A stretch of DNA of 64,000 nucleotides, taken from contig NC_073399.1 of assembly GCF_028641065.1 (NCBI RefSeq), positions 10,850,001-10,914,000 on the forward strand. The letters run 5' to 3'. This stretch comes from Leucoraja erinacea. Lineage: Eukaryota. Below the pieces are notes generated by a model. The model was given only the letters and a program-made list of their open reading frames with translations, was not told where the DNA came from and ran no database searches. Of the stretch, positions 1 to 64,000 are shown piece by piece; position 1 is the stretch's first letter; every line of letters starts with the position of its first letter. The position numbers and the translations under genes are program-made.

Positions 1-39
1 CCTCTACAGGTTCCTACCGTTCACTTTTAAAGTCTTACT

Positions 40-291
40 GCAGTTTGACTTCCGAAAATACAACACGTTGCACTTTTTCGAATTTAACTTCATTTTCCAT
101 TCCTCACCTCACTTACGCAGCTGATCAGGATCCCGCTGTAATTCTTGATGATCTTCTTCAATGTCTATTATATCACTATTTTTATTGTCATCTGCAAACG
201 TAACAACCTTGCCTTGTACATTCTCATCCAAATCATTGATATAGATGATAAACAACAATAACAATATATCAGGAACTGAAAAATATTTCAC
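40..291 (-). mobile_element. Degenerate CR1 LINE reverse-transcriptase fragment
   Basis: ORF 109..291 reads [23 protein letters not shown], the CR1 RT catalytic FADD region; decayed. Confidence 0.8.
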
Positions 292-471
292 AAATTATGA
301 AAGGTCTTGCGGGAGAGTGTCTTAGATAGAATTCAAGTTTCCTGCCAATTGTTTGATCAGAGTTCATGACAGAAAAATCTGTTCAAACACTGTACTCGGT
401 TTCTAGGAGTGATTTTTTTTAAACTAAAGGCAAAAGAACCAAGTCTGACTAATACCTCTGATATACATAAT

Positions 472-2310
472 GAAACATAGAAACATAGAAAATAGGTGCA
501 GGAGTAGGCCATTCGGCCCTTCGAGCCTGCACCGCCATTCAATATGATCATGGCTGATCATCAAACTCAGTATCTTGTACCTGCCTTCTCTCCATATCCC
601 CTGATCCCTTTAGCCACAAGGGCCACATTTAACTCCCTCTTAAATATAGCCAATGAACTGGCCTCAACTACCTTCTGTGGCAGGGAATTCCAAAGATTCA
701 CCACTCTCTGTGTGAAAAATGTTTTCCTCATCTCGGTCCTAAAAGATTTCCCCCTTATCCTTAAACTGTGACCCCTTGTTCTGGACTTCCCCAACATCGG
801 AAACAATCTTCCTGCATCTGGCCTGTCCAACCCCTTAAGAATTTTGTAAGTTTGTATAAGATCCCCCCTCAATCTTCTAAATTCTAGCGAGTACAAACCG
901 AGACTATCCAGTCTTTCTTCATATGAAAGTCCTGACATCCCAGGAATCAGTCTGGTGAACCTTCTCTGTACTCCCTCTATGGCAAGAATGTCTTTCCTCA
1001 GATTAGGAGACCAAAACTGTACGCAATACTCCAGGTGTGGTCTCACCAATACCCTGTACAACTGCAGTAGAATCTCCCCGCTCCTATACTCAAATCCTTT
1101 TGCTATGAATGCTAACATATCATTCGCCTTCTTCACTGCCTGCTGCACCTGCATGCCTACTTTCAATGACTGGTGTACCATGACACTCAGGTCTCATTGC
1201 ATCTCCCCCTTTCCTAATTGGCCACCATTCAGATAATAGTCTACTTTCCTGTTTTTGCCACCAAAGTGGATAACCTCACATTTATCCACATTATACTGCA
1301 TCTGTCATGCATTTGCCCACGCACCCAGCCTATCCAAGTCACTTTGCAGCCTCCTAGCATCCTCCTCACAGCTAACACTGCCCCCCAGCTTCGTGTCATC
1401 CGCAAACTTGGAGATGTTGCATTCAATTCCCTCGTCCAAATCATTAATATATATCGTAAATAGCTGGGGTCCCAGCACTGAGCCTTGCGGTTCCCCAGTA
1501 GTCACTGCCTGCCATTCTGAAAAGGACGCATTTACTCCTACTCTTTGCTTCCTGTCTGCCAGCCAGTTCTCTATCCACATCAATACTGAACCCCCAATAC
1601 CGTGTGCTTTAAGTTTGAATACTAATCTCTTATGTGGGACCTTGTCGAAAGCCTTCTGAAAGTCCAGATATCACATCCACTGGTTCTCCCTTATCTACTC
1701 TACTAGTTACATCCTCGAAAAATTCTATAAGATTCGTCAGACATGATTTACCTTTCATAAATCCATGCTGACTTTGTCCAATGATTTCACCACTTTCCAA
1801 ATGTGCTGCTATCCCATCTTTAATAACTGATTCTAGCAGTTTCCCCACTACCGACGTTAGACTAACTGGTCTGTAATTCCCCGTTTTCTCTCTCCCTCCC
1901 TTTTTAAAAAGTGGGGTTACATTAGCTACCCTCCAATCCTCAGGAACTACTCCAGAATCTAAAGAGTTTTGAAAAATTATCACTAATGCATCCACTATTT
2001 CTGGGGCTACTTCCTTAAGTACTCTAGGATGCAGCCTATCTGGCCCTGGGGATTTATCGGCCTTTAATCCATTCAATTTACCTAATACCACTTCCCGGCT
2101 AACCTGGATTTCACTCAGTTCCTCCATCTCATTTGACCCCCAGTCCCCTGCTATTTCCGGCAGATTATTTATGTCTTCCTTAGTGAAGACAGAACCAAAG
2201 TAGTTATTCAATTGGTCTGCCATGTCCTTGTTCCCCATGATCAATTCACCTGTTTCTGACTGCAAGGGACCTACATTTGTTTTAACTAATCTTTTTCTCT
2301 TCACATATCT
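472..2310 (-). mobile_element. 5'-truncated CR1 LINE (ORF2 RT, 3' UTR, (TATGTTTC)n tail) in an RNF213 intron
   Basis: ORFs 1630..2328, 1305..1583 and 567..1181 give [44 protein letters not shown] and LVRPHLEYCVQFW, broken by frameshifts. GAAACATA repeats mark the 3' end at ~472-490. Confidence 0.95.
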
Positions 2311-2635
2311 GAAGCACTGGGGATCCACAGGATGCTTATAATAATCTGCTATCTTTCTTAAAATACATTCAAAACCATAATGAGTAAAATAAACAATGTT
2401 GTCTATTTAAAACATATATTGTACAAGAAAGCCATATGCAATTTAAGTCAAGATAGATTGATCACAAAATATGAAACAGGACCAAGAGGGCCAAAAGATT
2501 TGCCAAATTTGAGAACAAAAGACAGTTTTATAAAATTATTTTGCATAGTGCGGAGGATAGTAAATTAGTATCATTTTGAAAAAGAGACTGGTTTTAGAAC
2601 CAATGGTAAGAAACTAATTGTATGGACCTTCTTAC

Positions 2636-2835
2636 CTCTTTCATAAAGCAAATGTTGGTTTATAACTAAGCAGCGATTTGTGATACAATCTTTTGGCGAG
2701 TCAGACTTATAAATAAATTCGTACTCGTTTATATTGTCCCTTATAACTACATATTTATATGGATGTTGTTTTTGAATCTTGTCTTTATGAACAGAATGGC
2801 ACCCTTCAATGAAGTATCCATGTTCTCCTAAATCC
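2636..2835 (-). CDS. RNF213: RNF213 (mysterin) coding exon, CBM20-like region second half; gene continues off the left edge
   Basis: aacag|G GAT TTA ... GAA AGA G|gtaag. Translates DLGEHGYFIEGCHSVHKDKIQKQHPYKYVVIRDNINEYEFIYKSDSPKDCITNRCLVI, matching RNF213 motifs DLG..EG..IPYKYV..YEFIY..NRCL. 200 nt, phase 2 in, phase 1 out. Confidence 0.93.
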
Positions 2836-2959
2836 CTGTTGAAGTGAAGTAAAATTTTTACAAATTGACCCAAAATAATCAAATAATTCAAACATAATAA
2901 ATCTAATTTTTTGAAAATAAAGTACAAATGAAAACAGTAAGCAATGCCGACATACACTC

Positions 2960-3510
2960 AATCTCTCCCCCCCTCTCTCTCTCCACCTCCACTTCTCACT
3001 CTCCCCCCCTCCCTCTCTCTCTCCCCCTAGCCCCAGGCCAGGCGACCATGGAACTGCAGCTGCGAGCAGCCGCCGGAACCGGACATCCTTCTGCCGGCCT
3101 GCCTGCCAGCCAGCGGCGGTGTCCTTCGACACAGGCGCAGATGGTGGAGGTGGTGGTTGGCGGGTAGCTACTGGGCGGACGGCTGGCTGCACCATCCCAG
3201 GCTTGCTCTCTATCTACTAGTCCCGGGGCAGGCCACCTGGGAACTGCAGCTAGACCTGGGGCCCGCAGGCGACTTGGGAAGTGCAGCTAGTCTCAGAATT
3301 GCGAGGGATCTGGGAACTGATGCCAGCCCCAGTGACGCGAGGGATCTGGGAACTGAAGCCAGTCCTGGGGCACGCAGGCGATGATGCCGACCCTTGGACT
3401 AAACCAAACCCTTGAACCTCTCCCGCCATCCTTTTTTCAAAATTTAGCAACTTAAATTGGCGGTGCGTCGTCATTGCCAGGAAATATGGTAATTCACAGA
3501 CGCACTGGCA
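2960..3510. repeat. GC/CpG-rich intronic insert with internal imperfect repeats (unclassified, probably TE-derived)
   Basis: CT-rich start followed by recurring GGGAACTGCAGC and GCGAGGGATCTGGGAACTGA units, in otherwise AT-rich intron. Confidence 0.45.
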
Positions 3511-4162
3511 TCACAGATGAATGACTTGTTAAAAAGTTATCTTTCTGTTCTCCAAGCTAAAAGAGCATTGCGCACGAGAAACTATAATTAACAACAAATT
3601 AATATATTAGTTTTTTTTAAATAAACTACACAAATTAAAATTTAATTAAATATGCACAATGTCTTAGGTTAAGATGGCAGTACAGATGACGTGCAAGCTT
3701 ACAGAGCAGTGACCCCAGACAACTATACTTGCAATGTGTGCAACTGGAAGGTCAATGAGTGAGTCAATGAGGAAGACATTCAATAAGATGTCATCTGAGA
3801 ATTGGGGTCATGGTGGAGCTGACTAACATCCAGAGTTGGTCAAATGAACAAGTTTATGATGAGCTGAATTCATCATTGAGTTCAACCATGATGCATTGAC
3901 AGGCTGAGGGCAAAAACTGATAAGAACTGAATCCCCATTCAACTGAAGGAGTCACTGATTCTGGGGGTAAAATGAGTGAAATGATTTACTTATCTCACTT
4001 TATACTGATATTTTTATTTATTTGCTTGCAATTTAAGAACTGTTTAAACTTTTTATCGAATTGCTTTCTGCAATCCATGAGCCAGCGTCTCAAACTTCTA
4101 TTTATGTGTGTTGAAGGTGCCCAAGACATGGAGAGATCAGAAACTAGCACAATCATGATCAA

Positions 4163-5154
4163 CGGGGCCGGCCTTAGGAGGTGCGGGGCCCAATTGGAAA
4201 CAATTTTGGTAAGCCCCAGGTTTCCAGCCAAGGCCTGTATAATCATAGAAATACAAATAAAATCTATTATAGACTTTATATATCGATGGTAGAATGGAAA
4301 GTAATCAAAATATATGCTTAAAAAGTGCCTGCGAGTTAATGGACCAAACAGATCTAAGGTACATTTTAATATAAAATTGCATACATGTAAACCTATAAGT
4401 AACAAACAAAATGTGTAGATCACCTCTGAAAAGTACATATTGACAAAAAACCAGTCCAGGCATTAACTTTTGGGCTTCGGCCCCATCCTACCCTTTGGGC
4501 TTCCACCCCGTACACGCACGCTTGTGCGTGCGTGCGTGTGTGTGTGAAGGAGAGAATGGAGGGAGGGAGAGAAGGGAGGAAGGAGAGAAGGGAGTGAGGA
4601 AAGTAGAGAAAGAAGGGTGGAAGGAGAGAAAGAAGGGAGGGAGGAAAGGAGAGAAGAGAAAAGAGAGAGAGGAGGGAGAGAAAGAAGAGAGGGGGGAAGG
4701 AGAGAAGGGAAAAGAGAGATAAGGAGGGGGGAGGGAAGGAGAGAAGGGAGGGAGGGAAGAAGGCAAGGAAGGGATAGAAGGGGAGGAGAAGGGAGGGAGA
4801 GGGCCAATGGCAGGAGCGGATGCCGGGGTCCGGGCGGACGGGTGTGAGCTGAGGCCAAGGTTTGTAAACATTGCTCAATCAGGGCCTGGCCCTCCCTGTA
4901 TTGTTCACCGCATCTTCCCGAGGAGAGGGGTGAGCCGGAGCTGTGTGCGTGAAGCACGGCAACTGGAGAGGCGGGAGCGCTGCCCCGGAACGACCCCCTC
5001 TCCCCCTACTCCATTCCCTCTCACACCCTCTCTCCCCATCTAACCCTCTCTTCCCCCTCCACTCTCTCTCCCCCCTCCACCCGGGGTAGATCTATCTATC
5101 TGAGCCGATCTGGCGCGGGGCCCAATTGGCCCAATCGGCTTAAGGCCGGCCCTG
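4163..5154. mobile_element. Non-autonomous hAT DNA transposon, 992 bp
   Basis: TIRs CGGGGCCGGCCTTA ... TAAGGCCGGCCCTG (1 mismatch); perfect 8-bp TSD ATGATCAA at 4155-4162 and 5155-5162; subterminal GCGGGGCCCAATTGG at both ends; no transposase ORF. Confidence 0.9.
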
Positions 5155-5313
5155 ATGATCAACGCAATTCCTTCCAGTCGATTAAGTGATACAAGCCTAA
5201 ATATGCAAACATACTCTTCATTATTCTTAAATTCAAAAACATTTCAAACAAAAATAAAACCCTGCCAGAAAAGGACTTAAACAATTAAAACTCTTAATCA
5301 AATGAAAACTTAC

Positions 5314-5472
5314 TTAGTGACATTCATTTCCAAAACGTTTGTGGCCCAGTTATCAGCAAGACTTCCTGATCTTATAACTACTTTATCTTTAAATGGATTG
5401 AATTTAAAATCCTTTGACAGTATTGCATGGAAGTAAATGGAAACTGTTTCTTCAGGTTTTAAATTTGTGTAA
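5314..5472 (-). CDS. RNF213: RNF213 coding exon, CBM20-like region first half
   Basis: ctgcag|T TAC ... ACT AA|gtaagt. Translates YTNLKPEETVSIYFHAILSKDFKFNPFKDKVVIRSGSLADNWATNVLEMNVT, resembling RNF213 V.FFHAIIS..F.FNP...KVFIR. 159 nt, phases match both neighbours; not in the ORF track. Confidence 0.92.
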
Positions 5473-6443
5473 CTGCAGATTAAAAACAATGTTTATTACA
5501 AACAAAATCATAATAATGCTTGATAAGTCAAAAAATATTTGATAATTCATATTAGTGCTATTACCCTTTGGACAACTTGTCCCCATTTATTAGTGGTTTT
5601 AAAAATACATATGATAATTGATATTACATCTGAAACTATGATTACTGCAGAAGCTGGAAATATAAAACAAGAACAGTAAATGCAAAAAGTATTCAGAGGG
5701 TCAGGCCATATCAGTGGGAAGAGAGTCAACGTTTCAGGTTGGAGATTCTTCATCAGAACTTTAGTCAAGGTCTCTGACCCGAAACATTGACTTGGTTTCT
5801 CTACTCACATTTGCAATCTGTCCCTATGAATGTTATAAAATAAAACTATCTGAACTCAACTGTCACATTTATAGCAGGCTTTCAAAGTGGTGAGGACAAG
5901 TTAGATTAGAATTCTATGGAATATGGAAAGCGGGGAGTCGCCATTATTTCAAATTATTTGCGAAAGAGGACAACGGCAGTTACACAAGAAACAGGCTAAG
6001 GATAAATGTAAGCATGGTTGATCATTATAACAACTAGCAAAGAGAAAGTGGATGAATTGTAAATGCAAGAGGCCATGAAAGTAAGAAGACATGTTAAATT
6101 AAACAAAAACAACTAATAGGTTGCAACCAACAACAAAGTAAGACCTAATAAATAAAATGCAACATTAAGAAGTATAGGCAAGCATTGCAGAAAATAATCT
6201 AAAAGGCAAAAATCCAGAAGGGAAAAAATTAGAAGAAAAAAAGTGCCTCAAATACCTCCTGCTTGCCAAAGCAGGTAATCATATTGATAAACCCGAAATT
6301 TTATCCACCGAAACAAAATTCAGAATAACAAGATGTGAGATGAAGGACAGGAAGTTTGCTCAGCTAAAATCCAGCAAAAAATCATCTAAAGTTTTGCATT
6401 AAAAATAGTAATCTACCTATTAACTCAATCATTCTTTTCGCAC

Positions 6444-6694
6444 CTTAAGCCAGAAGTAGTTTCCTTTGAATGCTTTTTTTGCTGTTTTTTTTCCTTCCTG
6501 GTTAATGATGTTTTATCTGCAGCAGCACTATTGCTTATTGTTGTCATTGACAATTCCTGGTTACTTTCCTGCTTTGGACTTTCCGATGGTTTATCAATAT
6601 GTTTTTCTTCCACGGTCTTGCATTCCTGCTCCTGTCTTTTTTTCTCACTCTGCTGAAGCCGTTTCTTTTTATTATCAGCACCTGAATCTTCACC
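6444..6694 (-). CDS. RNF213: RNF213 coding exon, low-complexity N-terminal arm
   Basis: ctctag|GGT GAA GAT ... GGC TTA AG|gtgcg. 251 nt open frame GEDSGADNKKKRLQQ...KETTSGL; phase 0 in and phase 2 out fit the flanking exons. Confidence 0.8.
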
Positions 6695-7899
6695 CTAGAG
6701 GGCACCAAAGACAGCATAAGTGACTTCTGAAATGTCTTCATTTGTCTGATGTTTTTAAACTTACATATTTATATCGGGATCAGTAGTCTTACATTTTCAG
6801 TTCAAGTTCTCTAATGTTTCTGTGCTTTGTCCAAGGCGGACCAACTTGCAATAATATCATGGACATCATCTAACAAAGTAATAAGATCAAACCCCACCTC
6901 AAACAAACAACATCTTCCACTTAGGTTGAAGTCAGACACAAAAAGCTGGAGTAACTCGGGAACAGGTAGCACCTCTGGTGAAAAGGAATGGGTGATGTTT
7001 CGGGTCAAGACCGTTCTTCAGTCAGCCTATCTGGACTTTAGTCTGTGATTCTTCCACTTGGGTCTTGCCTTCCTCAGTTAGGTTTCTAAAGCAATTACTG
7101 ATGCAGCAGAATCATTGCATTCCAAGCATAATTGAACACATTTACAGTTACACATGATTATACATGAGAAAACAATGGCTTTGTTAGAAGATTCTTAAAT
7201 AGAAATTACCATACACTGGAATCCCAGAAATGCTCAATTTGCATATATACCATTTGCTTTTGTACTTCTCTTTGTGACTTTATAAAGTACCTTCATAAGA
7301 CTTGGCAAAAAGTGAGCTTATAGAATTGAGGATAATTTAATGGTCTACCAAAGAATTTGGCCTAGTGCAATAAGAGGAATATCTGATATCTAGCATTTTA
7401 ACAAATAACAAAGATTTTGTTGGTAAGAACAATATCCGATTTTGTCAATGACACAGGATATGCAGCAGTGAAAGCTGCATAGTGAATCATTACAATAAAA
7501 AAATCAATTAGAATGAGCAAAACTGTAGCAAATAGATTAGCATGGATAAATGAGACAAATGGGCAGCTGCAAAAAGAATAAAAAGTATTCCCTAAATGGT
7601 GAGCATTTATCCAGCTCCACCCATTGACTAAACACATTGTGCTATTGGAGCTCCTGATAAATTTGCTACACAGCATCTCTGATGTTGACGACATTGTGAA
7701 CATTGTGAACAGCATGTTTAGTGAGCTGGTCACACTGTATGTAAGGATTGTGCAGACAAAAAGCTGAGTAACCAACAGGCAGAGTAGGAGACATAGGAGA
7801 GCAGTGTAGCGATCTTCTGTGAACAAATCCCTCTCAATACAGACAATATTGGACAGAAAATCTCTTGGGAAAGCTGTCACAGCTAAGTTCATGACAGGT

Positions 7900-8180
7900 T
7901 CCATTGCACAGGAGAGGATTAAAAAAAATTGAAGAGCTCAAGCAATTAGGGATTCAAGTATAAGGGGAGAAGCCAAAAGTTTCTGAGGCCACTAGCAAGA
8001 TTTCAGGGTCATATATTGCATCACTGTTGCTAGAATCAAGGATGTCTCAATGTGGCTTGATGGTATTTTGGAAGGGAGAAGATGAACCGTGATGGTTATG
8101 GTACATGTCAGTATGAATAACATGACTGACAAAATGCAATATAAATTCAAATTAGAAAGCAGGACCCCAAAGGTAGTAGA
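7900..8180 (+). mobile_element. Decayed CR1 ORF1 (SGNH esterase-like) fragment
   Basis: Degenerate remnants of IGDS..RG, C.PGAR.KDV and VHV..N. motifs typical of CR1 ORF1; stops and indels present. Confidence 0.55.
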
Positions 8181-8840
8181 GTCATAGAATCATAAAGCAT
8201 GGCAGTAGGCCATTCAGCTTAACACATTCATCCCAACTAATGGGCACCCTTCAGTAATAATCCCATTACCCACTACCTGGTCCATATACTCCTAGGCAAT
8301 TCAATTGCTCATTTCGACATTTCTTAAATGCTGTCAGCAATCCAGCTTCTCATTAATTGCATTCCAGATACTTACCACTCTCTGGGGGAAGGAGATTCCT
8401 CTCCATATCTCCTCTCCTTCTCCCTTACTCAAATGTATCCTCTTGCCTATATTTAACCTTGATGGGGCAGATGTTTTCTGCAATTTGCCCTATTTATATG
8501 AACTGTGTGGTTATTAGATAATTACAAGATTGGATTTGGCGAAAGTCCTCACCCATTAAATAAGCTGCTGAGAATCATTACCCAATATGTCTTTCTACAT
8601 ATTTTAGTTTATATTATTTAAAAAAAATTTTTAAATAATTTATTTTCCCTGTTGAGACATTAGGCCAGCTGAAAATTTAATACTTTGTAGAATATTGTTC
8701 AGTTCAATTTTTTTTTCTATTTAATCGAGCTGCTTACAATAGTTTCAGGCCATTTTTATTTATATATAAAATTGAATTTTTTCACAAAATACTATTTTAA
8801 TTAAAAAAAACATTTTATTTATGAAAACAGTGTTATTAAC

Positions 8841-9440
8841 CTTAGTAAGTGGAATGCTCTCTTCCTTCTTTGTGTTCTGTTGATTGCAAATCTTTTCTTT
8901 GCTGGCTCCTGTACACTCAAGGTCACTTCCAGCATTATCTTTTGCAGCTTCTGATTTGCCTCCATGAACTTCCTTTGCTGATTCAACATTACCATTGTTC
9001 TCCTTTTGTTTTTCCAGTGTTAAAATTATACCCTCCTTTGAATCGGTTGACTTTTTCATCTGTGGGTGAGGCGCTGGCTTCTCTACAGTAGCTCTAGCAC
9101 CTTGATCTTCGTTCTCACTGGGTATAATGCCACTTTTGGATGATTCCAAGCCTGAATTTGGCTCTTCTTTGACTGAACTGTGACTGTCTGGCATTTGATT
9201 CTTGTCCGTTGACTTGGGGGAATGGTCATCACCTACAGCATCTTCTAGATTATCAATTCTACTGGTCGACTTTTGAAAATTGGCCATATCTTCAGTGTCA
9301 GCAGAATAATCAGTGGTTTTATTATCAATTTTACTGTGTTGTGTTGTTTCAGTGTCCGTGTGTTCACTCTCAAGATGAGAAGCTGAGGTAGTCACTTCAC
9401 ATGCATCAGTTAGACTCCGTTTATTCTGTTTTTTTCTCTG
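8841..9440 (-). CDS. RNF213: RNF213 coding exon, acidic/Ser-rich disordered N-terminal arm
   Basis: ttttacaag|CAG AGA ... ACT AAG|gttaat. 600 nt open frame within ORF 8760..9455, phase 0/0; NAGNAG alternative acceptor at 9437. Confidence 0.82.
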
Positions 9441-10443
9441 CTTGTAAAACAACAATAACAGTCAGATCATATGAATGACAGTAATCAGTATCATAAGCTT
9501 CCTGGATTTCAAAATTCCATTCCCTTTCCAACACACAAGCTATAAAGAATTGTTTTTCTAACAATACCGTTAATTAGAAAACTGCACAAATAAAACCGGG
9601 TTAAATGGTACGTATTCAATTGTATTCAGTGTGGCACTGATACCAGAATAATACAAACACAATATCTCAACGTAGTGAACATTTTTCCATTTTGCTCCAA
9701 TTGAATGTTTTACTGCATTTTGATAAGCATGAAACAGTTATTTATTAAGTTATCTATAGCTAGTAAAACATGGGTGCTATATTGTTGAATTCTAGATGTT
9801 ACCAAAATGTATTCTCTTCTACTTTAAGTGAAATAGACAATAAATCTATTTAACTCATACAAGAAATTAACTTTTCAAATTTTCAACTGAATAAAATGCT
9901 TCTTGTCAATTCATTTTTCAGATGTGGGCCTCACTGGGAAGGCCAGTTTGCCAACCCTAACTCTCTTTAAACTCCTTATTGAGTCACTGGGAAAAGAATT
10001 GGGACGATCATGTTAGTATATTAGTGCCCAGCATTTTAATACATACATATGTACAGGAATTTGCAGGAATTACATAAACTTTGCAAGGGTTTTAAATTAT
10101 AATGTGCTATGATGCCCACTTACGAAACCAGCTATGATGACTACAAGGCAGGCAAAGAGCTCATAACTAAGATTATTTTTTTAAATAACATAGAATTAAA
10201 ATAGCAATAAAGAAGTGTTAACAATATCTTGATCCTCAGCTTCCCCTGGATCCTGATCTTGCTTATTAACAATGCATAATGATGCACAACCATAATCGAA
10301 ATACACTGACAAGCTAGACACATTCTACAGCAAACCAGCTTTTCAGACTAAACCGATGTCTGTAAATTGCATGTTGGAACAAAGTCTACAGTTATGAAAT
10401 CATAGAATTGTTTAGTTAATTGACATCTTTGCACATTCTCTTC

Positions 10444-10587
10444 GTCGACCCAACGTTTCGGGACGAGATCCTTCTTCAGTCTGAAGAAGGGTCTCGACCC
10501 GAAATGTCACCCATTCCTTATCTCCAGAGATGCTGCCTGTCCCACTGGGTTACTCCAGCATTTTGTGTCTACCTTTGAATTGTGTCT
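10444..10587. mobile_element. Short Penelope-derived fold-back element flanked by a 45-bp direct duplication
   Basis: CCTTCTTCAG-T-CTGAAGAAGG palindromic centre; flanks 10399-10443 and 10588-10632 are near-identical (4 mismatches). Confidence 0.75.
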
Positions 10588-10721
10588 ATCATAGAATTAT
10601 TTAGTTCATTGACATCTTAGCACATTTTCTTCAAAGGTACTATCCAATGAGTAATAACCTCTATTACCGGTTATCCTTAATCTCGTAACTTTTTTTATTT
10701 TTCAAGTGTAACGTGAAATCT

Positions 10722-10950
10722 TAAGGTAGGCACAAAATGCTGGAATATGTCAGCAGGACAGACAGCATCTCTGGAAAGAATGAATGGGTGACGTTTCGGG
10801 GCGAGACCCTTCTTCAGGCTGAATAAGGGGCTTCACCCGAAATGTCACCCATTCCTTCTACCCAGTGATGCTGCCTGTCCCACTGAGTTACTCCGGCATT
10901 TTGTGTCTACCTTCGATTTAAACCAGCATCTGTAGTTCTTTCCTGCATAT
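10722..10950. mobile_element. Penelope-derived fold-back element (inverted 3'-end copies)
   Basis: AAGGTAGGCACAAAATGCTGG...CCCTTCTTCAG is mirrored by CTGAATAAGGG...CATTTTGTGTCTACCTT. The unit equals the 3' end of the GIY-YIG-bearing copies at 20.2-20.5 and 34.6-35.2 kb. Confidence 0.8.
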
Positions 10951-11289
10951 TCCTTTTCACAAGAAGAAACAGAAAAGTTGACAATCAGCCACAATGAAAT
11001 GTTATAAGTGGATCAGCAGCTCAATTAGAAGTAGGTTTTAAGATACATTTTAAAGAATCAAAATTGAATTGCAGATCTTGGAGCCTGGGTAGTCTTGGGT
11101 GTAGAGTGTGGAATTGAAGGAACATGATAGCTCAAGATAAAAGGAGCTATGCCTAGTGAGGATTAGTGATAGGGTGGTCTAAAAGGGAAGGTGGGGCAAA
11201 GATGGGATTTGAAATCAGGAAAGACAGGTTTAAAACTTAATGATAAAAGTAATAAAATGATGAGACATAGGTAAAGGGTATTCAGGGTT

Positions 11290-11590
11290 TTTTTCTTTGG
11301 ATGGAAATGTCAAATCGTAGAGGGTATAGGCTTAAGCTTAGAGAGGGAATGTTTACAGGCGATGTACAAGGCAGATTTCTTAAACACGACAGTTGCAAGT
11401 GCCCGGATATGCTGTCGGGCAAGCAGGAAGATAGAGACATCATAGCAACATTTAAGAGGCATTTAAACAGACATATGAACAGGTGGGGAACAGACCATGT
11501 ACAGGCAGATGGGATTCGTTTAAATTGGCATCACGATCGGAGCAAACATGACGGGCCAAAGGGCAGGCCCTGTTTTGTATTGTTCTATGT
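11290..11590 (+). mobile_element. Decayed CR1 3' fragment
   Basis: RGYRLKLR...IATFKRHLNRHMNR C-terminal ORF2 remnant followed by a GGGCCAAAGGGC-type 3' UTR. Confidence 0.7.
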
Positions 11591-12189
11591 ACAACCGATA
11601 TTGGTTATCGAGCACAGATTGAGCAGAGAATATAATTTGTCATAATATAGGCAGCAGAATTTTAAATTAGTTCAAGTTTATGGAGTTGGAAGTGAAAGAT
11701 GGGAATCTGGACAACACTGGTCGTCCACAGGTAACAAAGTCAAGGACACATCCATCAGCAGCAGACAAGCTGATACAAGATCAGTAATAGTCAGACTCTC
11801 AAGGAAGGTTATCTCCTTTAGATCGTTATCAATTGTCTTAAATCTGCTTCCTCCAATTACTGACCCATCAGCCATTTTCTCCCTACAACATTTATCAAGA
11901 GACAGAATTTCAAAACTTCCCATTATTTATCCTGATATACACAGTAAATAGAAGGGCCTTTAGGAGAGACAACGTGGTGCAGGTACATGGTTAAATGAAA
12001 GTGGCGACAGGTTGCTATGGAGGCATTTGGTACACTTTGCCTTCAGGAGCATTAAATTAAGCTTATTTTCCCAATTGTAAATATTTTTGAGAGGTGATGT
12101 CTTCTTATCTTCCTTATGCCAGGTATCTCTAACAGATGCTTATATCATTAATATGAAGCCACATATGAGGCTGATGATACAAAAGTTAT

Positions 12190-12350
12190 GGGCCTGTCCC
12201 ACTTATACGACTTATCCGGCGACTGCCAGCACCCATCATAGTTCGCCGAAAATTGTCAACATGTTGAAAATTCAGCGGCAACCAGAAAGACACTACTACT
12301 CTTTGGGTGACTGAGAGACTACTCACAACCATACAGGCGACACCCTGGCG
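12190..12350 (+). mobile_element. Truncated Harbinger-like non-autonomous element end
   Basis: Terminus GGGCCTGTCCCACT resembles the element at 39845; CGA-rich interior; right end replaced by CR1. Confidence 0.45.
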
Positions 12351-12700
12351 ATCTTATAGAGGTGTACAAAATCATGAGAGGAATAGATGCATAGTCTTTT
12401 GCCCAGAGTAGGGGAATCGAGGACCAGAGGACATAGGTTTAAGGTGAAGGAGAAAAGATTTAATAGGAATCCGAGGCGTAACTTTTTCACACAAAGGGTG
12501 TTGGGTGTATGGAACAAGTTGCCAGAGGAGGAAGTTGAGGCTGGAACTATCCCATCGTTTAAGAAACAGTGAGACAGGTACATGGAGAGGACAGGGTTAG
12601 AGGGAAATGGACCAAGCGCAGGCAAGTGGGACTAGTGTAGCTGGGACATTGTTGGTCGGTGTGGGCGAATTGGGCCAAGGGGCCTATATCACTCTATGAA
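12350..12700 (+). mobile_element. CR1 3' fragment
   Basis: ORF 12387..12572 SRTRGHRFKVK..RNFFTQRV.GVWNKLPEE. Confidence 0.85.
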
Positions 12701-12719
12701 TCTATGAGGAACAATTTAA

Positions 12720-13030
12720 TTTAGTTAATCGATACAGCATGGAAACAGGCCCTTTGGCACACCACGTCCACACCAACTATCGCTCACCTGTTCACACTAC
12801 TTCTAAGTTATCCCACTTTCTCATCCACTCCCTACAACAAAGGGTCAATTTTATTTTTATAGAGGCCAATTAACCTCCAAACACACGTCTCTGGGATGTG
12901 GGAAGAAACTAGAACCTGGGGAAACCTACCCACAGGGAGAACATGGAAACTCCACATAGACAGTACAGCATCCGAGGTCAGAATCGATCCCAGTTCTCTG
13001 ACGATGAGAGGTAGCAGTCCCACTATGCCC
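12720..13030 (-). mobile_element. HE1-type tRNA-derived V-SINE
   Basis: Reverse complement of the SINE family seen at 52226-52585 (B-box GATCGATTC, V-domain, AGGGCCTGTTTCC tail). Confidence 0.8.
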
Positions 13031-13168
13031 CCATAAAGCAAAGCGAAAAGAAATCATATTCCAAAAATATAGACCAAACTGTATGGAAATAGGCAGTTCG
13101 GAACAACTTGTCCATGCCAACCAAATTATCTGAAATTATGAAACTATTTGCTTATTTAGCCATCTTAC

Positions 13169-13369
13169 CTTCCGCTCTGGCTTGTGAGTTTCATGTTCAT
13201 TTGCTCTTTTGGGTGACAGGACTGAATTTTGCATTTCACAAGCATTCTCTGCTTCCTGTAAAGACGCTTCACTCTCACCGGCTGGCTGAATGGTGGACGA
13301 CACCTCCAGATTAACATTCTCTGATGTTAATAAATTTGGAACTTCAGTATTTTCATGAGCTTGTGCCAT
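13169..13369 (-). CDS. RNF213: RNF213 first recognisable coding exon (acceptor at 13371; ATG at 13369 may be the start)
   Basis: cctaaag|GA ATG GCA ... CGG AAG|gtaaga. Open frame MAQAHENTEV...KPERK; phase 0 out fits the 9440 exon. Good Kozak context (GGAATGG) if spliced from the mini-exon. No sequence similarity recognisable (disordered region). Confidence 0.72.
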
Positions 13370-13538
13370 TCCTTTAGGTAATTAAAAGTGAAGAAGTTCA
13401 AAACCAAAAATGAAAATCAGAATTGAAATAAAACTAACTGGTATGCTTTTTTCAAGAAATGCTCCTACAAGGTAGATAAAGGAAGGTAAATAAAGTTCCA
13501 AGGTTGGATGAATTTCTAACATAAACATACATTCTTAC

Positions 13539-13571
13539 CATCTGAATCAATTACACTGTTGACAAGTACTC
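13539..13571 (-). other. RNF213: Candidate 33-nt RNF213 mini-exon (5' UTR or coding GVLVNSVIDSD)
   Basis: aaatcag|GA GTA ... GAT G|gtaaga; strong donor, phase 1/1, in frame with the next exon; weak pyrimidine tract. Confidence 0.5.
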
Positions 13572-14236
13572 CTGATTTCAAATTATTATGTTAAATCAAA
13601 GAATATGGATTGACTTTCTTTTCGCAACCGTTCCTGATGAAATGTAGCCTAAATTGTTGTAGGAAGCAATGGAAGAAATTGCCTATTTGAGGTTGTTGCA
13701 TCTTTCATCGCCATACATTATCTACCAGAAGACTGAAGAGTGGCTGTTATGTCTTTATTTAAAAAGGGCTGCAAGGACAAGCCAGGTTACTATAGGCCAA
13801 GGAAAGACACAAAATGTTGGAGTAATTCAACAGGTCAGGCAGCTACCCTGGAGAACATGGATAGGTGACATTTTGGGTTGAGAGTCTTCATCAGACTTCA
13901 CCTATCCATGTCATCAATGGATACTGCCTAACCCACTGAGTTACTGCAGCATTTTATGCCTTTCCTTGTAAATCTGCAGTTCCTTGGAATTATAAGTCAA
14001 TGAGGCAATCAGTGGTGGGCAATCCACTGGAGGAGATTCTCAAGATCTCTAGGCATTTGGAAAGGCAAGAACTAATTAGGGATAGTAAGCATGGCTTTGT
14101 GCTCAGGGATTTGAGTTGTTCCTGGTGATCCCACCCATAATTCTATATACTTAAGTTGAATCTTCCTTCGGTGTCCTTTTGTCAAAAGAAACAACCCTAG
14201 CTTATTTAGTTTCTCCACATTTTAAAATGATCTGGT

Positions 14237-17003
14237 CAATAGACAATAGGAGTAGGCCATTCGGCCCTTCGAGCCAGCACAGCCATTCAATGTGATCATG
14301 GCTGATCATCCCCAATCAGTACCCCGTTGCTGCCTTCTCCCCATATCCCCTGACTGCGCTATTTTTAAGAGCCCTATCTAGCTCTCTCTTGAAAGCATCC
14401 AGAGAACCTGACTTCACCGCCTTCTGAGGCAGAGAATTCCACCGACTCACCACTCTCTGTGAGAAAAAGTGTTTCCTCGTCTCCGTTCTAAATGGCTTAC
14501 TCCTTATTCTTAAACTGTGGCCTCTGGTTCTGGACTCCCCCAACATCGGGAACATGTTTCCTGCCTCGAGCGTGTCCAAACCCTTAACAATCTTATATGT
14601 TTCAATGAGATCGCCTCTCATCCTTCTAAACTCGAGTGTACAAGCCCAGCTGCTCCATTCTCTCAGCATATGACAGTCCCGCCATCCCGGGAATTAACCT
14701 TGTAAACTGCCACTGCATTCCCTCTATAGCAAGAATGCCCTTCCTCAAATTAGGGGACCAAAACCGCACACAATACTCCAGGTGTGGTCTCACTCGGGCT
14801 CTATACAACTGCAGAAGGATCTCTTTCCTCCTATATTCGATTCCTTTTGTTATAAAGGCCAACATGCCATTCGCTTTCTTCACTGCCTGCTGTACCTGCA
14901 TGCTTACTTTCATAGACTGATTCCCAACTTGACGCCATTTAGATAGTAATCTGCCTTTCTGTTTTTGCTACCAAAGTGGATAACCTCACATTTATCCGCA
15001 TTTAACTTAATCTGCCATGCATATGCCCACTCCCCTAACCTGTCCAAGTCACCCTGCATTCTCATAGCATCCTCCTCACAGTTCACACTGCCACCCAGCT
15101 TTGTGTCATCTGTAAATTTGCTAATGTTATTTTGAATCCCTTCATCCAAATCATTGATGTATATTGTAAATAGCTACGGTCCCAGCACCGAGCCTTGCGG
15201 TACCCCTAAAGTCTCTGCCTGCCATTCTGAAAGGGACCAGTTAATCCCTACTCTTTGTTTCCTGTCTGCCAACCACTTCTCTATCCATGTCAGCACTCTA
15301 CCTCCAATACCATGTGCCCTAATTTTGCCCACTAATCTCCTATGTGGGACCTCAAATGCTTTCTGAAAGTCCAGGTACACTACATCCACTGGCTCTCCCT
15401 TGTCCATTTTCCTAGTTACATCTTCAAAAAATTCCAGAAGATTAGTCAAGCATGATTTCCCCTTCGTAAATCCATGCTGACTCGGACCGATCCTATTACT
15501 GCTATCCAAATGTTCGGCTATCTCATCTTTTATAATTGACCCCAGCACCTATCCCACCACCGATGTCAGGCTAACTTGTCTATAATTCCCAGTTTTCTCT
15601 CTCCCACCTTTCTTAAAAAGTGGGATAACATTAGCTACCCTCCAATCCACAGGAACTGATCTTGAGTCTATAGAACATTGGAAAATTATCACCAATGCAT
15701 CCATGATTTCTAGAGCCACTTCCTTAAGTACCCTGGGATGCAGACCATCAGACCCTGGGGATTTATCAGCCTTCAGTCCCATCAGTCTATCCAACACCAT
15801 TTCCTGCCTAATGTGGATTTCCTTCAGTTCTTCCGTCACCACAGATCCTCTGGCCACTGCTATATCAGGAAGATTGTTTGTGTCCTCCTTAGTGAAGACA
15901 GATCCATAGTACCTGTTCAACTTATCTGCCATTTCCTTGTTCCCCATAATAAATTCACCTTTTTCGGTCTTCATGGGTCCAACTTTGGTCTTAACTATTT
16001 TTTTCCTCTTCACATACCTAAAGAAGCTTTTACTATCCTGCTTTATATTCTTGGCTAGCTTACCTTCGTACCTCATCTTTTCTCTCCGTATTGTCTTTTT
16101 GGTTATCTTCTGTTCTTTAAACATTACCCAATCCTCTTGCTTCCCGCTCATCTTTGCTATGTTGTAATTCTTTGCTTTAATTTTTATACTGTCCCTGGCG
16201 TCCCTTTCTCCCCTTGGAATCTTTCTTCCTCCTAGGAATGAACTGATCCTGCACCTTCTGTATTATTCCTAGAAACACCTGCCATTTTTGTTCCACTGTC
16301 ATTCCTGCTAGTGTATCTTTCCAGTCAACTTTGAGCAACTCCTCCCTCATGGCCCCATAGTCCCCTTTATTCAACTGCAACACTGACACCTCCGATCTAC
16401 TCTTCTCCCTCTCCAATTGTAGATTAAACATGACCATGTTATGGTCACTGCCTCCTAATGGCTCTTTAACTGCGAGGTCCTTTATCAAATCCGGTTCATT
16501 ACATAACACTAAATCCAGAATTGCCTCCTCCCTGGTAGGCTCCAATACAAGTTGTTCTAAGAATTCATCACAAAGGCACTCTACAAAGTCCCTTTCGTGG
16601 GGTCCAGTACCAACCTGATTTTCCCAGTCTACCTAAATGATGAAATCTCCCATAACAACCACAGCATTGCTTTTGCTACATGCCAATTTTAACTCCTGAT
16701 TCAACTTGCACCCTATGTCCAGGCTACTGTTTGGGGGCCTGTAGATTAGTCCCATTAGGGTCTTTTTACCCTTACAATTTCTTAGTTCTATCCATACTGA
16801 CTCCACATCTCCTGTTTCAATGTCAACCCTTGCAAGGGACTGAATTTAATTCCTCACCAGCAGGGCAACCCCACCCCCTCTCCCCACCTGTCTGTCTTTT
16901 CGATAGGTGGTATATGCTTGAATATTCAGTTCCCAGCCCTGGCCCTCTTGCAGCCATGTCTCAGTAGTTCCCAGCCCTGGCCCTATTGAAGCCATGTCTC
17001 AGT
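14237..17003 (-). mobile_element. CR1 LINE, long decayed copy (endonuclease C-terminal part, RT, 3' UTR) with internal deletions
   Basis: ORFs: PTREEAILDLVL..LGGSDHN (APE endonuclease), [56 protein letters not shown]; CAATAGA tail at the low-coordinate end. Confidence 0.93.
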
Positions 17004-17594
17004 ACTTTTACCTCCCTGCACTCTACTTTGTTAAGGTAGCTTATGTTACTGTGACAATCATACCATATACCGTACTATAGCTTCTAACAATGGCCAGTTT
17101 CAAATAGTTGTAACCCGATCTACCTACGTCCCAGCTAAGAAACACAAGTATCTTGATGCATTCTTTAGCATCTTAGTTTGATATTTTCAGAATGTCTGAG
17201 ATCCTTTCCATTTCCGATATATCGTTTCTTGCTCACTATTTCTGTTTATTTTTGCTCACCATCACCTCACACTTTCCTGCATTGTGCTATTTGGACAATA
17301 ACCACCTCCCCACATTGTTTATCATATTTATAAATGACATTAATGGAGGCCACTCATCCTTTAACTCTATACCAGCCTTCAGAGGATTTACATCATGTGT
17401 AGGAAAGAACTGCAGATGCTGGTTTAAATCAAAGGTAGACACAAAATGTTGGAGTAACTCAGCGGGTCAGGCAGCATCTCTGGAAAGAAGGAATGTGTGA
17501 CGTTTCGGATCGAGACCCTTCTTTCTTCAGTTCCATTCACCACACATTTCCCTATAACCTTTCCTCTTCCACAGGCCCTTCAAGGGTGAGAGTG

Positions 17595-18480
17595 GACAGA
17601 GAGGTGGAGGATAGGAAATTGAAAGAGAGGGGAAAGAAAGGGAAGAGAAAGTGATATGGAAAGGAGGTGAGGAAGAAGAGGGAGGAGGGAATGGGGTTGG
17701 GAAAGGAGGTGGCGGAGGGAATTGAGATAGAATAGAGAGGAAAAGAAAATGAAGGGGGTGAGAACGTGATGGGGAAGAAGAGGTGGTGGGGATGGGGAGG
17801 AGGTAATGGAGAGGGGGAGGGGGTGATTGGGAAGAGGTGATAGGGAGGGAAGAGGGAAAATGAAGTAGATGGCGGGGGGAGGAAAGACAAGGGATAGCGA
17901 GTGGAAAGAAAATGAGGGGGGAAGTGAAGGGGAGTTGGGGGAAAAGGAGGAGGTGGAGGAAGGAGTTGGGGAGGGGGAGGTTGGGACCAACGCGCTGAGG
18001 TGACGAGCGGCCGCCGGGCAAGAGCCGTGGCGCGAGCACTGACAGCGCGGCGTCGTCACGCGCGCCAACGGCCGGCGGGGAGAGCGCGCGGCTGAGGGAG
18101 GGATGGAGGCCGCTGCTCGAGCGCCGCGGGATGCGGACACGGTCTCCCTCTCTCTCTCTCACACATAAACACGCACTTCCCCACTCCTCCCCTTCTCTCT
18201 TCTGCCATCCCTTCTTCCACCTGCCAACTCTCCCTCTTTCGTCATCCCTTTCTCCTTCTTTTCTGACTCTCCCCCAACCCATCCTCCTCCGCCATCCCCT
18301 CTCCCTCCCATCCCTTTTCCCTCTCTCACCCCCCCTTTCCCTCCTCTCTCCCCCTTTCCCTCCTCTCTCCCCCCATCCCCTCCTCTCTCCCCCTTTCCCT
18401 CCTCTCTCTCGCCCCCCTTTCCCTCCTCTCTCTCGCCCCCCCTTTCCCTCCTCTCTCTCGCCCCCCCTTTCCCTCCCTCC
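17595..18480. repeat. Polypurine tract / CpG-rich core / polypyrimidine minisatellite
   Basis: 17595-17985 almost only G/A; 17985-18140 very CpG-rich; 18140-18480 C/T-rich with ~24-bp CCCCTTTCCCTCCTCTCTCTCGCC-like units. Confidence 0.85.
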
Positions 18481-18586
18481 AGCTCCTATCCGCAAGAGAC
18501 CGCAACGCTGTTTTTATGTCGCAGCAATCCGTGTTTACAAAACAGTCGGGGGAAGAAAGCTGGATGAAATAAACGTGGCAACTGAC

Positions 18587-18720
18587 CTTGGACTGTCCCG
18601 GGGGAGCCGGGCCTGGGCTCCGGCCCCTGCGGGCGTCGGGTTGCAGGAGGACGTCGCAGCCTCCGCCGTGTCCCGGAGACCACTCTCTCACCGCCGATGC
18701 TCCGCTCTGCTCTGCTGCAT
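18587..18720 (-). other. RNF213: Probable non-coding exon 1 of RNF213 within a CpG island
   Basis: GC/CpG-rich segment immediately downstream of the IRF/STAT motif cluster, ending in donor CCAAG|gtcagt; TSS position is a guess. Confidence 0.5.
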
Positions 18721-18728
18721 CGGGTGTT

Positions 18729-18827
18729 ACTTTCGTTTTTATTACTCCCAGGTCCAAATCTTACTTTCAGTTTTGAATTTCCGAGAAACCCGATTTGGAG
18801 TTTGCATCTTGGTTGGGTTTCGGTTCC
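18729..18827 (-). promoter_or_regulatory. Interferon-responsive promoter motif cluster (two IRF-E/ISRE-like, GAS, EICE) of RNF213
   Basis: Minus-strand AAAACGAAAGT (18729-18739), AAAACTGAAAGT (18763-18774) and GGAACCGAAA (18818-18827), plus TTCCGAGAA (18779-18787), all within 100 bp upstream of the CpG exon. Confidence 0.7.
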
Positions 18828-20204
18828 GTAAATTCTGCCATTGCAACTTGAACGACGAAGGCAGCATCGTTTAAAATTCTACAGACATGATATCTCGAGT
18901 AAAACACAAAGTGTTGGTGTAACAGCAGGACATCTCCATTTCAATGACAACTATGACATTTCACTCTCACAATACTTGATGAAATATAGCCACGCAGCAG
19001 AGAAACGGGCCCAACTTGCCTATGCTGACCAAGATGTCCCATCCACGTTAGTCCCACCTGCCCGCATTTGGGTCAATGAAACGTCACCTATTCCGTCTCT
19101 CCAGAGATGCTGCATGTCCTGCTGAGTTACTCCAGCTTTTTGTATGTATCTTTGGTTGAAACCAGCATCTGCAGTTCCTTCCTACTTGCCTTCATCAGTC
19201 AGGGTATTGAGTAAGAGTGTCTACCTTTCTCCAAGGGTCAACAACCAGGGAAATATAATGAAGATGGCAAAAGTGAGGAGGTGAAAACTTTTTGCACAAT
19301 GATTTAATAGAACCTGAAGGCATTGTCCAGAGGAATGGTATGGTAGCAGAATCAATTGTGATGTTCATTAAAAGGTTCTTTAATTGCTCTTGCTTGTTGC
19401 CTGCAGTGAGCCAAACATCTTGATATTTTCTGTAAATCATTCTTCAGAATAGAGCTCTGGGAAGCACATAAATTGAACATCTAATTGAACATAGCAAAAT
19501 AATACAAAGTGCCGGAGTAACTCAGCAGGTCTGGCAGCATCTCTGGAGATAGGCGATGTTTCGGGTTGAGACTCATCTTTAGACGTGGTAACCAGCATCT
19601 GCAGTTCTTTGTTCCTACAGCAAAATAATGCCTTTGTTTTTTAGTTAGAAACCCTTTGGGAGCTGAAATCTTGTCAACAATGGAGCATTGCAAGCAAGTG
19701 GTTATTCCCAATGTGACATTCATCAATGATGTTGCCATTGTAAATCTGTTTTGAAACCTTTCCATTTATCGTAAAATGATTTCTTATATAAAGTTCGGGA
19801 AAGAGAAAGACTTCAGGAAACCAAAACTGCTAAATTAGTTGTTATGCTCTGAGTCATGGGGAAGAATCATTGAAATCTAATTGTTTAATTATTTGAATGG
19901 AAATTATTCACCAATTGACAGGTTACAGGAAAGAAGTGAAGGCCTTCAGTTTGCAGAGGATGTTTACAAGCTTTTGCCAGAACTGAAAATTGTAGCCGTG
20001 CAGAAAGATTGGATAAGGCACGGTTGTTTCCTTTGCTTGACCTGCTGAGTCACTCCAGCATTTTGTGTTTAACTGAGGATTCCAACATGCAGTTCCTTGT
20101 GTCTCCATACCTGGATCTCTTTAGCTGACAGGGTGTTGAAGGCAGAACCCCATCTGCTGAGTTACTTGGATGCGTGTCTGAAGGTGCTGTGGAACCAGAT
20201 GCTG

Positions 20205-20520
20205 CGGCACCATTGTCAGAGTGAGGCCCAGCGCAAATTGGAGGAACAGCACCTCATATTTCGCTTGGGCAGTTTACACCCCACCGGTATGAACATTGAC
20301 TTCTCTAACTTCAGAAAGCTCTTGCTTTCTCTCGCCATTCCCTTCACCTTCCCAGTTCTCCTACTAGTCTTACTGTCTCCGACTACATTCTATCTTTGTC
20401 CCGCCCCCTCCCCGACTTCAGTCTGAAGAAGGGTCTCAACCCGAAACGTCGCCCATCCCTTCTCTCCAGAGATGCTGCCTCACCCGCTGAGTTACTCCAG
20501 CATTTTGTGTCTACCTTCAG
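20205..20520 (+). mobile_element. Penelope-like element 3' fragment with intact hammerhead-like core
   Basis: HCQSEAQRKLEEQHLIFRLGSLHPTGMN (PLE GIY-YIG C-terminus) followed by CTGAAGAAGGGTCTCAACCCGAAACGTC at 20423-20450. Confidence 0.85.
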
Positions 20521-20859
20521 AAAAGGTGAAGGTAGTCACAAAATGCTGGAATATCTCAGAGGGTCAGACAGCATCTCTGCAGAAAAAGAATAGGTGACAT
20601 TTCGGGTTGAGGCCCTTCTTCAGACTGAGAATCAGGGTAGAGGGAAATTAGGGGTATGAAAAGGTATTGAACATATCGGAGCTGGCACTGATGACCAACA
20701 AAAGGTGGAGCCCACAATGGTCCATTGTTGGCTGTGGAAAAGGTGACAATGAAGGTGAAGAAGCTGTGGATTTGGGTAGATATGACAATGCTTTGAAGCT
20801 GAGCTAGTCCATTGCTGGGTACTTCTGCCGAGGATTTGAGCTGAGGAGCAAGGAAGTCA

Positions 20860-21295
20860 TGCAGTTGTACAGGGCCCTGGTGAGACCGCACCTGGAGTAT
20901 TGTTGCAATTTTGGTCTCCTAATTTGAGGAAGGACATTATTGTTATTGAGGGAGTGCAGCGTAGGTTTTCCAGGTTAATTCCCGGGATGGCGGGACTGCT
21001 GTATGATGAAAGAATGGGTCGCTGGAATTTAGGTATGAGTGGATATCTTATAGAAACATATAAAATTCTTGGAGGATTGGACAGGGTAGATACAGGAAAA
21101 ATGTTCCCGATGCTGGGGGAGTCCATGGCCCATTGGTATTTTTATGGCCGAGATAGATTCTTGATTAGTACAGGTGTCAGGGGTTATGAGTAGAAGGCAG
21201 GAGAATGGGGTTAGGAGAGAGAGATAGATCAGCCATGATTGAATAGTGCAGTAGACATGATGGGCCGAATGGCCTAATTCTGCTCCTATCACATG
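20860..21295 (+). mobile_element. CR1 3' fragment with deletions
   Basis: LVRPHLEY..QFWSPNLRKDI..IEGVQRRF. Confidence 0.85.
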
Positions 21296-21984
21296 ACATT
21301 GCAATAAAATCTGCAACTTCAGGATTGGCCGCTTCAGCCATCTCAAGATCTACAATAAGGACCCTCCAAGAGATTAATCATACACGAGTGAGTGATATTT
21401 GATGGTGATACATCCAATATGGCTGTTTTATGCCAGAACGTCCAGAGCATCATCTGAGAAATAGTAGAGTTGTTCCTCCCAACATTCATCTTGCACCATT
21501 GTCCCAACCAACATATCTCAAGCAACATTAATAAAAACAAATGTGTTGATCCTTGTCTTACCATGTTTTGCGATGTGCAATTTCACAGCCTTCTAAATAG
21601 AATATTTGATTAGTTATAAAGAATTTGGGACCACCAGAGGTATCTTGATATCAGGCATTGCAGATTTTAAATGAAGAAACTCCAGTTGCTAAATATTGCT
21701 AATAAATGCGTCTGTGCAATCAGAGTGAAACATGGCGTTTCATTGAAACTCCATCAGTATTCTGCTTTTGAGTATTATGATTTTGGAGATGTATCGTGCC
21801 AAAACAACAGGATAAGCCTGTTACTTGCCCAAGGCCGTTGAACTCCCTGTGTGTTAGCATAATCTGGGTGAGGTGCTGGGGAGTCAGTGAATGCTGGTGT
21901 GGGACTCTTTACACAGAGGAGGGTGAGACACCTGCGGGGGAGGGTAGATGAGCCAAGGTGAAAGAGGAAGATTTAAAGAGGAAG

Positions 21985-22121
21985 GTAGACAAAAGTCTAA
22001 AGAAGGGTTTCGGCCCGAAACGTTGCCTATTTCCTTCACTCCATAGATACTGCCGCACCTGCTGAGTTTCTCCAACACCTTTGTCTACCTTCGATTTTCC
22101 AGCATGTGCAGTTACTTCTTA
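21985..22121 (+). mobile_element. Short Penelope-derived insertion with 17-bp TSD
   Basis: AAGATTTAAAGAGGAAG at 21968-21984 and 22122-22138; interior AAGAAGGGTTTCGGCCCGAAACGTT. Confidence 0.8.
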
Positions 22122-22499
22122 AAGATTTAAAGAGGAAGCTGCCAGTCAACAGCTGAAATTTTTCATGTATTGGAATTTCTATGATCATGACCAGAGTGTG
22201 TTCCAAAGCACCGCCACAAATAAAGCACTTTATAATGTTTGAGTGAGACCCTGTTGTGACTAGCACAATAAAGACACGTCCGACACCGATGAGATCTGCG
22301 AGCCCGCTTTATTTCCACCTACAAACAGAAGCATCTAGAAGGTCACTCATTATCAGTGATGAGGCACAGGCAAACTTGGCAGCTTCTTCCCCTGGCCTCA
22401 AGACGGTACTCGCATTTACATGTTTATGACGAATACAAACATTGCATACATTACATACTTTATATGCACTAATATCAATTTCCATGTAGCAAGATCACT

Positions 22500-22905
22500 C
22501 CAGTTATAGAAATGTGAAAACACACACCTCCAGATTCAGGGAGTTTCTTTCCAGCTGTTATCAGGCAACTGAACCATCCACCACAAGTAGAGAGCTGTCC
22601 TGAACTATCTACCACATTGGAGACCCTCGGCCTATCTATGATCGGACTTAGTTGGCTTTACCTTACACTAAACATTATTCCCTTATTATGTATCTATACA
22701 CTATAAATGGCTCGATTGTAATCATGTATTGTTTCTCCGCTGATAGACACAAAAAACTGGAGTAACTAAGCGGGTCAGATATCATCTCTGGAGAAAAGGA
22801 ATAGGTGACGTTTTGGGTTGAGTCTTCAGTCTTTCCACTGACTGGTTAGCACGTAACAAAAACTTTTCACTGTACCTCGGTACACATGACAATAAACTAA
22901 ACTGA
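22500..22905 (+). mobile_element. Rex1/Babar-type LINE 3' end interrupted by a Penelope-derived repeat
   Basis: AGATTCAGGGA..TTCTTTCCAGCTGTTATCAGGCAACTGAAC (SFFPAVIRQLN-like); 3' TGTACC-GGTACA stem, GACAATAAA and short-repeat tail. Confidence 0.65.
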
Positions 22906-23174
22906 AACAAGAAATAATGTACCTGCTCCTCATGGCTACACAGGTCTCGACCCGAAACGTCACCTATTCCTTTTCTCCACAGATGCTACCTGACCCGCCC
23001 AGTTACTCTAGCTTTTTGTGTCTATCTACACTAAAAAAGACATTAGGTCTCACCCTTGATGCAACTGGTTAGTTTCATATGCAACTCAAGTTCACCTTGT
23101 GGGAGGGGAATGGCATGCTGTGCATTTTTGAGCATGCTCAGGCAATGGTGATTGGCACCCATTTACTGGTAGAT

Positions 23175-23445
23175 CTTTTTACAAACATATTTTATATTTA
23201 GAATAAAACATACAAAGCAAACCTGTGCAAAAATGATTCATACATTCTCAGTATCATACTTAGTGGTATTCGCACCAGCATTTGAGCAAAACACCCTTGC
23301 CCCTTCCCTTGCTTGAGGGGGGTCCCAACTGGACTTCAATGTCCACCAGCAGAAAGACCCTAGACTAGGGTTCTCCCCCACAGAGCCTTGGCGTTGGCTG
23401 CACCAAGCTTTGGTGTGTCTGTCACCACATACTGCTGCAGTCTCT
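23175..23445 (-). mobile_element. Tx1/L1-clade LINE 3' end
   Basis: Minus frame RLQQYVVTDTPKLGAANAKALWGRTLV* resembles Tx1-like ORF2 C-termini; followed by an AT-rich UTR and short A tract. Confidence 0.55.
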
Positions 23446-25229
23446 CACTAAGTAGTTGGAAAGATTTGCATTTCTACAGCACCTTTTACAGTACTTTTAG
23501 AACATTTCAAGCTGTTTTACAACAAATAAACGTAGTGTAATGTAGTAACAATGGAAGCCAATTTGTACATTGTACAGTATGCTCCTACAAGCAGTAGTGC
23601 TGTTTTAAATATATTTGTTCACAGGATATCACCACCAATACTTCCATTGTTGCCCATCCCTAAGTGTCATTAATGTCCTTTATGAAGGAAAATTGCTGAT
23701 AAAAGTGTAATTGATCAAAGTTCACTTACATGTTTGAATACTATGTAATTAATCTCTTCATTATTTGTAATTATTAACAAAATATGGTCATTTTATTCCA
23801 AGAATTTCCTTTCAGATGGCGCTGATTTTCTTTTATCTAGTGACCTCAATAGTAAATCCATGTTGGGAAATGACCATCTTGATCTAGGGCAAGGCTGGCA
23901 CTGCTCACTCAGAGAATAATAGCTTTTAATAATAGACAATTTAACATTTTTGTATAAGCCAGGTAAACTTCTGCCTGCACTGCTGTTAAGACACAAAGTG
24001 TTGGAGTAACTCAGCGGGCCAGGCAGTATCTATGGAGGCCATAGATAGTGATTATTTGTGTTGGGACCCTTGTGCTATACCTGCAATTTCAGCATCTGCA
24101 GTTCCTTGTGTCTCCTGCATTGCTACATTGGAAATCAGGCCAATCGTCACTCTCAGAAACATTATCCCCAGAAATATGTAGGCTGACTCAGACTATTTAT
24201 GTCACACATGACACGTGATTGCTCATTACCACATTGCAATGCAAGCAGCAACAAATACCCACTGGCAAAATGGGGAATATTTTTTAGTAAAGATGGACAC
24301 AAAATGCTACACACTTCACCTATCCATTTTCTCCATTGCCTGACTCGCTGAGTTATCCAACATTGTGTGTCTATCTTTGGAATAAACCAGCATCTGCAGT
24401 TCCTTTTTATTACATTAACCATTTTTTAGTAATGCATATAATTTATGTAGTATATGTACATAACTGATTGTTGTTCTCCTCCAAGCCAACATGTATTTAA
24501 CCTCAAACATTAATTCTGGTCTTCTTTCCACAGATGCTGCCTGGCCTGAGGGTTTCCAGCATTTTCCAGCAGTTGATTCCAGCAAGTTACATGATATTTT
24601 TGGGCTTATCTTGCATCGCTGTGTTTGGACAGTGTTTGTAGGCATCTACACTGATCAGGCTGAAGATAATCAATACATTTGCTGACTTAGCCAACATTCT
24701 TATGTTCGGTCCGCCAAGGCCTGTTGGATTTCATAGTTGCTAACCATTTTAACTCTCTTTCCCACTCCAATACTGATCTTGTAGAAACAAGGAACTAAAG
24801 ATGCTGTTTAATTATACACAAAATGGACACAAAGTACTGAAGTAACTCGACAGGTCAGGCAGCATCTTTGGAGAACATGGATAGGTGACGTTTTAGGTCA
24901 ATACCCATGTATATCCACGTTCTCCGGAGATGCTGCCTAACCTGCTGAGTTAGTCCAGAAACTTGTGCCAATTTGTTATGCAGGAAGTGCTGAACGAGAG
25001 GTTGTTCTCTGGAAGTGGAAACTTAATTTCCGGACATTGCCAGTAGGTGGCAGGAGATGCTGAAATTTCCAGCAATCCAACGTTCCTACTGATAGATGGT
25101 GTTCGGCATTGCCATGTGTGCTGATGTTTCAGCTGGATTTGTATATACCCACACAAGGTCACCAATGTAATGACCCTGGCAATAACATACCTCTCTATTT
25201 AAAGCACAGATTTATAGTATAGAAGCTTA

Positions 25230-25890
25230 GCTGGTCAAGCCTCGACTAAGCGACCTTTCTGCTTGCTGAACACCTCTGCTCTGTCCACCAAAGCGTGCTG
25301 GATCTCCCAGTTACTAATCATTACAAAACCTACCATCAGTGGCACTCCCCGTGGTCTTCCACCAACGATTCCACCGACCCTCGCCACTCCACCGCCCTGC
25401 AGCAGCACGCAGCCGTCGTCTTAACTGCAGCCTCGACTCAGCACCAAGCCTGAAGCTTCCACGCTGCAGACCAAAGCTGCAGACTCCCACTACCCTGGGT
25501 TTGACTGTGCTGGATCCTAATGCCAGTCCCCCCAATTCCACTGGGTCATCCCCATCCCCCTCAAACCATGTGACCCCAGCTCTTCCCCACCCACACTACA
25601 GTCCTCATACCCCCCTCCCCCCTGACCACCCACCACCCCCCCACCAGAGATCGCCTCGGCCTCAGTCCACTCACCTGCCTTCCTCCGGTCTCAACCTCCA
25701 TCCTTGCCGTGTGTTCATCATCCCCCCTGACCTCCTCCTCTCAGATACCGAACGGTCTGTCCTCATCAGAGGCCTCACCTTTGTCCCCCTACGTTCCCAC
25801 CTCAATGGGTTCCGCACACGCCGCGATTTGGAGCTCTTCTTCCGTTGCCTCTGCCTCACAGTGGTCTTCCATGGGAAGGAGTCCTCGCCT
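25230..25890 (+). mobile_element. Penelope-like element fragments (N-terminal pre-RT region)
   Basis: ORF 25339..25893 RVFIIPPDLLLSDTERSVLIRGLTFVPL...RRDLELFFR matches the LS..E..VL.KGL.F.P motif at PLE N-termini. Confidence 0.75.
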
Positions 25891-28800
25891 TAGATGATCC
25901 CTTTTCCCATCTCCAACGGACCCCCTCCTCTCGAGCCCCCCGCAATCGTCGCTATGAGCGGCCCGATGCTCAGGCCCTCTCGCTGGGATGATGAAACTCT
26001 GACGTCGGAACGGAAGAACACTCTCAGCGGCTTGGACTTCAGAATCGGCCACTTCCTACTGGAGACTGCGGCTCCCAAAGTCCACAGGCTGAGCTGGGCG
26101 GAGATTCACACTAGTGGCCCTCAGCAAAGGGATCCCAGGGTTCCGCGATGTTGAAATCAGCGCAGCCCGAGTTTGGGAGCTCCGCAAACCACAGCTCTGA
26201 TGTTCAAGCAGCAGCCCCAACACTCCGGAGCTTCAAACAGCGACCCAGATAAGGCATTGTGGTGAATCCAATATGTATTTAAAAACCAACTGTTTAATGA
26301 CAACATACAGTAGGATCTAAAAGTGTTACACAGTCACTGTCGGTAGTCATGGTCCTCTAGTCATGGGGGTGGGGGATTGGGAGGGGGGCCTCACAAGTGA
26401 AATAGCCTAGGGCTTCTCTTCATCTAAATCCGGCCCTGATTTTAGGTAACACTTCCCTTCCCCCTCCCCCCTGGCCCCTCTTTCCTATACCCTCCCACCA
26501 CCATGCACCAATTTCTCCCACTATCCTGCCTATTCACATCCTCCAGAGATGTTGCACCTGTAGTTACTTCAATACTTTGTGCTCTACGCAAGATTCGAGC
26601 CTCCACAGTTGCTTGTGTCTCCACTCATTCTTCGTACCTTGCACACATCACCCTTGTGTCATCGTGCCATGGGTGGCTTTGCTCAAGAAGGCTTTCTCGT
26701 GCATATGATTCTGCCGAGGCCTACATAGGTTGCTCTGCCCTGCCCTGTGGACATTGCATGCATCCTCCCATTCCCACAACACAACGTCATTCTCTTGCAT
26801 TCATAATGACTGAAAGAATGTTGGTGTTATTGTGAACCATTAAGGATTGGTTTCTGTGGTCTGGAATGCCTGGTCTTTATAAAAAGGAGTGTCGATACAG
26901 GAGGGAGACTGCTAGTGCTATTTTGGAAAGGGTACCATGAATCTACATTAGCTTTCTTGAGCATTCCAAAACAGAATTTGGGAGATTGGTAATGCCACTT
27001 TAACACTTAAAAAAATGAATATTTCTAGTTAAAGTAAAACACAAAGTGCTTCAGTGTTCAATGGGTCAGGCAGCATCTCTGGAGGACATTGATAGGGGAT
27101 GTTTCTGGTCAGGACCCTTCTTCAGCCCGATTGTAGTAGGGGGAACAGCTGGAAAAGAAGTGAGGCCGGGACAAAGCATGACAAGTGATAGGTGGATACA
27201 TGTGAGGGAGAGTTGATTGGAAGATGGGTGGACTAAAGCTAGTGACGAAAAGGAGATAAAAGAGTGTCAAAGAAAAAGAGGAGTGATATATAAAGGCAGA
27301 GAGATAGTTATTGGTGGAAGGGTTTGGGATAGTAGGAAAAATGGTTGCCTTGTGTGTCAGGGCGGGGACACAGGAAAGAGGGGAGAAAATGGTGGGGGGA
27401 GGGTGTTCAAATACACAAATGGTCACTTATTCCAAGGCCATTGACAGAATGAGGCCACATACCAACGGAAAGAACAACACCTATCTGTCCCTCTCATAGT
27501 TTTTATATATTTTTGTTCTTAGAATCTTAGCTAAGATCCTCTGCAATATCAGTTTGATTCCATCATCGAGTGCTCACTTATAACACAAGGCAAACAAAGG
27601 TCAGCATAGTGGTGCAGTAGGTTTGTTTCTGACCTCTGTTTCAATGTGTGTTTGGAGTTTGTACCTTCTCCCTGATATTTCCCATGTTTGCTCTAGTTTC
27701 TGCCCACACCCTAATGGCGTGCGGGTAAGTCTAATAGTTTCATTGACAACTGTAATTTATTCCTTGTGTATATGGGCGGGGGTGCGGTAGGGTTATTGGG
27801 CAGATGAGAGAGAATAGGTGATGAGGGAAATAATAGGTTTTATATATTGAACTTATTTTTGTTCTTTGTTATGATGCTGACTGAGTATTATGTTTACATG
27901 TATGTATGTTGTGCTGTGCAAGGAAGAATTTCATTGTTCCATTTCAGGACATTTGACAATAAAACTATTTTGACTCTCTTAATTGGGATAATGGGATTGA
28001 TCTGATTACTCTGGGAGTCATCGTATGTTCAATGGGTCGAACAGGCTCCTTTATATCATAGTGAAAATGAAGTAATACACAGCGATTGATTATATAATGT
28101 TTTGCTTTAAGACAGAGGCCACAAGCAGAAATACATAGCACAGCATTTCATACATTTCGCAATATGCTGTCTTGACCAAGCAGAAAACAAAGAACAGTCT
28201 TGCCTCCAGCAATATCATTACCACCTTACCTGCATGAGCAGAGAAAGTGATTTAATGGAGACAACATTGCATTGCAGATTCAGTACGTTTTAATTTTTGT
28301 AATGAACTCATGCTTGGGCACCATCACAAAAAAAAAGTATAAGAGCGTTCAAACATGTGAGACATGTGTTTGACAATTTATTGCTCACTTCTGTTTCATT
28401 TCTTAGGACAGATATGCTATACCTCAGCTTGATTGTTTGATTTCAGTAACAATCTTAAATACGGTATGTGCTGGATACTTACACAACTATTTAATGTCTT
28501 TCATTTACATCTATGGTAAACCTGTCTCTTTCTGTTCACTCTACTTGGGTTTGGCTTGATTGTATTCATGTACAGTATTATGTGATTTGATTGGACAGCA
28601 TGCCAGCAAACTATGCAAATAATAAGCCTAAACCTATTTTGATCTAACTCTTACAGCTCGACAAGTATTCAAATTTTATATTGACAGCAGCGAAACTTCG
28701 AACAAATATTTTTACTAGATCAGACTCTTAGATCTCCCACTTTGAAGGTTTCAAGGTCAGTTTATCATCACATGTACCAATTAAGATACAGTGAAATTTG

Positions 28801-30010
28801 AGTTACCACTTTAAGATGTGGGCAGACAACAATATTAACAGGACAATCGGCTCTACTTGCTTCTGTTCACAGCCAAACAAGCGGCAGGAGATATTGTGGC
28901 TCCTTGCCTTGAACATGTAAAGGTGTGGCTGTTTCAATTCTCCCTGCTTTGCCAGTCTCTGACTTGTATTTGGTCCATTGGTGTGGATCATGGAGGAGCT
29001 TCTTTTAAAAAAAAAATGAGGATGAAGGAAGCATAGTTATTGTACATGCAAGGGTCTGTCTCATCAATATCCAAAGTGAATCAGGACAAAAACACATAGT
29101 TTGGTCCAAATAATATTTAATGTATTCAAACTGTTTTTGCTCATAGCTAGAGCTGCAAATGCTGGAATCTTGAGCAAAACACAAAATGCTGGAGTGACTC
29201 AGTGGGTATGGCAGCTTCTGTGGAGGATATGGATAGGCGACTTTTTGGGTCGAGTGTGAACAAGAGTCCTGAAACGTCGCCTACCCATTTCCTCCACAGA
29301 TGCTGTCTGATACATTGAGCCACTCCAGCACTTTGTATTTTGCTAATACCTAAGACAGATGTTAAAATGGTTGACAGCATGAACCTCCTACATAGGGGCA
29401 CTTATTATTTGGTATTTTCTTAATGATGATGTTTCAGGTTGCAAATTCTAATCTGATTTTATTGTCATTAAACAAAATAAGTGAGTATTAGGTTGTATTT
29501 GGGGAATATTACATCACCAAATTATTCTTAAAATTTGTGTACATTGCTTGAAGGAAATACTTGGCCAATGAAAGGACCCTTGAGAGGGTAGGAAAATGTT
29601 CACTATACACAATAGGCCACAAATGACCATGATTTTTAATTGCACGATAATAAGTGGAATAATTATAAACATTTTATGTTTCATTTCTTGGAGGGTCTAT
29701 CTACTTTTCTAGTCATCTTAGCTGGTGTGGTCTACTTTCAACTATCGGCAACCATTCATGTGTTAGAAATTTGTTAACAGACTCGCCGGAGGGCACAGGT
29801 AGTTGGGCTTGTGCACTGTACGGTGCTGGCTCGAAGGGCCGAATGGCCTACTCCTGCACCTATTGTCTATTGTCTATTGTCCATTGCTAGAAGTGGACAG
29901 ATCAATTGTGGAATTTTTGGAATGTCAGCTATGGACAAGGGACCGACCGTTATATATTAAAAGGCATCTATCAGGCAGTTAGGGTTTCCCGGTTTCTACA
30001 TGCACTAGAC

Positions 30011-30016
30011 TTTATT
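30011..30016 (-). terminator. Candidate polyadenylation signal for BTBD17
   Basis: AATAAA on the minus strand ~50 nt after the stop codon; more distal signals are possible. Confidence 0.35.
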
Positions 30017-30066
30017 TACAGTGACTGTTTTTGGATGAACCTCTTCTTCCGAAACCAATCATTTAA

Positions 30067-31147
30067 TCAATTTATCACTTTAATCAATGGCTGGTAAATG
30101 GGTTTAATGATAATGTGAAGGTGAAGAGAATTGTCAATCAAGTACTCTGAGGAACGTTTCTGAAGATCAGCTTGAAAGAGGAAGTCACCGGTTTCTTGGG
30201 TGCTTTGGTGGAAATTATACACATGCTTCACGTAGGACCTTCCATCTTGCTTCACTTTCACCAAGATAGTCTTCTGAAAGCTGACTCCTGCAAAGCCGAC
30301 GCTGTTGGTAGCAGGGTTGATGATTATCCTTGGCCTACCATCTTCTGGGCTGCGGGTCTGGAGTGCTCCATAACTATATGAAGAGTGAGAGTGCCTGGAG
30401 TTGATGGGCTGCCACCTTGGTGAGAAGAGAGCGTTCCATGTCACCCTTTTGCTCGAGTCGGAGTTACTGGCCGTCAGCTGGGTTTGGAAGCTGTTGCTAC
30501 GATCATCTCGAGCAGGGTTATTGATCACCCATGGGGATCCCCAGGAACTAGACAAATAATTCCTTGGTATAAAGAGGCTACAATTGACATCGAAATATTT
30601 GGCAAACACCAGGGGTGTGGTGGAGTGAAACTGGAAAGCAAGGAAAAGTAAGTCGTGGACGGAACTATAATGCTCGTTGATGATGGGTGATTGCTTCTGC
30701 ATGTGGAACAAATGCTGGGGGCTGATCATGGCGTAACGGATTGACTTGAGAACGGTGTCTGTGACCGTGACATCAGGTTGGTTCTTCTTTATCCATTCTT
30801 CGATTGCATAATAGATTTCCAGTTCATTTTCCACAACCAGATCGGAGCGTTGGAGCAGGGCAATCATCAGATCATCACTAACTGTTTGCCACTCTGGGCT
30901 GTGAATGACACTGGACATATTCCAAGCCAGAAACTGCTTGCATCTTTCCTGTAGTTCCTCGTTACCTATCCTGACCGAGTAATGATACCACCTGACCACA
31001 TGGCCTTGTGGCAAAGCAGTGGCGAGGTGTTGAGTCATGTATTCAATGATGCCATGCTGCAGGGCTGCAATGTGGTACTTGCTGGCCAGTTTATGTAGTG
31101 AGACAACTTGATTCAAAAGGATGGTGATTTCACCACTGTACAAGTAT
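30067..31147 (-). CDS. BTBD17: BTBD17 coding exon 3 (end of BTB, BACK domain, C-terminus)
   Basis: ttttcacag|A TAC TTG ... TGA. 1081 nt: YLYSGEITILLNQVVSLHKLASKY, CKQFLAWN, LLQRSDLVVENELEIY, PRNYLSSSWGSPWVINNPARDDRSNSFQTQL, LHLHIIIKPIYQPL. Confidence 0.95.
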
Positions 31148-32849
31148 CTGTGAAAACAAGACAGAAGCCTCCTGTTACACGTGTATTATTTTACTTATTA
31201 ATATTAAACTATTTCCACAACTAGCTGGCAGTGGGTATATGGAAGGAGTGGCCAGAGGAGGTAGTTGAGGCAGATATTATAACACCGTTAAAAAGATACT
31301 TGGATAGATACATAAATAGGAAAGGGATATGGGCCAAACATGGAAAAATGGGACAAGCTTAGATGGGGCATCTTGGTCGGCACGGACGAGATGGGCTGGA
31401 GGGCCTGTTCTATGCTGTATGACTGATCCTAACTAAAATTCAGTGAACAAATCTGAGAACCATACTATTTGGATAGCACTGTGCATGAACAGTTATTTCA
31501 GTTCATTTGTGTCCCTGAAACACACAAGACGTCTGGAATAGACATCTGGAAAGTCACATGCTTCACGTTAGGCTTGGAAAATTCCTGTTTTTAAATTATG
31601 TTTGTCCTTGATTGAAATTTGCTTGGGTAGGCTGCAGGAACATGGTGATACCCAACTCAATTTCCTGGCAAGCATTCTTTCTCTTTATAGGTTCAATTTG
31701 CCCATCCCAAAATCCTACAATTTTATCTATTCATTTAATCAATGAATATTTATTTGCAAAATGTAATGCTTCCATTTACAATGGTTACAATGCTGCTTGC
31801 CTTGTTGTCTTGTCAAACTTAGATTAATTGATGGAATTTGTAAGCAAAATACAACGAATAACCAAGCCAAATTACTGATTCTTATAGGACATAATTTTCC
31901 TTACAATAAAGAAGTAGTACGTCATTCGACCCATTAAGTCCATGCCAGCTCTCAGAACAATCCCATTAATCCCATGTAGAAACAAAGAACTGCAGATGCT
32001 GGTTTATACAAAAATACAGAAAGTCCTGGAGTAACAGCAGCTCCAGGCAGCATCTCTGTCAAATATGGATAGGTGACGTTTCGAATTGGGAGTCTGAAGA
32101 AGGATCCCAACCTAAAATGCCACCTATCCATGCTCTGACTCGCTGTTACTCCAGCACTTTGTGTCCATCAATCCCATTCCAGAATTGTATCCCCATAATT
32201 TATTCTCCTTGGCATGCCCTTCAACTCCACCCTGGTTCTCATTCCACACTTCTGCCCTGGGAATAATTTTCAATAGCGAATGAACCTAATAACCAACAAG
32301 GCTCTGAGAAATTGGAGGAGCGGAAGGAATGCACACAATTAGCGGGAAAAATTGGACATTGCAGATGCAGAAATCAGGAGCAGAAAATAAACTGCGGATA
32401 TTCGACTTTGTCTGTGGGATTGGTGTGTGACAATGCTGAGGACTATATTCTGCATTCTGTATCTCGTCCTTTGCTCTATCTATTGTGCTTGGTTGTGGCT
32501 AGATTGTATTGATGTGTAGTATTATTTATTCTATTTGGAATGCATGCAAAACAAAGCTTTTCACTGTATCTCGATGAACATGATCATAATAAACTTAAAC
32601 GTAAACCTAAAGATGCTGCCTCACCCGCAGGGTGTTTCCAGCACATTCTGTTTTTATTTCAGATTTCGTACCTGTTATCTTTTTTTGCTTTTCCTTTCAT
32701 GACATGATAAATAGTGTGCATTCAGGTGAAGAGTGTACATATTCTCCTTGCCTGCTATGTCTGCTACCGAGTTGGCCAGTGAGTGCCTGAACGTTAAAGA
32801 TGCTCGGCAGAAATTTTAGGCCTTTATGCTTTTGTATGCTTTTCAATTC

Positions 32850-33240
32850 AGCCGGTTCGATCCTGACCATGGGGGCTGTCTGTGTGGAGTTTGCATGTTC
32901 TCCCTGTGACTATGTGGGTCTCCTCTGGACACTCCAATTTCCTCCCACATCCCAAAGGCGTGTGGGTTTGTATGTTAATTGGCCTCTGTATTGAGTTGCA
33001 CGTTTTCCCTGTGATCGTGTGGGTTTCTTCGAGGTGCTCCGAATTTCCTCTCGCATCCCAAATATGTGCAGGTGTGTAGGATAAATGACCTCTATAAGAA
33101 TTGCCCTTGTCTGTAGGGAGTGGATGAGAAAGTGGGATAACATAGAACTAATATGAATGGATATAATCGATGATTGGTGTGTGGTTGGTAGGATGAAGGT
33201 CTTGTTTCCATGCTGTATTTCTAATGTAAACTAAACTAAA
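32850..33240 (+). mobile_element. HE1-type SINE(s) with internal duplication, BTBD17 intron 2
   Basis: GGTTCGATCC B box; V-domain twice; CTAAA tail. Confidence 0.8.
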
Positions 33241-33307
33241 TCCATTAGACATCTCATTATGGTTATAATGAAGTATAAAGTCATAGAGATATCTGAACTG
33301 CATTTAC

Positions 33308-33590
33308 CTGAGTAGTTTCTCAAAAATGACAGCACATTCAGCTGTTTCACGCAGAACAAGAGTGGTGATACTTTGATTCAGCAGGAGGTCCTCAAAGACA
33401 TCACTCTGCAGGACGAGAAGAAGGTGGTGAGTGTGGAAGACTTTGACTTCATCTGAGTTCGCCGTGTAGACTTTCAGCATGATGTCACTTGAGTTGGAAT
33501 TGTGCAGGAGCCCCTGAAGGTGATCAATGAGGACTGAAGAATGGTTGATCGTTGCAATCGCATTGTCATTGTTTAGATCTATTTTCTGAG
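33308..33590 (-). CDS. BTBD17: BTBD17 coding exon 2 (BTB domain)
   Basis: cgacatag|CT CAG ... CTC AG|gtaaat. 283 nt: TINHSSVLIDHLQGLLHNSNSSDIMLKV..DEVKVFHTHHLLLVLQSDVF..ECAVIFEKLLR; phases 1 and 2 fit. Confidence 0.95.
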
Positions 33591-34556
33591 CTATGTCGAA
33601 AAAGACAACAGAATAAACATAAATCCTTTTAAAAAGATTATTCAGTATTACAAGAAGGTACAAGGAACTGCAGAAGCTGGTTTATACACAAAAGACACAA
33701 AGTGCAAGAGAAACATTGCCTATCCATGTTCTCCAGTGATGCCACCTGACCCGCTGAGTTACTCCTGCACTTTCTTTCCTTTATATACTACATTGCCTTT
33801 TACAGCATATTCAGGAGCATCTTATAGCTAAAGAAGTTCCCTTAAAGCAAAACTACTGTTGGCTTGCAATGTCAGCCGCAAGCAGGCCTTCAAATATGTT
33901 CTGGAGGTATAAAAGGAACAGGAACAGCTATGTGCAAGGTTAGTCAGAGCTTGCACAAGTTGTGTGGTTGGACATGAGGTTTAGAGTGTGGCCCATTTGG
34001 GTGAACAAAGGCGTGGTATGGTGGCGCAGCAGTAGAGTTTCTGCATTACAACGCGGGTTTGATCCTGACTATGGGTGCTGTCTGTACGGAGTTTGTACGT
34101 TCTCCCAGTGACCACGCGGGTTTTCTCTGAGTAGCTGGGATTTTCTCTCGCAATGGAGGAGCCCCAAGACTGAAAGATCGATATGGCCCTAATGCGGGCA
34201 ATTGGATTAGTATAGATGGGTAAAGAAAACATCGTGGACAAGAGAACAACAACATCAGAATACTTCATACACTTTTGACCTTTATGTATGTCAATTGTTT
34301 TAAGGTCAATTCAAATTTAAAGGCAGAAAATCCATTCCCTTGCATTGCTTTTTGCATCCTATGGCAGGTTGAATTTTGAGACAGCTCCCAGAAGATGCAT
34401 TTAATAACATGACAGTTGATCTGTGGGAAAGCAGCAATTAGAGAATCTTACCCGAGAATCTAGAGTTTGCAAAGGGAATTGGATATGTAATTGATAAAAT
34501 AGAAGCCATGGCAAAGAGCAGAACAAGGACTCATTGGTCAGTTCAGTTAACTTCGG

Positions 34557-35210
34557 TTGATCGGTCCCATCGACGGGACCAAGCCCAGGCTTGGCGATCG
34601 TTTCGTTGAACACCTCCGCTCAGTCCGCCCACGTCCCTTTATCTCCCCCTTCGACTCCATCCAAGGACCCAAACAGTCTTTCCAGGTGAGGCAGAGGTTC
34701 ACTTGCACCTCCCCCACCCTCATCTACTGTATCCGCTGTTCCAGGTGTCAATTTCTCTACATCGGCGAGAACCAGCGCAGGCTCGGCGATCGTTTCGCTG
34801 AACACCTCCGCCCAGTCCGCCTTAACCTACCTGATCTCCCGGTTGCTCAGCACTTCAACTCCCCCTCCCATTCCCAATTTGACCTTTCTGGCCTGAGCCT
34901 CCTCCATTGTCAGAGTGTGGCCCAGCGCAAAATTGGAGGAGCAACACCTCATATTTCACTTGGGCAGCTTACACCCCAGCGGTGTGAACATTGACTTCTC
35001 TAACTTCAGATAGCCCTTGCTTTCCCCCATTCTCCATCCCCTCCCCCTTCCCAGTTCTCCCACCAGTCTTACTGTCTCTGCCTACATTATATCTTGGTCC
35101 CACCCCCTGCCCTGACATAATTCTGAAGAAGGGTCTCAACCCAAAACGTCACCCATTCCTTCTCTCCAGAGATGCTGCCTCACCCTCTGAGTTACTCCAG
35201 CACTTTGTGT
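34557..35210 (+). mobile_element. Penelope-like element 3' part with GIY-YIG endonuclease
   Basis: FTCTSPTLIYCIRCSRCQFLYIGENQRRLGDRFAEHL..PVAQHFN; the RLGDRF.EHLR segment is duplicated upstream; 3' repeat with hammerhead-like core at ~35123-35150. Confidence 0.92.
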
Positions 35211-35509
35211 TAATGTCAAAGAGTGCACTGAGAGAAGATGTGGCGTCTTTGAGATTCCACAACTAGTCTGAAGTGGGGTCCCGACCCGAAACATCACCTA
35301 TCCACGTCCTCCAAAGATGCAGCCTGACCCGTTGAATTACGCCAGCACTTTGTGTCTTTTTTTGGCATGTCTTCTTGTTTTGGATTTCACAAATCCTGCA
35401 TTCTTTTGTCTTCAACTTGAAATGTTGACAGTTTCTGAGTGGTGGGTAGTTCCAGTAATTTAATTGCTAATAACTATAGTAGTGGTTGGTCATAGATGAG
35501 AATGGATTA

Positions 35510-35810
35510 ATTGACTGTTTCACACAGTCTCTTGCCCAGAGTAGGGGGATCGAGAACCAGAGGCATAAGTTTAAGGTGAAGGATGGAAGTTAATAGGCAC
35601 CTGAGGGGTAACTTTTCACGCAAAGGATGGTAGGTGTATGGAACGAGCTGCCGGAGGAGGTTGTTGAGGCTGGTACTATCGCAACGTTTAAGAAACATTT
35701 AGACAGGTTTGGAGGGATATGGGCCAAATGCAAGCAGGTGGGACTAGTGTAGATGGGACATGTTGATCAGTGCGGGCAAGTTGGGCTGAAGGGCCTGTTT
35801 CCAGGCTGTA
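35510..35810 (+). mobile_element. CR1 3' fragment
   Basis: AGAACCAGAGGCATAAGTTTAAGG...TGGAACGAGCTGCCGGAGGAGG...GGGCTGAAGGGCCTGTTTCC. Confidence 0.8.
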
Positions 35811-35989
35811 ATAAACCTGGTGAGCAAAATACAAAGTGTGGGATAGTGGTAGAAATAAGTACACACTAGTGTGGGCACTGGGTACAAGAAAGAGAGAGGG
35901 GGAAGGGCAGGTAGTTTACTTAAAAATGGAAAATTCAATGTTCATACTAGTTTTATTCTAGAGAGGGAGCATGGAAAGAGGCCCTGCGC

Positions 35990-36450
35990 TGAACTGCAAT
36001 CCCCTAACTAATGCTATCCTACACGCTAGGGACAATTTAAGATTATTACCAAAACCAATCAAGCTGTAAACCTTTGTGTGTTTGGAGTGTGTGAGGAAAC
36101 CGAAGCAGTTGGAGAAAACCCATGCGGTCACGGGGAGAACATACAAATTCCATGCAGACAGCACCCGCAGTCAGGATCAAACCCGGGCCTCTAGTGCTGT
36201 AAGGCAGAAGCTACACCACTAGGTCACTGTGCTGCCCCTTCTTCTATTCTGCACACCAAGGACAATTTACAGAAGGCAACTAACCTACAAACCTGCATGT
36301 CTTTGGAATCTGGGAGGAAACCGGAGCACCAGGAGAAAACCCACATGGTCACAGAGAGAACATACAAACTCCATTTATACGGGATGGAACCCGAGTCTCT
36401 GGCGGTGGAAGGCAGTAACACTGCCACTGCACCACTGCACCACTGTGCCA
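35990..36450 (-). mobile_element. Two tandem HE1-type SINEs, BTBD17 intron 1
   Basis: Two consecutive reverse-complement copies of the tRNA head and V-domain. Confidence 0.8.
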
Positions 36451-37934
36451 CCCACAATGTTGGCAGGTTGGACAAAGAGAGAGGGAGAATGGCGGGAATT
36501 ACTTAAAATTGGAGATTTGAATGTTCATAGTGCTATGCCCTGGAAAGTGTATTAAACTACATGTCTGACGATCGGGAATTTGAACAGTTAATTCTTGCTG
36601 CTCCTGTCGGTATTGGCAAGATATTTAGCTTGGGCTACTTCTATGAGCTTGCCTCATTTGTACTGGTCCTGTCACATTGAAGGTTAAATCAGAAATGTTA
36701 ACTCATTTGAATATCTAAAGACATCCAAAGGGACAACACTATGTACTTGAGTGGATTCAAGCCCATTTGCACTGAAAGCTGAGTACACATCAGACCACTT
36801 TTAGCTGAGAAGTTTCATTTACATAAAACAACACGCCTCTTGCAATCTTTTCAAAATAAATATTTGAACAACAAAATCTATTTAACTTCATAAGGTTTTA
36901 CAGAACTAACTTTCAAGTGGTTGACTTCTCTTTTCTTTGCTGTAGTCATTTGGTAGAATGACAACTGGCAGAATACTCTTTCTCCCGTTCTCAGTTCTCA
37001 GAGCTTAATACAAAGGAGCATGATTCGGCCATATGGCCCCTGGAGTCTTCTTCACCGTTCAATACATCATGGCTGTTCCTGTGCCCAGATTCCTGCCTGA
37101 TCTCCATATGTCATGGTTCCCTTCGAGCCCAAAACCCATTTATCACAGATGTCACTGTATTCAATGAACAAACCTCCGCAACTTGCTGGAGTAGAAAATT
37201 GCAGGGTTGCAGCCCTTAGAAGCTGCCTGATTTCTTATCATGACTATGAACACCATTCAATGGTTTAATGTTTGTTTTTATTATCACGTGTACTAAAGTA
37301 CAGTCAAATATATTTCTAGCATGCACCTCAGTAAGACTATCCTCCGTACATGAGTACAATCCCCCAGTCAGTACAGAACACCTTTCAAAAGTGTAGGAAG
37401 GATCTGCAGATGCTGGTTTAAAACAAAGATAGACACAGAATGCTGGAGTAACATAGTGTGACAAGCAGCATCTCTGGAGAGAGCGAATGGGTGACGTTTC
37501 GGGTCGAGACCCTTCTTCAGACGTGCCATTTAGTCTCTCTTCATATTTTGCTGTTGAAATGAACCACTTAACTGTATCACATTTCTCCCACCAAATGTCC
37601 GCCCATTCATTCCTGTCTATGCTTTCTCATGACCTATTTCCCTCCTCCTCACTATTCACCACAGCTCCAGGCTGTGAGCCACAAGCAAATGTAGAGATTT
37701 TTGTGCTGCACATCCAAGTCTGTTATTAGTATATCAATAAAGAACATCCAAGTCCCAGGAATGACCCTGGAAATCTCCGCACTCCACCATTCTGTGTGCA
37801 CCATTCCGTGTGCTTAAGCAAAGCAAGAATTTAATTGTCCTATACAGGGACACATGACAATAAACTCACTTGAACTTGAACTTGAACTTCTCTACTCGGA
37901 TAATTAGTTTCCACTTGAAGACAATTTCCTGTTG

Positions 37935-38212
37935 AGTTTAGTTTTTAGATATAGCGTGGAAACAGGCCCTTCGGCCCACTGAGTCCATGCCGACCAACGA
38001 TCACCCGTACATTAGTTCTATCCTACTCGTTAGGGACAATTTACAGAAGCTAATTAATCTACAAACCTGCACGTCTTTGGAATGTGGGAGGAGACTGGAG
38101 ATAGGTCAAAGGTCGAAGGTACAAACTCCACACTGACAGTACCCATAGTCAGGATTGAACCCGAGTCGCTGGCGCTGTAATGCGGCAAATGCAGTAATGC
38201 GCCACTGTGCCG
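37935..38212 (-). mobile_element. HE1-type SINE
   Basis: Reverse complement of the family consensus including GGGTTCAATCC B box and GGGCCGAAGGGCCTGTTTCC tail. Confidence 0.85.
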
Positions 38213-38745
38213 TCTATTTATGCCGCTAACAACCATTTGCGTGGAAAATTTATGATTGTTACTATATCAAAATATTCTGCACATTGTTACTAATTTGTAA
38301 GTGAAAGTTCTGATTAGAGTTGAAAAAGTTTAATGAGACATGAAAAACATTTTAAAACTAAGCCGAATGGAATTAAAACAACATTTCCAATTCATCTTTA
38401 TTGAAAATAATGTACATGCTCAATGCTGTTGACGGAATTATTCTAAATTCGACTGGCATTTAATACACTGACACTATTTTGAAAATAGAGATTTTCTTTT
38501 AAATAAAAATGTAAACAATCTACTTCGTAAATGTTTTCTTAATTATAATCTTTTCACATGGCAAGAAAGCCAACATTTCTGAGGTTCGTCAAAACAACAA
38601 AATATTATTCTTGCCCCGTCTTCCCAATGTAACATTAGGTTGAAGGCTGCCTCCACAACAATGCTTGACGTACAGTATTTCACAAAGCATTGAAAGACAG
38701 ATGCATACAAAGGCGGAGGAGTAACCTCAAACCTCTTCCCCCTAC

Positions 38746-38848
38746 CTCCTTCAGCGATGGCACTTAATAAAATCAAAGTAGCAAAGGGAAGAAGACATCT
38801 CATTTCGCTCGGACGTCTCCTGAAGAACATTGTCTCGACGGTGCCCAT
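38746..38848 (-). CDS. BTBD17: BTBD17 coding exon 1 (signal peptide)
   Basis: ATG GGC ... GAA GGA G|gtaggg. 103 nt, phase 1 joins exon 2; MGTVETMFFRRRPSEMRCLLPFATLILLSAIAEG has a hydrophobic signal-like core. Spliced CDS 1467 nt = 488 aa. Confidence 0.85.
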
Positions 38849-39844
38849 GTTGTGTGAAAACTCAGTCAGAATACATCTGGATCACTGGACACTTATGTAG
38901 GACACGGTTCCTTTTCAGCTGCCCCTCACCGTAAAGCCTCCTTTTATTGGTGGATTCTGGACTTTGCTGCCATGGAAACTGGTTTGAATCTGATATCTGT
39001 TCACCGTTCTGCTATGTTGGACGAATCTGCACAAAAGAATGTGGATGAAGGTCAAAAAGATGTGACTACGTTTAAAAAATTCGACAGGAGATAATATTCT
39101 TTGTCGTAGCTTCAGTAGTGGATTAGATAAGTCAAGGCACATCAAAGAAAAAGGCAGGTTATTTTTTATATATTTAAACAGAAAAAGTCAACTAAAGTAA
39201 GAACTTTCATTTGCAAAGAACATTTAGTGAAGTTAACCCTCTGAAGGTTCTTTGCAGAAATGTTGTTGGAAAACTTGATAAAGAGCAAAGGTCATGTGCT
39301 TTAAGAGGGGTAATTAGGACAAAGACAAAGTCCATTCCTACACTCATATGCACCTGTCCTCATTAAAGTTAATATATGAAATGGGATGAGGGTTGAGAGT
39401 TATTCGGAATGCCTTGAAGGTCGAGAAAAAAATGGTGCAGTTTAGAGTCATACAGCATGGAAACTGGCTCTCTGGCCCAACTCATCAAAGCCGATCAACA
39501 TGCCCCAATTACAGCTAGTCACATTTTCCCACGTTTGCCCCATATTCCTCTAAACCTTTCCTATCCATGCAGGTTTCATCAAAATAATCTAACGTCAGAC
39601 ATTTCCAAGCACTTGTCCATGTGTATTTTAAATGCTGTTATAGTGTCTGCCTTAACTACCTCCTCTGGCATCTCGTACCATTTACCCACCACCCTCTGAG
39701 TGTTCAGTTTGTTTTAGTTTAGTTTAGAGTCCACGCCGACCAGCGATCCCCGCACATTAACACTATCCGACTCACACTCGGGACAATTTATAATTTTACC
39801 AAGCCAATTAAACTACAAATCTGTACGCCTTTGGAGTGTGTTAA

Positions 39845-40155
39845 GCCCCTGTCCCACTGTATGAGGTAATTCACGAGTTCTCCCGAGTTTTCCCCTGATT
39901 CGAACTCGGAGAATATCCGTAGCGGGTCCGTAGGAGTTCGTGGATGTCTCGTAGCGGCTCGTAATGCTAACGGTAGGTATAAAAAGTAACCATTTTTATC
40001 ATCACGAGTATTTTTTTACTCGGGGACATTTTTTACAGAGATTGAAAAAACGTCACGAGTTACTGGATGTCCTGAGTACCTACCGTTAGCATTACAAGCC
40101 GCTACGATTTACCCACGAACTCCTACGGACCTGCTACGGACATTCTCCGAGTTCC
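39845..40155. mobile_element. Palindromic Harbinger-like MITE (one terminus lost)
   Basis: TTAA|GCCCCTGTCCCACT terminus; 78-bp inverted arms at 39902-39979 and 40077-40154. Confidence 0.65.
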
Positions 40156-41714
40156 CTCCAGATGCACCGGCTTTCTCCCACATCCCAAAGACGCTCGAGG
40201 CAGTAGATTAATTGGCCCTCTGTAAATTGTCCCCTAGTGTGTAGGAAGCAGGACGTACGGGTGTCAGAGGTAATGGGGAGAAGGCAGGAAAATGGGGCTA
40301 GGAGGGAGAGATAGATCAGCCATGATTGAATGGCAGAGTAGACTTAATGGGCTGAATGGCCTAATTCTACTCCTATCTCTTATGATCTTATGAAGTGGAT
40401 GGGAAAGTGGGATAACATAGAACTAGTGTGAGAGGTGGTCAGTGTGGACTCAGTGGGCCAAAGGGCCTATTTTCATGCTGTATCTCTATCTAAACCAAAC
40501 TTACAATTAAACACACAACATCAGAGAATAAAAAACATAAAGTGCTGGAAGAACTCAACGGGTCAGACAGCGGGTCTCCAGAGTACATGCATGGGTGACG
40601 TTTAGGGTGAGGACCCTTCTTCAGACTGATTGTAGTAAGGGGGAGAAAGCTGGGGATGGGACAAAGTGTAGCATCTATCTTTTTAAATACCTAATATGTT
40701 GTTGTGTGTCCATAAATTCAATACATGTTGGACAACAACTTTCTGATGAAGGGTTGTGTTCTGTGAGTATGAATCAATGTTAATCAGATTTCAAACACTT
40801 ATGGTTGATTTGATTCAGGGAACACTCACTCCCAATTATTGATGAACTGCCTGCTCAAAAATAACTACTTTTGGCAGATGTTTCCCTTTGCTATGTGTGA
40901 AAGGCAGCGAACCTTGCCTTCTGTACTGAAACTAACACAATCACCACCCCCGCCCTGCTATCCCCAAGGCTATTTATTTCACTAATAATACAGGTCCACC
41001 ACCGATTTTTTGGCAACTGGTGGTGGGCAGCTATTTTAAGTGCAGTGAGCAGGCCTGAGCTATTACCTGCCTCATAGGTGACCCTCAGACTATCTTTGAT
41101 CGGACTTTACTGGGTCTATCTTGCACTAAACGTTATTCCCTTATCATGTATCTCTATACCGTCACTGTCACTTTGGGCTGAATGGCCTGTTTCCACGCTG
41201 TATGACAGTGACTCTATCTACAAAATGCAGTGCAGTTACCCACCCAGACCACTCCAGCAGCAACCTCCAAACCCGTGACTTCAGACTTGGGTTTGAAGAA
41301 GGGTCCCGTCCCGAAACATCACCTATCCATGTTCTCCAGGCATGCTGCCTGACCCACTGAGTTACTCCAGCATTTCTGCCGTCCTCTAACTTCACGTACA
41401 AGACGGGCAAAGGCCTTAGATGCAGGGAAACATTGCCGCCTGCTGTTTCTCTGCTAAATTGCATGCCATCTTGAAACTATATTATACGTTCTTTACTCTG
41501 TAGACTTTAGACTTTAGAGATACACTGCAGAAATAGATCCTTCGGCCCACCGAGCCCGCGCAGACCAGCGATCATCACACTATCACTGGCACTATCTTAC
41601 AAACTAGGGACACCCGCCCTAAGGCTCGTCGGTCGACGGGACTGGGAGGAAGCTGGAGACATCGCGTGCAAAGTCCGGCACCCGGGCCAAAACTCCTCAC
41701 CTGCTGCGCTTTCT

Positions 41715-42565
41715 TGGTTCTTGATTCTTGGTTTCTTGGTCCTCCAAAATATTCCAAATGGAATTTAAACTGGAGGTGGTGAAGGGAGGGCTTAAGCCAG
41801 AAAGTGTTATTGGGAAGAAAGAACTACTTTAAATTTAGTTGCATCTGGTTGGTTTCTTGGTCCTCCAAAATATTAGAACCAATTGCTGAACTGTCTTTGC
41901 AGCTGGGAACTGGATCGGTCGGTGAAGGGAGGGCTTGTAGTCTAGCGAGCTGACCATTTAACATTTTATTGGGAAGAAAGAGCTACGTTTAAATTTAGTT
42001 GCATCAGGTTGGGTAACTATAGTTGGGTGGAGTATTATTCCATGCTTTAATTGGACACGTTCGGGGTAGAACGTTTTTGCTGTTTATCCCAACTGTCTTT
42101 GTAGCTGGGATCACAAATTGGATCGAATGCCCCTATTCTGACCTTTTGTCCTAATTGGGGTTTGGGTTTGGTGTAGGTCTTGTCCCCTATAGTCGAGCTG
42201 ACCATGCTCCAACATTTTATAAAAACACTTGGGGAAAAATGGTGAGCTTCACGTCTGTCAGTTGCATATGTGGAGAACCATTAAATGTACATTTTTCACC
42301 CCAGAGAATTCCGAAGTTGTACTGTACTAACAGGAAACTTCTCTCTTGGAAAGTGGTGAAATCATTGGACAAAGTCAGCATGGATTTACGAAAGGTAAAT
42401 CTTGTCTGGGTTGGAATTTTTCGAGAGTAACAAAATCGAGCTGCCTGTCTTTGGACACGTTCGATGGGAAGAAATGTTTTTATTTGTGTATGGGTCCCAT
42501 GCTGCAACTGCGTAGTCCAAATGAGGTCTAACGAGGGTGAAGTATAGCTTCTCCTTGACAGAAGT
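41715..42565 (-). mobile_element. Scrambled copy of a second, divergent CR1-clade LINE
   Basis: Minus-strand pieces STSVKEKLYFTLVRPHL..AVAAWDPYTNKNI..IERVQRQAARF, FYKML..QLD, IKAWNN and QPDATKFK, plus an (ACCAAGA)n-like tail, interleaved with other repeat fragments. Confidence 0.65.
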
Positions 42566-45500
42566 AGAAGCTATACTTCACCCTCGTTGGACCTCATTTG
42601 TGTGCTTTGTTTGGCAGTGCAGTATAATGTGGATAAAGTGCCCGGGCCAACTCATCATTCACCCAGCCATGGCCGAGTCGGTCAACGGATTGCCGTCAAG
42701 AATTTGCCCCTTATTTTGACCTTTTGTCCCTTATTTGCAGGAGTGAGAAAGTTGGCAACCCTAGTTGCAGGAGGTGTCCCCGGGATACATAGATGGCCGG
42801 GCGAGGAGAAGAGAGGGACGTCGGTCTGCGGGAACTACTCCAGCACTTTGAGAGCCTAGGGACAAAATTCTGGACTTGCAGGAAACTTGGGGGAAATCCA
42901 GGACAATGGCGCCAAAAATGGTGCAGCATGTGTAATACTTTTTTTCACACAGAAAAGAATTTGCCACAGAGGGTGTGCAGTTTTGCATATTTGTGATGTG
43001 GCCCTTGTGGCTAAAGCAACATTGAACCATTAAACTTTACAGCCATGATCATTTTGGCGGTGCAGGCCGAAGCCAATTAACCTACAAACCAATACTAGTT
43101 TCTGTGTGGGAGGAAAACCGAGAGAAAACCCACGTTCCAGAGCCCAGTTTGTGTATCTGGGCCAATGAAGGCAGAATTCTCAATGATAGGGCTATAAAAC
43201 ATGCAGGTGGTTGGAATTGAAGGAACATCAGGATCCAGGGAACTCTTGTGTAGGAAGGAACTGCAGGTGCTGGTTTAAACCGAAGATAGACACAAAAAGC
43301 TGGAGTAACTCGGCAGGACTGGCAGCATCTCTGGAGAAAAGGAATTGGTGACTTTTTCGGGTCGAGACCCTTCTTCAGTCTGATTTGTAACAAGCGCTAA
43401 GAACATTAGGGAGACTTAACAATGTCCATTTGCATTACTGGGCCATTACGGTCTCATGAAGTCTGAAGAGTAGACTTTGGTAGACATTCTACCCTGGCTG
43501 AAGATTTGTGGTTTATTTGTGGTAGAGCTGCATGAGGAATGATGGAGATACAAGGAACTGCAGATGCTGCAATCGGGAGCGAACCCGGGTCTCTGGCCCA
43601 GTAAGGCAGCAAACTTTACCACTGCGCCACCGTGTGCAGTAATGTCTGTAGTTAAACTCGGTTTTGAAGAGCAGCTCCAATTTCCAAAGAATGGTCTCAA
43701 CCTGAAACGTCACCTATTCTTTTTCTCCAAAGATGCTGCTTGACCCATTGAGTTACTCCAGCCTTTTGTGTCTATCTTCAGTGTAAACCAGCATCAGCAT
43801 TTCCTTCCCACGCCACACATATCCAATTTTCAACAGTGCTTCATGGAATGATGTGCAGCGTCCATGCATGGAACAGACTTCATATGGACTGTTGTTTATC
43901 AGCGATGCTCCACTTAAATTTCAAAGAGCAAATATGGATTAAGAGCACATATGCTAAGCTTTATATAGATGTATTCGCAATATGTACACACAATGCATTT
44001 GACAAATGCAAGCTATCTGCTTCCTGAGGGAGAAAATGGACTGGCCCAAAGCACCTGGACTGGAATAATTAAAGACTACAATAATGACCAAGCAAACTGA
44101 CCTTTCTATCGCTGCCAGTCCATTTATTCTACAGCCATGAGGCAGTCTACAGTTTAAGAAGCTTGGCTCTTGCAACTTGGTTTATCTCTGAAAAACCTTC
44201 ACAATTCACTCATTTTATTTTATTTCTGACCAAACATCCAAAATAAACCAGTTTTGGTCTGGACACAGTGCTGGAGTGACTCAGCGGCTCAGGCAGCGAC
44301 TCCGGAGGTGTTTCAGGTCGAGACCTTTCTTCCATCTGAAACATCACCTATCAATGTTCTTCAGAGATGCTGCCTGACACGCTGAGTTGCTCCAGCACTT
44401 TGTGTCTTTTCGTGTATTAAACCAGCATGTGCAGTTCATTGTACAGTACCTACAAATTTAGTCTGCACCTGACTGACAAAAACAGCAATCATTGAATGTT
44501 GTCACATTACAGAATTTTGTTCAAGATCTCATTAAGTTATGTATATTGATTGGGAAATTGCCACAGCAGTTATTTTCCTGCCTTACAATGCTTCGGGAAG
44601 AAGGGTCCCGACCCGAAACATCACCTATTCATGTTCTCCTGAGAGGCTGCAGGGAAACCAACTAAGGAACAAAGGCAGGTTATAGTTTAACTAATACTGC
44701 ACTATCAAAATATTAAAAAATACTTACTCTTTCATCAGAAGGTTTTGTAACAGTTGCATAGGCACCTTGAAGTAAAATGGGGCTTGAAAGTAAGAAGGAG
44801 CTCAGCACTCTGTGTCAATCAACATGTTGCAATCATCTGATAAAGCCTTTAGTCAAACAGTAACACCAAACCTAGTTACTTTACAGATGTGCAACAGGAA
44901 GCTAGGCCAGTATCAGCTGGCAATTACAGTCTGTGCACACTCATTACTGCTGTTTGCCTTGCCATAGGCACCAGCCCAGATGATCAACCGCGCCGCAACT
45001 TAAAATGTCAGCTCATGCTTCATATCAATGACAAAGAGAACATGATGCTCGTAAAGCAGGAATAAGAACTGCAGATGCTGATTTACATAAAAGGACTCAA
45101 CGTGCTGGAGAACTCAGCGGGTCAGGCAGCATCTCTGGAGAACTTTTCATGTTGGGACCCTTCTTCAGAGCTGATGCTGACTCCAGTTACTCCAGCTACC
45201 CCAGCTAAGTTACTCCAGCACTTTGTATCCAAACAACCTTCCCACCCTAGTCCTTGACCCGAAATATTGACTCTCTCCCCACAGATGCCGCCTGACCTGC
45301 TGAGCATTGTTTGTGCTTGAATAGGAAAGGCATGAAGTGGAGAAACAAGGGAATGTAGAAGTCGATTTACACAAAAAGGCATAAAGTGCTGGAGTAACTC
45401 AGCACGCCAGGCAGCATCTCTGGATAGGAGAATGTATGAATAGGTGAATCAGTCTGAAAAATGGCGCTGAGCTGAAACGTCACCTATCCATGTTCAAGGG

Positions 45501-45939
45501 TCAGGAAAGTCTTGGCCCCATTACAGAAGCATCCACATATTGGGGCTGGAAACTGGAGGTATCCTGAGCTAATTCTGCCACCACCATCATCTATTGCAAC
45601 AAGTGATGGCTGCCACTGATTGTCGCCGGAATCTTTTCAGGACGGACGATCACAGCGAGGTCAACATTTGTAACAAGATGGACACGAAAAAAAGAAGAAG
45701 GAAAGTCTTATTGTCGTATGCCTTGAAACACAGATGAGCAGCAGGAAACACAGAGAGGGGGCAGAGGTTGGGAGAGGTTCTCACAGAACTCCCATTGGAG
45801 AGAGGAAGGGGAACTTCTGGTATGGGCCTAATGTGTGCAAATGGGATTAACGTGGGTAGGCCTCACAGCAGGAATGGACGAGATGAGTCAGAACGCCTGT
45901 TTCGGCATTGAGCATTTCAATGATTCTTTCACTCAATGT

Positions 45940-46243
45940 GACACGGTGGCGCAGCAGTAGATTAGCTGCCTTACAGCTCCACAGGCCCAGGTTCGATCCT
46001 GACAACGGGCGCTGTCAGTATGGGGAATGTCCGTTCTCCCTGTGACTGCATGGGATTTCTCCGGGTGCTCTGGTTTCCTCCCACACACCAAAGACACAGG
46101 TTTGTAGGTTAATTGGCTTCGATAAGATTGTAAATTGTCCCCAGTGTGTAGGATAGTACAAGTGTATGGGGGGATCGCTGGTTGGTGCAGACTCAGTGGG
46201 CCGAAGGGCCTGTTTCTGCGCTGTATCTCTAAAGTCTAAAGTT
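45940..46243 (+). mobile_element. HE1-type SINE, near full length
   Basis: CACGGTGGCGCAGCAGTAG A box, GGTTCGATCC B box, V-domain, GGGCCGAAGGGCCTGTTTC tail. Confidence 0.88.
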
Positions 46244-47537
46244 TACAGAAGGCACTTCTGGCAGAGCAGAACCTGTGATGCATACAATGGATAAGTGGAG
46301 TTGACACAATATAATATTCTTAGTTTAGTTTAGTTTGTGCGTCTTTGGAGTGTGGGAGAAAACCGAAGATCTCGGAGAAAACTCACCTGGTCACAGGGAG
46401 AACATGCAAACTCCTTACAGACAGCACCTGTAGTCGGGATGGAACCCGGGTCTCCGGCACTACTAACGCTGCAAGGCAGCAACCGTGCCGCCTGCGGCAC
46501 TCCAGTCACCCGCGTTGCAAAGGGCTGCCATTTTATTATATTTATTGTCTCCTCACTGCTTGGGTTACCTTGAGCAGGATAGTTACTTTCTATAACACCC
46601 ATTTCCAATGCAGCCTGCAGCTTAACATTAAACTGGAAGTAAATCACTTATTGCATATTGAAGAGAATTGAAAATGCAATGATTTAATTAATGAAGGCCA
46701 CTGATTACTGAAGAGACTCTTCAAAAACAGCAGACATTTTTTTCTATAATGAGTTTGCTTAGTGCTTTGAAATAATCTCTATAAACCAAGGACATATACT
46801 TGGTATTCATAGAACTTTAATGACTTCAATGCATCTTCAATGCTCTGTAGCACTCAAGCAAATTAAAACCATAAGAAATAACATTAGATTATAAAACTTA
46901 TCAACCCTTAAGAAATAAATGGTTGCCTCTACCTTCCGCCTTTCCCTGCTGTCTGGTTTAATGACACATACAACTACAATGTTCCCTCTACTTACAAAAC
47001 AGAATTAACCCTGAGCTTGCTATCAACCTGATGAACAGGATCTTTCTTCTCTCAGGGTGGAAACGCCAACAACTGAAGAAGGGCCTTGACCCGAATCGTC
47101 ACCTATTCCCTTTCTCCAGAGATGCTGCCCGACCCGCGGAGTTACTCCAGCTTTTTGTGCCTATCTTCGGTGTAAGTCAGCATCTGCAGTTCCTTCCTAC
47201 ACAAAGATGAGAGGACATAGGTTTAAGGTAAGAAGGGGAAAGTTTAAGGGAGTCATGTGGGGAAAGTAATTTTACATAGAGAGAGGTGGGTGCCTGGAAC
47301 TCCCACTTCATTGGCCATATTTAAGAGGGAGTTAGATGTGGCCCTTGTGGCTAAGGGGATCAGGGGGTATGGAGAGAAGGCAGGTACGGGATACTGAGTT
47401 GGATGATCAGCCATGATCATATTGAATGGCGGTGCAGGCTCGAAGGGCCGAATGGCCTACTCCTGCACCTAATTTCTATGTTTCTATGTTTCTATGGAAC
47501 GTGTTGCCAGGGGGTGGAGGCAGGTGCAATAGTGGTA

Positions 47538-47736
47538 CGGATGCTCCCCGATTTATGATGCTTCGACTTTCGATATTTCGACTTTACGATCGGCAAACGC
47601 TCGGCAACGGGAGCGAGCCGCACGCCGCTTCTGGTCACGTGATCTCGATGTATCAAACACGTTTTCAATTTGCGATATTTTTGATTTACGATGGGTTTAT
47701 CGGAATATAACCTCATCGTAGGTCGAGGAGCAGCTG
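47538..47736. mobile_element. Tc1/mariner (Tigger/pogo-like) MITE, 199 bp
   Basis: TA|CGGATGCTCCCCGATTTATGATG ... CATCGTAGGTCGAGGAGCAGCTG|TA: imperfect TIRs with TA TSD, inserted in a CR1 fragment. Confidence 0.8.
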
Positions 47737-47974
47737 TATGTCAGAGGTTTTTAGATGGACACATGGACATGCAAGGAATAGAGGGACGTGGATCATGTGC
47801 AGACAGGGGAGATTAGCTTAATTAAGCATTATGTTCGGCACAGGCGCTGTGGGCTGGAGAGCCTGTTCCTGTGCTGTATCGTTCTCTCCCCAACTTGAGA
47901 TACAACTAAAGATGGACCACAATACAAGCAGCAATATCGGTGGAAAGTTCATCTACAATTTGGTACCTTCATCA

Positions 47975-48545
47975 GGCAGGGGATTGAGTATAGAAGTTGG
48001 GATGTTATGTTACAATTATACAAGGCTGCATTTAGAGTACTGCATCCAGTTTTTGGTCACCTTGCTGCAGAAGGGATGTCATTAAACTGGAAATGGTGCA
48101 GAGAAGATTTACGTGGATGTTGCCAGGACGAGAGCTATCGGAAGAGGTTGAGTAAGCTAGGTCTTTACTCCACGGAGCGCAGGAGGCTATGGGGTGATCT
48201 TATAGAGGTATATAAAATCATGAGAGGAATGGATAGAATGAATAAAGAATTTTACCAAAGGTAGGGGAGTTAAGACCCAGAGGCATGGGTTTAAGGTGAG
48301 AGGGGAAAGATTTAATACGGACATGAGGGGCATTTGTTTCATTGAGGGTGGTGAGCATAAGGAATTGGCTGCCAGAAGTGGTAGTAAGTAGGAGATAATA
48401 ACAACATTTGAAAGACAGTTGGACAGCTACGTGCATAGGAAAGCCTTTGAGCGATATGGGCTGGACATGGGCAAGTGGGACTAGGTGATATGGGGCACTT
48501 TGGTGGACATTGACAAGTTGGGTGATGGGCCCTGTTTCTGATTGT
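47975..48545 (+). mobile_element. Decayed CR1 3' fragment
   Basis: HLEYCIQF..SYRKRLSKLGLYSTERRRLWGDLIEVYKIMRG. Confidence 0.85.
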
Positions 48546-48884
48546 ATAACTTGGGAATACATTTTAAACAGTTTTGGAGAACAAGTGCAACTCTATCGCG
48601 AGTTGCGAATAAGACAGAGCAAATACTGGCTCGTCTCTGAAGATTTCCATTTCATCTAAATTTACACTCTGCCTTTGTTGGTGACGACTGTTGCATGCAA
48701 TTATTAAATAATTCAAAGGCGCCAATTTAATTGGAACAAACGGAGAAAAACCTCATTAATTTTGCACGCCCACCTTAACTGGTTGATGGAGAAACTACTT
48801 GCTACCTTCCTCAACATGGCTACACCTTTGTGCTTTAGTGAGATCTACCTTTCACCTTCTCATCATCTTCCTCTTGTCTACAAA

Positions 48885-49940
48885 GGTCAAAGGTTCAAAG
48901 GTCAGTTTATTGTCAAGTGTACCAATTAAGGTACAGTGAAACTAGAATTACCATACAGCCATACTAAAAAAAAGCAACAAGACACACACCTACATAAACG
49001 TTACCATAAACATCCACCGCAGCAGATTTCCCACATTCAGATTCAGATTCAGATTCAGATTCAACTTTATTGGCATTGTCAAGTGTATAGTACAGAGACA
49101 ACAAAATGCAGTTAGCATCTCCCTAGAAGAGCGACATAAATATGAGCAACAAATAAATATATTTACGTGCATACAGTCATAGTATTTTTTTCCTGGTGGG
49201 AGGAGTGTCCGGTGGGGGGGGGTGATTGGCAGTCACCGAGGTACAGTGTTGAGTAGTGTAACAGCCGCAGGGAAGAAGCTGTTCCTGGACCTGCTGGTCC
49301 GGCAATGGAGAGACCTGCAGCGCCTCCCGGATGGCAGGAGGGTAAAGAGTCTGTGGTTGGGGTGAGAGCAGTCCTTGGCGATGCTGAGCGCCCTTCGCAG
49401 ACAGCGCTTGCTTTGGACAGACTCAATGGAGGGGAGTGAGGAACCGGTGATGCGTTGGGCAATTTTCACCACCATTTTCACCACCATTCCTCACTGTGAT
49501 GGAAGGCAATAATTTCCAATCTTTATTCCTCTTAATTCTCCCGCGGTCGGGACAGTCGAACCATACGCAGTCAGAGCGATCGAAGCCCCCACGTCGAGGT
49601 GGTCGAAGCTCCAGCGGCTTGGAGCTCCCAAAGTCAATCGCCAACCAGGGACTGCGAGCTCCATGATGTTAAAGTCCGCAGTTGGAGCTCCGAGGTCGAT
49701 CCCCGACAGGGATCGTGAGCTCCACGATAGTAAATCTGCAGGCTCCCGCGGTTGGAGCTCCCAAAGTCGGCCTCCGGAAAACCCCACCAACTCCTCGATG
49801 TTAGGCCGCAGTGTGGACGGAGATACGATACAGAAAACCCCAACCCCACCCTCCACATAAAACACTAAAACAAACATTTAACACATACTTAAATAAAACA
49901 ATAAAGAATGAAGGGACAGACAGACTGTTGGCGAGGCAGC
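48885..49940 (-). mobile_element. Unclassified non-coding retroposon with Rex1-like 3' tail, interrupted by a Rex1 fragment
   Basis: 3' end TTTCACTGTACC..GGTACACTTGACAATAAA plus short repeats; GGAGCTCC-rich internal repeats; shares TTGCCTTCCATCACAGTGAGGA with 56880-57185. Confidence 0.55.
49039..49484 (-). mobile_element. Rex1/Babar LINE 3' fragment with (GAATCT)n tail
   Basis: VVKIAQRITGSSLPSI..RCLRRALSIAKDCSHPNHRLFTLLPSGRR.RS..RTSR.RNSFFPAAVTLLN; CATTC duplicated at 49034-49038 and 49485-49489. Confidence 0.85.
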
Positions 49941-50967
49941 TAATGCTGGAGCTACCCATTGAGGTGCAGAACAGGAACCATACCCTTAAAGGCTGTTCCT
50001 GGGTGCCGAACAGTGAAAGGCCTGAATGGAGTGGATGTGGAAAGGATGTTTCTACTCATGGGAGAGTCTAGGACCAGAGGCCATAGCCTCAGAATAAAAT
50101 GATGTACCTTTAGAAAGGAGATGAGGATGACTTTCTTTTGTCAGAGGGTGGTGAAATATGTGGAATTTGTTGCCATATGGTGGTGGAGGCCAAGTGAGTG
50201 GCGGAGATTGAGAGATTCCTGATTAGCACGGGTTATGGGGAGAAGGCAGAAGAATGGGGTTGAGTGGGAAATATAGATCAGCCATGATTGAATGGCAGAG
50301 TAGGCTTGATGAGCCGAAAGGCCTAATTCTGCTCTTATAATTTATGAACATGAATTTAAATACATACTGAGATTGGCTTTAACTGCTGTTACAAGATTGT
50401 TAACTCGGTGGAAGATGCACTTCGGCCAGCCTGAAACCTGCTGGACCTCCAATGCAAAGTGCAGTCCTGGACTTTACATCGCAGGCTGATCCATGCTGAG
50501 GATCCTTGATGCAAAGGCTCCATAGAGAAAACCTGCATTTTCGGGCTTTAAGGTGTCTGCAACTTGTGTGTGAAAGTTTAATGGTTCAATGGTTTCGTTA
50601 TTATCATGAGTGTCGTCCTGAACCTGATAAAGATTACGGAGCTAATATTATTTTCATATTTATTTCATACTACCTGATGATATTGAAGGTGAGGGGGGGA
50701 AGATCTAATAGGAACCTGAGGGGTAATTTTTTTACACAAAGGGTGGCGGGTGTATGGAACGAGCTGGCGGAGGAGGTAGTTGAGGCAGGTGGCATCATGA
50801 CATTTAAGAGACAATTGGATGTGGACATGCTGGAGGGTTCTGATCCGAAACCCATCTTTTTTTCTCCAGGGATGCTGCCTGACTCGCTGAGTTAGTCCAG
50901 CACTTTGTGTCTGGGTAGAACAGGTTTAGAGGGTTATGGGCCAAACATGGACAGGTGGGACTAGTCA

Positions 50968-51250
50968 CAGCACAGTGGCGCAGCGGTAGAGTTGCTGCCC
51001 TCCTTTCTACGGATGCTGTCTGTACAGAGTTTGTACGTTCTCCCCGTGACCTGCTTGGGTTTTCTCTAGCCGGTCTGGTTTCTACCCACATTCCAAAGGC
51101 GCACAGGTTTGTAGGTTACTTGGCTTCGGTAAAAATTGGTAAATTGTCCCTAGTGTGTGCAGGATAGTGTGGAGATCGCTGGTCGTCTCCGACTTGTTGG
51201 GCCACAGGGCCTGTTTCCGCACTGTATCTGTAAAACTAAAAACTAAAACT
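50968..51250 (+). mobile_element. HE1-type SINE nested in CR1 3' UTR
   Basis: GCACAGTGGCGCAGCGGTAGAG head, V-domain, (CTAAAA)n tail; CR1 sequence GGGACTAG..TTTAGCTGGGGCATG resumes on either side. Confidence 0.8.
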
Positions 51251-51774
51251 AGTTTAGCTGGGGCATGTTGGTCGGTATGGGCAAGTTGGGCCTATTTTCT
51301 ATGCTGTCTTAGCTATGCTAGCTCTCTCAAAGCAATCCTATCCATCCCCTTATTTTTAACATGTTCTCTCACACTTGGTCCTTTGATTACACCTGCTCTG
51401 AATTTACATTATGCACTGAGGTTAGCTTTCTGCTGACCAGATCACCAGGAGCAGGGAAGTGTGACTCAACATTAAAGGTAGTGCTAGAGATGGAGCACTT
51501 AACACCTGCATGTTCACTGACTGCCTTATTGACCAGTGCCCCTTCTTAAAAGCATTTACATGGAAAAACAGGAAGTTGTGCAACAATAATCTTGAAACGA
51601 GGACAGCTTGTCTAGAAAACACTGTTGTTCCCCAGGTTGGGTTCTTACCCTTAATAAAACATCAGAAGTTATTAGATTTGCAAAATCATATCATCAAGAC
51701 CCAAGCAGGCCATGTCACAGTCCGAAGGGTTTGAGATTTGCAATCCATTGATTAATTGATTGATTCATTCATTG

Positions 51775-52068
51775 ATTAATTGAAAGATACAGCAAGGAAA
51801 CAGTTCCTTTGGTCCACGCCGACCATTGGTCACACATTCCCACTAGTTCTACGCTATCAAATGTTTTCATCCACTCCCTACATACTCGGGGTAATTTACA
51901 GAGACCAGTTAACCTAGTAACCTGCACATCTTTGGGATATGGTAGGAAACAGGAGCACCTGGACGAACCCCACATGGTCAGATGGAGAACGTGCAAACTC
52001 CGCACAGACAGCACCCAAGGTTCAGGTTCGAACCCGGGACTCTGGTGCCAGCTGCGCCACCGTGCTGC
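51775..52068 (-). mobile_element. HE1-type SINE
   Basis: Reverse complement head GGCAGCACGGTGGCGCAG and GGGTTCGAACC B box. Confidence 0.82.
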
Positions 52069-52225
52069 CCAGAGTGTGCATAAATTCTAACTTTTTGACG
52101 TTGTTTCAAATATCTCCCATTGTCACTGTGGTCTTTGCAGCTCCAATCGTATCAGTATTAAAGTGTGACTATCCCTTGAAGTGGTGTATGTCTCCGTAAG
52201 TAGTGATAATATTAACATCAACTAT

Positions 52226-52585
52226 GGCGTGGCACGGTGGTACAGTGGTAGAGTTGTTGCCTCACAGCGCCAGAGACCCGGGTTCGATCCTGACTATGGG
52301 TGCTGTCTGTACGGAGTTTGTACGTTCTCCCTGTGCCACGTGGGTTTTCTCCGGGTGCTCCAGTTTCCTCCCACACTCCAAAGACGTACAGGTTTGGAGG
52401 TTAATTGACTTGGTATAATTGTAAATTGTCCCTAGTGTGTGTGGGATTGTGTTAGTGCGGGGATCGTTGGTTGGTGCGGACTCGGAGGGCCGAAGGGCCT
52501 GTTTCCTCACTGTATCTCGAATCTAAACTATACTAAATCTAAACTAAAACTAAACTAAACTAAATTAAATGATTCTAAACTAAAC
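52226..52585 (+). mobile_element. HE1-type tRNA-derived V-SINE, full length (reference copy; roughly 20 copies in window)
   Basis: Pol III A box TGGTACAGTGG, B box GGTTCGATCC, V-domain GTGGGTTTTCTCCGGGTGCTCCAGTTTCCTCCCACACTCCAAAGAC, CR1-shared 3' tail GGGCCGAAGGGCCTGTTTCC, (CTAAA)n. Confidence 0.92.
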
Positions 52586-53386
52586 ATGCCAGGCAACTGG
52601 GTTGTCATTGGGAGGGATTATGAGCTGAAGAATTTGCCATTTAAAGGCCATGCAGAGTTTTTAATGAAAGCTGGCTGGGAGTTTAAGCAGCAATCAGTTA
52701 TCCAACAAGCTCCCAGGCAACTGAAACCTGGAACTGGTTTCATCTCGTCTAAGAAGCTGCTGCCATAAGCAATCTACATTAATGCTTCGCTTTAAGATTC
52801 CAGATGGTCCATCGTGTTACTGTCTAAAGTGTTCACCCCCCACCGATGCCTTGACAAATGTTCCTACTCTCATATCGTGCTAATGTTGTGTACCAATGTC
52901 TAACTTGTGTCTGTCTTTGCCAGACTAATATATAGAAATGAGAAAACTGAAACAATAACAGAATGCATTGGAAACATTCCCGGTATCTGTGAAAAGAAAT
53001 GCGTGGTTAATGTTTCAGGTAAAAAAAAAACACAAAGTGATGGAGTAATTCAGAGGGAGATAAAAATGCTGGAGAAACTCAGCGGGGCAGGCAGCATCTA
53101 TGGAGTGAAGGGATATGTGACGTTTCGGGTCGAGACCCTTCTTCAGACTCAGAGGGTCACACAGCATTTCTGGAGGACATGGATAGATGAGGTTTCAGGT
53201 CGGGACCCTTCTTCAGACTGATTGTGGTGTGGAAGGGAGAAAGCTGGAAAAGAGAGGTAGGGGTGATAAAGTCGGGCGAGTGATAGGTGGATTGGAAAGA
53301 ACTGCAGATGCTGGTTTACACCAAAGATAGACACTAAATGCTGGAGTAACTCAGCATTTGTCTGAGGAAGGGTCCCGACCCGAAAC

Positions 53387-54686
53387 ATAGAAACATAGAA
53401 ATTAGGTGCAGGAGTAGGCCATTCGGCCCTTCTAGCCTGCACCGCCATTCAATATGATCATGGCTGATCATCCAACTCAGTATCCCGTACCAGCCTTCTC
53501 TCCATACCCCCTGATCCCCTTAGCCACAAGGGCCACATCTAACTCCCTCTTAAATATAGCCAATTAACTGGCCTCAACTACCCTCTGTGGCAGAGAGTTC
53601 CAGAGATTCACCACTCTATGTGTGAAAAAAGTTCTTCTCATCTCGGTTTTAAATGATTCCCCCCTTATCCTTAAGCTGTGACCCCTTGTCCTGGACTTCC
53701 CTAACATCGGGAACAATCTTCCTGCATTTAGCCTGTCCAACCCCTTAAGAATTTTGTAAGTTTCTATAAGATCCCCTCTCAATCTCCTAAATTCTAGAGA
53801 GTATAAACCAAATCTATCTAGTCTTTCTTCATAAGACAGTCCTGACATCCCAGGAATCAGTCTGGTGAACCGTCTCTGCACTCCCTCTATGGCAATAATG
53901 TCCTTCCTCAGATTTGGAGACCAAAACTGTACGCAATACTCCAGGTGTGATCTCACCAAGACCCTATACAACTGCAGTAGAACCTCCCTGCTTCTATACT
54001 CAAATCCTTTTGCAACGAAAGCTAACATACCATTCGCTTTCTTTACTGCCTGCTGCACCTGCATGCCTACCTTCAATGACTGGTGTACCATGACACCCAG
54101 GTCTCGCTGCATCTCCCCCTTTCCCAATCGGCCACCATTTAGATAATAGTCTGGTTTTTTGCCACCAAAATGGATAACCTCACATTTATCCACATTATAC
54201 TGCATCTGCCAAACATTTGCCCACTCACCCAGCCTATCCAAGTCACCTTGCAGTCTCCTAGCATCCTCCTCACAGCTAACACTGCCCCCCAGCTTAGTGT
54301 CATCCGCAAACTTGGAGATATTGCCTTCAATTCCCTCATCCAGATCATTAATATATATTGTAAATAGCTGGGGTCCCAGCACTGAGCCTTGCGGTACCCC
54401 ACTAGTCACTGCCTGCCGTTGTGAAAAGGACCCGTTTACTCCTACTCTTTGCTTCCTGTTTGCCAGCCAGTTCTCTATCCACATCAATACTGAACCCCCA
54501 ATGCCTTGTGCTTTAAGTTTGTATACTAATCTCTTATGTGGGACCTTGTCGAAAGCCTTCTGGAAGTCCAGAAACACCACATCCACTGGTTCTCCCCTAT
54601 CCACGCTACTAGTTACATCCTCGAAAAATTCTATAAGATTCGTCAGACATGATTTACCTTTCGTAAATCCATGCTGACTTTGTCCA
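53387..54686 (-). mobile_element. Young 5'-truncated CR1 LINE inserted into a Penelope-derived repeat
   Basis: Uninterrupted 346-aa RT ORF 53564..54604 ([27 protein letters not shown]); same subfamily as 472-2310; GAAAC duplicated at 53382-53386 and 54687-54691. Confidence 0.95.
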
Positions 54687-55104
54687 GAAACGTCACCTAT
54701 TCCTTTTGTCCAGAGATGTTGCCTGACCCGCTGAGTTACTCCAGCATTTTGTGTCTATCTTGAGTGATAGGTGGATACAGATGCGGGCTGTTTGGTTGGC
54801 AGATGTGTGATCCTAGGCTACATAAATTAAAACGAGACAGAAGGGTGTGAGGTCAGGGGAGAAGAGGAGTAAAATGTGAAGCCAGAGGAGGGGATATAGA
54901 TAGATGAAACGTTGTAAGTCTGTTTCTCATTCCACGGATGCTGCCTGTGACCCGTTGAAAGTTTCCAACATTTTCTGTTTTTACCTGGTGTCAATGTTTA
55001 TAACAAGCAATATGAATCTTAGGGTTATCTGAGTTCAGAGCACAATTTTCACATCGTGTCACAACGTTCATCGATTCTGGCAATAAAATATCTCTGACAA
55101 AGTG

Positions 55105-55249
55105 TCTTCTTCTTCTTCTTGCGTATGGCATGCACAGCCTAAAGTTGTCGGACAACTTGTTCTATTTGATCTTATTTGATTGTGCACGCCAACTTGATTG
55201 CATTCGTCGAAACAGGGCAGACCACGTGAAGGTTGCAATCTCCCACCCC
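55105..55249 (-). mobile_element. 145-bp retroposon (or LINE 3' end) with (AAG)n tail and 9-bp TSD
   Basis: GACAAAGTG at 55096-55104 and 55250-55258; (TCT)n at the low-coordinate end. Confidence 0.75.
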
Positions 55250-55811
55250 GACAAAGTGCCTGAAACATGAACTTTGTTTCTCCCTCCACAGAGCCCACAG
55301 ACCTGCTGCGATTCTCCAGCATTTTCTAATTTTCATTTCAGAATGTCTCAAAAATTTTGATTTAAGATTTTGGAGTGTTGCGAATATTATTTTATTCTTG
55401 AAGAAGACAAATTAGGGCTGCAGGCGGAGCTGCTGCCTCACAGCACCAGACACCCGGGTTCAGTCCTGACCTGGGGTGCTATCTGTGTGGTGTTTGCACG
55501 TCCTCCCTGCGACAGCGTGAGCTTCCTCCGGGTGCTTTGGTTTCCTCTCACATCCAAAAGATTTGTAGGTTAACATCATGTCTTTGGTTATCTACTGTTA
55601 ATATTTCAGATGTGGTTCATAGCACACAGAAGAATACAGCATAAGAGTAGGCCCTTTGGCCCACATTGACAGTGCTGAACATGATGCCAAGTTAAACTCA
55701 TCTCTTTTGCCTGTATGTGATCCATAACCCATTATATATCCATGTACTCTATCTAAGTCTCTTAAAAGCCCCTATCTTAGCAGCCTCCACCACCACCCCT
55801 GACCACACATT

Positions 55812-56290
55812 ATGAATGAATGAATAAGTTTATTGGCCAAGTATGTACACATACAAGGAATTTGCCTTGGTGCTCCGCTCACAGGTAACAACACGGCATA
55901 CAGTAACGATTAAGAATGACACATAAAACATTAAACATTTATACTAAAGCATTATAGTTTAAACATGTGAATGAAATGAAATACCAGTGCAAAATGAGGC
56001 TACAGACTTTTGGTTATTGAGTAGAGCTACTGCTCATGGAACAAAAGCTGTTTGTATGTCTGGCTGTGGTGGCTTTGACAGCCCGGAGTCACCTTCCAGA
56101 GGAAGTGCTTCAAAGTGTTTTTGTGGCCAGGGTGAGGGGTCAGAGATGATCTTACCGCTCGCTTCCTGGCCCTTGCAGCGTACAGTTCGTCAATGGGGGG
56201 AAGGTTGCAGCCAACAACCTTTCTCAACTGATCGGATGATTCGCTGCAGCCTCCGGATGTCGTGCTTGGTGGCTGAGCCAAACCACTACA
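55812..56290 (-). mobile_element. Rex1/Babar LINE 3' fragment with (ATTC)n tail
   Basis: KVVGCNLPPIDELYAARARKRA..HPGH remnant; AATAAA plus short-repeat tail. Confidence 0.75.
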
Positions 56291-56879
56291 CTTTGTGTGC
56301 AAAAACTTGTTCCGCACATCTCATTTAAACTTTGCCCCTCTCAGCTCAAAGCTTTAGTTTAGTTTAGAGATACAGCGCGGAAACAGGCCCTTCAGCCCAG
56401 CGACCAGCGGACCCCAGCACATTAACGCTATCTACACACACACTAAGGACAATTTACATTTATACCAAGCCAATTAACCTAGAAACCTGTGTGTCTTTGG
56501 AGTTTGGGAGGAAACCAAAGATATCACAGAAAGCCCAAGGAGGTCATAGGGAGAATGTATAAACTCCATACAGACAGTGCCCGTAGTCAGGATGGAACCT
56601 GGGGCTCTGGTGCTGTAAGGCAGCAACTCTACCGCTGCACTATTATGCCACTTTCTAGACATTGACATATACACCCTGGGGAAAAGGTTCTGACTGTCTA
56701 CCCTATCTAGCTCAGTTCAAGTAATGTGTGGTGATGTGCTGTAAAACACTTTAGGATGGATGGTGTTCTATGTTAGAGGTGCTACAGAAACACAACTGTT
56801 GTTGTTATTCAGAGGCTCACTCTATGCCCAAAATACAGAGTTCAGTGCCCATCCCCTCAGTAATGTGGTAGTTTTGAGG

Positions 56880-57185
56880 CTCAAGACCCGGAGCAGGGCC
56901 TTACATCACCCGGCGCAGCTTTAAATGGCCGCGGACTTGCTAACGCCCGCCGGGGGCTTTGACTTTGACTTCGGGAGAAGAATGGAGAGCAGGGGAGAGA
57001 CAAGACTTTGCCTTCCATCACAGTGAGGAGGAGATTCACTGTGATGGATGTTTATGTAAATTGTGTTGGTGTGTGTCTTGGTTCTTTTCTTGTATGACTG
57101 CAGAAACCAAATTTCGTTTGAATCTCATGTGATGTTCAAATGACAAATAAATGGTATTGGTATTGTATTGTATTGTATTGTATCT
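56880..57185 (+). mobile_element. Unclassified retroposon 3' part with (GTATT)n tail
   Basis: CCATCACAGTGA..TCACTGTGATGG hairpin, GACAATAAA, then (GTATT)n; related to 48885-49940. Confidence 0.55.
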
Positions 57186-58484
57186 ACAAGGATTCGAATG
57201 GTTGATTCGGGAAGGCTGAAAGTGAAAGGGGAAAAGTTTAAAGGAGATGACCGAGACAAGTTGTTTTACATCGACGGTGGTGGGTGCTTGGTACGCGCTG
57301 CCAGGGGTGGTGATGGAGGCAGATACAATAAAGGCATTTCAGGGGGTTTATACATAGGCACATGGATATGCAAGGAATGGAAAGGTATGGATCACATGCA
57401 GGCAGGTGAGTTTATCTCAGCTTGGCATCATGTTCGTACAGAAATTGTGGGCTGAAGGGCCTGTTCCTGTGTAGGAAGGAACTGCAGATGCCGGTTTACA
57501 CTAGGCTCAAAACTACCACATTACTGAGGGGATGGACACTGAACTCTGTATCTTGGGCATAGAGTGAGCCTCTGAATAACAACAACAGGAGTAGGCCATT
57601 CGGCCCTTCGAGCCAGCACCGTCATTCATGGTGATCATGGCTGATCATCCACATTCAGTACCCTGTTCCTGCCTTCTCACCATATCCCCCGACTCCGCTA
57701 TCTTTAAGAGCTCTATCTAACTCTTGAAAGTATCCAGAGAATTGGCCTCCACTGCCTTCTGAGGCAGAGAATTCCACAGATTCACAACTCTCTGGGTGAA
57801 AGGTTTTTCCTCATCTCCGTTCGAAATGGCCTCCCCATTATTCTTAAATAACCAAAGTTAGATGCAAAATCTCTGGTGACATTTCGGGTCGAGACCCTTC
57901 TTCAGTACTTCTGTTCTGCATTATTTATGCCTGCAATATTGTGTTGTGCTGAAAGCAAAGCAAGAGTTTCATTGTCCTATCTGGGCCACATGCATAAACT
58001 CTCTTGAATCTTGAATCTTGTGAAGGTGGGATCCACAGGTCATGAAGAGGGACTAACACTGGTGGATGGCAATGGCGGCTAAATAGATGCGTCATGTGCC
58101 CATTTCATGACTGATTGCCCTTCATTGTTGACCTGATTTATTCAACTGGAAACTCGTCTGACTTTAAACATTACACTCTGTAAAACCAACGCCACCCTGC
58201 CTTTTCTCTTGAACATCTTATCTTGAAATATATTAGCTTTCAACACTCAGTGTGGGACTATAAATCCATTTCTAGGCTGGGATCATTCATGCTATCCTAA
58301 TCCTTTAACATTTCCATTATTTAATCAGTTATTTAGCTAAGGTTTTCTAATTCTGTACATAACCAAACCTTTCAGATAGCCTTCAATTTACCCGAGAGTG
58401 GCTGGGTGTGTCCAGGTGAATTAACTGTTTCCTGGTTTTATAGGGCATGATTAGTTTAGTTTAGTTTTGTTTAATTAGTTAAGA

Positions 58485-58817
58485 CAGTGATTCCCAACCT
58501 GGGGCCATATGGCAAATTTTAGGGGGGCCACAGAAACATTTGGGGATTTAGGGGGCCACAGGGTCAATGAAGGGGGCCACAGAGCTACCACCCTGTTGCC
58601 TCCTAAATTTCAGTTCTAATAAATTTAAATCTATGTAGTTGAAATATTTGTGATGTTTGTGGAATAGAATAAAAGAGAATATATGTGCAATTAATAGACA
58701 CTGATATTTTTATGGAGGGTATTATAATATTGAAGTACTTTTTTTCCGCTAATAAAGTCAGGGGGGGCCACAGAAAAATTAAAAGTTCCCAAGGCTAAAA
58801 AAGGTTGGGAACCACTG
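58485..58817. mobile_element. hAT (Charlie-like) MITE, 333 bp
   Basis: TIRs CAGTGATTCCCAACCT / AGGTTGGGAACCACTG; perfect 8-bp TSD AGTTAAGA (58477-58484, 58818-58825); repeated GGGGGCCAC subterminal motifs; inserted in a SINE tail. Confidence 0.92.
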
Positions 58818-59680
58818 AGTTAAGAGACACAGCGAGGAAGCCCACCGAGTCCGCGCTGACCAGTGATCCCTGCACACTAACACTATCCTACACACATTAG
58901 GGGCAACTTACAATCTTACCAGGCCAATTAGCCTACAAACCTGTACATCATTGGAGTGTGGGAGGAAAGCCAGAGCACCCAGAGAAAACCCACGCAGGTC
59001 ACGGGGAGAATGTACAAACTCTGTACAGACAGCACCCGTGGTCAGGATCAAACCCATGGTCCCTGGTGCTGTAAGACAGCAGCTCTACCGCTGAATCGTG
59101 GTCTACAGAGCTACGAGGCAGCAGTTCTATTGCCTACTGTGTCACGTTTTATTGGCAAGGTTTAGGAATCATGCAGAACGCTGACATAAATTAGGTTTCC
59201 ACATTGAACAATGCATCTGGGGTTTAGTACAGGCCCACCACCGATTTTCTGGCAGCTGATGGTCCGACAACTCGAAACTCAGAAGTGAAAGCAAATGAGT
59301 GCCTTTGCAGAAGTGCTTAAGACAGCAACTGATTGCTATGATTTATGACGGAATAAATGACTTCAAACATTATTTTTTTTTAAACTGGAATGACTAAAAC
59401 CACTTGGAAAGCAAATTGATTTAGGAACAGCACAGATGAATGTGACAAAGCCTTGGGCTAAAGCAAAACAGTTTAAGCAATCTCTTTTTTTTCTGGTGAC
59501 CAAGCAGTTTATTTGGTTTGATGTGACCCTCTGTGCTGTTAGTAACATGCACATAAATCATGTCAGCAGCATCAAATGTTCTCTCTCTTTAAGGTAATGA
59601 AGGAGTAACGGTTAAAGAATCGTGCATTACACTTATATTCCCGCAGTACTTTATGTTCGGGAATAAAACAGGTTAAATCA

Positions 59681-60008
59681 CTGCGGGCTCTACCTTTCCT
59701 TGATCATTGTCGCTGGCTTGCATCTGTCTTTTTGCATATCTTTCATTAATTTGTCCTATGTACCTTTTCATATCTCTCGGTACCCTCACCCCGACTCTCA
59801 GTCTGAAGTCTCGACATGAAACGTCACCTATTCATTTTCTCTATGTTTACATATTCTGTTGTACTGCCGCAAGTAAGAATTTCATTGTTCTATCTGTGAA
59901 TTTGACAATAAAACACTCTTAACGACTATTGAGATGCTGCCTTACCCGTTTACTCCAGCTTTCTGTGCCTATCATCGGTGTAAACCAGCATCTGCAGTTC
60001 CTTCCTGC
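59681..60008 (+). mobile_element. Penelope-derived insertion with 13-bp TSD
   Basis: ACAGGTTAAATCA at 59668-59680 and 60009-60021; degenerate CTGAAG..GAAACGTC core. Confidence 0.65.
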
Positions 60009-60099
60009 ACAGGTTAAATCATCTAGCTCTACTGAGACTTCCAACTGAACATTGATTCAGATAGAAGTTACAGAATATTAGGTCCTCACTTCAGAAGAC

Positions 60100-60495
60100 C
60101 GCTAAAAACATTACAGAGACTTGTGGACATAGCCCAAACCTCCCTTCCATTGCCTCCATCTACACTTCACGCTGCCGCGGCAAGACCACCAGCATAATCA
60201 AGGACAAGCCTCGCTCCTTCTCCACTCTCCCATCACGCAAGAGGCATAGAAGTGTGAAAACCCACACCTCCAGAGTCAAGGACAGTTTCTTCCCAGCTGT
60301 TATCAGGCAAGTGAACCATCCTATCACCAACTAGAGAGCGGTCCTGACTACTATCCACCTTATTGGAGCCCCTCGTACTATCTTTAATCGGACTTTACTG
60401 GACTTTATCTTGCACTAAATGTTATTCCCTTTATCATGTATCTGTACGCTGTTGACGGCTTGATTGTAATCATGTATAGTCTTGTTGCTGACTGA
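60100..60495 (+). mobile_element. Rex1/Babar-type LINE 3' fragment
   Basis: Encodes LPSI.SIYTSRCRGKTTSIIKD..PLPS.KR.RSVKTHTSRVKDSFFPAVIRQ remnant. Confidence 0.75.
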
Positions 60496-60744
60496 TTTAG
60501 TTCAGCTCAGTTTAGTTTAGTTTAGATTAGTTTAGAGATACAGCATGGAAACAGGCCCTTCATCCCACCGAGTCCCGCATGTGGATATACAGGGAATGGA
60601 TGGATATGGTCCATTGGGAGGCAGATGAGATTAGTTTATCTTGTAATTGTGGGCTGAAGGGCCTGTCCCTGTGTTGTACGTTTCTGTGTTCGAATTATGT
60701 TTGTTTCTTCTTTCAAATCTATTGCCTCTAAGACTGAATACTTT

Positions 60745-61455
60745 ATTCCCAGGAGCGCAAGAGGACGAGGGGTATTCTCATTAAGGTATATAAAATCATG
60801 AAAGGAATAGATTGAGTAGATGCACAGAGTCTCTTGCCTAGAGTAGGGGAATCGAGAACTAGAGGACATAGGTTTAAGATGAAAGGGAAAAGATTTAATA
60901 GGAATCTGAGGGGTGATTTTTTCACTCAAGGGTGGTGGATGCATGGAACGAGCTGCCAGAGGAGGTAGTTGAGGCAGGAACTAGTGCCACCTTTAAGAAA
61001 CAATTAGACTGGTACATGGATTGTATAGTTTAGTTTAGTTTTAGACGGAAACAGGCCCTTCGGCCCACCGGGTCCACGCCGACCAGCGATCCCCGCACAC
61101 TAACACTATCCTACACCCGCTAGGGACAATTTTTACATTTACCAAGCCAATTAATCTACAAACCTGTACATCTTTGGAGTGTGAGGAAACCGACGATCTC
61201 GGAGAAAACTCACGCAGGTCACGGGGAGAACGTACGAACTCCCCATGTACAGACAGTGCCCGTAGTCAGGATCAACCCGGGTCTCATTCGCTGTCAGGCA
61301 GCAACTCTACCGCTGCGCCACCGTGAACGAGGGATCGTGGCTTAGAGGGATATGGGCCACACACAGGCAGGTGGGACCAGTGTAGATGGGACATGTTGGC
61401 CGGCGTGGGCAGGTTGAGCCGAAGGGCCTTTTTACACGCTGTATCATTCTATGAC
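60745..61455 (+). mobile_element. CR1 3' fragment with nested minus-strand HE1-type SINE (~61025-61325)
   Basis: CR1 ORF2 C-terminus and 3' UTR are split by a full reverse-complement SINE. Confidence 0.8.
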
Positions 61456-62156
61456 CCTATGACCTGAAGATCTTCTGTCCTTCTAATATCCGTCAGGTCA
61501 CGGTTTTGAACTGTTATTCACCAAATGAGCTTGTGGTTTATATCAGGGAGCTTCCTTATCCTGACGCCCACATTCTATGTTGCACTGATGACGTACAATG
61601 AAGTGCAGGAACACAAGAGAAGACGAAAGAGACTAATGGAACTGATCTTTCAAAGGAACGGCCTCCCTGTAACAGCCGAAACAGCCGCCTCTTTGTTCTT
61701 TGATCCTCTTGACTCTGTGGACTGTTTATTTCTGCTTAAGAGGTGGAATTAAAATGTTGACAGATTTTATTACATTTCGTCTAATTTAGAAATCTTAAAA
61801 TTTTATAATTTGTTTTTTCTCCAAATGTGTTTCAGATGGCCCAAACATTGTTAATGATGGACTCAAATCCAATTATCCAAAAGCTACACTTTCAAGGAAA
61901 GCAAGCAAGCCCTGGACCAGAAGACACGGGATTAGCATGGATGTGCTGTTCGTCAGATAGACTAGGGAGCGTTATCGTCGCTGGACCCGTGTACATGACG
62001 GATGGCGAGAGGCATAAATGTCATAGATGCTGTACAGCAGAGAAACCACCCATCCATGTTGGTCATTGCGCCAATCTGTGCATGCGTGGGTGTGAGGGAA
62101 AGTATTACCTCTTTGTGTGCCCAAAATTACTATGAACCAAATGCAATAGGAATTAT

Positions 62157-62360
62157 GTGTAGGAAGGACCTGCAGGTGCTGGTCTAAACCGAAGATAGAC
62201 ACAAAATGCTGGAGTAACCGAACGGGACAGGCAGCATCTCTGGAGAGAAGGAGTGGGTGACGTTTCGGGTCAAGACCCTTCTTCAGTCTTGACCTGAAAC
62301 ATCACCCATTCCTTCTCTCTAGAGATACTGCCTGTCCCGTTGAGTTACTTCAGGTTCTTG
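62157..62360. mobile_element. Penelope-derived fold-back element
   Basis: GTGTAGGAAGGACCTGCAG...GTGACGTTTCGGGTCAAGACCCTTCTTCAG followed by the inverted arm GAAACATCACCCATTCC...GAGTTACTTCAG. Confidence 0.8.
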
Positions 62361-63254
62361 TGTGATAGAAACAATGACAGCAAACCTGTCAGCTTTTCTG
62401 TCATTACACTCTGAAACAACAGTAGCTTTTGGATTAGAGATCTTGCCAAGTACTTTGTGGAAACAAGGAACTGTAGGTGCTGGTTTAGAAAAAAAAAGGC
62501 ACAGTGCTGGAGTAGCTCAATGGGTTAGGCTGCATCTCCGGAGAACGTGGATGGGTGATGTTTTGGGTCTGGACCCTGCTTCAGACTCCTTTTCAGGCTT
62601 CATCAACAAAATCAAGAGCTTGACCTAACTCAAGAGATTTATATTCTAGCTTTTACTTTAGACCTTACTTGAGAGATACAGCATTTAAACAGGCCCTTTG
62701 GCCAACCAAATCCGAGCTGACATACACATCGATTACACTAGCAATGTCCTACACGTATGGAACAATTTACAACTTTACCAAAGCCAATTAACCAACAAAT
62801 CTGTATGTCTTTGGAGTGTGGGAGGAAACCGGAACACCCGGAGAAAACCCACGCGGTCACAGGATCGCTACAAACTCCACACAGACAGCATGCATAGTCA
62901 GGATGGAACCTGGGTCTATAGCGCTGTAAGGCAGCAACTCCACCACTGTGCACCATGCTGCCTTGCTGTGAGACATATTAGAAATTTTACATATATCATT
63001 GCAAAAACTAAATCATGATTTTTAATCATCATGCTTGAAGCCACAATCAGTCATTAACAAACCCTCTAGCCCTGAATATTAAATCATTTTTTGCAAATTG
63101 TAATTTTCCCATTTAACCATTTCAAAATGATTTTTACATTTTATGTTTAAATTTTTATTTAACTTTGACATCAGCACTGTGATTAATTTGCCAACCACAG
63201 ATTCAGCACCAAGGAAACCAAATCCATCTAAAAGTGGATTTCCCCGTAGCAAGC

Positions 63255-63900
63255 ATTTTATTGGGATGCATCACAGCATGGTTTGACAACGGCTCCACCC
63301 AGGACTGCTAGATATTGCAGAGTTGTGGATGTAGCCCAGACCAACGCACAAACCAACCTCCCTTCCATTGACTGCCTCGGCCAGGCCACCGATATAATCA
63401 AGGATGTCTCATCCCTGTCACTCCCATCGGGCAAGATGTGTAAGAAAGAACTGCAGATGCTGGTTTAGATGGAAGGTAAACATAAAATGCTGGAGTAACT
63501 CAGCGGGACAGGCAGCCTCTCTGGAGAGAAGGAATGGGTGACATTTCGGGTCGAGACCCTTGAAAACGAAACGTCACCCACACCCCCAGATAAGTGTGAA
63601 AACGCACACCCCCAGATTCAGGGACAGTTTCTTCCCAGCTGTTATCAGGCAACTGAACAACCCTATCACCAACTAGAGAACTGTCCTGAACTACCATCTA
63701 CCTCATTGGAGACCCTCTGACTATCTTTAATCGGACTTGACCTTGCACTGAACGTTATACCCTTTGTCCTGTGTCTGTACACGGCGGACAGCTTGATTGT
63801 CATCACATGTATAACATTTTCACTCAGTGGAGGGCATGCAACAGGAAACCTTTTCACTGTGCCTCAGTACACGTGGTAATAACAAACTAAACTAAATAAA
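63255..63900 (+). mobile_element. Rex1/Babar-type LINE 3' fragment interrupted by a Penelope-derived repeat
   Basis: GGATGCATCACAGCATGGTTTG (GCITAWF) ... TTCTTCCCAGCTGTTATCAGGCAACTG; (CTAAA)n tail. Confidence 0.7.
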
Positions 63901-64000
63901 ACGAGAATCACAGCAGTTTATCACTTTGCTGCAAGATTGCAATCACACAGATTGTGAGACCATGATTCCCGAAGTGTACAAAGATTGCATCAAACTGCCT

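Follow-up and report, generated by a model that had tools for sequence, protein, structure and literature searches.

The stretch analysed here, hereafter the window, comprises 64,000 nucleotides of Leucoraja erinacea (contig NC_073399.1, positions 10,850,001 to 10,914,000 of the forward strand) and contains coding exons of RNF213 and BTBD17 together with many fragments assigned to a Penelope-like element (PLE), one of which bears the hammerhead motif under study (Table 1). The limits of both genes are drawn from a CpG island and a signal-peptide-like frame; the island, at 18001-18500, is probably the RNF213 promoter or first exon. Within these limits the focal copy (core at 20423, plus strand) probably lies in the intergenic region between RNF213 and BTBD17, and for this reason, and because of its strand, it is sense to neither gene. 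RNA reads over positions 1-20000 were swamped by repeats and yielded no RNF213 intron structure. Large fragments of a second retrotransposon, of LINE type and with RT-like frames, are found at 570-2406, 14319-16632 and 53567-54754 (-); these, which we take to be CR1/L2-like, have received many short PLE copies. PDB searches with two other open frames returned nothing useful.

Table 1. Features of the window, with positions counted from its first nucleotide
Feature	Position	Strand	Remarks
RNF213 coding exon	2646..2849	-	E 4e-9
Old decayed copy	5725..5756	-	CTGATGA; stem II broken
Two head-to-head pairs	10452..10938	.	joined at TCAG-N-CTGA palindrome
Old head-to-head pair	13788..13973	.	CTGATGA arm decayed
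5'-truncated PLE 3' end	20210..20518	+	last ~35 endonuclease codons, pyrimidine-rich 3' UTR, hammerhead, tail-less main 3' end
TCAGTCT	20418..20424	+	initiator-like, also resembles an acceptor (CAG after polypyrimidine tract); pile-up of short-copy 5' ends
Minimal hammerhead motif	20421..20452	+	from sequence and published consensus
Tail-to-tail neighbour of focal copy	20527..20645	-	core at 20623; ACGU changed to AUGU
PLE ORF fragment N-terminal to RT	25318..25890	+	query used to find long copies
BTBD17 coding exons	30073..33681	-	30073-31185 and 33307-33681
Longer PLE 3' fragment	34551..35210	+	GIY-YIG endonuclease region, UTR, decayed hammerhead
Solo short copy	37401..37522	-	start -2, with tail, intact core; sense in putative BTBD17 first intron
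Short copy	53054..53150	-	intact core (53146)
Head-to-head pair	62169..62365	.	core at 62286(-) intact, stem I lost

In the focal copy, stem I consists of 2 bp, formed by GU at 20421-22 and GC at 20451-52, and the catalytic boxes are CUGAAGA (20423-29), GAAA (20443-46) and UC (20449-50). An extra A at 20430 separates A9 from stem II (GGGU 20431-34 / ACCC 20439-42), the G10.1-C11.1 pair corresponds to G20431-C20442 and the palindromic 15.2-16.2 positions to CG at 20447-48. Cleavage is predicted after 20450; in the numbering used below, in which core C3 is position 0, this places the cut between +27 and +28. Stem II had been described as GGG/CCC, but it is a 4-bp rather than a 3-bp helix, closed by a 4-nt loop (GGGU/YYCG/RCCC). 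The proposed recurrence of the motif across the window is borne out, with 13 matches to CTGANGA..GAAAC vs 0.95 expected and 56 copies of a ~100-nt terminal unit in a profile search. With a descriptor modelled on the published consensus, the window holds eight intact cores, five of which have a 2-bp stem I. Three of these five (20423, 37520 and 53146) also keep the ACGU palindrome, and they account for three of the four cores called intact in the original prediction; the fourth, 62286(-), retains its core but has lost stem I (upstream bases GA) and is an arm of a head-to-head hairpin. The copies with CTGATGA reported at 5725-5756 and 13865-13897 are present, but with stem II or stem III decayed, and the 4-bp stem I at 5725-5756 was ruled out as covariation, being found in a single decayed copy. 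The hammerhead descriptor gave no matches on the reversed sample, and an Rfam scan of the window gave none at gathering scores. The copy at 20527..20645 folds back onto the 3' part of the focal copy (z -6.6), and the direct neighbour of the 53054..53150 copy (core at 53216) has lost the palindrome.

The motif almost certainly belongs to a PLE, presumably of Neptune type, and sits in its terminal repeat (pLTR); its original description as a minimal hammerhead of type I, carried by a Penelope-derived repeat that has been massively amplified, is supported. A genome search found the order UTR, core, tail and ATG in 17 of 30 top-scoring ORF starts, with core C3 163-167 nt before the ATG, which is thus at about +164. 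The 3' end of the copies lies at about +93 or, where a ~37-nt tail is present, at +130, this tail being a PLE signature, and partial tandems and inverted 5' copies occur alongside this optional 30-40 bp tail. The unit measures mostly 3.8-4.1 kb (3.2-4.5 kb among 14 tandems). Long copies contain a single ORF with matches to RT and to a C-terminal GIY-YIG domain, mostly below Pfam cut-offs (RVT_1 E 3e-6, below the cut-off; GIY-YIG E 1e-4 in copy L037, just above the cut-off, and weaker elsewhere). A C-x4-C-x2-C linker precedes the endonuclease, in which a CxxC between the GIY-like and YIG boxes and two downstream His form a CCHH motif; a CX2-5CxxC linker marks Neptune and Nematis PLEs (PMC8557442). 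The ORF is long, with an open frame of 1193 aa in copy L154 and a start codon further upstream, and its N-terminal region is proline-rich. Open frames of up to 1193 aa are seen in the young copies L153, L154, L165 and L168, in which the N-terminal ~500 aa are without Pfam match. The heptamer CCAGCAT occurs twice within +45..+130, once ahead of the main end and once within the tail; both occurrences are complementary to ATGCTG at about +50 and may position both priming sites.

Over 2.19 Gb of the skate's own genome, the exact 32-nt motif has 8,598 matches, the exact core with GGG/CCC 37,361 and a 35-mer of the youngest family 49,427. Copy numbers were extrapolated from eighty 10-kb stretches taken at round positions of the 29 largest contigs, a systematic sample that omits small contigs: its 326 terminal units correspond to 0.89 +/- 0.15 million copies and its 43 descriptor-intact cores to about 118,000. 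Head-to-head copies make up 110/326 of the sample, 18/56 of the window and 26/100 of young copies (among the matches listed). Their junctions often lie at small palindromes, either TCAG-N-CTGA or the stem II hairpin, and priming on both strands at the cut, or fold-back of the cDNA, fits such palindromic junctions. At G000:C2:21142569-21142752, four matches to the middle of the core at 40-78 nt spacing form a small hammerhead-fragment array.

The short copies have a sharp 5' edge. In a young set of 100 consecutive copies among the matches listed to an internal 35-mer (contig C1), there are 45 starts at -7..0, 13 at +1..+6, 10 at +9..+11 and 5 at +26..+37, and 27 copies are long; none of these listed matches starts at -8..-49 or at +27..+29, around the cut site. 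Their 3' ends, also among the matches listed, fall at +88..101 in 64/100 and at +124..134 in 33/100. A mixed-age sample gives a similar picture, with 124/288 scored copies starting at -8..0 after 94 weaker copies were dropped. A cut-site footprint at +28, sought in the same material, was rejected (4/288 mixed copies; 0/100 young copies among the matches listed), and only 1/12 truncations between core and ATG lies at the cut site. Two copies start exactly at +28 (L308, identical to L191, and L126:8138), too few to exceed chance. Exact target duplications of 8-15 bp flank 32/42 solo short copies (shuffled mean 0.2) and duplications are found in 24/64 copies of the mixed sample vs 3.8 in shuffles, so that the short copies represent complete insertions. 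The edge coincides with TCAGTCT, and a polypyrimidine tract followed by CAG ends at -2; the consensus of initiators is YYANWYY. Two other sources of the pile-up were considered. An artefact of other 3' UTRs was rejected for most copies, since only 12/82 solo upstream flanks are pyrimidine-rich and the duplications abut the start. The CAG might also have been joined by splicing to an exon of the host or the element; this was rejected for duplication-flanked copies, in which no exon stands between duplication and element. Short-read RNA-seq showed no pile-up of read starts or ends at the 5' edge, the reads being swamped by read-through copies. In a single-cell run, reads on the PLE ORF at L166:6700-7250 are mostly of the minus strand (library orientation not established). 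Short fillers separate target duplication and element start in L113:907, L123:6514 and at window position 21988, and some resemble the target, or the 3' end of the element, in inverted form. The edge is probably the front end of the PLE RNA, at which the cDNA would run off.

The base just upstream of the start bears on this reading. Genome-wide, G:T one base before the start is 545:354 for copies starting at -3 and 1319:747 for copies starting at -2 (genomic G:T background 0.87 and 0.74; p=9e-4 and 5e-5), although the excess at -3 starts vanishes when the background is conditioned on the two following bases (fold 0.99). At a control site, +4 starts, the ratio is 43:57 (first 100 of 140 copies, hand-counted), and boundary starts have an extra G before them roughly twice as often as this control. 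A small local sample had an extra G in 8/19 copies, which is not significant (p=0.12), and several of the extra Gs fall within the target duplication. A variant master does not explain the extra G, because the native upstream bases are TCAGT in 77/80 UTR-bearing young copies. Addition of C at run-off, cap-derived or untemplated, is a known behaviour of reverse transcriptases; a literature search on cap-derived G returned nothing relevant.

More-than-unit insertions, in which a partial upstream copy precedes the element, behave differently at the edge. Among tandem upstream copies that reach this point, 0/17 stop at -7..0 on the second pass vs 45/72 on the first (young copies, among the matches listed; p=9e-7), and with the zone widened to +7 the counts are 2/19 vs 58/85 (matches listed; p=4e-6). 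The lengths of the upstream copies scatter, from -73 to beyond -1336. Twenty tandems were refetched and 14 had both ends; in all 14 the upstream copy is 96-100% identical to the element's own 3' end, which is closer than the median other element in 14/14 and ranks first in only 7/14, a result that falls short of proving origin from the same molecule. A target duplication surrounds the whole tandem unit in about 8 of the 14, judged by eye. It follows that the tandems represent single more-than-unit cDNAs of one source lineage. Since 0/17 full-length copies start at -3, the run-off model needs a second class of template, and the read-through of the edge in 17/17 suggests that this is an end-less (circular or multimeric) RNA, or that strand transfer is efficient.

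On these grounds we favour, with somewhat less assurance than the reading of the edge itself, a model in which the 95-135 nt copies are inert run-off cDNAs of uncut RNA starting 2-5 nt before the core. RNA polymerase II RNA would begin at TCAGTCT, the putative start site that defines the 5' edge, and the RT would start internally at one of two sites, +93 or +130, by analogy with the anole PLE, which is primed internally provided that RNA is present downstream of the start sites (PMC11167929). On a linear RNA, the sequence required downstream for priming would be available at the 5' repeat alone, and short cDNAs would run off the 5' end. Tandems would require a template that lacks the 5' end of the linear RNA. 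Among such templates the most likely is a unit circle made by the hammerhead, with multimeric RNA or strand transfer between repeats fitting the data just as well: two hammerheads of one transcript would pair via ACGU, cut and ligate, an arrangement that would keep every base and let both motifs of a transcript dimerise. A hammerhead-made circle was earlier proposed by Cervera and De la Pena (PMC4209133), and as the template of the tandems it is put forward here tentatively. Still more speculative is the division of labour between two RNA forms, a capped linear RNA giving hundreds of thousands of retrovirus-like strong-stop insertions with a cap-derived G, and a unit circle, made by the paired hammerheads of both repeats, giving the more-than-unit cDNAs that rebuild the pLTR.

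A stop at the edge need not be the end of a template. The RT might instead meet a roadblock on its first pass, formed by PLE protein or by host factors sitting on the hammerhead, on the C-rich tract or on the splice-site-like CAG, much like the template boundary of telomerase. The restriction of the stop to the first pass (none of 17 on the second) and the polypyrimidine tract with CAG ending at -2 would suit this idea; in Drosophila virilis the Penelope start site is situated well upstream, and helix I is where an intron ends (PMC4209133), so the 5' edge could be splice-related. However, the extra G at boundary starts, absent at +4, fits run-off, no young copy among the matches listed (n=100) stops within the C tract at -8..-49, and no shared upstream exon lies between duplication and element, which makes a roadblock rather improbable. 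Even less probable is that the short units form a separate, SINE-like family copied from short masters. A sharp 5' end, target duplications of their own and a very high copy number are what such a family would display, but the share of tailed copies is equal in short and long copies (19/58 and 9/27; young, matches listed), short copies carry the subfamily variants of ORF-bearing copies, the 5' edge recurs in several subfamilies and the head-to-head junctions vary from copy to copy. The non-autonomous amplification raised in the original prediction is not supported, and the short units are better read as repeated short products of an autonomous element.

Whether the hammerhead acts at all has to be weighed separately for source elements and dispersed copies. 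Conservation was assessed in five subfamily clusters (155/162 aligned copies, omitting a cluster of 7). The CUGANGA, GAAA and UH boxes are invariant in the five subfamily majority lines, and the excess of core over flank conservation that had been set as a check is found: 0/13 core columns vary across subfamilies vs 17/61 downstream (p=0.03). It follows that the source elements kept the motif. Covariation of stem II was sought as well, and here there are one-sided changes that preserve pairing but no two-sided covariation; across subfamilies, U-A is replaced by U-G in both stem I and stem II, and the loops change as well. Inserted copies, in contrast, decay alike in core and flank (6.9% vs 7.7%, CpG excluded). 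One could hold that not even full-length elements use the hammerhead, which would be vestigial and kept as promoter or protein-binding sequence, while tandems would arise by cleavage-free strand transfer between repeats. Stem I has 2 bp in 115/163 cores and at least 3 bp in only 10, the folds of short monomers do not surpass those of shuffled sequences (z -0.2 to 0.85) and are not hammerheads, a forced hammerhead dimer reaches -4.7 vs -14.4 kcal/mol for the best cofold in a calculation that ignores tertiary contacts, and there is no cut-site footprint; moreover, core mutants did not block insertion of the anole PLE in vitro, for which its hammerhead is dispensable (PMC11167929). Against this, all consensus features persist across subfamilies with pairing kept in stems I and II, published motifs with a 2-bp helix I exist (PMC4209133) and the anole ribozyme cut once protein was added (PMC11167929), and we regard a vestigial hammerhead as a minority possibility.

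According to the converse reading, which is very improbable, the dispersed copies have ribozyme activity and cleave host pre-mRNAs, for example those of BTBD17 or RNF213. This reading could appeal to the large number of descriptor-intact cores extrapolated above, to the abundance of the unit in polyA reads and to the copy at 37520, the only intact sense copy in a putative intron, here of BTBD17. Yet none of the 34 intact cores found across 864 kb is accompanied by another intact one on the same strand within 1 kb, published minimal PLE hammerhead monomers showed no cutting (PMC4209133), RNA read depth is unbroken over the cut site, and copies within the putative gene spans show no strand bias (7 sense, 8 antisense). 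Of the intronic sense copies proposed for RNF213 and BTBD17, only that at 37520 is an intact one. To judge from sequence, lone monomers with a 2-bp stem I and no strand bias make cleavage of host RNA unlikely. Self-cleavage of the dispersed copies, as originally suggested, finds no support in lone monomers that lack an intact partner, have core decay close to that of the flank and show no starts at the cut site; these copies are likely inert.

In all, the ribozyme class is already known, the host family is new and its dispersed copies are probably dead. The value of the family is mechanistic, as it gives nucleotide-level predictions on PLE replication (start at -5..-2, priming at +93 and +130, an end-less template for tandems) and young, nearly intact copies exist in which these can be tested. 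A repeat about as numerous as human Alu is probably the by-product of abortive copying. The rebuilding of the pLTR and the role of the hammerhead in PLEs are described as open in the portions of the literature available, and if the reading with two RNA forms were true, the genome would preserve traces of those steps of PLE replication that are still missing and show what the minimal hammerhead is for. Searches of the literature returned nothing on this PLE family or on strong-stop PLE products, nor 'strong-stop' together with 'pLTR' in a PLE context, and the available text of PMC10115646 has no use of 'Penelope'.

The motif shares with metazoan PLE hammerheads (PMC4209133) the CUGANGA box with its extra base, the G10.1-C11.1 pair, GAAA, the palindromic CG and UH, as well as the location in pLTRs and the occurrence mostly as single dispersed copies with some close opposite-strand pairs. 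Helix I has 2 bp, a length listed in that source for D. virilis, Culex and Oikopleura, most other rows having 3-5 bp, and helix II differs in being short (4 bp). The 37,361 strict cores exceed the about 4,000 and 9,000 called remarkable there, with descriptors that differ between the studies. No description of a sharp 5' edge of solo copies was found in the sections available, and one of its supplements holds no shark or skate terms, while another may list sharks. The element resembles Neptune and Nematis EN+ PLEs (PMC8557442, PMC3846280) in its RT and C-terminal GIY-YIG, CX2-5CxxC linker, partial tandems, inverted 5'-truncated copies, 30-40 bp tail and target duplications, and differs from them in its long ORF with a proline-rich N-terminal region. 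Moreover, solo units of 95-135 nt, each flanked by a duplication of its own, are its most frequent product, whereas the solo pLTRs described from rotifers are without duplications. Anolis Poseidon PAc (PMC11167929) offers a parallel, in that the RT starts internally at two sites, which set the tail, both strands are cut and extended, the hammerhead is near the ORF start and no RNA ends lie at the cut site; the ATG is inside the hammerhead in PAc and 164 nt downstream of it here, and the sections available yielded no discussion of run-off products at the RNA 5' end. Finally, non-LTR retrozymes (bioRxiv 10.64898/2026.07.22.740005) also have a type I hammerhead of PLE pLTR origin; that work includes one chondrichthyan, and its supplements may cover the skate family. 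Retrozymes are defined by a complete ribozyme in at least two consecutive head-to-tail units, an arrangement seen for 0/34 cores in 864 kb, and while they form head-to-tail arrays with a ribozyme in each unit, the copies described here are solo or head-to-head.
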